DNA of 64,000 nucleotides from Bacteroidota bacterium (lineage in GTDB: Bacteria; Bacteroidota; Bacteroidia; Cytophagales; Cyclobacteriaceae), in the NCBI GenBank assembly GCA_024280115.1, contig JAJRQT010000230.1, positions 146-64,145 of the forward strand, given 5' to 3'. The position numbers and the translations under genes are program-made. Within the stretch, counting starts at the first letter, position 1; every line of letters starts with the position of its first letter. Below, one piece after another: positions 1 through 64,000 of the stretch. The notes beneath the pieces were generated by a model. That model did no database searches and was not told the origin of the DNA. It worked only from the letters and a program-made list of their open reading frames with translations.

Positions 1-16457: not shown

Positions 16458-17819
16458 TTATCCGAGACTTCCGGACCAAACCTCAAATTTCCTGCCCCCT
16501 CTTTCATCATCTTTATAAAAGGATAAATAGGTCATCACTTTATAATTTACAAATTTTGGAAGTTTGGTGTTTGCCTTCGCCATTTCATATACCGCCCTCC
16601 AAGTACCGGAATTTATATAAATCTGGTCTTTATTAATACTTGTGTCTAGAGGCACCACTTCAGTTTGATGCGTGTGGCCATAAACGATAAAAGATTTTTT
16701 ATCAATAAACGCCTGCTCTTCAAAGGAATACTCGGAATAAGAACCTCCGCCTCCTTTTCTTTTTTTAGCAAACCATTTAATGACATCCGCTATTTTATCA
16801 AAAGAAAATTTATTGCTGATTTTCAATCCGATGTCAAGTTTGTCAACGGCGTCCAACGGATTCCACCAATTATCCCTGCTTCGCACGAAGTCCAGCTTCA
16901 AGAAGTCATCGGAAAGCTTATTCCATATTGTTTTTACCAGATCAGCAGTATCCGGCTGACTTTTACAAGTTTTATCCAACAATGCATCTATCCATACTGG
17001 TATCAATAATAGTGGTCTCACATTGTCAATTTCGTTTAAACCATCCAGAAACTCAACAGGTAGCCCGTCTCCCAACTGTCTTCTTACCTCGGCAGGAAAA
17101 CGATTCAATAATTCTACTACGATGGCATCGCCTAGTGATGATGCATCCCGATTTCCTTCATAGTTAAATGGATCATAAATATCACCATGGCGCGCATAAA
17201 CATCATGGTCGTTAAGCGCTTTAATTATTATCGCTGATTCAACAGGATCATGAGCAAAAGGTCTGTTGGGATCATTCGCCAGCCCCATTGCCTCAACCAC
17301 GGATTTGCGGATATTATTATATTCCTCACCTTCGAGGTGAAAAAACCAATCGTGATTACCGACCATGTAATGGATGTTTACCGAGACAGGAATTCTTCCT
17401 TCCGCTTCAGGTTCGTAGCCAGTTTTGGCTACATTGCCGGCGCCATCTTCGGGAGGTAAAGTAATTCTGAGACTGTTATTATTAGAGTTTAACCCTCGTA
17501 GTATTTCAAATGCAGGCTCATTCTTTGAAAGAATATCTTTGTTGATCTTTTGAACCATTTTTAAAAAATCCGTACTCTGGGAATTATCCCACGGACGCAC
17601 TTCTTCATCCAGCCATTTCACAGATCGTATTACATCCAACACATCTCCCAACAATAACAAGTCGATTTGCTCAATAGGTCTATAGGTGCCGTCTGTCCTC
17701 CAGGATGCTTCATAGGCCATCTCCCGTAATCGTTCGCGGAATATTTTAAAAGCGCGTTCTGAAATGGTGGTTCCCGAAGTCCCATCCGTCAAATGTAAAT
17801 CACTTATTAATACCAGCAT
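16458..17819 (-). CDS. Calcineurin-like metallophosphoesterase (long form, 453 aa)
   Basis: Motifs in order: 'ISDLHLTDG' (DxH), 'LLGDVLD' (GDxxD), 'MVGNHDW' (GNHD), 'ARHGDIYD', 'VYGHTHQ' (GHTH). Confidence 0.85.
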   Translation of the reverse strand: MLVLISDLHLTDGTSGTTISERAFKIFRERLREMAYEASWRTDGTYRPIEQIDLLLLGDVLDVIRSVKWLDEEVRPWDNSQSTDFLKMVQKINKDILSKNEPAFEILRGLNSNNNSLRITLPPEDGAGNVAKTGYEPEAEGRIPVSVNIHYMVGNHDWFFHLEGEEYNNIRKSVVEAMGLANDPNRPFAHDPVESAIIIKALNDHDVYARHGDIYDPFNYEGNRDASSLGDAIVVELLNRFPAEVRRQLGDGLPVEFLDGLNEIDNVRPLLLIPVWIDALLDKTCKSQPDTADLVKTIWNKLSDDFLKLDFVRSRDNWWNPLDAVDKLDIGLKISNKFSFDKIADVIKWFAKKRKGGGGSYSEYSFEEQAFIDKKSFIVYGHTHQTEVVPLDTSINKDQIYINSGTWRAVYEMAKANTKLPKFVNYKVMTYLSFYKDDERGGRKFEVWSGSLG

Positions 17820-18202
17820 CTTTGTGTAGTTTATACTATTTCAATTCAATCCAAGCCTTGAATAAATAGATATTTTTATAACAGATCTAACTTTGTTTTC
17901 CATATATGCAAAATATCCGGTTCACCGAGTCTATATTCATTTTCCATTCCAAATATTTTCTTTTATCTGTGTTCTTCAAAATAGATATATATTTAATATC
18001 ACCTAATTTTCATATTTAATCGCAATAAATAAGCAATAAAGTACTGAAAGAAAGTCACACTAATTACAAAATACTTTTTGGAATAGTTGATCTGTTTTTG
18101 AGATATATTAATTGTAAAATAGTGTTTAACTTTTAAATATAGTAATTATGTCTAATAATTATAACATGATGTTTAGTTTATTTGAAAACTGAATTCTCCA
18201 GG

Positions 18203-19180
18203 TCAAATCGCGATCCATTTAAATTCATATTGTTTTTCCGGGATTTTTATACGTTCAGAAATTCTTTGTAATCGTTGTGGTAACGCCATTAAATAATCTC
18301 TGGCTTTTTCCGCCGAATCATTCAATCCAGTCATAGTTTCAATATTCCACTGTTTCAAAAGATCTTCCAGAATTTGGATGTAATCATGGGTAGTATATAC
18401 CTGAATGCGTTGTGCGGCATCAGAAAAATGTGAAAATAAATTCCCTATCGCCCCACCGCTTTCTCTTAAATAATGTGCTGGCATCACGATCTTTTTCCTC
18501 ATCATATCCTCTAATGCGACCATTACCTCGCTCGGGTCCAGAACGAATATTCTCTTGATAAAATCAATATATGCGCTGGCATGGCGGGCTTCATCGGCAG
18601 CAATAATTCCACAGATCTTGGATAATCTTTTATTCCCGGTCTGTTTTGATAAAGAGGCAACCCTGCGATGCGAAATGTTGGTCGCAAGTTCCTGAAAACT
18701 TGTATATATGAAATTTCGGTACGGATCTATTCCTGTTCCTATGTCAAAACCATCGTTGAGAAGATGCTGAGTAGAAATTTCCATCTCACGCATATTTACA
18801 CGGCCTGATAAATAGAGATATTTATTTAATAGATCCCCGTGACGGTTTTCTTCAGCGGTCCAGCCACGCACCCATTTTGACCAGCCATTCCTTCCATCCT
18901 GATCAACACCTTCAACATCCATCAACCAGGATTCGTAAGTTGGCAAGGCCTCTTCGGTTATTGTGTCGCCTATTAAAACTGCCCACAAGTCATAGCTCAT
19001 CTCTTTTGCCAGTTCCTGGATTTCCTTTACATCTTTATAAAATTCAGGGGATTTGGAGTCTGGCAACAAATCTGATGGTTGCCAATTTTTTTCGATTGGT
19101 TTTAAATACTTATTTATTAGCTCACCCATTGATTTCTCAACGGTCTGCATTACTTCCAGTCGTAGGTTAGGTAACTTCAT
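18203..19180 (-). CDS. Soluble acyl-ACP (stearoyl-ACP type) desaturase, di-iron
   Basis: Both di-iron motifs are present: 'WTAEENRHGDLL' and 'IAADEARHASAY'. Length of 325 aa is typical of the family. Confidence 0.85.
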   Translation of the reverse strand: MKLPNLRLEVMQTVEKSMGELINKYLKPIEKNWQPSDLLPDSKSPEFYKDVKEIQELAKEMSYDLWAVLIGDTITEEALPTYESWLMDVEGVDQDGRNGWSKWVRGWTAEENRHGDLLNKYLYLSGRVNMREMEISTQHLLNDGFDIGTGIDPYRNFIYTSFQELATNISHRRVASLSKQTGNKRLSKICGIIAADEARHASAYIDFIKRIFVLDPSEVMVALEDMMRKKIVMPAHYLRESGGAIGNLFSHFSDAAQRIQVYTTHDYIQILEDLLKQWNIETMTGLNDSAEKARDYLMALPQRLQRISERIKIPEKQYEFKWIAI

Positions 19181-19565
19181 AATTGGTTCTTAGAATATCG
19201 AATTTAATCAAAAAAATCTGTTCTGGTTTATTGTCGTCGGATAAAATTCGATTTTATAGGAAAAAATAACATTGCGACGATTATTTTCACAAGTCTCGCA
19301 AGGCTTTTATGGCAACGTTTACTGGCCAATTCAGCATGTTTTTTTGTCCGTTGAATAATTTTTCCAGACCGCAAGTTCAAACATAAAAGAGGTAATGCTA
19401 TTTGGTTAAATAATTCATACCTTCCAAAGCCTTGGTCTGTGACTCACAGACCATAAAAAATAGTTTGTACGACCTGCCGGATCAGGCAGACACAAACCAT
19501 GGTGAACAGTGCATATAACCTCAACTTATTGACATTCATCAAAGGAGGGGTAAAGGCCGGGGAGC

Positions 19566-20528
19566 TTAATAAAACTCATATTCTGTAATAAAATGTATTC
19601 TTTCATCAGTCTTTTCTGCAACCCAGGATTCTGTTTTGATCAAGCCATTCTCATAATATTCAAACTCAATTGACCGTATCCCCGAGATTTGATTTCCGTG
19701 GTCATCGTATTTGTACGAAATTTCCAGTTCAAAAATCTCCTCCTCTTCAGAAAATGCATATTTATTGATCAGATGGCCTGCGGAATCATATTCATATTTA
19801 TAGTGATAATTATTGTGTGGAGCTGACAGATCAATCGTTTTCTCCTCTTCAATCCTATTCTCGGAATTGTATTTGAAACTGGTGGTTCTAACCATTTTCA
19901 AGTCCTTTCCATAACTCCTGGTCCTTTTTGCAATATTTCCAAGCGAATCATATTTATAACTTATTGCATAATTATGATTAAAAATCCTGCTTTCCGGTGA
20001 GGTGCTTTTTTCAGAGAGGAGATGGTCATTTTCATATTTATATATGATTGTCTGATTTGGACCGACTGAATCTGGTAGGTTTAAGCCGGTAAAGGTATAA
20101 AGCAGCTTTTCACTCAATTTACCCTGGTTATTATAGAAATACAATATTTTTTCATTTAAAGGCTTGTCTCCAAATGATTGAATATAATCTTCATCTCGTT
20201 TAAAAAGATTTAAGATCTTTTGGATTTTTAATTCTTCAACTAGTTGGCCGTTTTCATTGTATTGAAAAGTTGAGGTATGGCTATATGAGACATCATCCCA
20301 TAGAGAAAGCAAGTATTTTTTCATCAATCTTCCATCCTGGCTTATTTCCTTTTTTAAAACCAATTTTCTGTTGGTAGTTGAAGCATCAGCAATTGAGTAA
20401 TGGTATGTAGAAACCGTTTTTACACTCAAAGCTTTCAATTTTTCATCGCTACTCTGTATAGGTTCAATCTGAGCAAAAAGGTCAATATATGGCCAAGTAA
20501 TAAGGATAAAGTAAATAATTTTTCTCAT
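19566..20528 (-). CDS. Secreted YD/RHS-repeat-like protein
   Basis: Signal peptide 'IIYFILITWPYIDLFAQ'. Repeated YxYDxxG units ('YKYDSLGNIAKRT', 'YEYDSAGHLINKY', 'YKYDDHGNQISG', 'YNENGQLVEE'). Confidence 0.65.
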   Translation of the reverse strand: MRKIIYFILITWPYIDLFAQIEPIQSSDEKLKALSVKTVSTYHYSIADASTTNRKLVLKKEISQDGRLMKKYLLSLWDDVSYSHTSTFQYNENGQLVEELKIQKILNLFKRDEDYIQSFGDKPLNEKILYFYNNQGKLSEKLLYTFTGLNLPDSVGPNQTIIYKYENDHLLSEKSTSPESRIFNHNYAISYKYDSLGNIAKRTRSYGKDLKMVRTTSFKYNSENRIEEEKTIDLSAPHNNYHYKYEYDSAGHLINKYAFSEEEEIFELEISYKYDDHGNQISGIRSIEFEYYENGLIKTESWVAEKTDERIHFITEYEFY

Positions 20529-20578
20529 CAGAAGTTAGCCTATAAAATATATCAGGGTAATATGTAATTAAAGAGGTG

Positions 20579-20586
20579 CAAATTTA
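20579..20586 (-). promoter_or_regulatory. Bacteroidota sigma-A -7 motif (TAAATTTG on the minus strand)
   Basis: The plus strand reads CAAATTTA, which is TAnnTTTG on the minus strand. It lies 51 nt upstream of the 20528 start codon. Confidence 0.35.
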
Positions 20587-20689
20587 TCCTATTTCTACAA
20601 ATTGCCGAATCTGAAGCATTAAAATCCCTGGAATATTGTTAATATTTTTATCCTAATTATAATGAGTACTTCAGAAGAAAGAACTTTAG

Positions 20690-20910
20690 GACGCTCAAAT
20701 AGAAAGGGATATCCAAAGAGAGGAAGTAATCAACTTCTCCGAAAATGATGGGAAATATTTCATTCTGTCTGAGGTACCCAATATGCATCTGAAGATTTCA
20801 GAAAGGAACTGAGAGGTAAACCGGTGACACAAAGTATGAGCCGAAAGGGTAATCGTTGGGAATATTAAGTAGCAGAAAACCTCTTTAAAATATTGAAATC
20901 TGAACCGTTA
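20690..20910 (+). mobile_element. Relic of an IS3-family DDE transposase (OrfB C-terminal fragment, with in-frame stops)
   Basis: One frame reads 'WEIFHSV*GTQYASEDFRKELRGKPVTQSMSRKGNRWEY*VAENLFKILKSE'. Compare the IS3 consensus 'HSDRGxQYxS...F...L...Gi.QSMSRkGNCwDNAvAEsFFktLKtE'. Two stops fall inside the conserved blocks. Confidence 0.65.
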
Positions 20911-21002
20911 AAACGTCATCATCTCTATTCTCTATTGTGTGCAAACCTGAATATTACACGCTCATATAAAAAATCTCATGAAACTCTCGTGAATGAATTG
21001 AG

Positions 21003-22508
21003 TTAAACCACTGCTTTTAATTTTAAGCCATTAACTTCCTCAAGTACATTTTCCCAAAGGAACTCATAAGGCACTACTTCGAAGTCAACATATGACTCAC
21101 CAGCAATTTCAGAAGCCAGAAGTTTTTCTTGCAGATATTTACTTTTGTGAACAATCGTTTCATAATCTCTATTATGGATGGCGATTTTATGTAAAAGTTT
21201 ACAGAAGGTTTTAGTTCGCTTACTGAAGCTATTATTTAAATACCTGTTCACATAATCATCCATGTTATCCAATTTATTGAATATCGCAGACAATCCACCC
21301 TCAACTTTATTCAATATCTGAAGAATAATAATCGCAACATTGTAACCTACATTTCCTTTTTCAAAAATCGGTGTTTCTTTTATAAAACTTTTGTAATCAA
21401 ACTTTTTAATTATTTTTTTATTTCCTGTTAGATGGAAAAGATATCCCCTGAATATATTCCATTTAAGTAGTTCCTTCTCATCGAGAAGGGCAAAAGATTT
21501 ATTATTTGCTACCCTGAAAAAAATTTCTGATGCTTTGTCGAATTGTTTATTTTGAATATTAAGCATAACATATTTCTCAGCAAATGCATACCATGTATTG
21601 GAGGTATTGTCAATTTCACTGAGCATTTTTTCTAGAAAAATGCTGCCATCTTCAAATCTTTTTAGCTTTATTAGTGCATTCCCCTTGGAAACATTTACGA
21701 ATAGACTGTCAAATCTATTTTGATTTATTTTACCTTTTTCAATATCTTTTTCAACCTTATCAATAAGGTTTAAAACAGTTTCATACTCCCCTTTGAGCTC
21801 ATAATACCAAATCTCCATCTGGAAGTACCTTTCAAAGATGTTGTATGATTTGGTCTTATTATAAAGAGATTTGAGCTCTTCAACAGCGCTCATATATGGT
21901 TCAAAGTTCTTTTTTCTATTGTTGACTGTACTATTTATATACAGTCTGTGTTCTTGAAAAATGCTATCTGCTTTTTCCTCTGATTGCTCAAGTTCCTCGA
22001 ATTCATTCAGCTGACTTTTGATGTTCTGAAATAACTTTGGCCGGTAGGTCTTGGCATATACTTCCCGAAGCTCTCTTAAACAAGCGATAACAATTGAAGT
22101 GTATTCACATCCTTTTGCTAAATCAATTGTTTTATAAAGCAGTTTGGTGCCAAATTTAGTTTCATCTATACTTAGTAGCATTCTCGAAAAATGAAGATAT
22201 TCAAGTGCCTCCTGATACAGGTTTGTTGATTTTATATGGTTCTGTGAAGAAAAATCCATAAAAAATAAATGGTTGAGCAATTTCCTGTTCAACCTGGATT
22301 TTAGCATTCTAAATTTGAAATCCACGCCTTCACTCCCATAAATGCCTTGTGACGCTTCAAAATCATCATTGAACTCACCACTTTTTATTCCTAAAAAGAG
22401 GTTCATTTCCTTGTTACCGTTCTGATGTTGATTCCTTAAATCAAGTAATGGAAGGTTCCTCTTGGTGTTGTCAGTGACAATTTTGATTAAATCTTTAATT
22501 TCGTCCAT
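21003..22508 (-). CDS. All-helical hypothetical protein (501 aa), possibly TPR-like
   Basis: Long uninterrupted ORF. Helical-repeat character, no catalytic motif and no signal peptide. Confidence 0.55.
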   Translation of the reverse strand: MDEIKDLIKIVTDNTKRNLPLLDLRNQHQNGNKEMNLFLGIKSGEFNDDFEASQGIYGSEGVDFKFRMLKSRLNRKLLNHLFFMDFSSQNHIKSTNLYQEALEYLHFSRMLLSIDETKFGTKLLYKTIDLAKGCEYTSIVIACLRELREVYAKTYRPKLFQNIKSQLNEFEELEQSEEKADSIFQEHRLYINSTVNNRKKNFEPYMSAVEELKSLYNKTKSYNIFERYFQMEIWYYELKGEYETVLNLIDKVEKDIEKGKINQNRFDSLFVNVSKGNALIKLKRFEDGSIFLEKMLSEIDNTSNTWYAFAEKYVMLNIQNKQFDKASEIFFRVANNKSFALLDEKELLKWNIFRGYLFHLTGNKKIIKKFDYKSFIKETPIFEKGNVGYNVAIIILQILNKVEGGLSAIFNKLDNMDDYVNRYLNNSFSKRTKTFCKLLHKIAIHNRDYETIVHKSKYLQEKLLASEIAGESYVDFEVVPYEFLWENVLEEVNGLKLKAVV

Positions 22509-23040
22509 CGCGTACGTTTATTTTTTTTATTTAACAAAAACAAATCTCTCCATTTTACTAAATGTCGATCGTTTAGTTAATTTTTATCATGTGTAACGAG
22601 TCAAAATCATTACTAATTCCTTCTCCTATATCCTCAAAAAATAGAAGTTATGGTTCTGACATTAGCGAAGTCTGTTGTCAACCGTATTGCCTATCTGTGA
22701 ACAGACAATTTATTACTTAAAGATCACCAAAATTTTTATGAATTTTTAGAGTATTCTATAACCGGGCCATATGTTTAGACGGATAGGGTAAATCTTTCGA
22801 TAAAAAATATTTAAAAATCAGAAAATTCAAAATAATTTTTACTACCAACATTTTTGACTATACCAATAAAAATAACCATTTTAACTTTACTTTTTTGAAG
22901 TAGTTGCAGCGCCTGGATTGTTAAAAAATTCTATTTCAATATCTTTTTATACTTGTTGATATACTTTAAAAAGATTTGGAATTCCATAAAAAATTAATCT
23001 TTTATATGGCATTTATAATATGAAAATCGACCATATTTAA

Positions 23041-23940
23041 TCAGCTACGAGGATGAAATTCCTGGATGATCTGCTTCAAATATTCCCTGTCTAGATGTGT
23101 ATAAATTTCTGTAGTTGTAATAGATTCATGTCCCAGCATTTCCTGAACGGCCCTCAGGTCTGCTCCACCTTCTACCAGGTGAGTTGCAAAGGAATGCCGG
23201 AATGTATGAGGGCTAACAGTTTTTTCAATTCCAGTTGCTTTTACCAAATCTTTAATAATTATAAAAACCATGACCCTGGAAAGACTCCTGCCTCTGCGGT
23301 TTAAGAATACATAGTTTTCAAAACCCGATTGAACTTTTTTATGACACCTGATTTCTTCGATATAAATTTTAAGATATTTTGAAGCCGAATTTCCGAAAGG
23401 CACCAAACGTTCTTTATTCCCTTTACCGATAATTCTCAAAAATCCAATATCAAAATAAATATGATTCAATTTCAATTCGATCAATTCTGAAACCCGTAAG
23501 CCAGAACTGTATAAAACTTCCAGCATTGCCCTGTTTCTTCCTCCTTCGGGTGTTGACAGGTCAATGGCCTCAAGCATCTTTTCAATTTCTACTATATTGA
23601 GCACATCTGGTAGCTTTCTACCAAGCTTAGGGGCATCGATAAGTGCAGATGGATTATCAGTCAGAACTTCTTCATATTCCAAAAATTTGTAGAAAGATTT
23701 AATACCTGAAAGTATTCGCGACTGACTGTAGGCCGACATTCCGATTTCTCCAATCTCCTGTAGAAAATCCTGGATCGTTTCCGTAGTGACTTTTGTTGGC
23801 CCGGTGGGAATATTGGAGTTCTCAACAAACTGTTTTAGCTTTGCGACATCTCTTACATAGGCTTGAATAGAATTGTCGGAAAGAGATCTTTCGAGTCTTA
23901 GATAATTGGCAAATTGACGTATGAATATTTCCCAATTCAT
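23041..23940 (-). CDS. xerD: Site-specific tyrosine recombinase XerD
   Basis: 'SGLRVSEL' (Arg), 'HTFRHSFATHLVEGGADLRAVQEMLGHESITTTEIYTHL' (H-R-H-Y block). 299 aa. Divergent from aroQ, as is typical in Bacteroidota. Confidence 0.85.
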   Translation of the reverse strand: MNWEIFIRQFANYLRLERSLSDNSIQAYVRDVAKLKQFVENSNIPTGPTKVTTETIQDFLQEIGEIGMSAYSQSRILSGIKSFYKFLEYEEVLTDNPSALIDAPKLGRKLPDVLNIVEIEKMLEAIDLSTPEGGRNRAMLEVLYSSGLRVSELIELKLNHIYFDIGFLRIIGKGNKERLVPFGNSASKYLKIYIEEIRCHKKVQSGFENYVFLNRRGRSLSRVMVFIIIKDLVKATGIEKTVSPHTFRHSFATHLVEGGADLRAVQEMLGHESITTTEIYTHLDREYLKQIIQEFHPRS

Positions 23941-23958
23941 AATTAAAGAAGTAACTGT

Positions 23959-24378
23959 ATGAATATATTAATTATCAACGGACCAAATTTAAATTTACTC
24001 GGTAAAAGAGAAAAAAAAATATATGGCGATCAAAGCTTCGATGATTATTTTTCACTGCTGCAAAGTAAATACCCTAAGGCAAATCTAAACTATTTCCAGT
24101 CCAATTCTGAATCGGAAATAATAGATAAGATCCATGAGGTTGGATTTGATATCGACGGTATCATTATTAACGCCGGGGCTTTTACACACACCTCTGTTGC
24201 CATCAGAGATGCCATTGCCGGAGTCACAAGTACCGTAATTGAAGTTCATATTTCTAATGTCCACGCACGGGAATCGTTCCGACATAAAAGCTACCTTTCA
24301 GCCGTATGTAAAGGCGTAATTGCAGGATTTGGCCTGGATAGCTATAGATTAGCCGTGGAGCATTATTTATCTATTTAG
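23959..24378 (+). CDS. aroQ: Type II 3-dehydroquinate dehydratase
   Basis: 'ILIINGPNLNLLGKREKKIYG' and 'HISNVHARESFRHKS'. 139 aa. Confidence 0.9.
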   Translation: MNILIINGPNLNLLGKREKKIYGDQSFDDYFSLLQSKYPKANLNYFQSNSESEIIDKIHEVGFDIDGIIINAGAFTHTSVAIRDAIAGVTSTVIEVHISNVHARESFRHKSYLSAVCKGVIAGFGLDSYRLAVEHYLSI

Positions 24379-24400
24379 TATTTTCTTATCTTTTTTTGCA

Positions 24401-24970
24401 TTGATCAACTTCAAAGAAATAGCCACCGTCACTCTGATCTTGTTTTCTATCATCGATATCCTCGGTTCAATCCCTGTTATTATTGATTTGAGGAAAAAAA
24501 ATGGCAAGATAGAATCCGGAAAAGCAACCCTGGTTGCCGGTATCATTATGATTGCTTTTTTATTCATTGGCGAAGGGATACTCAACCTGTTTGGAATTGA
24601 TGTTGAGTCATTTGCAATCGCAGGCGCAATAATAATTTTAATCATTGGTATGGAAATGATTCTGGATCGCTCCTTTTTTAAACAAGAATCCAACGTTGGA
24701 AGTTCAGCTTCTATCGTACCACTTGCATTTCCATTAATTGCAGGAGCAGGTTCATTGACAACAATTTTGTCGTTGAAAGCCGCTTATGGGCAAACCAATA
24801 TACTGATCGGTATTATTGTAAATCTTTTGTTTGTTTATTTAGTATTGAAATCTTCGGTCTGGTTAGAAAAAAAGCTTGGGCAAGAAGGTTTTAATATCCT
24901 CAGAAAGGTTTTTGGTATTATTCTCTTGTCACTGGCCATCAAATTATTAAAAGACAATTTACTTCCCTGA
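24401..24970 (+). CDS. marC: MarC-family (UPF0056) membrane protein
   Basis: 189 aa with six hydrophobic helices. 'LFSIIDILGSIPVII' and 'PLAFPLIAGAGSLTT' are MarC-like. TTG start. Confidence 0.65.
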   Translation: MINFKEIATVTLILFSIIDILGSIPVIIDLRKKNGKIESGKATLVAGIIMIAFLFIGEGILNLFGIDVESFAIAGAIIILIIGMEMILDRSFFKQESNVGSSASIVPLAFPLIAGAGSLTTILSLKAAYGQTNILIGIIVNLLFVYLVLKSSVWLEKKLGQEGFNILRKVFGIILLSLAIKLLKDNLLP

Positions 24971-24971
24971 T

Positions 24972-25442
24972 ATGGTAATTATTTATACAGACGGCGCGTC
25001 AAAAGGAAATCCTGGCCCGGGCGGATATGGCACGGTTTTGAAATACGGGCAACATCGAAAAGAATTGAGTGAGGGATTTCGCAAAACCACAAATAACCGG
25101 ATGGAATTATTGGCTGTTATCAAAGGGCTGGAAGCTTTGACGAAAGATGGTCTTGACGTCACTATTTATTCGGATTCAAAATATGTAGTGGATTCAGTAG
25201 AAAAGGGTTGGCTATGGGGCTGGGTAAAAAAAGGATTTAAAAATAAAAAAAATCCTGATCTCTGGAAGCGGTTCATTCCTGCATATAAAAGGCAAAAGGT
25301 AAAATTTAAATGGGTGAAAGGCCATGCTGGTAATCCTGAAAACGAACGGTGTGACCAACTGGCTGTCAATAGTTCAAGAGGACCAGGCCTGCAAATCGAC
25401 CATGGTTTCGAGCAACAGAGCAACGATAATTCTTTATTCTAA
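24972..25442 (+). CDS. rnhA: Ribonuclease HI
   Basis: 'IYTDGASKGNPGPGGYG', 'TNNRMELLAVI', 'IYSDSKYV' and 'KWVKGHAGNPENERCDQLA'. Confidence 0.9.
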   Translation: MVIIYTDGASKGNPGPGGYGTVLKYGQHRKELSEGFRKTTNNRMELLAVIKGLEALTKDGLDVTIYSDSKYVVDSVEKGWLWGWVKKGFKNKKNPDLWKRFIPAYKRQKVKFKWVKGHAGNPENERCDQLAVNSSRGPGLQIDHGFEQQSNDNSLF

Positions 25443-25443
25443 A

Positions 25444-26154
25444 TTGGCTAACGATTATTTTAAATTCAAAAAATTTACTATTTGGCAAGATCGATGTGCC
25501 ATGAAAGTAACCACGTTAGCATGTATTCAGGGCGCATGGTTGCCTGATTGTACGCCAAATAGAATTTTAGATATTGGTTCTGGTACGGGTATTTTATCAT
25601 TAATGGCGGCCCAAAAGACGGATGCCGAAATAGATGCTGTAGAAATTGAGGAAGCTGCTTTCTCTCAGCTAAAAGAAAATGTTTCTTTAAGTCCATGGTC
25701 AGGAAGGATAAATTGTTTCCATAATGATATCTCAGATTTTGCAGATCAGAATAGCAATGATTACGAACTCATTATTTCCAATCCGCCATTCTATCAAAAT
25801 CAGCTAAAATCCCCAAATAGTCGTATCAATAGTGCACGTCATGATTCAAGGTTGACACTAATAGAATTAGTGGATATTTCTTCAAAACATATAAAAGAGG
25901 AAGGTTTCATTTCAATATTACTGCCAGTCCATGAAACGAAAGAATTAATACAGTTTGCCCGGGAAAAATCTATTTTCCTTACAGATCAATTAGTGATATC
26001 AGATACCGCATCAAAAGATCCAATAGCTATAATTTCTATTTTATCAAAAAATCCTTCCAATCAGAAATTCAATATACTTGTGATTAAAAATGACGATGGT
26101 TCATATTCATCAGATTTTTCAGCATTACTCGCCCCTTATTACCTGAATTTATGA
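25444..26154 (+). CDS. trmN6: tRNA1(Val) (adenine37-N6)-methyltransferase (YfiC/TrmN6-like)
   Basis: 'FKFKKFTIWQDRCAMKV', 'ILDIGSGTGILSL' (SAM motif I) and 'IISNPPFY' (motif IV). The start is placed at the in-frame TTG at 25444, just after the rnhA stop. The ATG at 25324 would overlap rnhA by 119 nt. Confidence 0.7.
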   Translation: MANDYFKFKKFTIWQDRCAMKVTTLACIQGAWLPDCTPNRILDIGSGTGILSLMAAQKTDAEIDAVEIEEAAFSQLKENVSLSPWSGRINCFHNDISDFADQNSNDYELIISNPPFYQNQLKSPNSRINSARHDSRLTLIELVDISSKHIKEEGFISILLPVHETKELIQFAREKSIFLTDQLVISDTASKDPIAIISILSKNPSNQKFNILVIKNDDGSYSSDFSALLAPYYLNL

Positions 26155-26470
26155 TACATAATTATACACTATTAAAGTAAAAGTTACACCCGATCAAATA
26201 GCATTTTTCAAAGACAATTGTGCTAATTACCTATATACATTCCACAATTCTGAATAAGGAAGGGGCTTAAAAAGTTGAATATTTTACAATATATCTCGTC
26301 AAACGGTTTTGCACGGGTATTGGGGCAATTTTTAGAAATAAAAAGACAAGATTTGCAAGACTTAATAGCTCAACGCAATATTTAATTACCTGACTTTTTA
26401 ATTACGCACTTGTATTTTTTTAATAAATAATAATGACAAACGATAGACGCTTGGATAAAGTATTATAACC

Positions 26471-27295
26471 ATGCAGGAGATTCATATTGTAGATATTAGA
26501 AAGCTTACAGAGATTATCAAATCCAAATATGGGTATGATTTCACAAATTATGCCATCTCCTCTTTAAAAAGACGGATTATAAGGATATTGGAACTCTACA
26601 AGTTTAAAAGTGTAGATGCGCTTGGTAAAAGGATTAGTGAAGACCCCGTATTTTTTGAAGAATTTATTTCTGAAATAACAGTAAACGTTACCGAAATGTT
26701 CCGAGATCCATCTTTTTGGAGGATTCTCCGGGACAAAATACTTCCAAACATACTACTCAACAATAAGAGGATTCGGATATGGCATGCAGGGTGCTCCTCT
26801 GGTGAAGAAGTGTATTCTATGGCGATTTTATTGAAGGAAATGGGGATTCTCGAAAATTCCAAAATAATTGCCACCGATATTGACGACCAGATATTGAAGC
26901 GGGCAAAAAGTGGTGTTTACACCGTTAAAAACATGGAATTGAACGAAAAAAACTATGTAAGATTTAGAGGTGAGAATGAATTAAATAGGTACTTCAAAAT
27001 TAAAAATGGGCTCACATACATGGATAAATCACTTGTGAAGGATGTTTCTTATCGCAAGCAGGACCTTGTCAAAGGTGGTGTGTTCAACAAGTTTGATATT
27101 GTATTGTGTAGAAATGTGATGATTTATTTCAATCAAAACTTACAGAACGATGTATTGAAAAAACTCCATGAAAGCATATTCAAATATGGGTATTTGGCTA
27201 TTGGGTCTAAGGAATCATTGATTTGGAGTGAAATTGCTAACAAGTTTATTGTAGCAAATAACGAAGAAAAAATTTATAAAAAGATAAAAGAGTAA
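26471..27295 (+). CDS. cheR: CheR-type protein-glutamate O-methyltransferase
   Basis: 'ITVNVTEMFRDP', 'RIWHAGCSSGEEVYSMAILL' and 'FDIVLCRNVMIYF'. 274 aa. Confidence 0.85.
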   Translation: MQEIHIVDIRKLTEIIKSKYGYDFTNYAISSLKRRIIRILELYKFKSVDALGKRISEDPVFFEEFISEITVNVTEMFRDPSFWRILRDKILPNILLNNKRIRIWHAGCSSGEEVYSMAILLKEMGILENSKIIATDIDDQILKRAKSGVYTVKNMELNEKNYVRFRGENELNRYFKIKNGLTYMDKSLVKDVSYRKQDLVKGGVFNKFDIVLCRNVMIYFNQNLQNDVLKKLHESIFKYGYLAIGSKESLIWSEIANKFIVANNEEKIYKKIKE

Positions 27296-27318
27296 GCGCT
27301 GATAGCAAGTTGCAATAG

Positions 27319-27912
27319 ATGATATTTCAAGGACTACATACTAAATTCAAAGCTATCGTAATTGGAGGCTCAGCTGGAAGTTTTCAGGGCATTACCAGAA
27401 TTCTGTCTCGGGTACCTGAAGATTTTCCTTTGCCGATCATATTGTGCTTGCACAGATTAAAGCACGTTCGCAATGGGTTTATGGAAGCTTTATCAATAAA
27501 AAGTATAAAAAATGTAGTTGAGCCGTATGACAAAGAATCGATTAAACCTGGAAAGGTGTATCTGGCGCCGGCAAACTATCATTTATCAATAGAGCTTGGA
27601 CATTATTTTAGTTTGTCAACCGAAGAAATGGTAAATAATTCGAGACCATCCATCGATATCACACTGGAAACAGGCGCATATACATATAAAAATAAATTGA
27701 TAGGCATTTTGCTATCCGGAGCGAACAAGGATGGTGCAATGGGCATGAAAAATATTAAAGATAGTGGAGGATTTACCGTTGTTCAGGACCCCAGGGAATG
27801 TATGATTAATACAATGCCATCTGCAGCTTTAGAAATGGCTGAAATCGATTATACGTTGAGCATTGATAATATCATAGAGTTATTTTTTGAAATACATAAA
27901 CTGTATAAATAA
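27319..27912 (+). CDS. cheB: CheB-type methylesterase catalytic domain, no receiver domain
   Basis: 'VIGGSAGSFQGITRIL..PEDFPLPIILCLHR' and 'LLSGANKDGAMGMKNIKDSGGFTVVQDP' supply the Ser/His/Asp context. Only 197 aa, so there is no room for a REC domain. Confidence 0.8.
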   Translation: MIFQGLHTKFKAIVIGGSAGSFQGITRILSRVPEDFPLPIILCLHRLKHVRNGFMEALSIKSIKNVVEPYDKESIKPGKVYLAPANYHLSIELGHYFSLSTEEMVNNSRPSIDITLETGAYTYKNKLIGILLSGANKDGAMGMKNIKDSGGFTVVQDPRECMINTMPSAALEMAEIDYTLSIDNIIELFFEIHKLYK

Positions 27913-27915
27913 TTT

Positions 27916-28782
27916 ATGAAATCGTTTTACAACAAGCTAAATGTAACCATCGCAATATCCTTTGTGTTAGGTATGCTGTTTACTGCATTTAACCTTTACA
28001 ATTTACCGGCAGAGCTGAAAAAGATTTCAAGCAAAATAGATTTACTTGTAATAAAAGAATTATCACCTGTATTAAATCAGACTTACCTGATCGTTGGAGT
28101 CACATTGATTTTAGGCCTTGGGGCCATCTTCCTGGCACTCTATCTTTTAAATATTAATAAAACATCTGAGAAAATTGTTTACATCGAAAAAACCGAATCT
28201 CAGAAACAAGAGGAAGACAAGGAAGAGGAAAAAGTTAAAAATGAAGATTTTAACAAGCGCGTTAAAGAGGTGAGAGGGGATATTAAAAAAGCTAAGGATA
28301 AGAAGTCCCGTTATGAGAAGGTGCTGTCAAATCTGTGCATGAAATTAGAGGCCAGTCAGGGCATAATGTATGAGGTGAGCAAAGAAAAAAATAAGAGATT
28401 TTTAAAGCTGCTCGCAACTTTTGCATACAATCTTCCTGACAGTGGAACTATTACCTATGAATTTGGCGAAGGCCTTGCCGGCCAGGTGGCGAAGGAAGGG
28501 AAGAAGATCAATATCAATGATGTTCCGAAAGGCTATATAACCATTGTTTCAGGATTGGGGGCATCTTCACCAAATCACCTGGCGATTTTACCAATAAAAC
28601 AAGGAAATGAGGTAGTTGCTGTAGTTGAGATTGCCTCATTCAAGGAAATTTCGTCCGATGATGAAAAGCTCATAGGTGCAGCTTTAAAACTCGAAGAAGA
28701 ATATCAGGATTTAGAGAGGAAAGCACTTGAAAATACTGAAAAAAGTAAGTTGTCAAAAAACAAGAAGAAACTAGATGTTTAA
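27916..28782 (+). CDS. Membrane-anchored GAF-domain protein
   Basis: Two N-terminal TM helices, a Lys/Glu-rich linker, and a GAF-like C-terminus ('GEGLAGQVAKEGKKININD', 'VVAVVEIASFKE') paralogous to the GAF in the next gene. Its stop overlaps the next start (ATGTTTAA). Confidence 0.7.
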   Translation: MKSFYNKLNVTIAISFVLGMLFTAFNLYNLPAELKKISSKIDLLVIKELSPVLNQTYLIVGVTLILGLGAIFLALYLLNINKTSEKIVYIEKTESQKQEEDKEEEKVKNEDFNKRVKEVRGDIKKAKDKKSRYEKVLSNLCMKLEASQGIMYEVSKEKNKRFLKLLATFAYNLPDSGTITYEFGEGLAGQVAKEGKKININDVPKGYITIVSGLGASSPNHLAILPIKQGNEVVAVVEIASFKEISSDDEKLIGAALKLEEEYQDLERKALENTEKSKLSKNKKKLDV

Positions 28783-31700
28783 GAATATTAGCATAAGAGG
28801 TAAGTTAACAACCCTGATTCTATTTCTTGTAGTTGTTACAATTTGCACAGCGGGATATATATCATATTCCATCAGGAAAAATATGTTGCAGGAGAAATAT
28901 CTTCACAATCTCAGCGCTCTTGTAGATGTAAAAACGAGTAAGATCCAGACTTTTATATCTCAGGCAAAGTCTGAAATAAACTTAATTTCAAATCTTGAAG
29001 TTTTTCAGTTGATTGGAAATGTAAGCGAAGAAAACGATTCTGTGGAAATGGACATGGGTGAATCGAACATGTCGCTTGAAGATGAACCTAAGGACTTAAC
29101 AGAAGCAGAAAATACTTTAAGAAGTATTCAAAAATCTACCGGAGTAGTAAAGATTATCATAACTGACCAAAATGGTGAAATCATTTTAAACACCAATTCA
29201 GGAGAATCATTAAACATCAAACAGGAAATAAAAACGATTGACAACGATTTCATCACAAATGCACAGACTGGAACATCTTTTAGTCATATATATAAGGTTG
29301 ACGAAAATTATTTGATTTCAGTAGGTGCGCCAATTGGCAGTATAGAAACAGGTAATACCCTATGCTTCATAATCTTTAATATCAATTCCATTTACGAAGA
29401 TTTGGCACACGATATGGGATTGGGCGAATCAGTTGAGGTGATAGTTGCGCAAAAAAGGCAAGATATCGCACTGTTTTTAAACCCACTGAAATCTGATGAA
29501 AATTCTGCACTTAACCGGGCGGTTACTATCGGGAGCAAGGAAGGAGTTGCCATTCAACTGGCTGTAGAGGGCAATGAAGGGATGGGTCATTCCGTGGATT
29601 ACAGAAATGTTGAAACATTATCTAAGTGGAGTTTTATACCCGAAGTTAACTGGGGAATTGAAGCAAAAATTGATCAGGCAGAAATAAATCAACAAGCATT
29701 TATTGTGGTGAGAAAATTTGCATTATGGGGCGGATTGATTTTGGTATTTACCATCATGATCGCTTTCCTGTTTTCTCAATATTTCATCAATCCTCTGCTA
29801 TCCTTAAAAAATTCATTGACCTCAATTTCAAAAGGTGTATTGCCTGAGAAAATAGATAAAAAATATAACGATGAGGTTGGTCAGATGGCTAAAACAACCA
29901 ATGACCTGGCACAAGCTTTAAAACGAACTGCCACCTTTGCGGAGAAAATAGGTAAAGGTGACTTGAAAGCAGACTTCAAACCATCAAGTGATGGAGATAT
30001 GCTTGGTAATGCATTGATTGAAATGCGCAGCAGCCTCATCGAAACTGAACAACAGGATACAGAGCGCAACTGGATTGTTACCGGTGTAGCTGAAATAAGT
30101 GAGATATTAAGATCTCATGATACAATTGATGAGTTGGGCGATGCAGTCATCGCTTACATCACAGAAAAAATTGATGCAATTCAGGGAGCGTTTTATGTAG
30201 TCAATGATGACAACCCGGCTGACAAGTTTATCGAGATGAAGTCTGCTTATGCCTACCATAAGAAAAAATATATGCAGGCTAATTTTAAGTTTGCGGAAGG
30301 GTTAGTAGGGCAAGCAGCAGTAGAAAAGGATTACATACTCCGGACAGAAATTCCAGATGAATATGTATCTGTAACTTCTGGTATATTGGGTGATCAGCGT
30401 CCCACCGGATTACTGATAACTCCACTCATCACTGAAGAAAAAGTATATGGCGTTGTTGAATTTGCCGGATTCCATAGATTTACGGAGAGCCAAATCAAAT
30501 TTGTTCGTGAAATCAGCCTGATCCTTGCCAGAACCATTTTCAACATTAAAGTTAATGAACGTACCAGAAATCTTCTTGAGGAATCTCAGAAAATGAGTAA
30601 CGAACTTCAGGAGCAGCAGGAGGTATTGAGACAAAATGCTGAGGAAATGGCCTCTACCCAGGAAGAGCTGAAAAGAACAAATCAGCGGCTTGAGGATCAG
30701 ATCGAAGAGGTAAACCGCACTCAGAACAGGATGCAATTGTTGCTGGAAAATGCCTCTGAGGTTATTTCTATCTATGAAAAGGAAGGAATTATCAGGTATA
30801 TAAGCCCATCGGTTGAGCGTATTCTCGGATACTCACAAAATGACCTGATTGGCATCAATGATAAAGTTCATGTAAATCCGGAAGGTATAGCAAATTTTGA
30901 ACATATATTCGAGCAGGTGATAGCAAATCCATTTGAATCTGTCACGGTTCAGTATGAATATATGAAGAAAGATGGTGATGCTATATGGCTGGAGGCAACA
31001 GCTACCAATATGCTGTCTGACCCGGCAATTCAGGGAATTATTTTGAATAGCAGGGATATTACGGAAAGACGACGAGCTGAGCGAGAGGAACGGATGAAAT
31101 CAAAAATGCAGGCATTATCTGAAAATTCGCCAGATTTAATTACAAGATTTACAAATGACGGAGAAGTATTCTATATAAATCCAATGATCGAGAGCTATAC
31201 CGGTCATAAGCCTGGTGATCTGCTCAATAGGAAGCTTGTAGAAATTGATGTTGAGGATGTAATAAAACAGGAATGGATTCAACTTCTCGAACAGGTTGAA
31301 TCAGAAAATGAAAAAGTTGCCAAAGAAATGGATTTTCCTTCCATACTCGGCAACCGTGTTATGCAGGTAAATGCCATTCCGGAATATGATGAGGAAAGTA
31401 ATTTAGAATCCGTGTTGGTTGTTTCGCACGATATTACCGATCGAAAACAAATAGAGCTTGAGATTCAATCCAAAAATAGAAAGATCACCGAAAGTATAAA
31501 TTATGCTCAAAGAATTCAGAAAGCTATCCTGCCAAGCAATGAAGTGATTCGCCAGGTACTTCCGGAGTCATTCATATTGTACAAGGCAAGAGATGTGGTG
31601 AGCGGGGACTTTCCATGGTTTATAAAGGTCGGAGACATCATGTATTTTGCAGCAGTTGATTGTACAGGACACGGTGTTCCGGGCGCTCTGATATCACTCA

Positions 31701-32236
31701 TTGGTTACTTCCTGCTCAATGATATTGTGAAAGGAAGAAAGATGAGCGATCCCGGGGAAATACTGGATCAACTAGACAGAAGTGTTACCAAAACACTGAG
31801 GCAAGACTCAGACGACTCAAAAACAAAAGACGGAATGGATATTGCCCTTTGCAAAATTGATTTGAAAAATAATCAGGTTTCATATGCCGGGGCACACAGA
31901 CCATTGTATTTCATGAATCAAGGAGAACTTGTAGAAATCAAGGGTAATAAATTCCCGATTGGGGGTGGTATTTACCGAAATCAAACCAAATTCACCAGTA
32001 CCGTCTTAGATGTGAAAAAGGGTGATTCTATCTTTTTCTGTTCTGATGGATTCCCAGATCAATTTGGTGGTCCTGACAACAGAAAATATGGGCCAAAGCG
32101 ATTGCGAGAGGCAATTGTGAAATATCATAAAAGTTCCATGACTGAAATATATAAGAAAATTGATGACGAATGGACTGAATGGAAAGGAGATCAGAAGCAG
32201 ACAGATGATGTCTTGCTGATTGGAGTAAGGTTTTAA
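28775..32236 (+). CDS. Sensor phosphatase: TM-periplasmic (Cache-like)-TM-HAMP-GAF-coiled coil-PAS-PAS-PP2C/SpoIIE (SiaA/RsbU-like)
   Basis: TM1 is 'LILFLVVVTICTAGYI', followed by a ~290-aa extracytoplasmic region and TM2 'WGGLILVFTIMIAFLF'. The HAMP domain contains 'DEVGQMAKTTNDLAQAL'. The GAF domain contains 'AEGLVGQAAVEKDYI' and 'VYGVVEFAGFHRF'. Two PAS domains follow ('RYISPSVERILGYSQNDLIG', 'FYINPMIESYTGHKPGDLL'). The PP2C domain has 'AVDCTGHGVPGALISL', 'FCSDGFPDQFGG' and 'TDDVLLIGVRF'. Confidence 0.85.
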   Translation: MFKNISIRGKLTTLILFLVVVTICTAGYISYSIRKNMLQEKYLHNLSALVDVKTSKIQTFISQAKSEINLISNLEVFQLIGNVSEENDSVEMDMGESNMSLEDEPKDLTEAENTLRSIQKSTGVVKIIITDQNGEIILNTNSGESLNIKQEIKTIDNDFITNAQTGTSFSHIYKVDENYLISVGAPIGSIETGNTLCFIIFNINSIYEDLAHDMGLGESVEVIVAQKRQDIALFLNPLKSDENSALNRAVTIGSKEGVAIQLAVEGNEGMGHSVDYRNVETLSKWSFIPEVNWGIEAKIDQAEINQQAFIVVRKFALWGGLILVFTIMIAFLFSQYFINPLLSLKNSLTSISKGVLPEKIDKKYNDEVGQMAKTTNDLAQALKRTATFAEKIGKGDLKADFKPSSDGDMLGNALIEMRSSLIETEQQDTERNWIVTGVAEISEILRSHDTIDELGDAVIAYITEKIDAIQGAFYVVNDDNPADKFIEMKSAYAYHKKKYMQANFKFAEGLVGQAAVEKDYILRTEIPDEYVSVTSGILGDQRPTGLLITPLITEEKVYGVVEFAGFHRFTESQIKFVREISLILARTIFNIKVNERTRNLLEESQKMSNELQEQQEVLRQNAEEMASTQEELKRTNQRLEDQIEEVNRTQNRMQLLLENASEVISIYEKEGIIRYISPSVERILGYSQNDLIGINDKVHVNPEGIANFEHIFEQVIANPFESVTVQYEYMKKDGDAIWLEATATNMLSDPAIQGIILNSRDITERRRAEREERMKSKMQALSENSPDLITRFTNDGEVFYINPMIESYTGHKPGDLLNRKLVEIDVEDVIKQEWIQLLEQVESENEKVAKEMDFPSILGNRVMQVNAIPEYDEESNLESVLVVSHDITDRKQIELEIQSKNRKITESINYAQRIQKAILPSNEVIRQVLPESFILYKARDVVSGDFPWFIKVGDIMYFAAVDCTGHGVPGALISLIGYFLLNDIVKGRKMSDPGEILDQLDRSVTKTLRQDSDDSKTKDGMDIALCKIDLKNNQVSYAGAHRPLYFMNQGELVEIKGNKFPIGGGIYRNQTKFTSTVLDVKKGDSIFFCSDGFPDQFGGPDNRKYGPKRLREAIVKYHKSSMTEIYKKIDDEWTEWKGDQKQTDDVLLIGVRF

Positions 32237-32260
32237 TGAAGATAGTAGTGCATAAGAGTT

Positions 32261-32268
32261 TAGTTTTG
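32261..32268 (+). promoter_or_regulatory. Possible -7 promoter motif (TAGTTTTG) ahead of the SiaB-like gene
   Basis: Matches TAnnTTTG, 60 nt upstream of ATG 32329. No well-spaced -33 TTG was seen. Confidence 0.3.
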
Positions 32269-32328
32269 AATTAATTACATTTTATAATTACATAATATAT
32301 AATATCGAAATAAGGTATTAATAATTAA

Positions 32329-32883
32329 ATGAGTACGATGAAATATATTTATGACATGCATCAAATGATGCTCAAGAACAACATTATTCTGGTTTACGAG
32401 GGTGAGTTCACCCAGGAAATCACTAAGTCGGTGTTGGCCATGGCCGAGAGGAACATGGATTCGATTGGCGAGGAATCCGGAATAAAAAGAAAAGTGTTTA
32501 ACGTAATGGTGGAATGTCTCCAGAACATTGTAAAGCATGGAGAAGATTATGTATCTGCTGATTTACAAATTAACACCGCAATTTTTATGATAGGGAAACA
32601 ACAGAATTCTTATATCATTACAACCGGCAATCCAATGAAAAATGAACTTGTCGATGGCCTGAAAAGTAAGCTTGACAAAATTAACGGTCTTGATAAAGAT
32701 GGTTTAAAAGCGCTTTATAAAGATATAATTAAAGGCGGATCTGGGTTGACAGATAAAGGTGGCGCCGGACTCGGTTTTGTTGATATGGCAAGGAAATCAG
32801 GCCAAAAACTTGAATATGGATTTGAGCCATTAGGAAACGGCCATACATTCTTCTCTTTGAAAACAACAGTTCCAAGAGGATAA
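32329..32883 (+). CDS. SiaB-family protein kinase (GHKL anti-sigma-kinase-like fold)
   Basis: 'NIILVYEGEFTQEI', 'KRKVFNVMVECLQNIVKHG' (N-box-like) and 'KGGAGLGFVDMARKSG' (G-box). 184 aa. Confidence 0.75.
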   Translation: MSTMKYIYDMHQMMLKNNIILVYEGEFTQEITKSVLAMAERNMDSIGEESGIKRKVFNVMVECLQNIVKHGEDYVSADLQINTAIFMIGKQQNSYIITTGNPMKNELVDGLKSKLDKINGLDKDGLKALYKDIIKGGSGLTDKGGAGLGFVDMARKSGQKLEYGFEPLGNGHTFFSLKTTVPRG

Positions 32884-32914
32884 ATCAAACGTTAAACTGA
32901 AAAGACTTAGTAAA

Positions 32915-33277
32915 ATGGAAATAATTAATTTAGAAGGAACAGAGGATACTCCAAAAATAATTCTGGATAAAACCAACAAAATTTTTGAAATTTCAGGTAG
33001 ATCTTTACCCGAGGATTCAGCAGAATTTTATCAGCCTGTCCTGGAATGGCTGAATAAATATACTAAAGAGGCATTACCCGAAACCATATTCGATTTTAAA
33101 CTCGAATACTTTAATACAGCTTCGTCAAAATTAATTCTCGATGTATTGACTGTTTTAGAAGACATCGAAAACATTAAAGTACACTGGTACTTCTACGAAG
33201 ATGATGAAGATATGGAAGAAGCCGGAGAAGAATTTTCTGAGCTGGTGGACGTAGAGTTTGAATTAAAACCCTACTAG
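32915..33277 (+). CDS. SiaC-family (DUF1987) regulatory phosphoprotein
   Basis: 'EGTEDTPKIILDKTNKIFEISGRSLPEDSAEFYQPVLEWL' and 'LEYFNTASSKLILDVL', with Thr at residue 68. 120 aa with an acidic C-terminus. Confidence 0.75.
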   Translation: MEIINLEGTEDTPKIILDKTNKIFEISGRSLPEDSAEFYQPVLEWLNKYTKEALPETIFDFKLEYFNTASSKLILDVLTVLEDIENIKVHWYFYEDDEDMEEAGEEFSELVDVEFELKPY

Positions 33278-33387
33278 CGAGATATTCGATCAATAAACAC
33301 CAATCTAACCAGACTGAATTTTTGCTTAGTGGTCTGTAAATGATCATTGAGTGGTGTTTTTTGCATAATGAATCTGAATATTGAAAA

Positions 33388-36300
33388 ATGAGTGAAGAAA
33401 TTCTAAAAGCTTTAACCCAGCTTTTTGCAATCATTACGAAGCAGGATGGAGGCGTTACTGAAAAGGAAAGAAATTTCGTAATCAGTATTTTCAAGGAAGA
33501 CCTTGACCATGACTCTATAAAAGAGTATCTGGCTTTGTATGACGATTTTGTTGGATATGGTAAAGAAGTAGAAACTACTAAGAAAAAGAAGCTGACATCT
33601 GTTAGGGATTCAGTAAAAACTCTTGCCATTTGCCGTAAAATCAATAAAACTCTTACTCAAAAACAAAAAATAGTTGTACTTATAAAATTGCTTGAGCTCG
33701 TAAGCTCTGACCGCAATTTTACTTCTCAACGAATGGAAATCATAAATACGGTTTCCGAAGTATTTAACATCGCCAAAGAAGAATATTCTCTGATTGAGGC
33801 ATTTATCTTCCATATTACAGAAGAGGCGCTCGATATAGAAGACCTCATCTATGCAAGAAAGAAATCTGAAATAAATTTTGAAAAGGCAAGGTCAATTAAT
33901 GTATCGATCACCGGTGAATTGCTTTTTTTGAAAATAAAAAGCGTGGACATGTATTTTGTCCGTTACCTGGGAGATGAAGAAATTCTATTAAATGGTTTTG
34001 CCATAAAACCCGGGCTGACCAATCAATTTTCACATGGCAGTACCATTAAAACTCCAAGTGGAGATGCTCTTTATTACAGCGACCTTATCAGGCATTTTCT
34101 TTCTGAAGTCGAGACGGTAAATCTTTCATTCATTGCAAAAGACCTGACGAAAAAATTTCCCAATGGTGCTATTGGGCTTAGAGATATAAATATTTCAGAA
34201 GGCCCTGGGAAACTCATAGGAATTATGGGGGCAAGCGGCGCGGGTAAAACCACCTTGCTCAATGTGCTTTCAGGAATTGACAAACCTACATCTGGTAGTT
34301 TGAAAATCAATGGAGTGGATTTGTTTTCTAATGAAACAGAAAAAATAAAGGGAGTTATAGGATATATTTCCCAGGATGATCTGCTTATTGAAGAGCTCAC
34401 CGTTTATGAAAACCTTTATTACAATGCTAAGCTTTGCTTCGCTGATTTAAATGAGGAGGAGTTGGACAAACGGGTTATGGCGACACTTTCAAACCTTGGA
34501 TTGGATCAGAGGAAAGATTTGAGGGTTGGAAGCGTGCTGGATAAAACCATAAGCGGAGGACAAAGGAAAAGATTAAATATTGCGTTGGAGCTCATCAGGG
34601 AGCCTGCTGTAATGTTTGTCGATGAACCTACCTCAGGACTTTCGTCAAGAGACTCTGAAAATGTAATTGACCTGCTCAAGGAACTTTCCCTAAAGGGCAA
34701 GCTGATATTTGTGGTAATCCACCAGCCCTCGTCAGATATCTACAAGATGTTCGATAAAATGATGATCATGGATGTTGGTGGTTATCCTGTTTATTATGGT
34801 CCGCCTGTAGAAGCTGTTACTTATTTTAAGTCAGCCAGTAACCAGGTAGGGGCAGAAAAAGGTCAATGCCAAACTTGCGGAAACGTAAATCCTGAGCAGA
34901 TATTTAATATCATCGAAGCCAAAGTGGTCGATGAATATGGAGAGTTTACAAACAAAAGAAAGGTCACTCCCATTCAGTGGAAAACGCTCTACAATGAGAA
35001 TTTCGAACAAGCAGAGGTTAAAGAAATAGAAAAGCTTCCTCCGAGGTCTTTAAAAATTCCATCCCGGATAAAACAGTCCATAATATTCGCCAAAAGAGAT
35101 TTGCTTTCCAAGTTGAGCAACAAGCAATACATGTTAATAAATTTGCTCGAAGCTCCGTTGCTGGCGTTTATTTTAGCCTTTTTGATAAGATATAAAAGCG
35201 GGCCTGATGGTCAGTCTTATATATTCAGGTTCAATGAAAATATTCCGGTGTACATCATGATGGCGATTATTATTGCATTGTTCATGGGGCTCACTGTAAG
35301 TGCTGAAGAGATTATAAAGGACAGAAAAATTCTGAAAAGAGAATCTTTTCTGAATTTGAGTCGGAGCAGTTATTTAATTTCAAAAGTACTCATCCTGTTT
35401 GGGCTTTCAGCCATACAAACCATCATTTTCACAATTATTGGGAACCTTATCCTGGAAATTCATGGGATGACCCTCACCTACTGGCTGGTGTTATTTTCCA
35501 TTTCGTGCACAGCAAACGTGATCGGTTTGAATATCTCTTCTGCTTTCAATTCTGCAGTTACGGTTTATATCCTGATTCCTCTTTTAATTATCCCACAAAT
35601 GGTGCTCAGTGGGCTTCTTTTCAGTTTTGACAAACTAAACGAAGTCATAAGCACTAAAGGGAAAGTACCAATAATTGCAGATTTAATGGCGTCAAGGTGG
35701 GGTTATGAGGGAGTTGCAGTGAGGCATTTCATGGAAAATGAATACGAATCAAAATTTTATGAATTTGAAAAGGCAGAGGTTCAGGCTAATTTTAAATCTT
35801 CCTATTGGATAAAAGAACTAAAAAGCCGAATCAACTATGCTGTTGACAACATTAACTCCGATGATCAAGAAAGGCTTCAAAAAGTGAATAGATATTTGGC
35901 CCTTGTAAAATCAGAACTCATTGAAGAAAACGGCTCAAATATGGTTCGGGATATTGATCTGAATATCGCCCTGGATCCGGAAAAGTTCAATGTAGAAATT
36001 GGCAAAGCAATCATGGGGTATCTCGATGTCCTTTTTAAAAAATACCTCAACCAGTATAATTTGGCTGTTCAAAAAAAGGAAAAGCTCATTTATGGTTTTG
36101 AAAACACATTCAAATATGATTTGAGTGAAATGAAAGATAATAGTTATAGTGAAAGTCTTGCAGATTTAGTGAGAAACCTTACAGTAAAAGACCGGGTCAT
36201 TGAATTTAAAGGAAGGCTTTTACAAATAATAGATCCTGTATTTAACGAACCAAAAAATCCAAAGCATTTGCTGGACTACAGGGCTCACTTCTTTGCACCG

Positions 36301-36468
36301 AAAAAGTACTTTCTTGGCTATTATTTTGATACATATTGGTTTAATCTGTCGGTAATATGGGGGATGACCTTACTACTCTATTTGGCTCTATATTATGAAT
36401 GGCTTAGGAAAATAATCGAGTCATTTTCGACTATAGGAAAGAAATTTAATAAGAAGGATTCCAATTAA
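33388..36468 (+). CDS. TerB-like N-terminal domain fused to an ABCG-type (ATPase then ABC-2 permease) transporter
   Basis: 'ITKQDGGVTEKERNFVISIF' is TerB-like. Walker A is 'GASGAGKTTLLNVLSG', the signature is 'ISGGQRKRLNIALEL', Walker B is 'VMFVDEPTSGLS' and the H-loop is 'VIHQPS'. Six C-terminal TM helices and a long helical tail follow. Confidence 0.8.
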   Translation: MSEEILKALTQLFAIITKQDGGVTEKERNFVISIFKEDLDHDSIKEYLALYDDFVGYGKEVETTKKKKLTSVRDSVKTLAICRKINKTLTQKQKIVVLIKLLELVSSDRNFTSQRMEIINTVSEVFNIAKEEYSLIEAFIFHITEEALDIEDLIYARKKSEINFEKARSINVSITGELLFLKIKSVDMYFVRYLGDEEILLNGFAIKPGLTNQFSHGSTIKTPSGDALYYSDLIRHFLSEVETVNLSFIAKDLTKKFPNGAIGLRDINISEGPGKLIGIMGASGAGKTTLLNVLSGIDKPTSGSLKINGVDLFSNETEKIKGVIGYISQDDLLIEELTVYENLYYNAKLCFADLNEEELDKRVMATLSNLGLDQRKDLRVGSVLDKTISGGQRKRLNIALELIREPAVMFVDEPTSGLSSRDSENVIDLLKELSLKGKLIFVVIHQPSSDIYKMFDKMMIMDVGGYPVYYGPPVEAVTYFKSASNQVGAEKGQCQTCGNVNPEQIFNIIEAKVVDEYGEFTNKRKVTPIQWKTLYNENFEQAEVKEIEKLPPRSLKIPSRIKQSIIFAKRDLLSKLSNKQYMLINLLEAPLLAFILAFLIRYKSGPDGQSYIFRFNENIPVYIMMAIIIALFMGLTVSAEEIIKDRKILKRESFLNLSRSSYLISKVLILFGLSAIQTIIFTIIGNLILEIHGMTLTYWLVLFSISCTANVIGLNISSAFNSAVTVYILIPLLIIPQMVLSGLLFSFDKLNEVISTKGKVPIIADLMASRWGYEGVAVRHFMENEYESKFYEFEKAEVQANFKSSYWIKELKSRINYAVDNINSDDQERLQKVNRYLALVKSELIEENGSNMVRDIDLNIALDPEKFNVEIGKAIMGYLDVLFKKYLNQYNLAVQKKEKLIYGFENTFKYDLSEMKDNSYSESLADLVRNLTVKDRVIEFKGRLLQIIDPVFNEPKNPKHLLDYRAHFFAPKKYFLGYYFDTYWFNLSVIWGMTLLLYLALYYEWLRKIIESFSTIGKKFNKKDSN

Positions 36469-36561
36469 ATTATAGGTGTAAGAAAGATCATGTAATTGCT
36501 TGATTTTCAGTTTTATTATACTGTTGAGATTTATATTTTTGTTTTGAATAAATACCATGTC

Positions 36562-37458
36562 ATGAGAAAAATTATTCCTTTATTTTTAGTTCTAATCGTC
36601 TTTGCATGCGGCCCGGGGAAAAAATCCGAAGAGCAGGTATTCTTAGACAGTTTAAACAATCTCACTTTGGATGGACCGATGATCTCTGAGGAAGTTATTT
36701 CAGAAATTATCCAGCAGGTACCATCTCCATTGGAGATCTCTTATTTATTGAAAGATGCAGGTTCTCAGTATGATTTTAACATATTGAATTCACCCGACAA
36801 TGTTTCTAATTACAACAGCAACTTCAGCAAAGCATTAAACCTCGGCATCTATGGGACTGACCTTGGATTTGCTAATATTTATGAAGAGAATCAGGATGCT
36901 ATTCTTTATTTAAATTCTATTAAAGGATTGGCCAATGACTTGAGTATTGGGCAATTTTTTGATTTTGGAACTATTGCAAGGTTAGCTACTAACAGTAAAA
37001 ACCTTGATTCTTTATTGTTGATTACAACCCAAAATTTCAATAGCATCAACGGTTATCTTCAGGAAAATCAGCGTTCTAACTTGAGTGTGCTGATACTAAC
37101 CGGAGGATGGCTCGAAGCACTCCATATCACATGCCAGGTAGCAGAGAAAAACCCTGGAAATGAGAAGCTGATAGAAAAAATCGGTGAGCAGAAAATAATA
37201 CTGGATAACATAAAACTGATGTTGGGTTTTTATACTAAAGATCCATACATCGCTGATCTGCATAAAAATATACTAAACCTCGAAAAGGCCTATGAGCAAA
37301 TCGAGATTATTTATACATATGCCGAACCAACGATGGAAGAGGTGAATGGAATTTTAGTAAATAAAGATAACAGTACCACCACCATCAACATTACAGATGA
37401 AAATGTAAAAACGATCAGGCAGGAGGTAATAAACATCAGGAAAAAGATAATAAGCTAA
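36562..37458 (+). CDS. Lipoprotein, unknown function
   Basis: The start is moved to ATG 36562, giving 'MRKIIPLFLVLIVFACGPGKK' (lipobox). The rest looks helical. Confidence 0.6.
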   Translation: MRKIIPLFLVLIVFACGPGKKSEEQVFLDSLNNLTLDGPMISEEVISEIIQQVPSPLEISYLLKDAGSQYDFNILNSPDNVSNYNSNFSKALNLGIYGTDLGFANIYEENQDAILYLNSIKGLANDLSIGQFFDFGTIARLATNSKNLDSLLLITTQNFNSINGYLQENQRSNLSVLILTGGWLEALHITCQVAEKNPGNEKLIEKIGEQKIILDNIKLMLGFYTKDPYIADLHKNILNLEKAYEQIEIIYTYAEPTMEEVNGILVNKDNSTTTINITDENVKTIRQEVINIRKKIIS

Positions 37459-37473
37459 AAAATATTTTTTTGT

Positions 37474-37908
37474 ATGAGACAGGTAATAATTATCATAGGA
37501 ATATCCATAATTGCATTTGTATTTACCATCAGCTCAGCAAATGCTCAATGTGCTGCTGATGCCCAGGCTAACGCATGCATCGGTAAGCTCCAAGATGGAT
37601 TTACGTTTTTAAAGACATTTAAAGTTGATGGTCAGGGTGGAGCAAAGGCTAAAATAGAATACTCCTATGTTTTTAGTAAAGACACTCAGTATTTTCTGAA
37701 TATTTGCAGTGACGGAGCAGATACTGACGGTATTGTTGTTACAATGTATGATTCCAAAAGACAGATGGTTTCTACAAATTACAATAAGGGGAAATTTTAT
37801 CCCGGATTAATTTATCCTTGTAATGCCACGGGAATTTACTATGTAACCTTTACCTTCAAGGATTCGCAAAATCATTGCGGAGGCAGCGTCCTTGGTTTTA
37901 AGAGATAA
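37474..37908 (+). CDS. Small secreted Cys-containing beta-rich protein, unknown function
   Basis: Signal peptide 'IIIIGISIIAFVFTISSANAQ'. 144 aa. Starts 16 nt after the preceding gene. Confidence 0.55.
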   Translation: MRQVIIIIGISIIAFVFTISSANAQCAADAQANACIGKLQDGFTFLKTFKVDGQGGAKAKIEYSYVFSKDTQYFLNICSDGADTDGIVVTMYDSKRQMVSTNYNKGKFYPGLIYPCNATGIYYVTFTFKDSQNHCGGSVLGFKR

Positions 37909-37955
37909 TAGTATAATTTAGACTTTTCTAAAGGCAGGTTAACCCTGCTTTTTTT

Positions 37956-38591
37956 ATGGATAAAAATGTAATAGAAATAAATTATAAGGCCCCGTATTAC
38001 AAGGTTGGGTCGGTGACTGATCAAACGATTAATATTTGGATGGTTTTCCACGGTTACGGTCAGCTTGCAAAGCCCTTTTCTCAATATTTCTCTATACTCA
38101 GTCAGCCCGATAATTGTCTGATTTTCCCGCAAGGGCTTTCAAAGTTTTATTTAAAAGGTGTAGATAAGGCAATTGGCGCCAATTGGATGACTTCCCATAA
38201 CCGGAAGTTGGATATCGAGAATTATATCTCCTATCTGAATAAGATATATGAAATGGAAATTGGACCCTACAGGGCTAATATTCATTTAAACATCTTAGGA
38301 TTTTCACAAGGTGTACATACCGCTTCCAGGTGGATTTATAGTTCAGAAATAAAATATAACAAATTTATACTTTGGGGTGCCAACCTTCCTCATGAGGTAA
38401 CTAAGGAGACTGTCAACAAGGTATTTTTTGGGGATAATTTTTTCGTAGTAGGAGATAAAGACAGATTTATCAATGCGGAACAACTTCAACGGTTGAGAAA
38501 CAGGTATAAAGATATTGGCTTTTCTTACGAACTTGTTCTATATAATGGGCAGCATGATATCTATCCGGATATATTGAAAAAGCTGGTTTAG
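37956..38591 (+). CDS. Alpha/beta hydrolase (phospholipase/carboxylesterase-like esterase)
   Basis: 'WMVFHGYGQ', nucleophile elbow 'ILGFSQGV', 'VVGDKDRF' (Asp) and 'NGQHDI' (His). Confidence 0.7.
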   Translation: MDKNVIEINYKAPYYKVGSVTDQTINIWMVFHGYGQLAKPFSQYFSILSQPDNCLIFPQGLSKFYLKGVDKAIGANWMTSHNRKLDIENYISYLNKIYEMEIGPYRANIHLNILGFSQGVHTASRWIYSSEIKYNKFILWGANLPHEVTKETVNKVFFGDNFFVVGDKDRFINAEQLQRLRNRYKDIGFSYELVLYNGQHDIYPDILKKLV

Positions 38592-39346
38592 CCACCGGAT
38601 CGATTTATCAGTGATGCGGAAGCCTGAGCAATAGGAAGTATAAGGGAGTCGGCTATATTTACATGTGGAGGCCTTGTCGCAACAAAATAGATGACATCTG
38701 CAATATCCTCGGCCAATAATGGTTTGAATCCATCATAAACTTTTCCCACTTTGCTTCTATCTCCTTTAAACCTGACTTCTGAAAATTCAGTGTCAACAGC
38801 TCCGGGATTTACTTCAGAGACTTTTATCCCATGAGCATTAAGATCTATACGCATACCGGCGCTGATTGCATCCACTGCAAATTTTGAAGCGCAATAGACG
38901 TTTCCTTTGGCATAAACTTCTTTTCCGGCTATTGAACCAATGTTAATGATATGACCTTTTTTTCGCTCAATCATTCCAGGGACTATGGCTTTCGAAACGT
39001 ACAACAGACCCTTCACATTGATATCAATCATCGCATCCCAATCATCCATATTTCCCTCATCTATGGTATCAAAACCGTGGGCATTTCCCGCATTATTAAT
39101 GAGTATATCTATGCTTCTGAATTCGGCAGGCAAAGAAGTTATTTGCTTAAATACCTCATCCCTATCGCGTACATCAAAAACCAATGTCTCAATATTCTGA
39201 TTTGTGGTAAGTCTTTCCTTTAATTGAATAAGGCGTTCTTTGCGTCTTCCGCAAATGATGAGATTATAATTATTTTGTGCAAAAACTTCAGCGGTGGCAA
39301 GTCCGATTCCTGATGTAGCGCCCGTGATCATTACTGTTTTATTCAT
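38588..39346 (-). CDS. Short-chain dehydrogenase/reductase (YdfG-like, NADP-dependent)
   Basis: 'VMITGATSGIGLATAE' (TGxxxGxG), 'NNAG' and 'YCASKFAV' (YxxxK). Confidence 0.85.
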   Translation of the reverse strand: MNKTVMITGATSGIGLATAEVFAQNNYNLIICGRRKERLIQLKERLTTNQNIETLVFDVRDRDEVFKQITSLPAEFRSIDILINNAGNAHGFDTIDEGNMDDWDAMIDINVKGLLYVSKAIVPGMIERKKGHIINIGSIAGKEVYAKGNVYCASKFAVDAISAGMRIDLNAHGIKVSEVNPGAVDTEFSEVRFKGDRSKVGKVYDGFKPLLAEDIADVIYFVATRPPHVNIADSLILPIAQASASLINRSGG

Positions 39347-39348
39347 AA

Positions 39349-40086
39349 TTAGTCAGAAAATTGCAGATACAAGGTTACAACATTCATTTTTAGAGATTCA
39401 ATTCCATCACTAAACCCGCTTTCGTCCTCCCTCAGTAAATTGAGTAACCCCTTAGAAAACCTGATTTCAGGACTGAATTTGAATAGCGGATAATACATAT
39501 CTATCCCTAACCCCAGCTCCATATTCAGATTAAAATCTTTTGTGAGCAGCCGGTTATTAGATTGTTCTTTTCTCTTTTTTCCAGAAACCTCAAATCCGGG
39601 AGCCACACCTCCAACAAAATATACTCGAAAATTTTTATGCCTTTCAGATTTATACTTGAATAAAATTGGAATTTCCACAAAAGTGGATTCGATAAGCTGC
39701 TTGGTTGTTGTTCCATCTGTGTAATTATAATCCACGGGGAATTCATAAAAAGAAACCTTTGGAAGGATGCGAATATTAAACTGTTCTTCAATTCGAAAAT
39801 CGGTGATAAAACCGAGAGAAAATCCAAAGGCATTGGCAGGCATTATAGAGTGAACACTGTCCATTGCAGGAGTCACGAATTTATCTGAATATTTCAGTTG
39901 ATAGCTTGAGGTGTGCAAACCAATACTAAATCCATAGTGCAACCACTTCGAGTCAGAAAATGGCAGGTTATATTGAAATGCTTCCTGGCCCATGGAAGAC
40001 AACGGTATAAAAAAAGCAAGAACTAAGATTCTTCCTATTTTATTCCGGTATATATAGAGCAAATTCCAAATGTTAATGGGATGCAT
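39349..40086 (-). CDS. porT: PorT/SprT-family outer-membrane beta-barrel protein (T9SS-associated), putative
   Basis: Signal peptide, then alternating beta-strand pattern ('LHYGFSIGLHTSSYQLKY', 'FGFSLGFITDFRI', 'VYFVGGVAPGFEV', 'LGLGIDMYYPLFKFSPEIRF'). It lies directly downstream of ubiE, an arrangement I recall as common in Bacteroidota. The annotated start overlaps ubiE by 52 nt; an internal TTG may be the real start. Confidence 0.55.
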   Translation of the reverse strand: MHPINIWNLLYIYRNKIGRILVLAFFIPLSSMGQEAFQYNLPFSDSKWLHYGFSIGLHTSSYQLKYSDKFVTPAMDSVHSIMPANAFGFSLGFITDFRIEEQFNIRILPKVSFYEFPVDYNYTDGTTTKQLIESTFVEIPILFKYKSERHKNFRVYFVGGVAPGFEVSGKKRKEQSNNRLLTKDFNLNMELGLGIDMYYPLFKFSPEIRFSKGLLNLLREDESGFSDGIESLKMNVVTLYLQFSD

Positions 40087-40769
40087 TCCGTATTGTTAAA
40101 TCCTGTTTTTTTTAATATCTGTATAAATTTTGATCCCTCCGGGAAAGCCTGTACAGACTCCGGCAGGTAGGTATAAGCTGAATTGTCCTTAGAAATTAAA
40201 TTTCCAATAATTGGCAAAATCGACTTAAAATATAAATTGTATATCTGCTTGAACGGAAAGGAAGTCGGTTTGGAAAACTCTAAAATGACAACTTTGCCAT
40301 TCTTTTTCAAGACCCGGTACATTCCCGCCAATCCCTTTTCTATATTTTCAAAATTCCTTACTCCAAAAGCAACGATCACAGCATCGAAATTATTATCAGA
40401 AAATTGAAGGTTTTCGGAATCTCCTAGCTCTAAAGTGATTTTATGATTGAGATTTTTCTTAACAATTTTTTCTTTTCCGATCTCCAGCATTCCTTCAGAA
40501 ATGTCAACTCCTGTTACCTTCTCAGGGTTCAATGTCAGTGACTGAATGGCAAAATCTGCTGTTCCGGTTGCAACATCTAAAATCGTTTGTGGCTTTGATG
40601 ATTTTAAAAGACCTATGGCCTTTTTCCTCCATTTTATATCTATTCCAAGGCTTAATAGATGATTCAGCAAATCATATTTTGAGCTAATGTTATCAAACAT
40701 TTTAGCTACTTGTTGCTTTTTGCCAAGGTCTTCTTGCTTATAAGGTACTATTTCCTTATTCATATACAA
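40035..40769 (-). CDS. ubiE: Demethylmenaquinone/ubiquinone C-methyltransferase UbiE/MenG
   Basis: 'VAKMFDNISSKYDLLNHLLSLGIDIKWRK', 'ILDVATGTADFA' and 'FDAVIVAFGVRNFEN'. Confidence 0.9.
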   Translation of the reverse strand: MYMNKEIVPYKQEDLGKKQQVAKMFDNISSKYDLLNHLLSLGIDIKWRKKAIGLLKSSKPQTILDVATGTADFAIQSLTLNPEKVTGVDISEGMLEIGKEKIVKKNLNHKITLELGDSENLQFSDNNFDAVIVAFGVRNFENIEKGLAGMYRVLKKNGKVVILEFSKPTSFPFKQIYNLYFKSILPIIGNLISKDNSAYTYLPESVQAFPEGSKFIQILKKTGFNNTECIPLTFGICSIYTGIK

Positions 40770-40801
40770 TGTGGAATGATGATTGATTTTTAAACAAACC
40801 G

Positions 40802-40809
40802 CAAATATA
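40802..40809 (-). promoter_or_regulatory. Bacteroidota -7 motif (TATATTTG on the minus strand) upstream of ubiE
   Basis: The plus strand reads CAAATATA, which is TAnnTTTG on the minus strand. It lies 33 nt upstream of start 40769. Confidence 0.4.
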
Positions 40810-40864
40810 CATAACGCTGTGGCAATAAGAAGAAATACCTCTGGATGAAATTAATTCGAAAATA

Positions 40865-42910
40865 TTACTGCTTGAATCTGAGTACTCTAAACTCAACCCT
40901 ACGATTAAACTCCCTACCGGATTTTTCATCATCGTTACTTGCCAATGGCCGCTCTTCTCCGTAACCTTCTACGAGGAACCGGCCTTCACTTTGTCCTTTT
41001 TTAATCATGTAATTAACAATAGCCTGTGCCCTTCTTTTTGAAAGCCATAGGTTAAATTCCTTCGTGCCTACATTATCTGTATGCCCGGAAATTTCGATGA
41101 TATATCGTGGATTTTCCTCAAGAACTTTAAGCAGATTATTCAATTCAGGATTTGATGAAGATTTTAATCTCGCAGTACCAAAATCGAAGTAAATATTTCT
41201 GATAACAGAACTATAGCCTACCTTGATTCTATCCAGCATAACTTGTTTTGCAATTTTATTGTTTCTTGTTGTCATCGCCGGAACAGAAACAGCTATATTT
41301 TTATACATATAACCTGATTTCTGGACAGTAATTTTGTATTGAGATTTTGTTTCATTATTGAATTGAGCCTGATATAGTCCACTGCCAATTCTCTTAACAG
41401 GGACTGATTTTCCATTACCAGTACTAACGATAGATATATCCGTTTCAAGTGTTTCCCTGGTCTTCTTGTCAACAGTTTTTAAGACAAGGACTACTGGTTT
41501 TGGTTTTTCTTGCACAGGCACAACTACAGGCGCCGGAGGTTTGGTTTGTTCTATTTTCCTCGCCTCTACCTTTTTTGGAGGCGCCTCCATATCAGCAAGC
41601 AAGATGTGATAGATATCGGTAAAACCCATGCCATCTGCCTTTGCTGAAGCGTAATAACCGCGTTTTCCATCTCTTGTACTCACAAAATAAATGTCATTAT
41701 CGGGTGAATTCATCGGATAACCGAGATTTATTGGATCTGACCAGGTTTTAGTTTCCTCATTGTAAATGGTTTTATAAATATCATAGCCACCCATACCTTT
41801 ATGCCCTTTGCTTGAAAAATAGAGTGTTTTTCCGTCATAGTCGATATAGGCGCCATCTTCATCAAATTCTGTATTGATCACCAATCCAATATTTTTTGCA
41901 GCGCCCCATTCTCCCTTTCCATCTTTTTTAGAATAATATATATCAAGATCAGTCTTATCTGTAGTAATAGGCCTGTCACTGGAGAAATAAAGGGTATTCC
42001 CGTCCGGGGAAATAGATACCGAATTCTCAGAAAAAGTACTGTTTATATTATCGTTGAGAGGTACGGGTTCAGACCAGGTGCCGTCCGGATTTTTTTCAGA
42101 AAGGAAAATATCTCCACCATTTTGACTCTTATACAAATAAAGTTGAGTACCATCAGCACTGATGGCAAGGTTGGAGGAATGATATAAAATATTTACGGGA
42201 GGGCCTAAATTTCTTGCTGGCGTCCATTTATCTCCGGATCTTGTAGAATAAAATACATCCTCGTAATATAACATATCATCGAATACGTCTTCGTTTGTAT
42301 TTCCATCCTGCCGCCTTGTGGTGAATGCCATAAACGACTCATCAGCAGTAACAACAGGGGCAAAATCATCCCACTCAGAATTGATGGAAGGCCCCATATT
42401 CTCTATGATATAATCACGTGGAGCGTTTACATATTCAGCCCCATTCTGACATTCATAAATCCTTCTTTGAACCTCTTCCTGGGGGGTAAAATCCTCACCA
42501 CTTCTTCTGGTGTTTTGGTTTAATTGCTCTGAATAAAGGGTATAATATTCAATGGCTTTTTCAAACTCCAATCCATATTGAAACCCCTGACCAATCAGGT
42601 ACAGAATATTAAATTTATAACCTGGATCAATTTCATAAACTCTTAATAAATACTTTGTTGCACTTGCCTTTGAGTTTGTTTCAAGGTATGTTCTGCCCGC
42701 CATATAATTGGCCTCGACATTTTCAGGATCCATATCAGCAGCCTGCACATACTGCTCGTTGGCAATTAATATTACTCGCAGATTAAAATAGGCTTCGTTT
42801 GCAATTTCAACAATTTGCTTCGCTGCCTCTTTATTCTCGTCCTGCCCGAAAGCATTAAAAATGATGGTCGAAAATATTGCTATTAAATAAAACTTACGGG
42901 ATGTCCGCAT
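40865..42910 (-). CDS. OmpA-family protein with N-terminal TPR and TolB-like beta-propeller repeats
   Basis: Signal peptide and TPR-like N-terminus. Repeated 'S.DG..LYFSS.R' units ('SPDGNTLYFSSDR', 'DGKTLYFSSKG', 'SADGTQLYLY'). C-terminal OmpA domain 'ISGHTDNVGTKEFNLWLSKRRAQAIVNYM...NRRVEFRV'. Confidence 0.85.
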   Translation of the reverse strand: MRTSRKFYLIAIFSTIIFNAFGQDENKEAAKQIVEIANEAYFNLRVILIANEQYVQAADMDPENVEANYMAGRTYLETNSKASATKYLLRVYEIDPGYKFNILYLIGQGFQYGLEFEKAIEYYTLYSEQLNQNTRRSGEDFTPQEEVQRRIYECQNGAEYVNAPRDYIIENMGPSINSEWDDFAPVVTADESFMAFTTRRQDGNTNEDVFDDMLYYEDVFYSTRSGDKWTPARNLGPPVNILYHSSNLAISADGTQLYLYKSQNGGDIFLSEKNPDGTWSEPVPLNDNINSTFSENSVSISPDGNTLYFSSDRPITTDKTDLDIYYSKKDGKGEWGAAKNIGLVINTEFDEDGAYIDYDGKTLYFSSKGHKGMGGYDIYKTIYNEETKTWSDPINLGYPMNSPDNDIYFVSTRDGKRGYYASAKADGMGFTDIYHILLADMEAPPKKVEARKIEQTKPPAPVVVPVQEKPKPVVLVLKTVDKKTRETLETDISIVSTGNGKSVPVKRIGSGLYQAQFNNETKSQYKITVQKSGYMYKNIAVSVPAMTTRNNKIAKQVMLDRIKVGYSSVIRNIYFDFGTARLKSSSNPELNNLLKVLEENPRYIIEISGHTDNVGTKEFNLWLSKRRAQAIVNYMIKKGQSEGRFLVEGYGEERPLASNDDEKSGREFNRRVEFRVLRFKQ

Positions 42911-43253
42911 ATATAAAAATGATAGTGGTTTCTGACTTCAAATAACACAAATTGAGGGTTGAATTTAAAATTCATTTTAAGCAATAACAAATGGTTGTAA
43001 TATATTTAGTCTATTGCTTTAATGACTTGAGCGCAAATTATTAATAAACAATCTCTTATAAAGTTGATTAGTTAATGTATTTGCTTTTTTAACAAGGATG
43101 AATACAAAAAACGTCTTTTTATCAATTCAAAAGTGTAAAAATAAAATGAACTAAATCCTCAATGGATTTATTAAATGATGTAATAATTTCTCCTTTTGAC
43201 AATAAATTCATCTTTATTTGCATAAATAATTAACATGAAATTTAAGGTGATTA

Positions 43254-43856
43254 ATGAAAATTAAGGAATCCGGGTTTATAAAAAGTAGTTCAGCGATAGA
43301 GCAATGTCCTCCTCCCGATAAAGCTGAATTCGCTTTCATTGGTCGATCCAACGTAGGCAAATCCTCCTTAATCAATATGCTGACAGGGAGGAAAAGCCTT
43401 GCAAAAATTTCTTCAAAACCAGGTAAAACCCAGCTTATAAATCATTTTGAAATAGATGGGAGTTGGTATTTAGTCGATTTGCCAGGTTATGGGTGGTCTA
43501 AAGTGAGTAAGCAGAAAAAAGCAGATTGGGGTATTATGATTGAGGAATATTTACTTAAAAGGGAAAACCTGGTTTGCCTGTTTGTGCTCATCGATTCGCG
43601 CCTGGAACCACAAAATATCGATTATGAATTTGTCACATGGCTCGCTGAACAAGGCATTCCTTTTGCGATGGTTTTTACAAAGACAGATAAGCTGTCTAAA
43701 AATAAATTCCAATCCATCAAGGCAAAACATCTTAGAAGGTTGAAAAGTGATTGGGAAGAAATGCCATTATTTTTTGAAAGCTCCGCTATAAATCAAACAG
43801 GTAAAAAAGAAATATTAAACTTTGCGGGAGAAATAATTTCAGATTATAAAAAATAA
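43254..43856 (+). CDS. engB: Ribosome-biogenesis GTPase YihA/EngB
   Basis: G1 'GRSNVGKSSLIN', G3 'DLPGYG' and G4 'TKTDK'. 200 aa. Confidence 0.9.
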   Translation: MKIKESGFIKSSSAIEQCPPPDKAEFAFIGRSNVGKSSLINMLTGRKSLAKISSKPGKTQLINHFEIDGSWYLVDLPGYGWSKVSKQKKADWGIMIEEYLLKRENLVCLFVLIDSRLEPQNIDYEFVTWLAEQGIPFAMVFTKTDKLSKNKFQSIKAKHLRRLKSDWEEMPLFFESSAINQTGKKEILNFAGEIISDYKK

Positions 43857-43884
43857 TCTTTTTTAATATCGCCGTTATTTAGTT

Positions 43885-43892
43885 TAAATTTG
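43885..43892 (+). promoter_or_regulatory. Possible -7 promoter motif (TAAATTTG)
   Basis: Perfect TAnnTTTG, 18 nt upstream of ATG 43911. Confidence 0.35.
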
Positions 43893-43910
43893 CCAACAAA
43901 AATTTGAGCA

Positions 43911-44396
43911 ATGGAATTAAAGGATATAGCAGCAATATCAGGAAAACCAGGTTTATTCAAAGTTATAAAACCAACCCGCACAGGATTGATTTTAGAAAGT
44001 TTAGATGGGAAAAAATCAAGACTAGCCACAGGGCCACACCACAGGGTTTCTCTCCTTCATGAAATATCCATTTATACCATGGATTACGACAAGACCATTC
44101 CGTTGCAGGAAATATTTGCTAAAATTTATAAAGAATTCGATGATGACCCCGGAGTGGATGGCAAATCTGATCCGGATGAATTGAGATCTTTTATGGAGCA
44201 CATCGTTCCTGATTATGACAAAGAGCGGGTATATGTTTCCGATATGAAAAAGCTTGTTGGATGGTATGCCATTCTTTATAGAATAGCGCCTGAGTTGTTG
44301 CAAGAGAAAAAAGAAGAAACTGAAGATTCTAAAAATGACACCGACCCACAAGTTGAAGATTCCCCGGAAGGAGATGTTGATAATAACGAAGGTTGA
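43911..44396 (+). CDS. DUF5606-like conserved Bacteroidota protein with an acidic tail
   Basis: 'ISGKPGLFKVIKPTRTGLILESLDGKKSRL' resembles DUF5606. The family call is from memory. Confidence 0.5.
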   Translation: MELKDIAAISGKPGLFKVIKPTRTGLILESLDGKKSRLATGPHHRVSLLHEISIYTMDYDKTIPLQEIFAKIYKEFDDDPGVDGKSDPDELRSFMEHIVPDYDKERVYVSDMKKLVGWYAILYRIAPELLQEKKEETEDSKNDTDPQVEDSPEGDVDNNEG

Positions 44397-44509
44397 TTTT
44401 TACTGAGTTCTCTTATTTCCAGGAAGCGAATTGGAATCAATTTGTGTATTTCGAATTGAAAGATATTAATTTGAAACTAATATGTATTGTATAGCTATAC
44501 GATTAAACT

Positions 44510-44538
44510 TTGACTAAACTAATTAATAGCTAATTTTG
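44510..44538 (+). promoter_or_regulatory. Bacteroidota sigma-A promoter (-33 TTG, 18-nt spacer, -7 TAATTTTG) for the polysaccharide operon
   Basis: TTG at 44510-44512 and TAATTTTG at 44531-44538, about 90 nt upstream of ATG 44628. Confidence 0.45.
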
Positions 44539-44627
44539 CACCTATCAATATTTATCTAAATTTTCCAAAAAATACAATTGAGTAGTTGGCACAGTTTTAC
44601 TATTAGTGTCTTTCATTTCCATTAAAA

Positions 44628-45995
44628 ATGAAAAGTCTTTTCCATTTTTTCTCAAAACACATAAGCGAGATTATTGAAAGCTCAAAAGGGCCTAATTCTT
44701 TTGTGAGGAATGTGGCTTTTAGCCTTAGTGGGAATACAATCGTTTTGGTAATAGGATTTTTTTTAACTCCGATAGTTGCAAAAATTTATGGCCCTAAATC
44801 ATATGGCGATTTTGCCCTATTCACTGCTATTTGTAGTTTAATAATTCCTTTTTCTACTATGCAACTTCAGGCTGGATACGTTGCTGCGAAAAATAGAGAG
44901 GAATTTTATAAACTCATTAGAATATCCATTTTTATTCTATTAAGTATTTCCACTCTAAGTTTGGCAGGTATCCTTTTTTATAAAAACATATCCCATAATC
45001 CAAACTATAAACTTTATCTCTTTATACCGGTTTATGTGTTTTCCGCTGGGTTTTTTTCAATTATACGAGGGTGGAATATAAAACTTCAGGAATTTAAAAA
45101 ATCTGCAAAATCCAAAGTTTTTGCCACCCTTTTAGGGAAGTCAAGTACACTTTCTTTAGGCCTGTTTTATACTCAATCTGCTTTTGGAATGATAATGGGA
45201 AGTGTAGTTGCATTTATATCGGAATCTATAGGGTTGATTAGTAAAAAAATGTTGATTGAAGCTAAGTTGATTTTAAAACAAAAGATAAAAATTAATGCTT
45301 ATAAAATTACTCTTTTCAATTTTAAACAATATCCTACCTATGTTACGCTAAACACGATAATAAATAACCTTAGCAACCAAGTACCTATTTATTTTATTGC
45401 CGCTCAGTTCACAAAAGATAATGTGGGATTGTTTTCACTGTCTTTAAGCCTTATACAGATTCCTCTAAATCTCATGGGAACTTCTATCGGAGCTGTATTT
45501 TTACCAAAAATTGCCAGCGTTATAAATGAAACAGGAAAAAGGAATAAAACGGTTGTGGATTTATATCAAAAATTATTCTATCCAGGAATTATTTCTTTAC
45601 TTATACTCGCATTTATTTTACGAATGTTTTTAACTCCTATTCTTGGATCCGAATGGCATGGGGCTAGTTATTTAAGTTCGTTTATGGCAACATCGTTTGC
45701 CTTTGGTGTTATTGCAATTCCTCTTTCTGTGGTTTACCGCCTAATTAATTTTGAAAAAGTCAACTTAAGACTTACGATAATTTTTATTATTCTAAAAATA
45801 TGTGGATTGGCATTAGGAGCTATTGCAAACAGCTTTAATCTGGCAGTGTTTATATACTTCCTTATTTCACTTTTACATAATGGCATCCAGGTTATATTGT
45901 TATTTAGAAAACTAAAAATCAATTACGGTTTTGTTGTCAGAGATTTGATTGGAATAATCATTATTTACATGCTTTCTTACTACATTATCAACTAA
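44628..45995 (+). CDS. Polysaccharide/oligosaccharide flippase (Wzx-like, MOP superfamily)
   Basis: 455 aa with 12 or more hydrophobic helices. First gene of a glycan locus. Confidence 0.65.
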   Translation: MKSLFHFFSKHISEIIESSKGPNSFVRNVAFSLSGNTIVLVIGFFLTPIVAKIYGPKSYGDFALFTAICSLIIPFSTMQLQAGYVAAKNREEFYKLIRISIFILLSISTLSLAGILFYKNISHNPNYKLYLFIPVYVFSAGFFSIIRGWNIKLQEFKKSAKSKVFATLLGKSSTLSLGLFYTQSAFGMIMGSVVAFISESIGLISKKMLIEAKLILKQKIKINAYKITLFNFKQYPTYVTLNTIINNLSNQVPIYFIAAQFTKDNVGLFSLSLSLIQIPLNLMGTSIGAVFLPKIASVINETGKRNKTVVDLYQKLFYPGIISLLILAFILRMFLTPILGSEWHGASYLSSFMATSFAFGVIAIPLSVVYRLINFEKVNLRLTIIFIILKICGLALGAIANSFNLAVFIYFLISLLHNGIQVILLFRKLKINYGFVVRDLIGIIIIYMLSYYIIN

Positions 45996-46021
45996 AAATC
46001 AACAAAAGAGGAAATCATTCA

Positions 46022-47161
46022 ATGAAAATTTTACTAAAAGGGTATTATGGATTTGGCAATTTGGGAGATGACCTTTTAATGTTGGTAACCTATAAACTGG
46101 TTAAAAAGAAATATCCTGATTCTGAGATCACGATTTTTTCTAATTATACCGAAAATTTAAAAGAATTCAATCGTAAACAAGGATACAACAAATATATCTA
46201 TAAAATTTTAGGCGTAGAAGTACCACTGATTGACTGGACATTTAAAGGTTATTTTGACTTGGTTGTAAATGGTGGTGGTGGTATTTATTTTGACGATAAA
46301 AAGGGGCCTGTTTATTACTTTCTAATTAATTCAGTAGTAAAATGGTTGGGGATAGATAATGTATTTAAAATTGATTCAATGCTCAGGCGAATTACAAGTA
46401 AATCTAACCGTATAAAGTTCGGGAAGCATATTGGAATTGGAATTGGAATTGGTCCCTTTCATCCGTCAGCAAAATTGTTCTATCGGAATTTAGCAGAACT
46501 GGGTTCCTATAATAAAATAAGTGTTCGAGATCATATCAGCTACAATCTAACTAATCAATTGAAATACAAAAAGAATTTGTATCACAGTACAGATTTATCT
46601 TTTTTGTCAGAATTGTGGGTAACTCAACCTTCATTTAACATTGTCAATAAGGAAAATAATATAATTGGCATTATACTAAAGGGTGGAACTTTAGATATTT
46701 ATAATCATTACAAACAATTAGCAACACAACTAGAAAGGCAAAATATGAAAGTTGAGTTCTTCGCCTTTGATGAAGACTGTGATAACGATTATATTAGCAA
46801 AATGCAACCCGAATATGATGTAAATATTTGGAATCCTGATAAGATGGATTTTGAAAATTATTTAAACAGTTTATGGAAATGTTCGATTTGCATTACTGAT
46901 AGAGCACATGGGGCGATACTTGGGGCAATAGGAAATACTATACCACTGGTAATTCAATCATCTCAGAAGTCAGATCAAATTGTTGAACTTCTCAGATTAG
47001 AAAAATTACTTAGCATTATTAACCTTGATAAATTCTATAAATTGGATGATGTCATTCAGGTTGTTAACAACCGAAACAATATTTCGAAAAAATTGAACAA
47101 GATAGTTCAGGAAAAGAAAAAAATCCTCCTTGATAATATTAATGAGCTGATATCAATATGA
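46022..47161 (+). CDS. Polysaccharide pyruvyl transferase (CsaB/WcaK-like)
   Basis: 'GYYGFGNLGDDLLM' N-terminal signature and 'TDRAHGAILG' near the C-terminus. Confidence 0.7.
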   Translation: MKILLKGYYGFGNLGDDLLMLVTYKLVKKKYPDSEITIFSNYTENLKEFNRKQGYNKYIYKILGVEVPLIDWTFKGYFDLVVNGGGGIYFDDKKGPVYYFLINSVVKWLGIDNVFKIDSMLRRITSKSNRIKFGKHIGIGIGIGPFHPSAKLFYRNLAELGSYNKISVRDHISYNLTNQLKYKKNLYHSTDLSFLSELWVTQPSFNIVNKENNIIGIILKGGTLDIYNHYKQLATQLERQNMKVEFFAFDEDCDNDYISKMQPEYDVNIWNPDKMDFENYLNSLWKCSICITDRAHGAILGAIGNTIPLVIQSSQKSDQIVELLRLEKLLSIINLDKFYKLDDVIQVVNNRNNISKKLNKIVQEKKKILLDNINELISI

Positions 47162-48273
47162 AGATTGTATTTATAGTAGGAACACGGCCTGAATTCATAA
47201 AAGTGGCGCCTGTTTATAAGGCTTTCAAAGAAGATACAAGGTGGGAATCTATCTTAGTATCTTCAGGACAGCATTCCTCAATGTTGAGTCAACTGTATGA
47301 TTTTTTTGAGATTAAACCTGATTATGACCTCAACGTGATGAAGGAAAATCAATCATTGAGTTTATTAACATCCGTTTTAATTGATACAATATACCAACTA
47401 CTTGATGATTTGAAGCCTGAATATGTACTCGTTCAAGGTGATACAACTACCACATTTGCAGCATCACTTGCGGCTTATTACCATAAAATTTCGGTCCTTC
47501 ACCTTGAAGCTGGCTTAAGGACAAATAATAATTATGAACCGTTTCCTGAGGAAATTAATAGAAAGATGACTTCAGAAATTGCGGACTACCATTTTTGCCC
47601 AACAGATATTGCTAATAAAAATTTGCGAAAGGAAAACATAACCGACAATGTGTTTACTATTGGCAATACAGTAATTGATAGCTTGCTTTGGGTAAAATCA
47701 AAGGTACAAGCGGACAAAAAAAAATATGATGAAAAGTTCAATTATTTGAAGTCTCCTTTTAAAAAATTGGTGTTGATAACTGCACATAGAAGAGAAAGTT
47801 TTGGTGGTGGCATTCGTAATATATCCATAGCTATTAGAGAATTAGCAAGAGAATATGAAGATTATACGTTTGTTTACCCCGTTCATTTAAATCCGAATGT
47901 TAAGGAAATCGTTTATAATGAAATAGATAATATTAACAATGTTTTTTTACTTCCTCCACTAAATTATGATGAGATGGTATATTTAATGATATCATCATAT
48001 ATAATCATGACGGATTCCGGAGGTATTCAGGAAGAGGCCCCAAGTTTAGATATACCTGTAATTGTACTTAGAGAAACCACAGAAAGAGTTGAAGCAATAC
48101 GGGCGAATACCTGTATGCTTGCCGGATCGAATACTCAACAGATCATAAGTGCATTCAAAAAAATTGCTGATAATATGAATATTTATAATTCTATGGCTCA
48201 AGCACCCAACCCGTATGGTGATGGAAAGAGTTCTAAATTACTAAAGAGTATTTTTGATAAAAATATAATTTAA
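47158..48273 (+). CDS. wecB: UDP-N-acetylglucosamine 2-epimerase (non-hydrolysing)
   Basis: 'KIVFIVGTRPEFIKVAPV', 'VQGDTTTTFAASLAA', 'HLEAGLRT' and 'TDSGGIQEEAPSL'. Start overlaps the previous stop (ATGA). Confidence 0.9.
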   Translation: MKIVFIVGTRPEFIKVAPVYKAFKEDTRWESILVSSGQHSSMLSQLYDFFEIKPDYDLNVMKENQSLSLLTSVLIDTIYQLLDDLKPEYVLVQGDTTTTFAASLAAYYHKISVLHLEAGLRTNNNYEPFPEEINRKMTSEIADYHFCPTDIANKNLRKENITDNVFTIGNTVIDSLLWVKSKVQADKKKYDEKFNYLKSPFKKLVLITAHRRESFGGGIRNISIAIRELAREYEDYTFVYPVHLNPNVKEIVYNEIDNINNVFLLPPLNYDEMVYLMISSYIIMTDSGGIQEEAPSLDIPVIVLRETTERVEAIRANTCMLAGSNTQQIISAFKKIADNMNIYNSMAQAPNPYGDGKSSKLLKSIFDKNII

Positions 48274-48276
48274 GCT

Positions 48277-49482
48277 TTGAAGCGACTACTGTTTATTAGC
48301 ATTTCATGCCCTCCCAAATCTGGACCTGAGAGTTTGCAAACAGGTAAATATTTAAAAGGGTTATCAAAACATTTTCATATTGACTTTATAACTACCAGAG
48401 CGATTGATTATGGCTGGAATAAAATTGCTGGAAAAAGAGAAGATTTACTAACTCCTTTTGTGAATTCAATAATGGAGCTGAATGGTTATAATGGAAGAAT
48501 AGGGTCTAAAATTAAGTCTTGGTTACCTAAACAAATAAAATTTCCTGACGACCACTTTCATTTCCATAAATCATCAAAATACGTTTTAAAACATTTGACA
48601 AGACTACCTGATGCTATTTATTCCCGTTCATCGCCTTTGAGTTCAACTCTGCTTGCTTATAAACTGAAGGAAAAAATTAATAGACCGTGGATATTGCATT
48701 TGAGTGATCCCTGGGCGAATAACCCATTTCATACTTATGATAGGAAAAAAAATGAATACTGGGAACAGGTTTGCATTTCTAAAGCTGATCTTGTAACGGT
48801 AACCAATAAGAATTATCAAAATTTCTTAAGAGAAAAGTATCCTGCTCATCAAAATAAATTTAAAATATCCTACAATGTTTACGAGCAAGTAGATGTAAAA
48901 CCATTGGATTTTAGTAAAAAATTCACAATGATTTATTTTGGTAATTTTTATGGTGATAGGCATCCGGGCATTCTCCTGAAACCTCTATCAAAAGCATATC
49001 ATGAATCCCCGGATAGCTTCAATAATTTAAATGTTTTCTTTTATGGAAATATTGATTCAAAATCGCGACAAATAATAGAAAAATATAAATTGCCATTTGT
49101 TCTTCATAAGGGATTCTTTGCTCAAAATGACATCCCCTCCATAGTGGAAAATGCTACACTATTAGTGAATTTAGAAGACCGTTTCGCCAGCGAGCCAAGT
49201 ATCTTATTTTTACCGTCAAAAATCATGGATTATATATCCTATCAAAAACTTATACTTTCTATATCTTCAAGTCTCAGCCCATCATCGCCTATAATAAGTA
49301 ATAATTATGGACATGTTTTTACACATGATAATATTAATGGAATAGCAAGTTTTATTAAAGGTGCTATAAAAGCATTTTCTGAGAAAAATCATAACTTTTT
49401 TAAAGTTCTACCTCCTGACAACCTGTATTCCAGCGAGTTTCAGGTAGAAAAATTAAAGAATAGAATTTTAAAACTACTATAA
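48277..49482 (+). CDS. Glycosyltransferase, GT-B fold (WcaI/GT4-like), putative
   Basis: 'LLFISISCPPKSGPESLQ' resembles the N-terminus of WcaI-type GT4 enzymes. TTG start 3 nt after the wecB stop. No clear E-x7-E motif seen. Confidence 0.5.
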   Translation: MKRLLFISISCPPKSGPESLQTGKYLKGLSKHFHIDFITTRAIDYGWNKIAGKREDLLTPFVNSIMELNGYNGRIGSKIKSWLPKQIKFPDDHFHFHKSSKYVLKHLTRLPDAIYSRSSPLSSTLLAYKLKEKINRPWILHLSDPWANNPFHTYDRKKNEYWEQVCISKADLVTVTNKNYQNFLREKYPAHQNKFKISYNVYEQVDVKPLDFSKKFTMIYFGNFYGDRHPGILLKPLSKAYHESPDSFNNLNVFFYGNIDSKSRQIIEKYKLPFVLHKGFFAQNDIPSIVENATLLVNLEDRFASEPSILFLPSKIMDYISYQKLILSISSSLSPSSPIISNNYGHVFTHDNINGIASFIKGAIKAFSEKNHNFFKVLPPDNLYSSEFQVEKLKNRILKLL

Positions 49483-49499
49483 TTATGAATAGGTATTAG

Positions 49500-50720
49500 A
49501 TGAAAACTATAGTTATGATTCTACCGGAATTTGGATATGGTGGCGCAGAGAAGTCATTTAGCGCTTTAAGCGTTGAATTATCTAAAATTTACAAAATCAA
49601 GATAGTAGTATTCAACTTGCTTCAAGCACCTATTTATCCTATTGGTGGTGAGGTGCTGTCCTTGGAAATATTTTCATCCAACAATTGGATCACAAAATTG
49701 ATAAGGTTTTATAAAAAAGTCATTCGTCTAAGAAAAATTAAAAAGCAATTTAAACCCCATGTAAGTATCAGCTTTTTGGAGGGCGCTGATTATATCAATA
49801 TACTATCTTCGCAAAAAGAGAAAACTATCATTAGTATTCGAGGTTCTAAGATGTATGATCAGAATATTTCCGGATTTTCTGGCCATATAAGGAAAAGAAT
49901 ATTGTTACCCTTACTTTATAAAAAGGCAACAAAAATTGTCACCCTTAGTCAAGGAATCAAACAAGAAATACTGACCACAAATAAGAAATCAGTAGAATCA
50001 AAGATTACAACAATTTATAATTTCATTGACAGAGATAAAGTTAACAACTTGGCGAAAGAGCCTTTATCAAAAAGTTGGGCTCATTTTTTTGAAGATCACA
50101 GAATACTAATATTTTCAGGCCGCTTATCCATTGAAAAGGGATTACATTTATTTCTACCAATCTATTCAGAATTAACAAGACGGTTGGATGATATTAGATT
50201 AATAATTGTTGGAGAAGGTGAATACCTGGCATCACTTCAAAATATTTGCGAAAATTTAAAGCTTTCATATGGTTTTTATATTGATCAAAAAGTCTCAGAT
50301 AGTAATATGAAAGTACTTTTTTTAGGATATCAGCCTAACCCTTTTAAATGGATTAGTTATGCCAGTATATTTGTTTCATCTTCAATACATGAGGGTTTTG
50401 GTAATTCAATCCTGGAAGCGCTAATATGTGGTGTACCGGTTATTGCCTCAGATTGTCCTTATGGACCAAGAGAAATACTAACCAATATTCCATATTCTAA
50501 ACAAATATCTTACCCTTTTACAACAGATGTTGGTATTCTTTTACCATTAATTAGTGTGGATAACAACGTTATGCAGACATGGTTAGACACAATGTATAAT
50601 ACACTAGAAATGCCTTCAAATAAGCAAGTCGATAGTGTTTGTTTAAATATTCTGATTGATAAATTTGACAAGAAGGCTTATATAAAGAATTGGCATAATC
50701 TTATTGCAAAATTATATTAA
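49500..50720 (+). CDS. Glycosyltransferase family 4
   Basis: 'GGAEKS' N-terminus and 'EGFGNSILEALICGVPVIASDCPYGPREIL'. Confidence 0.8.
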   Translation: MKTIVMILPEFGYGGAEKSFSALSVELSKIYKIKIVVFNLLQAPIYPIGGEVLSLEIFSSNNWITKLIRFYKKVIRLRKIKKQFKPHVSISFLEGADYINILSSQKEKTIISIRGSKMYDQNISGFSGHIRKRILLPLLYKKATKIVTLSQGIKQEILTTNKKSVESKITTIYNFIDRDKVNNLAKEPLSKSWAHFFEDHRILIFSGRLSIEKGLHLFLPIYSELTRRLDDIRLIIVGEGEYLASLQNICENLKLSYGFYIDQKVSDSNMKVLFLGYQPNPFKWISYASIFVSSSIHEGFGNSILEALICGVPVIASDCPYGPREILTNIPYSKQISYPFTTDVGILLPLISVDNNVMQTWLDTMYNTLEMPSNKQVDSVCLNILIDKFDKKAYIKNWHNLIAKLY

Positions 50721-51843
50721 AACATTGAATAAAGTTCTTATCATAGAAAATTCCCCGGCATTCACAGGTGCCTTCAAATCCATCTTTCAGGTTACAAGAG
50801 AATTGTCTTCAAAGAATGAGTTTATTTACGTAATCCCTAAAGGTTCAAAAAATAAGAGCCCACTTGAAAAGGCCAGTTTTAAAGTTATAGAATTACATTT
50901 CATTGAGATTGCCAAAAGCCTTAGCATTCTTAGGTACTTACCCCAGCTTCTTATTAATACCTTAAAAATCAAAACCCTGATAAAAAAAAATCGAATTGAT
51001 ATTGTCCATATAAATGATCTGTACAACATGATTGGTGTTCTACAAAAAATTATCAATCCGAATATCAAACTTGTGTATCATGTAAGACTATTGTCAAACT
51101 CATATGCAAGAAAAATATACCCGGTATGGAAAATGTTAATTGAGAGATATGCCGATGAGATAATTTGTGTTTCAAAATCAGTTGCAAGTAATTTCAGTAA
51201 AGAAAAAACTACCATAATTTATGACACAATTTCTCATGTGGATGTCAAACAAAATAAAGAGAGAGGCTCAAAAAATGATGTAATAACCATTCTTTACTTA
51301 GCCAATTATATTCCTGGAAAAGGACATAAACAAGCTATTGAAGCATATCATAAAGCTTTACCAAATATTGGCAACACCCAATTGATTTTCTTCGGCGGAA
51401 CACTTAACAAAGCTAAAAATCAAAGATTCAAGCAATCATTAATTCAACTTACTCATGATTTGGATTTAAGTGATAATATTGTGTTTAATGATTTTGCTAA
51501 AGATCCAGAAGACGAAATAATAAAATCAGACTTAATGCTTAATTTTTCAGAATCTGAATCTTTCTCAATGACAACTTTAGAAGCCTTGCTTTATGGAACT
51601 CCAATTATTGCTACTAACTGTGGAGGTCCTTCCGAGATTATAGAAAATGGAAAATCAGGAATTCTTGTCCCTGTTAATGATATTGATGCCATGGCCACAG
51701 CCATCGTAAAACTAGTTAATAACCCGGAATTAAGAAATTCTATAATAATTGAAGGAACAAAAAGAGTAAATTCTAAGTTTAATTTTGATGGACAAATTAA
51801 GTATCTGCAAGGCATTTATACAGGGTTACTAAGTGAGAATTAA
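50704..51843 (+). CDS. Glycosyltransferase family 4
   Basis: 'SESFSMTTLEALLYGTPIIATNCGGPSEIIENGKSGILV'. The start is uncertain: TTG at 50704 or TTG at 50725. Confidence 0.8.
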   Translation: MQNYIKTLNKVLIIENSPAFTGAFKSIFQVTRELSSKNEFIYVIPKGSKNKSPLEKASFKVIELHFIEIAKSLSILRYLPQLLINTLKIKTLIKKNRIDIVHINDLYNMIGVLQKIINPNIKLVYHVRLLSNSYARKIYPVWKMLIERYADEIICVSKSVASNFSKEKTTIIYDTISHVDVKQNKERGSKNDVITILYLANYIPGKGHKQAIEAYHKALPNIGNTQLIFFGGTLNKAKNQRFKQSLIQLTHDLDLSDNIVFNDFAKDPEDEIIKSDLMLNFSESESFSMTTLEALLYGTPIIATNCGGPSEIIENGKSGILVPVNDIDAMATAIVKLVNNPELRNSIIIEGTKRVNSKFNFDGQIKYLQGIYTGLLSEN

Positions 51844-51867
51844 AAGCATTAATAGCTATTAATTCAG

Positions 51868-54800
51868 ATGTTAAAGAGGACTTTATTTTTTTGTAGTATA
51901 ATTACTTTTTTTATTGCTAAGCTTAGTTTCGGCCAATGTCCGACCAGCTATTTTAGCTTACCAGCATCTGCATGCATCAATGAGCAGATTTTTCCAGAGA
52001 ATAGTTCAACAGGTGCAATTTCATACGTTTGGGACTTTTGCAGTGGTGACTTTGAGTTAACTCCTACGATAGAAAGTATAGGTTCCAGTAAATTTATTGG
52101 TAGGGGCCGCTCTTTTAGAATTGTTGAAACTGACGAGGGTAATTGGATAGGGTTTTCGATAGATCAGGCAGGGAATCGCTTAGTAAGATTTGAGTTTGGC
52201 TCAAGCCCGCAGAATAAACCATCTATCACGAATCTTGGCAATCCATCTTCAGCGCTTTCTGGGGCTTTCGATTTTAATATTGTGCAGGCATCTGGTCAAT
52301 GGTATATATTGGTAGTCAATTCTTTAACAAATGAATTCATCAGAATTTCTTTTGGCTATGATTTGCTGAATATTTCACCGGCTGTTGATAATTTGGGAAG
52401 TTTTGGAGAACTAAATAAGCCAAATAGCCTGACAACAGTTATTGAGGCAGACAATGTTTTTACTTTTATCTCTAATGGTGGTAATGGCAGCATCACAAGA
52501 TTAGAATTTGGCAATTCAATAGAAAATTCACCCGCCGCCACTTCATTTATTGTTACCGGCATTAAAAATCCTAGAGGAATTGATATCATCAAAGATTGTG
52601 ATCGTTGGGTTGGGTTGGTCACATCCTATTCAAATAACAAATTATTCTATCTCGATTTTCAGGATGGACTATCGCAAAAACCTATTACTGATATTATATC
52701 ATTCTTCGCCTCATTTAACTTCCCGGCAGGCCTTTCTATTATTCACGAAGGTGGTCAATATTATAGTTTGATTCAATCGGCGCTTGGTGATTTGTATAAA
52801 CTCTCCTTTGGAGCAAGTATTTCTGATTTTACAGGGAATGGACAAAATTTAGGAAATTTTGGATTGAAAGCTAATTTTGCGAATGAATGGATAAATAGCG
52901 GTTCTGACTGGTATGGTTTTTCAATTGAATTAAGTAATCCTTCAACACCTGGAGCAGGTAACCTTATTCGATTTACCTTCCCCACAATTTGTTATAATAC
53001 CAAGGTTACTTCAAATTTGAAAAATCCTGAATCTAAATACACTTCCAGCGGCACTTATCAAATATCTTTAGAATCAAGTGATGTTAACGGAAATGTAAAT
53101 ACTTTCAATAAATCCATCACAATCTCTTCTTCCGAGGCTCCTCAAATTGATGCTCAAATTACCGGTAACTGCATATCTAGTCCCATAAATTTTTCCGGCC
53201 AGGAACTATCAGGAACAATTAATAGCTGGAAATGGGATTTTGGAGATGGTTCCGGTACCTCAATTTTACAAAGCGACAGTTATGCTTATTCCAAGTCTGG
53301 CACTTACCCAGTTAAGCTAAATGTGAAAGATGCCAATGGGTGCAGCAATGTTATTATGGATACGGTCCGGATATATGAAGAACCCATCTCCAATTTTTCC
53401 TATCCCGGAAATTTATGCACAAATAATCCTGTATTGTTTACCAATACCAGCACTGGCGAAACGGGTCCCGTAGTTACTTGGGTATGGGATTTTAATGGAG
53501 AAGGGAGCTCAACAGATAAAGAATCAATCTTTTCGTTTGCGGAAGGTGGTGATAAAAATATAACACTGTCAACTTCGATTCCTGGTTGCTCCTCCGAAAT
53601 ATCTAAAATCATCAACATCATCCCTGGACCAATAACAAATTTCATTTTCAATGGCAATTGCGAATATGACCAGTTTGAATTTACAAATAACACAACAGGA
53701 GACGATATCACCGGATACCAATGGAATTTTGGAGATGGTTATTTTTCTTCTAAATCTTCACCCAGGCATAGATTTGAAGCATGTGGCAATTATGTAGTTG
53801 GCCTTACAGCATCTAATGCATTGGGTTGCAGCACAAAGCTTAAAAAAGTAGTTCCCGTTCGATACATTCCAGAATTGAACTTTACGAATGATCTGGCCTG
53901 TTCTGAAAATACGGTTACTTTTTTTGATCAATCTTCAGTTCAGGGTGCCAATATCGTAGAACGAAATTGGATATTGAAAAACAATAGTCTTGGATACGAA
54001 CAATATTCCCAAGGGCTGTCGCCTTCATTTTTATTGGAAGGTGCCGGTGAATATGAAGTAACCCAGATTGATTTTAGTAACTATGGTTGTATGGATACAT
54101 TGGTTAGAAACATTAATGTCTATAAATCCCCTGTAGCTGATTTTATAATTGAGAACACTTGTCTTGGAGATTCAACTCTTTTATCTCCCGCTGTTCAACT
54201 ACCGGAAGGAACAACTTTGACAAGTGTGGATTGGTTAATTGATGGAGGAATATATTCCGAGGATGTGGTAAAACATAAATTTAAAGACCCAGGAAATTTC
54301 GATATCGAACTTTACATACGCGCAAGCAATTTGTGCTCCGGAAACATTTCCAAAATACTCGCCATAAACCCACTGCCTGAAGTTGATTTTTTAATGTCTT
54401 CCTTTTGCAAGGATCAATTAGTTGATTTGAAATCAACCACAACCTCCAGCTTTGATCCTGTAAAATCTTATACATGGTCCATAGATGATCATCCTGTTTC
54501 GTGGCAGGATCAATTCCAATATGAGTTTAAGAAAGCGGATCGATATAATGTGACCTTGGGTGTCATCACCAAAAATAATTGCCCGGCATCCAAGGACAAA
54601 ACCATAGAAATAAATCCATCTCCCAGGTCTGAGTTTGATGCTTTTCCATCGTATGGGGCAAGTCCATTGAAAGTCAGTTTTATCGATAGATCAAAAGGAG
54701 CACAAACCGTTCAATATTTATTCAGTAAATACAATAAAGATGGGACCAATGAAGCGAACCCAATATATATCTATAACAACATTGGTAAAGACCTTTCTAC

Positions 54801-55446
54801 TCAAATTGTTGAAAATGAATTTGGATGTACTGATACATCATCGCTGGAGATTGATGTGGTAATTCCCGTTTATAACATTTCTATTTCAGAAGTAAAGGTT
54901 GATGTAATCGATGGTCAGCTAAAATTTATTATTGGAATTCAAAATAATGGTACTATAATTTTAAATAATCCTCATGTAAAGATTGACCTTGGACATGAAA
55001 TTTCGGTCAATCATACAATCAAAACCTCACTATTGCCAGGGGCATCAAATGAATATGAAATTAATTTTGAGGTCTTAAAGAGATCAAACCAGTCCATTGA
55101 CTACATATGCTTTTCTTTTTCAGGAAAATTAGGGGCATTTCTGGATGTTGAACCATTTGACAATGAACAGTGCATTAATATTGATCGCTCTTTCAATGTT
55201 CTGGAACCATTCCCAAATCCTTCTTCCACCCATGTGGATGTTCCGGTTATTTTGCCTTCTTCAGGTAATTTGGATCTTCAAATGACCAGTGAAAATGGGA
55301 GTATTGTTTATCATAAGAGATTTCAGAATCTTAGTCCCGGTTTGAATGTTATTAGCATTGACCTTACGCCATACCGCAGCGGGTTTTATTTATTGACCGT
55401 TCGCCATACTGATTTTGAAACTACCACCAAGCTTGTAATCCAATAG
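51868..55446 (+). CDS. Large cell-surface protein: N-terminal beta-propeller-like region, multiple PKD domains, T9SS C-terminal sorting domain
   Basis: Signal peptide. PKD signatures 'WKWDFGDGSGTS', 'WVWDFNGEGSS' and 'YQWNFGDGYFS'. The C-terminus 'LEPFPNPSSTHVDVPVIL...GFYLLTVRHTDFETTTKLVIQ' is typical of type A T9SS CTDs. Confidence 0.85.
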   Translation: MLKRTLFFCSIITFFIAKLSFGQCPTSYFSLPASACINEQIFPENSSTGAISYVWDFCSGDFELTPTIESIGSSKFIGRGRSFRIVETDEGNWIGFSIDQAGNRLVRFEFGSSPQNKPSITNLGNPSSALSGAFDFNIVQASGQWYILVVNSLTNEFIRISFGYDLLNISPAVDNLGSFGELNKPNSLTTVIEADNVFTFISNGGNGSITRLEFGNSIENSPAATSFIVTGIKNPRGIDIIKDCDRWVGLVTSYSNNKLFYLDFQDGLSQKPITDIISFFASFNFPAGLSIIHEGGQYYSLIQSALGDLYKLSFGASISDFTGNGQNLGNFGLKANFANEWINSGSDWYGFSIELSNPSTPGAGNLIRFTFPTICYNTKVTSNLKNPESKYTSSGTYQISLESSDVNGNVNTFNKSITISSSEAPQIDAQITGNCISSPINFSGQELSGTINSWKWDFGDGSGTSILQSDSYAYSKSGTYPVKLNVKDANGCSNVIMDTVRIYEEPISNFSYPGNLCTNNPVLFTNTSTGETGPVVTWVWDFNGEGSSTDKESIFSFAEGGDKNITLSTSIPGCSSEISKIINIIPGPITNFIFNGNCEYDQFEFTNNTTGDDITGYQWNFGDGYFSSKSSPRHRFEACGNYVVGLTASNALGCSTKLKKVVPVRYIPELNFTNDLACSENTVTFFDQSSVQGANIVERNWILKNNSLGYEQYSQGLSPSFLLEGAGEYEVTQIDFSNYGCMDTLVRNINVYKSPVADFIIENTCLGDSTLLSPAVQLPEGTTLTSVDWLIDGGIYSEDVVKHKFKDPGNFDIELYIRASNLCSGNISKILAINPLPEVDFLMSSFCKDQLVDLKSTTTSSFDPVKSYTWSIDDHPVSWQDQFQYEFKKADRYNVTLGVITKNNCPASKDKTIEINPSPRSEFDAFPSYGASPLKVSFIDRSKGAQTVQYLFSKYNKDGTNEANPIYIYNNIGKDLSTQIVENEFGCTDTSSLEIDVVIPVYNISISEVKVDVIDGQLKFIIGIQNNGTIILNNPHVKIDLGHEISVNHTIKTSLLPGASNEYEINFEVLKRSNQSIDYICFSFSGKLGAFLDVEPFDNEQCINIDRSFNVLEPFPNPSSTHVDVPVILPSSGNLDLQMTSENGSIVYHKRFQNLSPGLNVISIDLTPYRSGFYLLTVRHTDFETTTKLVIQ

Positions 55447-55469
55447 AAAGCTTTCAATATCCATGTTTG

Positions 55470-55510
55470 CAGCAATATGCATGAATATTGCATTAAACAG
55501 TTGCTGTTTT
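55470..55510 (+). terminator. Possible intrinsic terminator after the PKD/T9SS gene
   Basis: CAGCAA (55470-55475) pairs with TTGCTG (55501-55506), followed by TTTT. An internal GCAATAT/ATATTGC hairpin is an alternative fold. The long loop makes this non-canonical. Confidence 0.35.
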
Positions 55511-55737
55511 AGCTAAATAATTGGATTTAAGGTTTTATTTTCAAATTGTTTTCTTCATCCTTTTTTAACCGAACTCACAGTGCCAAATAAACCGTAGAAT
55601 ATTATTATCAATATTAAAATCCTATTTAATTTTTATAAAAAACTAAGTAGCTTAGCAGCATGATATTTCACCGATATTGTGAGTTGCTACTAAATTCAAT
55701 TAAACCCTGATTTACCTATTAAATATTTAATTATTCC

Positions 55738-56070
55738 ATGGATTTCAAAGATCGTTTTTTACAAATTGACGAAAAGAAGAGGCAGGCTTACTTGTTTGGT
55801 ATTCTTTCAAACGATAACAATCTACGCAATGATTTCCTTGGAATATTCAGCGATGAATTTGTCGATGAACCACCAATAACTAATGGATCAGAAGATCCTG
55901 TGGACATGGCCCTGAGAGACATCCGGGAAATTGCAGAGGGACTATCTTCAGAATTTAATGATCTCTTAATTTTAGATATTTACCATGAAAAACCTTCCAG
56001 GACAGCGCAAAGGGAAGAGTTTAGAAACACAGGAATTATAAGCGAAAATGATAAAGTAATTTTTAATTAA
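55738..56070 (+). CDS. Hypothetical protein (110 aa)
   Basis: ORF ending 6 nt before the next gene. No motif recognised. Confidence 0.45.
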   Translation: MDFKDRFLQIDEKKRQAYLFGILSNDNNLRNDFLGIFSDEFVDEPPITNGSEDPVDMALRDIREIAEGLSSEFNDLLILDIYHEKPSRTAQREEFRNTGIISENDKVIFN

Positions 56071-56076
56071 ACAGTT

Positions 56077-57132
56077 ATGGCAAAACAAATCACTCCAAGA
56101 AGCACTAAAAACGAAATCCTCGGTGCATATAATCAACTACTTCATGAAGTGCAGGATAAGAAGACAGAAGAACCAAAAATAATTCAAAAGGAGAAAAAGG
56201 AGCAGGAAACCATTAAAAAAGCATCCACAAATAATTATGAACAGATTGTAAATGGTATTTCCGGTCTGAAGCTGAATATCTCCAAAGAGCTGGACAAGCT
56301 CAATGAGCAGCTTGTTGGCGAATATGAAAAATTGTCTGACATCCAAAAAGCTATTGAATTAGAAAAACGAAACCTTGATGAGTTGTACCAGGTTACAGCC
56401 AGCGCTGATTCTCTGGCTGCGATGTTATTGGCGCAAAAGGTAAAAAAGGAAGAGTTCGAAATTGAAATAACGACCAGGCAAGCTGATTTTGAAGGCAAGA
56501 TTGCAAAAGAAAAAGAAGCTTTCGAAACAGAGATGGCAGAAAAACGTGCTCAATGGAAAAAAGAAAAAGAAGAGCAGGATGTCGCAGCAAAAGAACATGT
56601 AAATAAATTGAAAACATTGCGCGAAAGGGAGGAAGAAGAATATAGGTATAATATTAAGCTGAGCAGAAAGAAGGACGAAGATGCATATGTTGAAAAAATG
56701 GAAAAGCAGATGCGGGAATTAACGGACAAAAAGGCAGCTTTCGAAAAAGAAATTGCTGAAAGAGAGCAGAAGGTAGGTGAAGCCGAATCTGAACTCAAAG
56801 AGCTTAGAACAAAAGCAGCCAGCTTCCCAAAAGAATTGGAGAAAGCCGTAAAAGATGCAGAAACTGCATTGGAAGAAAAGATTTCTATGCAATACAATTT
56901 TGAAAAAGAATTGAATACAAAGCAAACTGATGGGGAACTGGCATTGAAAGATCAGTCTATTGCATCACTAAAAGAAAAAATCAAAGAACAGGAGCTATTT
57001 ATTAAAGAGCTTGCCAGGAAAGCCAACGATGCTGAAAGCAACGTGAAAGATATCGCAGTGAAAGCCATCGAAAGCTCATCGAAAGTACAAGTTGTGGAAA
57101 GGCAGGTTGATAAAACTGCCGCTAAAGATTAG
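56077..57132 (+). CDS. Lys/Glu-rich coiled-coil protein, unknown function
   Basis: 351 aa dominated by heptad-like K/E/A/L repeats. The several antisense ORFs here are low-complexity shadows. Confidence 0.6.
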   Translation: MAKQITPRSTKNEILGAYNQLLHEVQDKKTEEPKIIQKEKKEQETIKKASTNNYEQIVNGISGLKLNISKELDKLNEQLVGEYEKLSDIQKAIELEKRNLDELYQVTASADSLAAMLLAQKVKKEEFEIEITTRQADFEGKIAKEKEAFETEMAEKRAQWKKEKEEQDVAAKEHVNKLKTLREREEEEYRYNIKLSRKKDEDAYVEKMEKQMRELTDKKAAFEKEIAEREQKVGEAESELKELRTKAASFPKELEKAVKDAETALEEKISMQYNFEKELNTKQTDGELALKDQSIASLKEKIKEQELFIKELARKANDAESNVKDIAVKAIESSSKVQVVERQVDKTAAKD

Positions 57133-57317
57133 GTTAAGGGTAATAACAAAAACATAAGTGGCCAGAAGAAGATTAATTTCCAAATCCTGACCTCGGATTT
57201 CGGACTAATTTGAAATTCCACCGAAATGATTGTAGAACCTTTAAAACTATATTTAAGATCATTTAATATAATAATTAGAATTGCTAACTTGGAACAAAAT
57301 AATATTTTGTATCAGAG

Positions 57318-57794
57318 ATGAGTCACACACATAAAATCGATGGAATTGACAAGAAAATTTTGGAAATTTTACAGTCAAGAGCAAAAATTACAAATGCAAA
57401 ACTTTCTGAGGAAATAGGCCTTTCTCCAGCCCCTACTCTCGAGAGAGTGAAGAAGCTGGAGCAGATGGGCATCATCTCCAGCTATCATGCGAAGCTAAAT
57501 ATAGAAAAAGTTGGCCTGGGAGTAACAACTTTTGTACTCGCAACACTTAACGCCCATAACCGGGCAAACATAGAAAGCTTTATTCAGGAGATTAATAAAA
57601 TTCCGGAAGTTATAGAGTGCCACCACATCACTGGTGCAGGAGATTTTATACTAAAGGTAATTGCAAAGGATATTGCCACATACCAGAAATTGATGCTGGA
57701 AAAAATCAGCGATATAAAGCAGGTGGATAATATGCAATCCATGGTAGTCCTTTCAACATTTAAGGACAGCAAAGTAATTCCGATAAATAAATAA
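57318..57794 (+). CDS. Lrp/AsnC-family transcriptional regulator
   Basis: HTH 'DKKILEILQSRAKITNAKLSEEIGLSPAPTLERVKKLEQMGII' plus a C-terminal RAM-type domain. 158 aa. Confidence 0.9.
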   Translation: MSHTHKIDGIDKKILEILQSRAKITNAKLSEEIGLSPAPTLERVKKLEQMGIISSYHAKLNIEKVGLGVTTFVLATLNAHNRANIESFIQEINKIPEVIECHHITGAGDFILKVIAKDIATYQKLMLEKISDIKQVDNMQSMVVLSTFKDSKVIPINK

Positions 57795-57803
57795 TATTTT
57801 CTG

Positions 57804-58307
57804 ATGACCTCCACTGAAACCAGGATACTAAATAAACAACAGATAAAGCAAAAGATCAGCCGGATTGCTTATGAGATTTATGAGAATAACTACCTTGAAA
57901 AAAAGCTGTACGTTGCAGGAATACCGAGCGGATATAAGTTGGCGGGGCTGCTTGTTAAGGAATTAAAAAAAATCAGCCCTTTTGAAATAAAACTGTTGAA
58001 AATTGAGCTTGATAAAGACAAACCTTCCGCAGAAAATATTTCTGTGGATTGCGATCCTGAAGAATTGCATGGTAATGTTTTGATTTTAGTAGATGATGTA
58101 CTCCATACCGGAAAAACCTTCCTTCATAGCTTAAGGCCGTTTTTGGATGTTGATGTAAAAAAGATTGAAACTGTAGTACTCGTTAACAGAAGCCATAAAC
58201 TCTTCCCTATTTCCTCTGATTATACGGGGTATGAATTATCGACCACGCTAAAAGATCATATAGAAGTGGTACTGGATGCTGGTGAATTTGGAGTTTATTT
58301 ATATTAG
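57804..58307 (+). CDS. Phosphoribosyltransferase-family protein (PyrR-like)
   Basis: PRPP-binding loop 'VLILVDDVLHTGKT'. 167 aa. Whether it regulates pyr genes cannot be told from sequence. Confidence 0.7.
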   Translation: MTSTETRILNKQQIKQKISRIAYEIYENNYLEKKLYVAGIPSGYKLAGLLVKELKKISPFEIKLLKIELDKDKPSAENISVDCDPEELHGNVLILVDDVLHTGKTFLHSLRPFLDVDVKKIETVVLVNRSHKLFPISSDYTGYELSTTLKDHIEVVLDAGEFGVYLY

Positions 58308-58496
58308 AATAGCTGATCAACTAAAAGGACAAAACACACTAAAACGAAAAAGTTTAAATCCTTCCGGAGAACCACAATTAACGCTAACCAATGCTGATAA
58401 TCTATCAACATCCAGCACATATCCATGTAGTGAAAGATCCGACAAGTGTGGAATTGCTATTTTAGTTTTCTAATTTGCGATCTAAAGATAATATTC

Positions 58497-59315
58497 ATGT
58501 CCACCAGATTTTCCGATATTCGCAGGGTCACCACCCATCAGCTTCAGGCAATGAAAAATGCAGGAGAGAAAATTTCCATGCTTACTGCCTATGATTATTC
58601 AATGGCTAAAATCATTGATGCCGCCGGAATTGACATCATTCTCGTTGGAGATTCTGCCTCAAATGTGATGGCAGGGAATGAAACAACCCTGCCGATCACC
58701 CTGGACCATATGATCTATCATGCAACTTCAGTTGTAAATGCAGTGGAAAGGGCGTTGATCGTAGTTGACATACCATTTGGATCTTACCAGGGAAATTCCC
58801 AGGAAGCCCTTAGATCTTCGATAAGAATAATGAAAGAATCCGGGGCACATTCAGTAAAAATGGAAGGAGGAATAGAAATAAGGGAATCCATCGACCGGGT
58901 TTTGAGTGCCGGCGTTCCCGTAATGGGACATCTAGGGCTTACCCCTCAATCTATTTATAAATTTGGAACTTATACCGTAAGAGCAAAAGATGAGGTAGAA
59001 GCAAATAAACTTTTAGATGATGCCATGGCGCTTGAAGAAAGCGGTTGTTTTGCGTTGGTTATAGAGAAGGTTCCCGCTGCGCTCACCAAAAAAGTTTCTG
59101 AGCAATTAAATATCCCAATAATAGGAATTGGTGCAGGGTCTTATGCAGATGGGCAGGTGCTCGTAATGCACGATATGCTGGGCATAAATAAAGAATTTAA
59201 CCCCCGGTTTTTAAGAAGGTATGCAGATCTTCATTCCATCATTACCGGTGCTGTGGAAGAGTACATTTCCGATATTAAATCAGAAAGTTTTCCCAATAAA
59301 AAAGAAAGCTATTAG
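58497..59315 (+). CDS. panB: 3-methyl-2-oxobutanoate hydroxymethyltransferase
   Basis: The start is moved to ATG 58497 ('[12 protein letters not shown]'). Motifs: '[12 protein letters not shown]', '[13 protein letters not shown]', 'VKMEGG' and 'GHLGLTPQS'. Confidence 0.9.
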
Positions 59316-59328
59316 CGATCATTTAGCT

Positions 59329-60396
59329 TTGAAAAAAGTCTTGTTCATAGTCCCGTACCCAATAGGAGAAGCACCTTCACAAAGGTTCAGATTTGAACAA
59401 TACTTTTCTATTCTAAAAGAAAATCAAATAAGTTTCGACATTCAGTCTTTCTGGTCGAAGGAGGCGTGGCAGATACTTTACAAGGAAAATCATAGTGTTA
59501 AAAAGGCTATGGCTTTCGCAAGTGGTTTTGTAAAACGCTTTCTATTATTATTCAATATTCACAAATATAATTTGATATTTATACATAGGGAAGCATTACC
59601 GGTTGGCCCTCCAATTATAGAGTATTTGATTTCAAGAGTGTTTAAAAAACAAATCATCTATGATTTTGATGATGCTATATGGATGCCAAATACCTCCGGG
59701 CAAAACAGCATTGTTAGATGGTTGAAATTCCATGGTAAAGTAAATAGTATTTGCAAATGGAGCTGGAAAGTGAGTTGTGGGAATAGTTTTCTTGCGGAAT
59801 TCGCCGGTAAGTATAACAATCAGGTTATTATTAACCCAACCACAATTGAAACTTCTTATCACAAATCAAATATTGAAAAGTCAGAAAATCAGAAAATAGT
59901 CATCGGATGGACCGGAACGCATTCTACAAACAAATATTTTGAATCATTCAGGCCTGTTTTAAAAGAGCTGGCAAGATACTCTAACGTGGAAATATTGGCC
60001 ATTTCTGACCAAAAACCAAACATCGATATTGATGACTTTACTTACTTAAAATGGTCTAAGGAAGATGAAATTCAGCAACTGGATCGCATTGATATTGGAA
60101 TTATGCCATTAGAGAATACAACTTGGGAAAAAGGTAAATGTGGTTTTAAGGCATTGCAATATATGGCTTTGGAAATTCCGGCAGTTGTATCGAATGTCGG
60201 GGCAAATCCAGATATCATTGATCATGGAATAAATGGATTCCTTTGCGAAAATAACGATGAATTTAAAAAGCATATTATCGATTTAATTTCATCTAAGTCA
60301 TTAAGAATGAAAATAGGTGAAAATGCTCGTAAAAAGGTGGTGAAAAAATATTCGGTTCAGTCCAATACTGTGGTTTTTCTTTCTCTGTTTGAGTAA
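59329..60396 (+). CDS. Glycosyltransferase (GT-B fold, group 1-like)
   Basis: The TTG start at 59329 gives 'MKKVLFIVPYPIGEAPSQRFRFEQY', whereas the ATG at 59221 would overlap panB. C-terminal 'KCGFKALQYMALEIPAVVSNVGANPDIIDHGINGFL'. Confidence 0.7.
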   Translation: MKKVLFIVPYPIGEAPSQRFRFEQYFSILKENQISFDIQSFWSKEAWQILYKENHSVKKAMAFASGFVKRFLLLFNIHKYNLIFIHREALPVGPPIIEYLISRVFKKQIIYDFDDAIWMPNTSGQNSIVRWLKFHGKVNSICKWSWKVSCGNSFLAEFAGKYNNQVIINPTTIETSYHKSNIEKSENQKIVIGWTGTHSTNKYFESFRPVLKELARYSNVEILAISDQKPNIDIDDFTYLKWSKEDEIQQLDRIDIGIMPLENTTWEKGKCGFKALQYMALEIPAVVSNVGANPDIIDHGINGFLCENNDEFKKHIIDLISSKSLRMKIGENARKKVVKKYSVQSNTVVFLSLFE

Positions 60397-61685
60397 TCTA
60401 ACAGTATAAAAAGTCCGGCAACAAAGAATGGAAATAATGGGATTTTATACCTTGCCAATGTCCCGAAATTATATGTCGATACACCAACAGCAAACGCAAA
60501 AACTATTGAAAATAAAAAACAAAATATCAATATTGACTTGGTTGAAGATAGTCGCATTGATTTAATTAAACCAACCCGAAAAACCACATAAACGGTAAAT
60601 AAAAGAAGAATAAACGATTCTATGGCTGAAAGTAGCATCACAACGTTATGGATCTCCCAAAAATATGGCCTGTACAAACTCACCCAAACTGCCAGCGGAA
60701 ACTTTTTGAGCATGCCGGTAGGGCTATAGTCAAAGTCACCAAGGGTATAGGCAGATCCTTGATCCCGAATGCTCACATAATGAATCCATTCTGCAGTTGT
60801 TTTAGCTGTATTAGACATGCTTTCAATATTGTATCTCGGATCCTCCTCACCAACTTTCACGACCGAATAATAGCCAATAACCCCAGCGATCCCCAAAACC
60901 AATGGTGCTACTAAAAATCTAATAATGACATTTTTTATTTTGCTTATTCTCCCGGAGAAAATCCACAATATCGCAGCTGGTATGTAGCACAGGAGTATAT
61001 ATATTTTTACCGTATATAGTGTATAAAATGAAAATAACAATATTATCACTGATATCACCAAATGCTTTTTATCAAAAAATAAATTGTATATGGCATATGT
61101 CGCCCAGCCCAATGCCCCGATTGTTATCGTGTCCTTAAGTATTCCCGAACCCCAAAAAAACACGGATGGTATAAAAAAAATGGCTACCGCAATACCAAAA
61201 TGCTGTCTGGGGTACATTTTGTAGAAAGCGTGATACATCGCCCATAAACCGCTAAAGCTGATTACTGCAAATAATACCGCTGTGGCAGAATATGTATGGA
61301 ATGTGATTAGATCAAGAATTCCAGCCATCCTGACCACAAAATAAGAAGACAAATCTCCATATGTAAAGATCTTTGAAGCATACTGAAATGTCTCTGGTGA
61401 ATATTCTGATCCTGCAAAAACTAGCTGTATTCCATGAAGAGGGTTATTCATGAATGCTTCCCAAATATGCCTGCTACCGTGTGTAAAATAGGTGAAGGTA
61501 TCACCACCATTGTAATAGAACTGATAAATGAAGCCAACTGAAATTGCGCCGATTATTTTTAAGGTAAGGCCCGGCAAAAAATATCTCCTGTTTTGCTCAT
61601 CAGTCACTGATCGTCTGACGAAATAGGCAAAAACAAAAACAATTATTATTAAAACCGGTGTGATGAATAAATCTTTAATCTCCAT
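60357..61685 (-). CDS. Polytopic membrane protein, possibly a glycan polymerase or GT-C-like enzyme
   Basis: 442 aa with about 11 hydrophobic helices. Its 3' end overlaps the convergent glycosyltransferase by 40 nt, and its start overlaps the upstream gene by 11 nt. Confidence 0.55.
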   Translation of the reverse strand: MEIKDLFITPVLIIIVFVFAYFVRRSVTDEQNRRYFLPGLTLKIIGAISVGFIYQFYYNGGDTFTYFTHGSRHIWEAFMNNPLHGIQLVFAGSEYSPETFQYASKIFTYGDLSSYFVVRMAGILDLITFHTYSATAVLFAVISFSGLWAMYHAFYKMYPRQHFGIAVAIFFIPSVFFWGSGILKDTITIGALGWATYAIYNLFFDKKHLVISVIILLFSFYTLYTVKIYILLCYIPAAILWIFSGRISKIKNVIIRFLVAPLVLGIAGVIGYYSVVKVGEEDPRYNIESMSNTAKTTAEWIHYVSIRDQGSAYTLGDFDYSPTGMLKKFPLAVWVSLYRPYFWEIHNVVMLLSAIESFILLLFTVYVVFRVGLIKSMRLSSTKSILIFCFLFSIVFAFAVGVSTYNFGTLARYKIPLFPFFVAGLFILLDYSNRERKTTVLD

Positions 61686-62871
61686 GCTTTTTCAGAGATT
61701 TCAGATAAGCTTTAGCCTTCTTATTGGCATCATCTTTTCTGCTGGAGTTTTTTCTGATGGTTCTGAGACATTTTTTAGCTTCATCTTTTTTGCCTCTTTT
61801 ATCATAAATATGTGCCATTCCCAAAAGTGCATATAAATAATACCCGGATTCCAGGGCCTTAATTTCTTCTGCAAACTCAACTGTACGTTGGTAATAGTAA
61901 AAAGCCTTGTCCTGATCCAGATTAGACTCCCAAATCTTTGCGAGGTAAAAACAAGCATATCTTCCACTATTTTGTTCGTAGCCGGTATAACTACTATCTA
62001 TCTTCATCAACAAATCTTCTGCAACACTTTTTGCTTTTGCAAATCTCCCGGTATGAAATAGTAATCTTGTATAATATCTATGAAAAAAAGCATTATCAGG
62101 ATAAGTTTTGTGAAGGTATTCCGATTCATACAAAGCACCCTGAGCATCATTTTCTTCAATAAATAATATCCTCATCAACCAATACTGAGCTTCGGTTCTT
62201 GTATAAAATGCGTTACGAGCCACCTCTCTTAGCTGATCAAGCCCCAACTCTTTATCACCTTTGTCAAACATGATTAGAAAAGGCCTTAGCTGTGGATAAT
62301 TGTCGGGAATCCACACAGAAAAATAGTTATAAAGACCATCGCCAAACAACAATTCCGGGCTCAATTCATCTTTGCTTCGGCAATCATCCAGGTAGTTGAG
62401 CGCTTTATTGGCATGCCCTGCCGCCTTGATCCATCTACGCCTGTCAGAATATAATCTTGCCTTGAATCCGTAAGATGCAGCGAGGAAAAATGCCCCCTCA
62501 ACCTTCAAACTATCTACCAAATAGAGCTTTTTGGCTTTCATTATGGAGGTATCCATATAAGCCAGAAATTGTTCGTCATGAGTCTCGATATTCATGTTTG
62601 GCATAATTTGCCACCATTCATTCAACCCCAATAAAAAATATGGGAGCGGGTGCTCCTTATAGTCTTGTTTCAACCAATTAAACTGCCTTCTCGCTTTCCG
62701 AAATTTAAAATTGTACATATCATTTAAAGCCCGGGTAGCTTCTATCTGCACAATCATATCGGCAATAAGGAGGGAATCTTTTGCGTCAGTTGCGTAACTC
62801 TGGTTTATATCATTAAAAATGAACAATGCGGCAAAAGGAAATACAATAAGCCACTTGCTTTTTAAATTCAT
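61675..62871 (-). CDS. Secreted helical-repeat (TPR-like) protein
   Basis: Signal peptide 'WLIVFPFAALFIFN'. Helical repeats with Tyr/Ala-rich TPR-like units. Basic C-terminal tail. Confidence 0.55.
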   Translation of the reverse strand: MNLKSKWLIVFPFAALFIFNDINQSYATDAKDSLLIADMIVQIEATRALNDMYNFKFRKARRQFNWLKQDYKEHPLPYFLLGLNEWWQIMPNMNIETHDEQFLAYMDTSIMKAKKLYLVDSLKVEGAFFLAASYGFKARLYSDRRRWIKAAGHANKALNYLDDCRSKDELSPELLFGDGLYNYFSVWIPDNYPQLRPFLIMFDKGDKELGLDQLREVARNAFYTRTEAQYWLMRILFIEENDAQGALYESEYLHKTYPDNAFFHRYYTRLLFHTGRFAKAKSVAEDLLMKIDSSYTGYEQNSGRYACFYLAKIWESNLDQDKAFYYYQRTVEFAEEIKALESGYYLYALLGMAHIYDKRGKKDEAKKCLRTIRKNSSRKDDANKKAKAYLKSLKKHGD

Positions 62872-63017
62872 GCCAATAAATATATGTTAATTTTCAATTA
62901 GCCACAAAAACAAAAAATGTCTGTTAATTTCGTGATCGTAAGGATGATTGTGTATTTCAAGTCTTATGTTAAATATTAAAACGCATTATAAATTTTAAAA
63001 TTTGAATTTAAATTAAA

Positions 63018-63665
63018 ATGTTTAAAAAAGAATACCCTTTTGTAATTGTTATTAAAGATCTTCTTGAAATCAAGAGAATTCCGTTTTTTCTCCTCCTTTG
63101 CCTGATTACCTTTCTTATACTTTTTATAAAAAAAACATTTATTGAATATGAGATCACCGCCTTTCAAATATTGGACGAGCGGGGCCAGTTGGGGTTGTTC
63201 AAAACCATTTCAGCATTGCAATATCTTTCTATTCCTGTAATATATCTTTTGAAATTTTCATTTATAGCGTTTTTCATATGGGTGGGCTGTTTTGGATTCG
63301 GTTATAAAGTGACCTACTCAAATTGCTGGCATATTGCAATGGTTTCCGAAATAATTTTTATAATCCCTGAATTGATAAAGGTGATTTGGTTTATGGTTTT
63401 CGAAACAGATCCTAATTTTGCAGAGGTTAGGGCATTTTTTCCATTATCTCTCATGAATTTTTTCAACTTTGAAATGGTCGGAAATCAATGGCATTACCCA
63501 CTTAAGTCCTTAAATATATTTGAAGTGATCTATTGGTTTTTACTCGTTGCAGGTATATATATCAAATCTCAAAAAGAATACAGGCAATCATTGATCATCG
63601 GATTATTTGGTTATATCATTCCATTTATTTTTTGGCTCGGATATTATACGATTGTTTATAAATAA
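63018..63665 (+). CDS. Integral membrane protein, unknown function
   Basis: 215 aa with five or six hydrophobic helices. Confidence 0.5.
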   Translation: MFKKEYPFVIVIKDLLEIKRIPFFLLLCLITFLILFIKKTFIEYEITAFQILDERGQLGLFKTISALQYLSIPVIYLLKFSFIAFFIWVGCFGFGYKVTYSNCWHIAMVSEIIFIIPELIKVIWFMVFETDPNFAEVRAFFPLSLMNFFNFEMVGNQWHYPLKSLNIFEVIYWFLLVAGIYIKSQKEYRQSLIIGLFGYIIPFIFWLGYYTIVYK

Positions 63666-63731
63666 AAAAACACAGAAAAACGCTTATCCGTATTTAATTA
63701 CATTTTGCATTTTAAGTACCTTCAAGTCTAA

Positions 63732-63739
63732 TAAATTTG
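63732..63739 (+). promoter_or_regulatory. Bacteroidota -7 motif (TAAATTTG) upstream of the DUF2723 gene
   Basis: Perfect TAnnTTTG, 28 nt upstream of ATG 63767. A TTG at 63705-63707 would give a rather long 24-nt spacer. Confidence 0.4.
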
Positions 63740-63766
63740 CTAATTTCGCGGGTTAAATAGGAAATA

Positions 63767-64000: not shown

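Follow-up and report, generated by a model that had tools for sequence, protein, structure and literature searches.

A conserved Bacteroidota gene cluster linking CheR and CheB to a PP2C sensor phosphatase and a SiaB/SiaC-type switch: a candidate for methylation-based tuning without CheA

Background

The SiaABCD system of Pseudomonas aeruginosa comprises a HAMP-PP2C membrane phosphatase (SiaA), a kinase (SiaB), a phosphoprotein (SiaC) and a diguanylate cyclase (SiaD), and SiaA, SiaB and SiaC act on residue T68 of SiaC (PMC7647112). The F7-class clusters che2 of Vibrio vulnificus and che3 of V. cholerae, with their RsbU/RsbV-type genes, place CheR and CheB beside a PP2C phosphatase and a phosphoprotein, together with a true MCP, CheA, CheW and a REC-PP2C protein under phosphotransfer (PMC10107281). 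In RsbT/RsbU and related PPM phosphatases, a dimeric PP2C domain is attached to diverse sensor modules by helical or coiled-coil linkers, and control of bacterial PPM phosphatases via such linkers is established (PMC12143880); that control is exerted by binding of a partner protein rather than by covalent modification, and linker methylation is not described there. The Wsp system (MCP WspA, CheR WspC, CheB WspF, CheA WspE and output WspR) ties CheR/CheB-type methylation to a non-motility output. Rv1747 of Mycobacterium tuberculosis is an ABCG-like exporter with N-terminal FHA-type modules that is linked to Ser/Thr phosphorylation signalling.

The locus described here lies in a 64-kb window, the whole stretch of DNA that was analysed (positions 146-64,145 of JAJRQT010000230.1), and centres on a six-gene block at 26471-33277 (+ strand). 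It shares with SiaABCD a HAMP-PP2C membrane phosphatase, a SiaB-family kinase and a SiaC-family protein with T68, in the same order, but differs in four respects: neither SiaD nor any GGDEF gene lies in the window; the sensor, with its Cache-like, GAF and two PAS domains, is much larger and scores 215 bits against the 700-bit SiaA equivalog cutoff; genes for CheR, CheB and a transmembrane GAF (TM-GAF) protein precede it; and a TerB/FHA-like ABC exporter occupies the place of SiaD. Like Wsp, it has a methylation consensus in a signalling protein and, as we propose, methylation tied to a non-motility output; unlike Wsp, it has no MCP signalling domain, CheA, CheW or response regulator, its CheB has no receiver, and its PP2C output enzyme is fused to the putative methyl acceptor. 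A literature search found no published description of a CheR/CheB-PP2C-SiaB/SiaC cluster.

Results and Discussion

Gene content and extent of the cluster

The features of the cluster, all on the + strand, are as follows.

26471..27295, +, CheR-type protein-glutamate O-methyltransferase, 274 aa (Pfam CheR 150 bits, CheR_N 38 bits)
27319..27912, +, CheB methylesterase catalytic domain alone, without receiver, 197 aa (Pfam CheB_methylest 161 bits, aa 13-187)
27916..28782, +, two-TM GAF protein, 288 aa (GAF_2 E=4e-10; TM segments aa 7-30 and 52-82)
28775..32236, +, membrane sensor phosphatase, 1153 aa: TM, Cache-like periplasmic domain, TM, HAMP, GAF, coiled coil, PAS, PAS, PP2C (Pfam, TM scan)
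28874..29692, +, periplasmic sensor domain, Cache-like, aa 34-306 (dCache_1 E=2e-5, 24.7 bits against a Pfam cutoff of 45)
30527..30778, +, coiled-coil linker from GAF to the first PAS domain, aa 585-668 (column identity 0.84-0.90 in 67 orthologs)
30626..30679, +, candidate methyl-accepting motif L-R-Q-N-A-E-E-M-x-A-T-Q-E-E-L-x-R-[ST], aa 618-635, candidate sites E624 and E631 (ortholog alignment)
31643..32233, +, PP2C/SpoIIE phosphatase domain, aa 957-1153 (Pfam SpoIIE E=2.6e-21; catalytic Asp motifs conserved)
32329..32883, +, SiaB-family protein kinase, 184 aa, Pfam DUF6272 (NCBIfam SiaB_fam_kinase 176 bits against a cutoff of 85)
32915..33277, +, SiaC-family phosphoprotein, 120 aa, predicted phospho-site T68, codon 33116-33118 (Pfam SiaC 133 bits)
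33322..33354, +, hairpin and T-run downstream of siaC, perhaps an attenuating terminator (consensus scan only)
33388..36468, +, TerB + FHA-like + ABCG-type ATPase/permease, 1026 aa, candidate switch output (Pfam TerB aa 8-135, ABC_tran, ABC2_membrane)
36496..37458, +, predicted lipoprotein, probably starting at the ATG at 36562 (lipobox-like VFAC closes the signal peptide)
37474..37908, +, small secreted Cys-rich protein, 144 aa (signal-like N-terminal sequence)

The six reading frames from cheR to siaC fell exactly at the coordinates given in the first-pass annotation, and its description of tight spacing agrees with the junctions as read in the sequence: the TAA of cheR (27293-27295) is followed by a 23-nt spacer and the ATG of cheB (27319); the TAA of cheB (27910-27912) precedes the ATG of the GAF gene at 27916; and the stop of the GAF gene overlaps the start of the sensor gene (ATGTTTAA at 28775-28782). 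The accompanying claim of a single transcript goes beyond the sequence evidence, given gaps of 92 nt upstream of siaB and 110 nt, with the hairpin, downstream of siaC, and promoter signals gave no usable guide; hairpin/T-run sites occur in the region at close to chance frequency (11 found, 8.4 expected in a consensus scan), and the cluster genes may be co-transcribed. The unit from cheR to siaC is real, but its end had been set too early at 33277. The conserved block runs from 26471 to 37908 because the ABC exporter, the lipoprotein and the small secreted protein belong to it.

Synteny was examined in 80 species-representative Cytophagales genomes from many families. The gene order that the first-pass annotation had singled out for comparison (cheR-cheB-GAF-PP2C-siaB-siaC) is kept in all of them (80/80 genomes), and the one-strand order cheR, cheB, TM-GAF, sensor, siaB, siaC, ABC, lipoprotein is found at every locus long enough to show it. 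Synteny also extends to six clusters outside this sample, with the same order in L118, L161, L162, L165 and L167, and to more distant Bacteroidota; CheR is 37-43% and CheB 58-62% identical to those of the window in the four clusters scored for them, and the N-terminus of the TerB/ABC protein is 46-48% identical in the four scored for it. One variant cluster (L166) joins a PAS-MCP, CheR, a small histidine kinase, CheD, REC-CheB, REC and REC-PP2C to the same SiaB-like, SiaC and TerB-ABC genes, with which it ends. Like the Vibrio clusters, L166 has a true MCP, a REC-PP2C under phosphotransfer and a kinase, which is a small HisKA protein (with neither CheA nor CheW on the visible stretch of its contig); in contrast, the window cluster fuses the sensor directly to PP2C and has neither a kinase for phosphotransfer nor a receiver. 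A CheB receiver is present exactly where a kinase is encoded, absent from window-type clusters and present in L166.

Methylation enzymes, sensor and TM-GAF protein

CheR aligns with CheR of Bacillus subtilis (5ftw, E=8.5e-37), and its R78, ATDID motif (134-138) and CRNVMIYF motif (213-220) reach at least 90% conservation across 79 orthologs. CheB aligns with the Thermotoga maritima enzyme (3sft, E=1.9e-31) with a matching triad of S18, H45 and D138; CheB_methylest is its sole Pfam domain, in agreement with the earlier description as receiver-less, and the lengths of its orthologs all fall within 195-204 aa. Judging by the triad, the SAM motifs and the mean column identities (0.80 for CheR, 0.83 for CheB), both enzymes look active and strongly constrained.

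Domain assignments for the block stood (Pfam, NCBIfam) apart from the Cache domain of the sensor, for which the dCache_1 match here is subthreshold, although an ortholog (L164) has a precomputed dCache_1 match. The sensor has TM segments at aa 5-33 and 307-342, Pfam HAMP, GAF_2, two PAS and SpoIIE/PP2C domains, and an NCBIfam SiaA match at its C-terminus that is below the cutoff; the metal-binding motifs of PP2C are at least 90% conserved (SGDF D945, DCTGHG D962, DGMD, SDG D1091, TDD D1144/1145). The periplasmic domain is the least conserved part (column identity 0.14-0.53) and is missing from the shorter sensors (about 865 aa) of distant clusters. The TM-GAF gene is present in 79/80 loci, and its product is weakly conserved (mean column identity 0.41), with a variable C-terminus and no conserved Glu-Glu or acceptor-like motif in the ortholog alignment.

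Switch proteins and exporter

The SiaB-like protein (mean column identity 0.75) aligns with P. aeruginosa SiaB (6kko_A) at E=6.6e-13. The SiaC-like protein aligns with P. aeruginosa SiaC (6kko_C) such that LEYFNTASSK falls on LLYLNTSSIK with T68 conserved, the peptide that holds phospho-T68 in P. aeruginosa (PMC7647112); FKLEYFNTASSKLILD of this protein is invariant in 68 orthologs. Wherever the locus extends far enough (68 loci), the TerB-ABC gene lies directly downstream of siaC, as it also does in distant clusters. After TerB the exporter has an FHA-like fold: the AlphaFold model of aa 1-260 has a pLDDT of 83.8, and the PDB matches to its beta-sandwich (aa ~150-240) are all FHA domains, though weak ones (Foldseek E >=5e-3, none <=0.001). 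Unlike Rv1747, the window exporter has a single, degenerate FHA-like fold after TerB, in which the canonical phospho-threonine-binding Arg and His are absent. The lipoprotein, which reads MRKIIPLFLVLIVFAC, has no family match; its gene is syntenic in 61 loci and that of the small secreted protein is directly downstream in 58, with L163, L164 and L165 in addition in both cases. The exporter is the candidate output of the switch.

A candidate methyl-accepting motif in the sensor

The motif LRQNAEEMxATQEEL in the coiled coil between the GAF and PAS domains of the sensor varies little or not at all across 67 orthologs and lies within one of the best conserved segments of the protein. Its second EE pair stands 7 residues beyond the first, in a linker with Pro or Gly at 6 of 5628 residues and with hydrophobic residues at a 7-residue period (L611, L618, M625, L632, L639, V646, M653). 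Among 1241 ORFs the motif regex matches only the sensor and a paralogue upstream of cheR, and the simpler EExxA[ST] is rare as background (12 occurrences outside motif genes in the same 1241 ORFs, 456,913 residues). An hhalign comparison matches the linker with MCP methylation helix 2 and brings the EE pairs into register (P=2.3e-4, probability 45%), and the methylation helix of the L166 MCP reads AEEMAASAEEL against AEEMASTQEEL in the window sensor. BLASTP against a true MCP gave no significant similarity (E=1.3), Pfam MCPsignal matched the sensor below threshold (E=0.013) among generic coiled-coil matches, and a PDB sequence search returned coiled-coil noise only; the likeness of the sensor to MCPs is at the level of the motif only. 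The sensor is the putative methyl acceptor of CheR.

The motif is also found in a large family of other proteins (740 representatives at E<=1e-3, some of them multi-copy, with up to 9 matched stretches), with architectures of the type [4HB/dCache]-HAMP-GAF-(motif-PAS)n, MCP-like N-termini (4HB_MCP, dCache, HAMP) and no enzymatic output. CheR and CheB might serve mainly these dispersed transducers and a HAMP-GAF paralogue with the same motif, which would act as CheA-less receptors and relay signals to the PP2C sensor by helical or PAS contacts, whether or not the sensor is itself methylated. The paralogue gene directly precedes cheR in 34/80 genome loci and in six metagenome loci (cheB also visible in five), and motif genes adjoin PP2C or SiaC-like genes in L107, L126, L138, L142 and L149. 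Motif genes mostly do not neighbour cheR/cheB (not adjacent in 73/80 metagenome loci; adjacent in 0/34 loci of at least 12 kb), as MCP genes are mostly scattered away from cheRB. Against this, a motif paralogue upstream of cheR is missing from the window and from L001-L008, the nearest relatives, the regex found no other motif gene across the 64 kb, and the motif of the sensor itself is invariant; we consider this explanation unlikely.

Because most motif genes are not beside cheR/cheB, the motif could instead be a general signalling helix, conserved as such, with CheR and CheB acting on another partner in the cluster (the TM-GAF protein, SiaC, SiaB or the exporter's TerB domain) or on an unlinked protein. 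Statistically, the similarity to MCPs is not solid, and E/Q interchange, a typical feature of MCP methylation sites, is weak: 98% of first pairs are EE, and the second pair has E in 71%, D in 7% and Q in 7% at its second residue. The consensus Ala is replaced by Val or Leu in some distant sensors. Methylation of the non-MCP protein PhoP by CheR has been reported (PMC8546571). Two observations speak against this reading, which we hold to be distinctly improbable: the TM-GAF protein is poorly conserved, and profile comparison puts the motif in register with the MCP methylation helix.

Relation to canonical chemotaxis systems

As the first-pass annotation had stated, the window lacks CheA, CheW, CheY and MCP genes: a Pfam scan of all 52 ORFs of at least 100 aa found no CheA, CheW, CheY-type REC, MCPsignal or GGDEF domain. 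Its argument from lineage fared less well. The T9SS and PorT genes are present (PorT/SprT at 39349-40086, scoring 210 bits where the cutoff is 125; a T9SS sorting-domain protein at 51868-55446), but the lack of Che systems deduced from them is not safe, and the order cannot be called generally non-chemotactic because some Cytophagales carry complete che clusters. Two Cyclobacteriaceae MAGs have complete clusters, and Fulvivirga maritima has a CheY-CheA-CheW-MCP-CheR cluster without CheB within 10 kb. Each of these three canonical clusters has its own CheR, two have CheD and one has REC-CheB; the window enzymes are 26-29% (CheR) and about 25% (CheB) identical to the canonical ones of the MAGs. 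The PP2C-linked CheR and CheB are a subfamily distinct from the enzymes of canonical che clusters, and therefore the complete clusters found in Cytophagales, of a kind that had been named as a potential source of demand for the window enzymes, do not account for them. That CheR and CheB merely serve canonical MCPs and a CheA/CheW system encoded elsewhere in the genome as their usual adaptation enzymes, with the proximity to PP2C incidental or a matter of cross-talk, is very improbable, since synteny with the PP2C module is universal over 80 species and beyond, even if true MCPs and CheA-CheW clusters exist in the order and the F. maritima chromosome seems to carry a TerB-ABC homolog (P0282) too.

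A model for the cluster

The functional tie of CheR and receiver-less CheB to the PP2C sensor and the SiaB/SiaC switch, as first proposed, is supported by synteny, by the distinct subfamily and by the candidate site, from which we infer methylation of the sensor. We give an even chance to the interpretation of the cluster as a partner switch tuned by methylation independently of CheA, CheW and MCPs. The Cache-like domain would sense a periplasmic signal and the GAF and two PAS domains cytoplasmic ones, and signals would travel along the helical linkers to the C-terminal PP2C phosphatase. The dedicated CheR would methylate glutamates of the coiled coil between GAF and PAS, most likely E624 and E631 of NAEE-M-x-AT-Q-EE-L, and the dedicated, constitutively active, receiver-less CheB would take the methyl groups off; neutralisation of charge would shift coiled-coil packing or register and so reset the phosphatase output, with gain control or adaptation as the result, the direction of the effect being a matter of inference. 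The established control of PPM phosphatases via coiled-coil linkers makes such a mechanism plausible. T68 of the SiaC-like protein would be dephosphorylated by PP2C and rephosphorylated by the SiaB-like kinase, and its phosphorylation state would set its binding partner, most likely the neighbouring ABCG exporter (TerB/FHA-like), together with its lipoprotein and small secreted partner.

Conclusions

The motif in the sensor and the conserved cluster together suggest methylation-based adaptation that would work without a chemoreceptor array.

Conserved gene cluster linking CheR and CheB to a PP2C sensor

The window encodes nine genes on the forward strand that are conserved as a block in relatives. 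An ORF listing reproduces every coordinate that the first-pass annotation had given for the first six, and the junctions between them were read directly in the sequence: a 23-nt spacer lies between the CheR stop codon (TAA, 27293-27295) and the ATG of CheB at 27319; the last nucleotide of CheB is 27912, and the GAF protein begins with the next ATG at 27916; and the stop codon of the GAF protein overlaps the start of the sensor (ATGTTTAA, 28775-28782). According to Pfam, the GAF protein has a GAF domain in addition to two hydrophobic segments, and the 1153-aa sensor possesses HAMP, GAF, two PAS and SpoIIE/PP2C domains; the Cache domain also attributed to the sensor is subthreshold in the window protein, although a dCache_1 match is recorded in an ortholog. 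Promoter and terminator scans are at chance level (39 sigma-70-like sites against 49 expected; 74 TAnnTTTG sites against 88 expected, one of them at 32261 between the sensor gene and siaB) and contribute nothing to the case for an operon.

Scanning a single genome of each species with CheB as query yielded 158 relatives, of which the best 80 were kept. All 80 belong to the Cytophagales or to unclassified Bacteroidota, including Roseivirgaceae, Cyclobacteriaceae, Flammeovirgaceae, Chryseolinea, Ohtaekwangia, Rhodocytophaga, Nafulsella, Cesiribacter and Tunicatimonas, and when the window proteins are compared with these loci by tblastn, the order of the first six genes and their placement on a single strand are identical in every locus. 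Nafulsella turpanensis, Cesiribacter andamanensis, Chryseolinea lacunae and Rhodocytophaga aerolata are examples of cultivable species with the cluster.

Genes of the conserved block in the window, with the number of the best 80 loci in which each has a match
26471-27295, forward strand, CheR methyltransferase: 80/80
27319-27912, forward strand, CheB methylesterase: 80/80
27916-28782, forward strand, transmembrane GAF protein (TM-GAF): 79/80
28775-32236, forward strand, sensor ending in PP2C: 78/80
32329-32883, forward strand, SiaB-like protein: 70/80
32915-33277, forward strand, SiaC-like protein: 69/80
33388-36468, forward strand, 1026-aa TerB/ABC exporter: 68/80
36496-37458, forward strand, 320-aa predicted lipoprotein: 61/80
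37474-37908, forward strand, 144-aa small secreted protein: 58/80

Nearly all absences are accounted for by the ends of contigs or loci, the exceptions being two full-length loci (L034 and L045) in which the lipoprotein ORF has no match. The unit originally delimited as 26471-33277 keeps its gene order, but its boundary was drawn too short: the block runs on to the exporter and is closed by the predicted lipoprotein and the small secreted protein. The gene order is also kept in more distant clusters found via the N-terminus of the exporter or via the motif described below (L118, L161, L165, L167 and L162, a Bacteroidales-labelled metagenome-assembled genome, MAG), several of which have shorter sensors without the periplasmic domain. 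The synteny of CheR/CheB with the PP2C sensor, put forward for checking by the first-pass annotation, therefore holds in 80/80 loci and in the distant clusters. The absence from the window of CheA, CheW, CheY and MCP proteins is borne out by Pfam among all 52 ORFs of at least 100 aa, which also lack a GGDEF protein, and CheA, CheW and the MCP signalling domain are likewise absent from the annotated distant PP2C-type clusters.

CheR and receiver-less CheB

The window CheR matches the Pfam families CheR_N (38.4 bits; cutoff 27) and CheR (149.7 bits; cutoff 27) and can be aligned to the Bacillus subtilis CheR structure 5ftw, SAM-binding motifs included, and to 1af7, but does not reach the NCBIfam equivalog of enteric chemotaxis CheR (NF007902; 100 bits where 435 are required). 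CheB contains a methylesterase domain (161 bits; cutoff 24) with a catalytic triad (S18, H45, D138) that matches the Thermotoga maritima catalytic domain 3sft and is at least 90% conserved. As first described, this CheB is receiver-less: the domain (aa 13-187) fills the 197-aa protein and leaves no room for a receiver, there is no Response_reg match, and all orthologs are 195-204 aa long. Two tandem CheR genes precede the receiver-less CheB in L161 (3234-4920), L165 (3200-4923) and L151 (3313-4914).

The window CheR is only 26-29% identical to the CheR of canonical che clusters from within the Cytophagales, and the window CheB ~25% identical to the REC-CheB of L172, one of these clusters, and of L166, a variant locus (both described below), whereas the two enzymes are 37-43% (CheR) and 58-62% (CheB) identical to those of the distant PP2C-type clusters. 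Judged by this contrast in sequence identity, the PP2C-linked CheR/CheB pair is a separate subfamily inherited together. The two enzymes very probably function together with the PP2C/SiaB/SiaC module.

A candidate methyl-acceptor motif in the sensor

Among 67 full-length orthologs of the sensor, conservation is lowest in the periplasmic domain (column identity 0.14-0.53), and the linker between GAF and the first PAS domain (aa 585-668) is among the best conserved (0.84-0.90). This linker has hardly any proline or glycine, shows a hydrophobic repeat every seven residues, and is centred on a core, L-R-Q-N-A-E-E-M-x-A-T-Q-E-E-L-x-R-[S/T], that is invariant or nearly so. The invariant residues E623-E624-M-x-A627-T628 match the MCP methylation-site consensus (PMC1079850), and a second glutamate pair, E630-E631, follows the first by seven residues, exactly one heptad. 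In the window and the 80 loci, which together have 1241 ORFs (456,913 residues), the pattern EExxA[ST] occurs 112 times; 100 of these occurrences lie in the double motif, which is restricted to two kinds of gene: the sensor and a TM-HAMP-GAF-coiled-coil gene (~520-970 aa, mostly 580-670) that carries EEEMRQNMEELQATQEEM and is located directly upstream of cheR in 34 loci. Thus, in all places where they were found, cheR and cheB are flanked by genes that bear the motif. The TM-GAF protein was rejected as a candidate methyl acceptor on account of its low conservation and its lack of a conserved acidic pair motif.

Direct comparison of the linker sequence with MCPs gives no significant match. Pfam MCPsignal (PF00015) has no match in the full sensor and gives 15.8 bits (E=0.013) against a cutoff of 34.6 for the coiled coil alone; BLASTP of the linker against a true MCP is not significant (E=1.3), and phmmer against the PDB returns coiled-coil noise only. 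Alignment of the linker by hhalign to Bacteroidota-type MCPs sets the glutamate pairs in register with methylation helix 2 (P=2.3e-4, probability 45%), placing RQNA...EEM..T.EEL on QQNA(aaa)EEMAa.aEEL, a profile-profile match that is suggestive only; the transducer-unit alignment A1, in the equivalent comparison, has a probability of 4.6% and is misregistered. The methylation helix of the L166 MCP reads AEEMAASAEEL where the sensor has AEEMASTQEEL. Interchange of glutamate and glutamine is typical of MCP methylation sites; as a signature of CheB deamidation at the candidate sites it is weak and was dropped as support.

An exhaustive search with the 84-residue linker recovers a family of 740 representatives at E<=1e-3; many are multi-copy, and a single protein can have as many as nine matched stretches. 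They are built as [4HB_MCP, dCache or TM]-HAMP-GAF-(motif-PAS)n and lack an enzymatic output domain, and their motif is EELRQNxEELxATQEE (retrieved proteins P0121-P0270; metagenome loci L081-L160). A metagenome scan with the motif alignment gave 80 loci, of which only seven contain cheR or cheB: in six, cheR is directly downstream of the motif gene, followed by cheB in five, and the seventh (L144) has a weak CheB-like match only. Neither gene is found in any of the 34 metagenome loci of at least 12 kb, and the expectation that motif genes generally adjoin cheRB was abandoned, 73 of the 80 loci having neither. Such rarity is ambiguous: MCP genes show the same pattern relative to cheRB, but the motif may also be a signalling helix of a general kind. 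Motif genes adjoin PP2C genes in L107, L126 and L138, and SiaC-like genes in L142 (three in tandem) and L149.

Phosphatase, SiaB/SiaC switch and exporter

The metal-binding aspartates of the sensor PP2C domain are at least 90% conserved, but the sensor does not reach the SiaA equivalog (NF038263; 215 bits against a cutoff of 700), the match being confined to the C-terminal PP2C region. The DUF6272 protein is a SiaB family kinase by NCBIfam NF038262 (176.4 bits; cutoff 85) and can be aligned to the solved SiaB of Pseudomonas aeruginosa (6kko_A), although it falls short of the SiaB equivalog NF038264 (83.5 bits against 225). Similarly, the SiaC-like protein matches PF09345 (133.5 bits; cutoff 24.5) and can be aligned to the solved P. 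aeruginosa SiaC, but scores 79.5 bits against the 150 required by the NCBIfam SiaC equivalog. Its T68, invariant in 68 orthologs, aligns with the threonine of LLYLNTSSIK, the P. aeruginosa SiaC peptide on which SiaB acts as kinase and SiaA as phosphatase (PMC7647112).

No SiaD-like cyclase or other GGDEF protein is encoded in the window; the gene that always follows siaC encodes an exporter in which TerB (aa 8-136) and a beta-sandwich are joined to an ATPase and permease of the ABCG type. In an AlphaFold model of aa 1-260 (window 33388-34167; pLDDT 83.8), the top 50 PDB fold matches of the sandwich are all FHA domains, at weak scores (E 5e-3 to 0.12, none <=0.001; TM normalised to target ~0.16-0.59). 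Pfam FHA has no match in the exporter, and at the positions of the phosphopeptide-binding Gly-Arg, Ser-x-x-His and Asn-Gly residues, assigned by eye and not by superposing structures, the exporter has G176-E177, so that the Arg is missing, and S185..M188, so that the His is missing; N202-G203 alone is invariant. The modelled sandwich may be a degenerate FHA-like reader tying the exporter to threonine phosphorylation; that it reads phospho-SiaC is offered as an idea, not a finding.

Chemosensory systems elsewhere in the Cytophagales

In L166 (1-10018) the gene order is PAS-PAS-MCPsignal, CheR, a small HisKA/HATPase kinase, CheD, REC-CheB, REC, an unknown gene, REC-PP2C, DUF6272 (SiaB-like), SiaC and TerB-ABC. 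This order suggests that the same SiaB/SiaC/TerB-ABC output is driven by a methylated MCP via phosphotransfer to REC-PP2C in the L166 lineage, and by a PP2C-fused sensor in the lineage of the window. A receiver is present on CheB only where there is a kinase, as in L166 versus the window-type clusters.

A search with the L166 MCP shows that true MCPs occur in Cytophagales. Fulvivirga maritima (L170) has CheY-CheA-CheW-MCP-CheR, with no CheB within 10 kb; one Cyclobacteriaceae MAG (L172, 7022-20609) has a complete cluster of CheY, CheA, CheW, two MCPs, CheR, CheD, REC-CheB and CheX; and a second (L171) has a cluster of the same type in which no CheB gene was called. PorT/SprT and a T9SS-sorted PKD protein are indeed encoded in the window, but the first-pass argument from a non-flagellate lineage is too strong, given the MCPs and che clusters of some Cytophagales. 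These clusters encode their own CheR, and those of L172 and L166 their own REC-CheB.

The Cyclobacteriaceae-type MAG clusters (L166, L171, L172, L173) have a small HisKA/HATPase kinase of ~280-300 aa between cheR and cheD, and that of L166 continues straight into REC, REC-PP2C, SiaB-like, SiaC and TerB-ABC. In L170 (CP089980.1, 9212-11829) gene calling splits the MCP into three ORFs and CheR into two, which may reflect frameshifts due to decay or assembly errors.

Other features of the window

Upstream of the cluster, several ORFs without family match (2230-7594) precede a gene for a 707-aa TPR protein, followed directly by one for a CHAT-domain protein of the caspase-like protease family (7755-10879). 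From 10001 to 18000 the G+C content is 0.39-0.42, compared with 0.31-0.36 elsewhere, and GC skew is strongly negative; this stretch includes a 1159-aa GMC-oxidoreductase/alpha-beta-hydrolase fusion (13000-16479), and just past it is an acyl-ACP-type desaturase (18203-19180). An RHS-repeat ORF is at 19566-20528. A tyrosine recombinase with Phage_integrase and SAM-like N-terminal domains (23041-23940, reverse strand), 2.5 kb upstream of cheR, may be a housekeeping enzyme of the Xer type. Where 34 relatives carry the motif-bearing HAMP-GAF paralogue, the window has a small class I methyltransferase (MTS/PrmA-like, 25324-26154), separated from cheR by a 316-nt AT-rich gap. Just downstream of the cluster (39349-42910, reverse strand) are PorT/SprT (an equivalog match of 210 bits), a methyltransferase of the UbiE/MenG type and a PD40/OmpA protein similar to PorE and CHU_0125. 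A polysaccharide biosynthesis locus (flippase, pyruvyl transferase, UDP-GlcNAc 2-epimerase, glycosyltransferases) and then the T9SS-sorted PKD protein (1192 aa) occupy 44628-55446.

A proposed methylation-tuned partner switch

Reversible glutamate methylation is a textbook mechanism of sensory adaptation and, to our knowledge, has hardly been described outside the chemoreceptors that control CheA. The model for the window cluster with the best support is that the sensor integrates periplasmic and cytoplasmic inputs, while CheR and a constitutively active CheB determine how far E624 and E631, in the coiled coil between GAF and PAS, are methylated. Methylation would bias the helical linkers through which the PP2C dimer is controlled, an established route of control for bacterial PPM phosphatases (PMC12143880). 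The PP2C domain and the SiaB-like kinase would then set phosphorylation of SiaC T68, causing SiaC to swap partners, with the adjacent exporter as the likely target. The sequences establish the gene content, the key residues, the synteny, the separateness of the subfamily and the conservation of the motif, whereas methylation, its effect and the output are inferred. We consider the chances evenly divided for and against this specific model, in which methylation at E624/E631 tunes the PP2C-to-SiaC switch. The system is compact and conserved, and its key residues (E624, E631, SiaC T68) can be named, so the hypothesis is directly testable.

All parts of the cluster belong to known families, and in a literature search neither the motif nor a combination of CheR/CheB with a PP2C/SiaBC module turned up. 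Its nearest counterparts are SiaABCD, chemosensory pathways of alternative function, and Vibrio che clusters with RsbU and RsbV; what sets the window cluster apart is that it has no MCP, CheA or CheW and that its phosphatase is fused to the putative acceptor. A broader and rather doubtful proposal is that Bacteroidota possess a class of non-MCP methyl-accepting transducers, comprising the PP2C sensor and the [4HB/dCache]-HAMP-GAF-(EE-motif-PAS)n proteins, methylated reversibly on their coiled coils by dedicated CheR and receiver-less CheB; these would give gliding, non-flagellated bacteria a form of adaptation or memory independent of CheA/CheW that converges on the phosphatase-kinase-phosphoprotein switch of an FHA-like ABC exporter.

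If methylation acts directly on the sensor phosphatase, it would follow that the adaptation module can be transferred to signalling by Ser/Thr partner switches. There would then be a substrate for the 'orphan' CheR/CheB genes of gliding Bacteroidota, which have long been puzzling, and a predicted function for the large output-less HAMP-GAF-PAS family.

What the first reader, a model, noticed from the sequence alone, without database searches (positions are those of the whole stretch)
30560..30740. MCP-like methylation-helix motif in the coiled coil of the sensor phosphatase
Between the GAF and first PAS domains lies a Glu/Gln-rich coiled coil: 'NLLEESQKMSNELQEQQEVLRQNAEEMASTQEELKRTNQRLEDQIEEVNRTQN'. 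The core 'AEEMASTQEEL' (30638-30670) closely resembles the conserved MCP segment '..EETAASMEEL..' and the E-E-x-x-A-S/T methylation consensus, though it is off by one residue from the strict spacing. Similar 'STNEELQ' repeats occur, as I recall, next to the CheR module in the CheB-CheR-PAS-kinase fusion proteins common in Bacteroidota and cyanobacteria. This gives the adjacent CheR/CheB a plausible substrate inside the operon.
Basis: inference. Interest (0 to 1): 0.6.

Follow-up and report, generated by a model that had tools for sequence, protein, structure and literature searches.

The report
Conserved glutamate-pair helix beside CheR/CheB
A near-invariant helix with paired glutamates in a membrane sensor-phosphatase of a gliding Cytophagales bacterium is the best candidate target of the chemotaxis-type methylation enzymes encoded just upstream, which would give a non-chemotaxis pathway a methylation "memory"; no one has tested this biochemically.

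Summary
AEEMASTQEEL sits in register with Tsr LEETAASMEQL, not off by one.

As a bare motif it is no more than chance. Its conservation is not chance:
- The core L618-L632 is essentially invariant in 81 Cytophagales species, while synonymous sites are saturated.
- It is the only EExx[AS][ST]-type site in the eight cluster proteins.
- The second Glu of each pair lies at heptad c, next to the hydrophobic d stripe, as in chemoreceptor adaptation sites.

CheR-CheB-GAF-sensor-SiaB-SiaC-TerB/ABC-orf320 is collinear in every locus with enough flank. It also recurs in 3 of 3 Bacteroidales loci.

The helix is one copy of a widespread module, LLxESQQQAEELxAQEEELRQNMEELxATQEEMxR. That module is found in many Bacteroidota sensors, in a true MCP inside a full Che cluster, and next to a CheB-CheR fusion kinase.

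It is not homologous to MCP signalling domains: PF00015 scores below cut-off and hhalign gives 0.4% probability. The closest precedent is Bacillus cereus RsbK, whose post-GAF helix is methylated by the CheR-type enzyme RsbM.

Methylation here is inferred, not shown. This scan noted the same system before on other DNA.

The parts
26471..27295 (+). CheR-type protein-glutamate O-methyltransferase (274 aa)
   Evidence: PF01739 scores 149.7 bits and PF03705 scores 38.4 bits. The closest solved structure is B. subtilis-type CheR 5ftw (E 8.5e-37), with the SAM-binding blocks aligned. It is 61-89% identical and collinear in all loci with upstream flank.
27319..27912 (+). CheB methylesterase catalytic domain only, with no receiver domain (197 aa)
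   Evidence: PF01339 scores 161.4 bits. It aligns to T. maritima CheB 3sft (E 1.9e-31). The Ser (GGSAG), His (CLHRL) and Asp (GANKDG) of the catalytic triad are in place. Identity across loci is 66-83%.
27916..28782 (+). Membrane-anchored GAF protein (288 aa) whose stop overlaps the sensor start
   Evidence: PF13185 GAF_2. It is always present between CheB and the sensor but is poorly conserved (mean column conservation 0.48). It has no EExx[AS][ST]-type motif.
28775..32236 (+). 1153-aa sensor phosphatase: TM, periplasmic Cache-like region, TM, HAMP 333-383, GAF 449-585, helix about 588-662, PAS 666-764, PAS 783-892, PP2C/SpoIIE 957-1153
   Evidence: Pfam hits. NCBIfam SiaA scores 215 bits over residues 886-1153, below the equivalog cut-off. 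There are more than 2000 homologs and 553 relatives in species genomes.
30554..30760 (+). GAF-to-PAS helix, residues 594-662 (the finding)
   Evidence: One heptad phase is hydrophobic in 7 of 10 turns (T597 S604 L611 L618 M625 L632 L639 V646 M653 A660). The two phases before it form an acidic stripe. The AF2 monomer model is mostly helical over 571-658, but pLDDT is below 50 for 603-660.
30626..30670 (+). Invariant core L618-L632, LRQNAEEMxATQEEL
   Evidence: Each position is kept in 78-81 of 81 species except x626. All synonymous codons are used.
30641..30646 (+). Glu623-Glu624, candidate methyl-accepting pair 1 (EEMxAT)
   Evidence: This is the only [EQ][EQ]xx[ASTG][ASTG] match in the eight cluster proteins. 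E624 lies at heptad c (register rule from PMC6829392).
30662..30667 (+). Glu630-Glu631, candidate pair 2 (AATQEEL)
   Evidence: It lies seven residues after pair 1. The residues are kept in 79/81 and 80/81 species. It corresponds to Tsr E310-Q311 in the ungapped comparison.
30704..30709 (+). Glu644-Glu645, candidate pair 3 (EEVNRT)
   Evidence: It is in the same heptad register. Conservation is 0.88 and 1.00.
32329..32883 (+). SiaB-family protein kinase
   Evidence: NF038262 scores 176 bits against a cut-off of 85, and PF19788 also hits. It is collinear in all loci.
32915..33277 (+). SiaC-family phosphoprotein
   Evidence: PF09345 scores 133.5 bits. Identity across loci is 69-93%.
33388..36468 (+). 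TerB-fused ABC-2 transporter, always downstream
   Evidence: PF05099, PF00005 and PF01061 hit. It is collinear in all loci with enough flank and also in Bacteroidales.
36496..37458 (+). Conserved 320-aa protein of unknown family, the last gene of the syntenic block
   Evidence: No Pfam hit. It is collinear at 50-88% identity.

Best explanation
The GAF-to-PAS helix of the SiaA-like sensor phosphatase is a non-chemoreceptor methyl-accepting helix. Most of this account is inferred.

Proposed mechanism:
1. The co-transcribed CheR methylates the second Glu of the heptad-phased pairs: E624, E631, and perhaps E645, E610 and E603.
2. The receiver-less CheB removes the methyl groups.
3. Neutralising the acidic b/c stripe beside the weak hydrophobic core changes helix packing or rotation. 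The core is Leu/Met at d with polar Asn/Gln/Thr at a.
4. That change resets how strongly signals from the periplasmic, HAMP and GAF modules reach the PAS-PP2C output.
5. The output sets the SiaB/SiaC phospho-switch, and probably the TerB-ABC transporter downstream.
6. Because CheB has no receiver domain, feedback would have to come from state-dependent substrate availability, as in chemoreceptors.

Shown: the motif, its register, its conservation, the operon synteny, the intact catalytic motifs, and the module's link to Che genes elsewhere.
Inferred: methylation itself, which residues are modified, and the effect on the phosphatase.
For: 1. Synteny. CheR-CheB-GAF-sensor-SiaB-SiaC-TerB/ABC-orf320 is collinear in all loci with upstream flank among 80 species genomes of Cytophagales. 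The genes are missing only on 5'-truncated contigs. The same order, with an extra CheR, is seen in 3 of 3 Bacteroidales loci.
2. Conservation. The helix core is invariant at the amino-acid level with saturated synonymous sites. It ranks with the PP2C active site in conservation.
3. Uniqueness. It holds the only EExx[AS][ST]-type site in the eight cluster proteins.
4. Register. The hydrophobic d stripe directly follows the second Glu. This matches the rule that methylated residues sit at heptad c (PMC6829392).
5. Sequence. An ungapped match of the family consensus AEEMAATQEELKRT to Tsr LEETAASMEQLTAT gives 7 of 14 identical residues, with E624 falling on Tsr E304 and E631 on Tsr Q311 (these Tsr residue numbers are counted from the translation; that they are methylation sites is recalled from the literature, not checked here).
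6. Enzymes. The CheB triad and the CheR SAM motifs are intact.
7. Module context. The helix is one copy of a module present 329 times in 149 representative proteins. The module occurs in a true MCP and in a GAF-PAS protein inside a CheW-CheY-CheB-CheA-CheR cluster. It occurs in sensors placed directly upstream of CheR. It occurs beside a CheB-CheR fusion kinase that carries seven EEL heptads.
8. Enrichment. Five or six of 80 metagenomic module loci have CheR/CheB in their flanks, against roughly 0.4 expected. The expected value is my own estimate.
9. Precedent. RsbK of B. cereus (CHASE3-HAMP-GAF-S-helix-kinase) is methylated by the CheR-type RsbM on the helix that follows GAF.
Against: - There is no biochemical evidence, and no paper on this cluster was found.
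- There is no profile-level similarity to MCPs.
- The full 10-residue adaptation consensus is only half met. R619-Q620 and R634 occupy positions that should hold small residues.
- The candidate Glu are never Gln among orthologs, whereas MCP sites often alternate between E and Q.
- About 90% of module-bearing genes are not next to CheR/CheB.
- Many modules are repeated between PAS domains, which also fits a purely structural or assembly role.
- Two clusters that have a separate upstream module-bearing sensor have lost the first EE pair in the phosphatase helix.
- The AF2 monomer model is unreliable in the helix.
Confidence: 0.55

Rival explanations
1. The helix is a conserved signalling or assembly helix that is not methylated. 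Its invariant surface would exist because it must pair with helices of the same module on other proteins, or because it docks a partner. Candidate pairing partners are the membrane GAF protein, sensors that end in the module, and multi-PAS proteins. CheR and CheB would then act on some other module-bearing protein, or on an unidentified substrate.
For: - The module is a portable unit repeated up to seven or more times between PAS domains in proteins with no output domain.
- 20 of 79 metagenomic module ORFs end within 80 residues after the module, so there the helix itself is the only 'output'.
- Most such genes are far from CheR/CheB.
- The phosphatase helix loses its first EE pair in two clusters that have a separate upstream sensor.
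Against: - A pairing helix needs conserved a, d, e and g positions. It does not need an invariant acidic b/c stripe with an EExxAT motif.
- The strict operon link to both a methyltransferase and an esterase still requires a substrate, and no other cluster protein has a consensus-like site.
- The two ideas are not exclusive, since chemoreceptor methylation helices also mediate packing.
Confidence: 0.25
2. CheR and CheB serve ordinary chemoreceptors encoded elsewhere in the genome. They would sit in this operon only for co-regulation.
For: Some Cytophagales do have complete Che clusters with true MCPs.
Against: - Collinearity with the phosphatase switch holds across two orders.
- No MCP signalling domain, CheA or CheW was found in the window or within 10 kb of the cluster in 80 species.
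- This CheB lacks the receiver domain that couples it to CheA.
- The genome-wide check was impossible.
Confidence: 0.08
3. The resemblance is a chance feature of a Glu/Gln-rich generic coiled coil.
For: The bare motif is expected about once per protein of this size (P = 0.70). Even in the coil it is only mildly unusual (P = 0.03-0.18). Single-sequence searches return only generic coiled-coil hits.
Against: Amino-acid invariance over 81 species with saturated synonymous sites. The same core also recurs in hundreds of paralogous modules.
Confidence: 0.03

Closest known systems
Bacillus cereus RsbK/RsbM (PMC4574943; Chen et al. 2012, Environ Microbiol 14:2788, cited in PMC12848376)
   Same: A membrane sensor with HAMP and GAF followed by a signalling helix. 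A CheR-type methyltransferase is encoded alongside and methylates that helix. The pathway ends in a PP2C-driven partner switch.
   Different: - RsbK is a hybrid histidine kinase with a receiver domain, and the PP2C (RsbY) is a separate response regulator. Here the PP2C is fused to the sensor.
- RsbM is an orphan methyltransferase with no dedicated esterase. Here a CheB is always present, which implies reversible modification.
- The switch here is SiaB/SiaC, not RsbV/RsbW/sigma-B.
- Similarity between the two helices was not tested, because no RsbK sequence was available.
Methylation helices of methyl-accepting chemotaxis proteins (E. coli Tsr/Tar; consensus of Alexander and Zhulin as quoted in PMC6829392)
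   Same: Glu pairs spaced seven residues apart, followed by xxA[ST]. The second Glu lies at heptad c. Dedicated CheR and CheB genes are present.
   Different: - There is no MCP signalling domain, no hairpin four-helix bundle, and no CheA or CheW nearby.
- Only half of the 10-residue consensus is met.
- There is no detectable profile homology.
Pseudomonas aeruginosa SiaABCD (cited in PMC9239204)
   Same: A PP2C sensor (SiaA-like), a SiaB-family kinase and a SiaC phosphoprotein in one operon.
   Different: - There is no SiaD diguanylate cyclase. A TerB-ABC transporter and a 320-aa protein follow instead.
- CheR, CheB and a membrane GAF protein precede the sensor.
- The sensor has extra GAF, helix and PAS modules.
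CheB-CheR fusion sensor kinases (example seen in L141)
   Same: A long helix with heptad EEL repeats (GNEELLSANEELLSGSEELRSLNEELEISKEELQSTVEEL) in a protein that itself carries CheB and CheR domains.
   Different: In the fusion kinases the enzymes are fused to the putative substrate and the output is a histidine kinase. The repeat is xxNEELx rather than the LRQNxEELxATQEE core.

Membership tests
Methyl-accepting chemotaxis protein (MCP) | MCP signalling domain (PF00015) with the conserved hairpin tip | tested here: not met
   The full protein has no PF00015 hit at E<=0.01. The excised helix scores 15.6 bits against a 34.6 cut-off, among generic coiled-coil families. hhalign against Tsr/Tar/Tap plus two Cytophagales MCPs gives 0.4% probability.
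Methyl-accepting chemotaxis protein (MCP) | Adaptation-site consensus [ASTG][ASTG]xx[EQ][EQ]xx[ASTG][ASTG] | tested here: not met
   Only the C-terminal half is met at E623-T628 (EEMxAT). R619-Q620 precede it. The site at E630-E631 has AA before it but R634-T635 after it.
Methyl-accepting chemotaxis protein (MCP) | Classical hexamer Glu-Glu-x-x-Ala-Ser/Thr, with sites spaced seven residues apart and the modified residue at heptad c | tested here: met
   EEMxAT is present in 79 of 81 species; this genome has EEMAST. EE pairs lie at 623/624 and 630/631, seven residues apart. The hydrophobic d stripe directly follows the second Glu. The register rule comes from PMC6829392.
Methyl-accepting chemotaxis protein (MCP) | Coupling to CheA and CheW | tested here: not met
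   No CheA, CheW or MCP-tip match was found in the window or within 10 kb of the cluster in 80 species. The whole genome could not be searched.
Methyl-accepting chemotaxis protein (MCP) | Glutamates shown to be methylated by CheR and demethylated by CheB | not testable with these tools
   This needs mass spectrometry or a labelled-SAM assay.
RsbK-type sensor with methylatable signalling helix | Sensor-HAMP-GAF followed by a helix, with a CheR-type methyltransferase gene alongside | tested here: met
   HAMP 333-383, GAF 449-585, helix 588-662. CheR lies three genes upstream and is always syntenic. The RsbK architecture is taken from PMC4574943.
RsbK-type sensor with methylatable signalling helix | Hybrid histidine kinase output with an inhibitory receiver domain | tested here: not met
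   There are no HisKA, HATPase or REC domains. The output is PP2C/SpoIIE.
RsbK-type sensor with methylatable signalling helix | Sequence similarity of the helix to the RsbK S-helix | not tested
SiaABC(D) partner switch | PP2C phosphatase, SiaB-family kinase and SiaC phosphoprotein in one operon | tested here: met
   NF038262 scores 176 bits against a cut-off of 85. PF09345 scores 133.5 bits. SiaA-like PP2C scores 215 bits, at domain level only and below the equivalog cut-off of 700.
SiaABC(D) partner switch | SiaD diguanylate cyclase as the output | tested here: not met
   There is no GGDEF protein in the syntenic block. A TerB-ABC transporter and orf320 follow instead.
Bacteroidota EE[LM]-heptad module (no published name found) | Core ...EE[LM]RQN[MLA]EE[LM]x[AST]TQEE... 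after a GAF or PAS domain | tested here: met
   594 representative proteins match at E<=1e-3. An HMM of the helix finds 329 copies in 149 proteins. The window's version is QEVLRQNAEEMASTQEEL.

The most novel reading that the evidence does not exclude
The ~40-residue EE[LM]-heptad helix may be a second, portable class of methyl-accepting module, unrelated to the MCP signalling domain. Hundreds of Bacteroidota sensors carry it. These include the SiaA-like phosphatase, multi-PAS proteins without output domains, and HAMP-GAF sensors that simply end in the helix. All of them would share one CheR/CheB pair. Together they would form a chemotaxis-independent adaptation network that feeds a PP2C partner switch and an ABC transporter.
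Probability: 0.35. Interest if true: 0.8.

Novelty: new variant of a known kind. Interest (0 to 1): 0.58.

Why it matters
Reversible glutamate methylation is the textbook memory device of bacterial chemotaxis and is treated as almost exclusive to MCPs. The one studied exception is RsbK/RsbM, which uses an orphan methyltransferase with no esterase.

This cluster has three features that make it a good case:
- it is widespread;
- it is strictly conserved and carries both the writer and the eraser;
- it is found in bacteria known for gliding rather than flagellar motility.

If the assignment holds, adaptation by methylation is a general add-on for sensory proteins. The sensor is a PP2C phosphatase that drives a SiaB/SiaC switch. 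The site assignment is sharp: E624 and E631 in an invariant 15-residue core. That makes the idea directly testable by mass spectrometry and point mutants.

Tried and rejected
- Own-genome searches for MCP, CheR and CheB, and laying out the genome.
- Pfam and PDB searches with the excised helix gave only generic coiled-coil noise.
- hhalign of the ortholog helix against a five-sequence MCP alignment was negative. The MCP alignment was small, so this is weak negative evidence.
- Literature searches for the cluster or for the motif strings found nothing relevant.
- A full-length AF2 monomer model had pLDDT below 50 across residues 603-660, so it says nothing about coiled-coil packing. No dimer modelling was available.
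- Other cluster proteins were considered as substrates: the membrane GAF protein, SiaB, SiaC with its acidic tail, TerB-ABC and orf320. None has a conserved consensus-like site.
- A plasmid search found only Cytophagales megaplasmid genes for GAF proteins that end in the module, with no CheR/CheB nearby.
Full report
**Observation.** It is residues 596-655 of a 1153-aa ORF at 28775-32236. The protein reads as follows:
- TM, a periplasmic Cache-like region, and a second TM;
- HAMP (333-383);
- GAF (449-585);
- a helix of about 70 residues;
- PAS (666-764) and PAS (783-892);
- PP2C/SpoIIE (957-1153).

NCBIfam places the C-terminal part nearest SiaA, below the equivalog cut-off. AEEMASTQEEL is residues 622-632, nt 30638-30670, as stated.

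**Gene neighbourhood.** Upstream on the same strand lie three genes:
- CheR (26471-27295);
- a CheB catalytic domain without a receiver (27319-27912);
- a membrane GAF protein (27916-28782) whose stop overlaps the sensor start.

Downstream lie a SiaB-family kinase, SiaC, a TerB-fused ABC-2 transporter and a 320-aa protein with no family match.

**Is the motif more than chance?** As a bare pattern it is not.
- [EQ][EQ]xx[ASTG][ASTG] occurs once in the protein, against 1.2 expected in shuffles.
- The strict EExx[AS][ST] has P = 0.14 for the protein and 0.03 within the coil's own composition.
- EE followed seven residues later by EE has P = 0.09.

EEMAST-Q-EEL and Tsr EETAAS-M-EQL have the same spacing; I read Tsr from E. 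coli K-12 rather than from memory. The only deviation from Glu-Glu-x-x-Ala-Ser/Thr is Ser627. That residue is Ala in 79 of 81 species and Ser only in this genome.

**Conservation.**
- Among 114 full-length homologs, the segment 601-650 is the most conserved part of the protein. Mean consensus frequency is 0.92-0.94, against about 0.85 for the PP2C domain. That search was scored on residues 430-680, which favours the region, so I repeated the analysis.
- The repeat used 80 species genomes found with a full-length alignment. One of the two search patterns there, MQLLLENA, lies at 653-660. That biases only the C-terminal end of the helix.
- In this set the 30-residue window 639-668 scores 0.943, close to the PP2C active-site window at 0.969.
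- The core L618-L632 is essentially invariant: E623 81/81, E624 80/81, M625 81/81, A627 79/81, T628 81/81, E630 79/81, E631 80/81.
- Every synonymous codon for Leu, Arg, Ala and Thr is in use. This is purifying selection on the protein, not recent spread or a DNA-level element.
- Across all eight cluster proteins, this is the only consensus-like site.

**Register.** One heptad phase is hydrophobic in 7 of 10 turns: T597, S604, L611, L618, M625, L632, L639, V646, M653, A660. The two phases before it are an acidic stripe, EENEEEQENE and REEVEERERN. If the hydrophobic phase is taken as d, the second Glu of each pair sits at c. That is the position of the modified residue in the chemoreceptor consensus [ASTG][ASTG]xx[EQ][EQ]xx[ASTG][ASTG] (PMC6829392). 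Only half of that 10-residue consensus is met here: AT follows E623-E624, but RQ precedes it.

**Synteny.** tblastn with the window's proteins shows CheR-CheB-GAF-sensor-SiaB-SiaC-TerB/ABC-orf320 in the same order in every one of the 80 loci that has enough flank. The genes are absent only where the contig is cut (L006, L025, L056, L067, and partly L062). The loci span Roseivirgaceae, Cyclobacteriaceae, Fulvivirga, Marivirga, Cesiribacter, Chryseolinea, Ohtaekwangia, Microscillaceae and Catalimonadaceae. A shorter Bacteroidales version of the phosphatase, about 870 aa, sits in the same cluster in 3 of 3 loci examined. There it has a second CheR and one or two extra sensors.

**Enzymes.** CheB keeps the Ser, His and Asp of the catalytic triad in the alignment to 3sft. 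CheR keeps its SAM-binding blocks in the alignment to 5ftw.

**The helix is one copy of a widespread module.** A search of 1.8 billion representative proteins with the 82-residue segment found 594 matches at E<=1e-3. They fall into two classes.
- The first class is the phosphatase family itself.
- The second class is proteins built as GAF followed by several module-PAS units, with no recognised output domain.
- An HMM of the helix finds 329 copies in 149 of these proteins, up to seven per protein.
- The consensus is LLxESQQQAEELxAQEEELRQNMEELxATQEEMxR. It contains four consecutive EE[LM] heptads. The third reads EExxAT, with A at 81% and T at 87%.

**Links between the module and Che genes.**
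- Two multi-PAS proteins from Cesiribacter and Fulvivirga have no CheR or CheB within 10 kb.
- In a Cytophagaceae genome, a true MCP (PF00015, 128 bits) carries three modules. It lies in a cluster ordered MCP-CheW-CheY-CheB-CheA-x-(TM-GAF-module-PAS protein)-CheR.
- In the Bacteroidales clusters, the extra sensors beside CheR all carry the module after GAF.
- An unbiased sample of 80 metagenomic loci was chosen on the generic module. Five clearly have CheR/CheB in their flanks (L091, L103, L108, L122, L141), and a sixth (L161) has a weak CheB-like match.
- My rough expectation for one to three cheR genes per 5 Mb genome and 11 kb of sequence per locus is about 0.4 loci. That number is my arithmetic, not a tool result.
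- In L141, a CHASE-like-HAMP-GAF protein that ends in the module is transcribed divergently from a CheB-CheR-PAS-kinase fusion. The fusion's long helix reads GNEELLSANEELLSGSEELRSLNEELEISKEELQSTVEEL.

**Against homology with MCPs.**
- The excised helix hits PF00015 at 15.6 bits (cut-off 34.6), ranked among ezrin, rootletin and similar coiled-coil families.
- PDB sequence search gives only coiled-coil noise.
- hhalign of the 81-species helix alignment against Tsr, Tar, Tap and two Cytophagales MCPs gives 0.4% probability, and the aligned stretch is not on the methylation sites.
- In the real MCP P0370, PF00015 covers 998-1178. The methylation-type sequences (AGGAQEQAIRT, AEETAAGTQEMASS) lie outside it.
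- The likeness is at the level of motif and register. It is most simply read as convergence on what CheR and CheB recognise, or as a relationship too old to detect.

**Closest precedent.** RsbK is CHASE3-HAMP-GAF-S-helix-kinase-REC. The CheR-type RsbM, encoded in the same operon, methylates the S-helix and thereby represses sigma-B. RsbM has no paired esterase. The authors report 127 RsbK-like kinases in 10 phyla. The topology matches the window's sensor: the helix follows GAF and a CheR-type gene lies alongside. The differences are the fused PP2C output, the SiaB/SiaC switch, the obligatory CheB, and the ABC transporter. No paper on this Bacteroidota cluster turned up.

**Points that cut the other way.**
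- Twenty of 79 metagenomic module ORFs end within 80 residues after the module. The same layout appears on Cytophagales megaplasmids. In those proteins the helix is the only candidate output, which fits an assembly or partner-docking role at least as well as a modification site.
- In two clusters with a separate upstream module-bearing sensor, the phosphatase's own helix has lost the first EE pair (NALEMQET in L108, NAKAMELA in L091) but keeps the second.
- The candidate Glu are never Gln among orthologs.
- The AF2 monomer model is helical over most of 571-658 but has pLDDT below 50 from 603 to 660. It is not evidence for or against a coiled coil.
- No MCP tip, CheA or CheW lies in the window or within 10 kb of the cluster in 80 species.

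**Verdict.** The helix is the best available candidate for the CheR/CheB substrate, at about 0.55. It works like a chemoreceptor adaptation helix but is not a member of the MCP family. It is a new variant of the RsbK/RsbM kind of system. The same system was noted earlier in this scan on other DNA.

Noticed in passing
L108 8552-10162; L141 3739-5310; L167 7813-9204; L168 7393-9237: There is a class of sensor-HAMP-GAF proteins that stop 30-60 residues after the EE[LM] module and have no other output domain. Twenty of 79 metagenomic module ORFs are of this kind. The helix may be their only signalling or docking element.
   Followed up: partly
P0127, P0131, P0148, P0203 (representative proteins): Some proteins of up to 2400 aa consist of a GAF domain followed by many module-PAS units (up to seven modules by HMM). 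They have no kinase, cyclase or phosphatase domain.
   Followed up: partly
L083 10001-21481: A Cytophagaceae genome has a complete Che cluster: soluble MCP with three modules, CheW, CheY, CheB with receiver, CheA, a 193-aa unknown protein, a TM-GAF-module-PAS protein, and CheR. Some Cytophagales therefore do have canonical chemosensory hardware.
   Followed up: partly
L141 2-3322 (-) and 3739-5310 (+): A CheB-CheR-PAS-kinase fusion with seven EEL heptads in its long helix is transcribed divergently from a GAF protein that ends in the module.
   Followed up: partly
L108 12291-14930; L091 13053-15170: In two clusters that have a separate module-bearing sensor just upstream of CheR, the phosphatase's own helix has lost the first EE pair (ALEM, AKAM). 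This may mean the methyl-accepting role has shifted between proteins. The sample is only two loci.
   Followed up: no
window 33388-37458: The TerB-fused ABC-2 transporter and the following 320-aa protein of unknown family are as strictly syntenic as the SiaB/SiaC pair. They also appear in Bacteroidales. They may be the output of the switch in place of a diguanylate cyclase.
   Followed up: partly
window 30653-30655 (Ser627): This genome is the only one of 81 with Ser (TCT) instead of Ala at the fifth position of the EExxA[ST] motif.
   Followed up: yes
homolog tables: Many orthologs carry a precomputed hit to PF28175. That family is absent from the Pfam copy available here, so I could not determine what it covers.
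   Followed up: no
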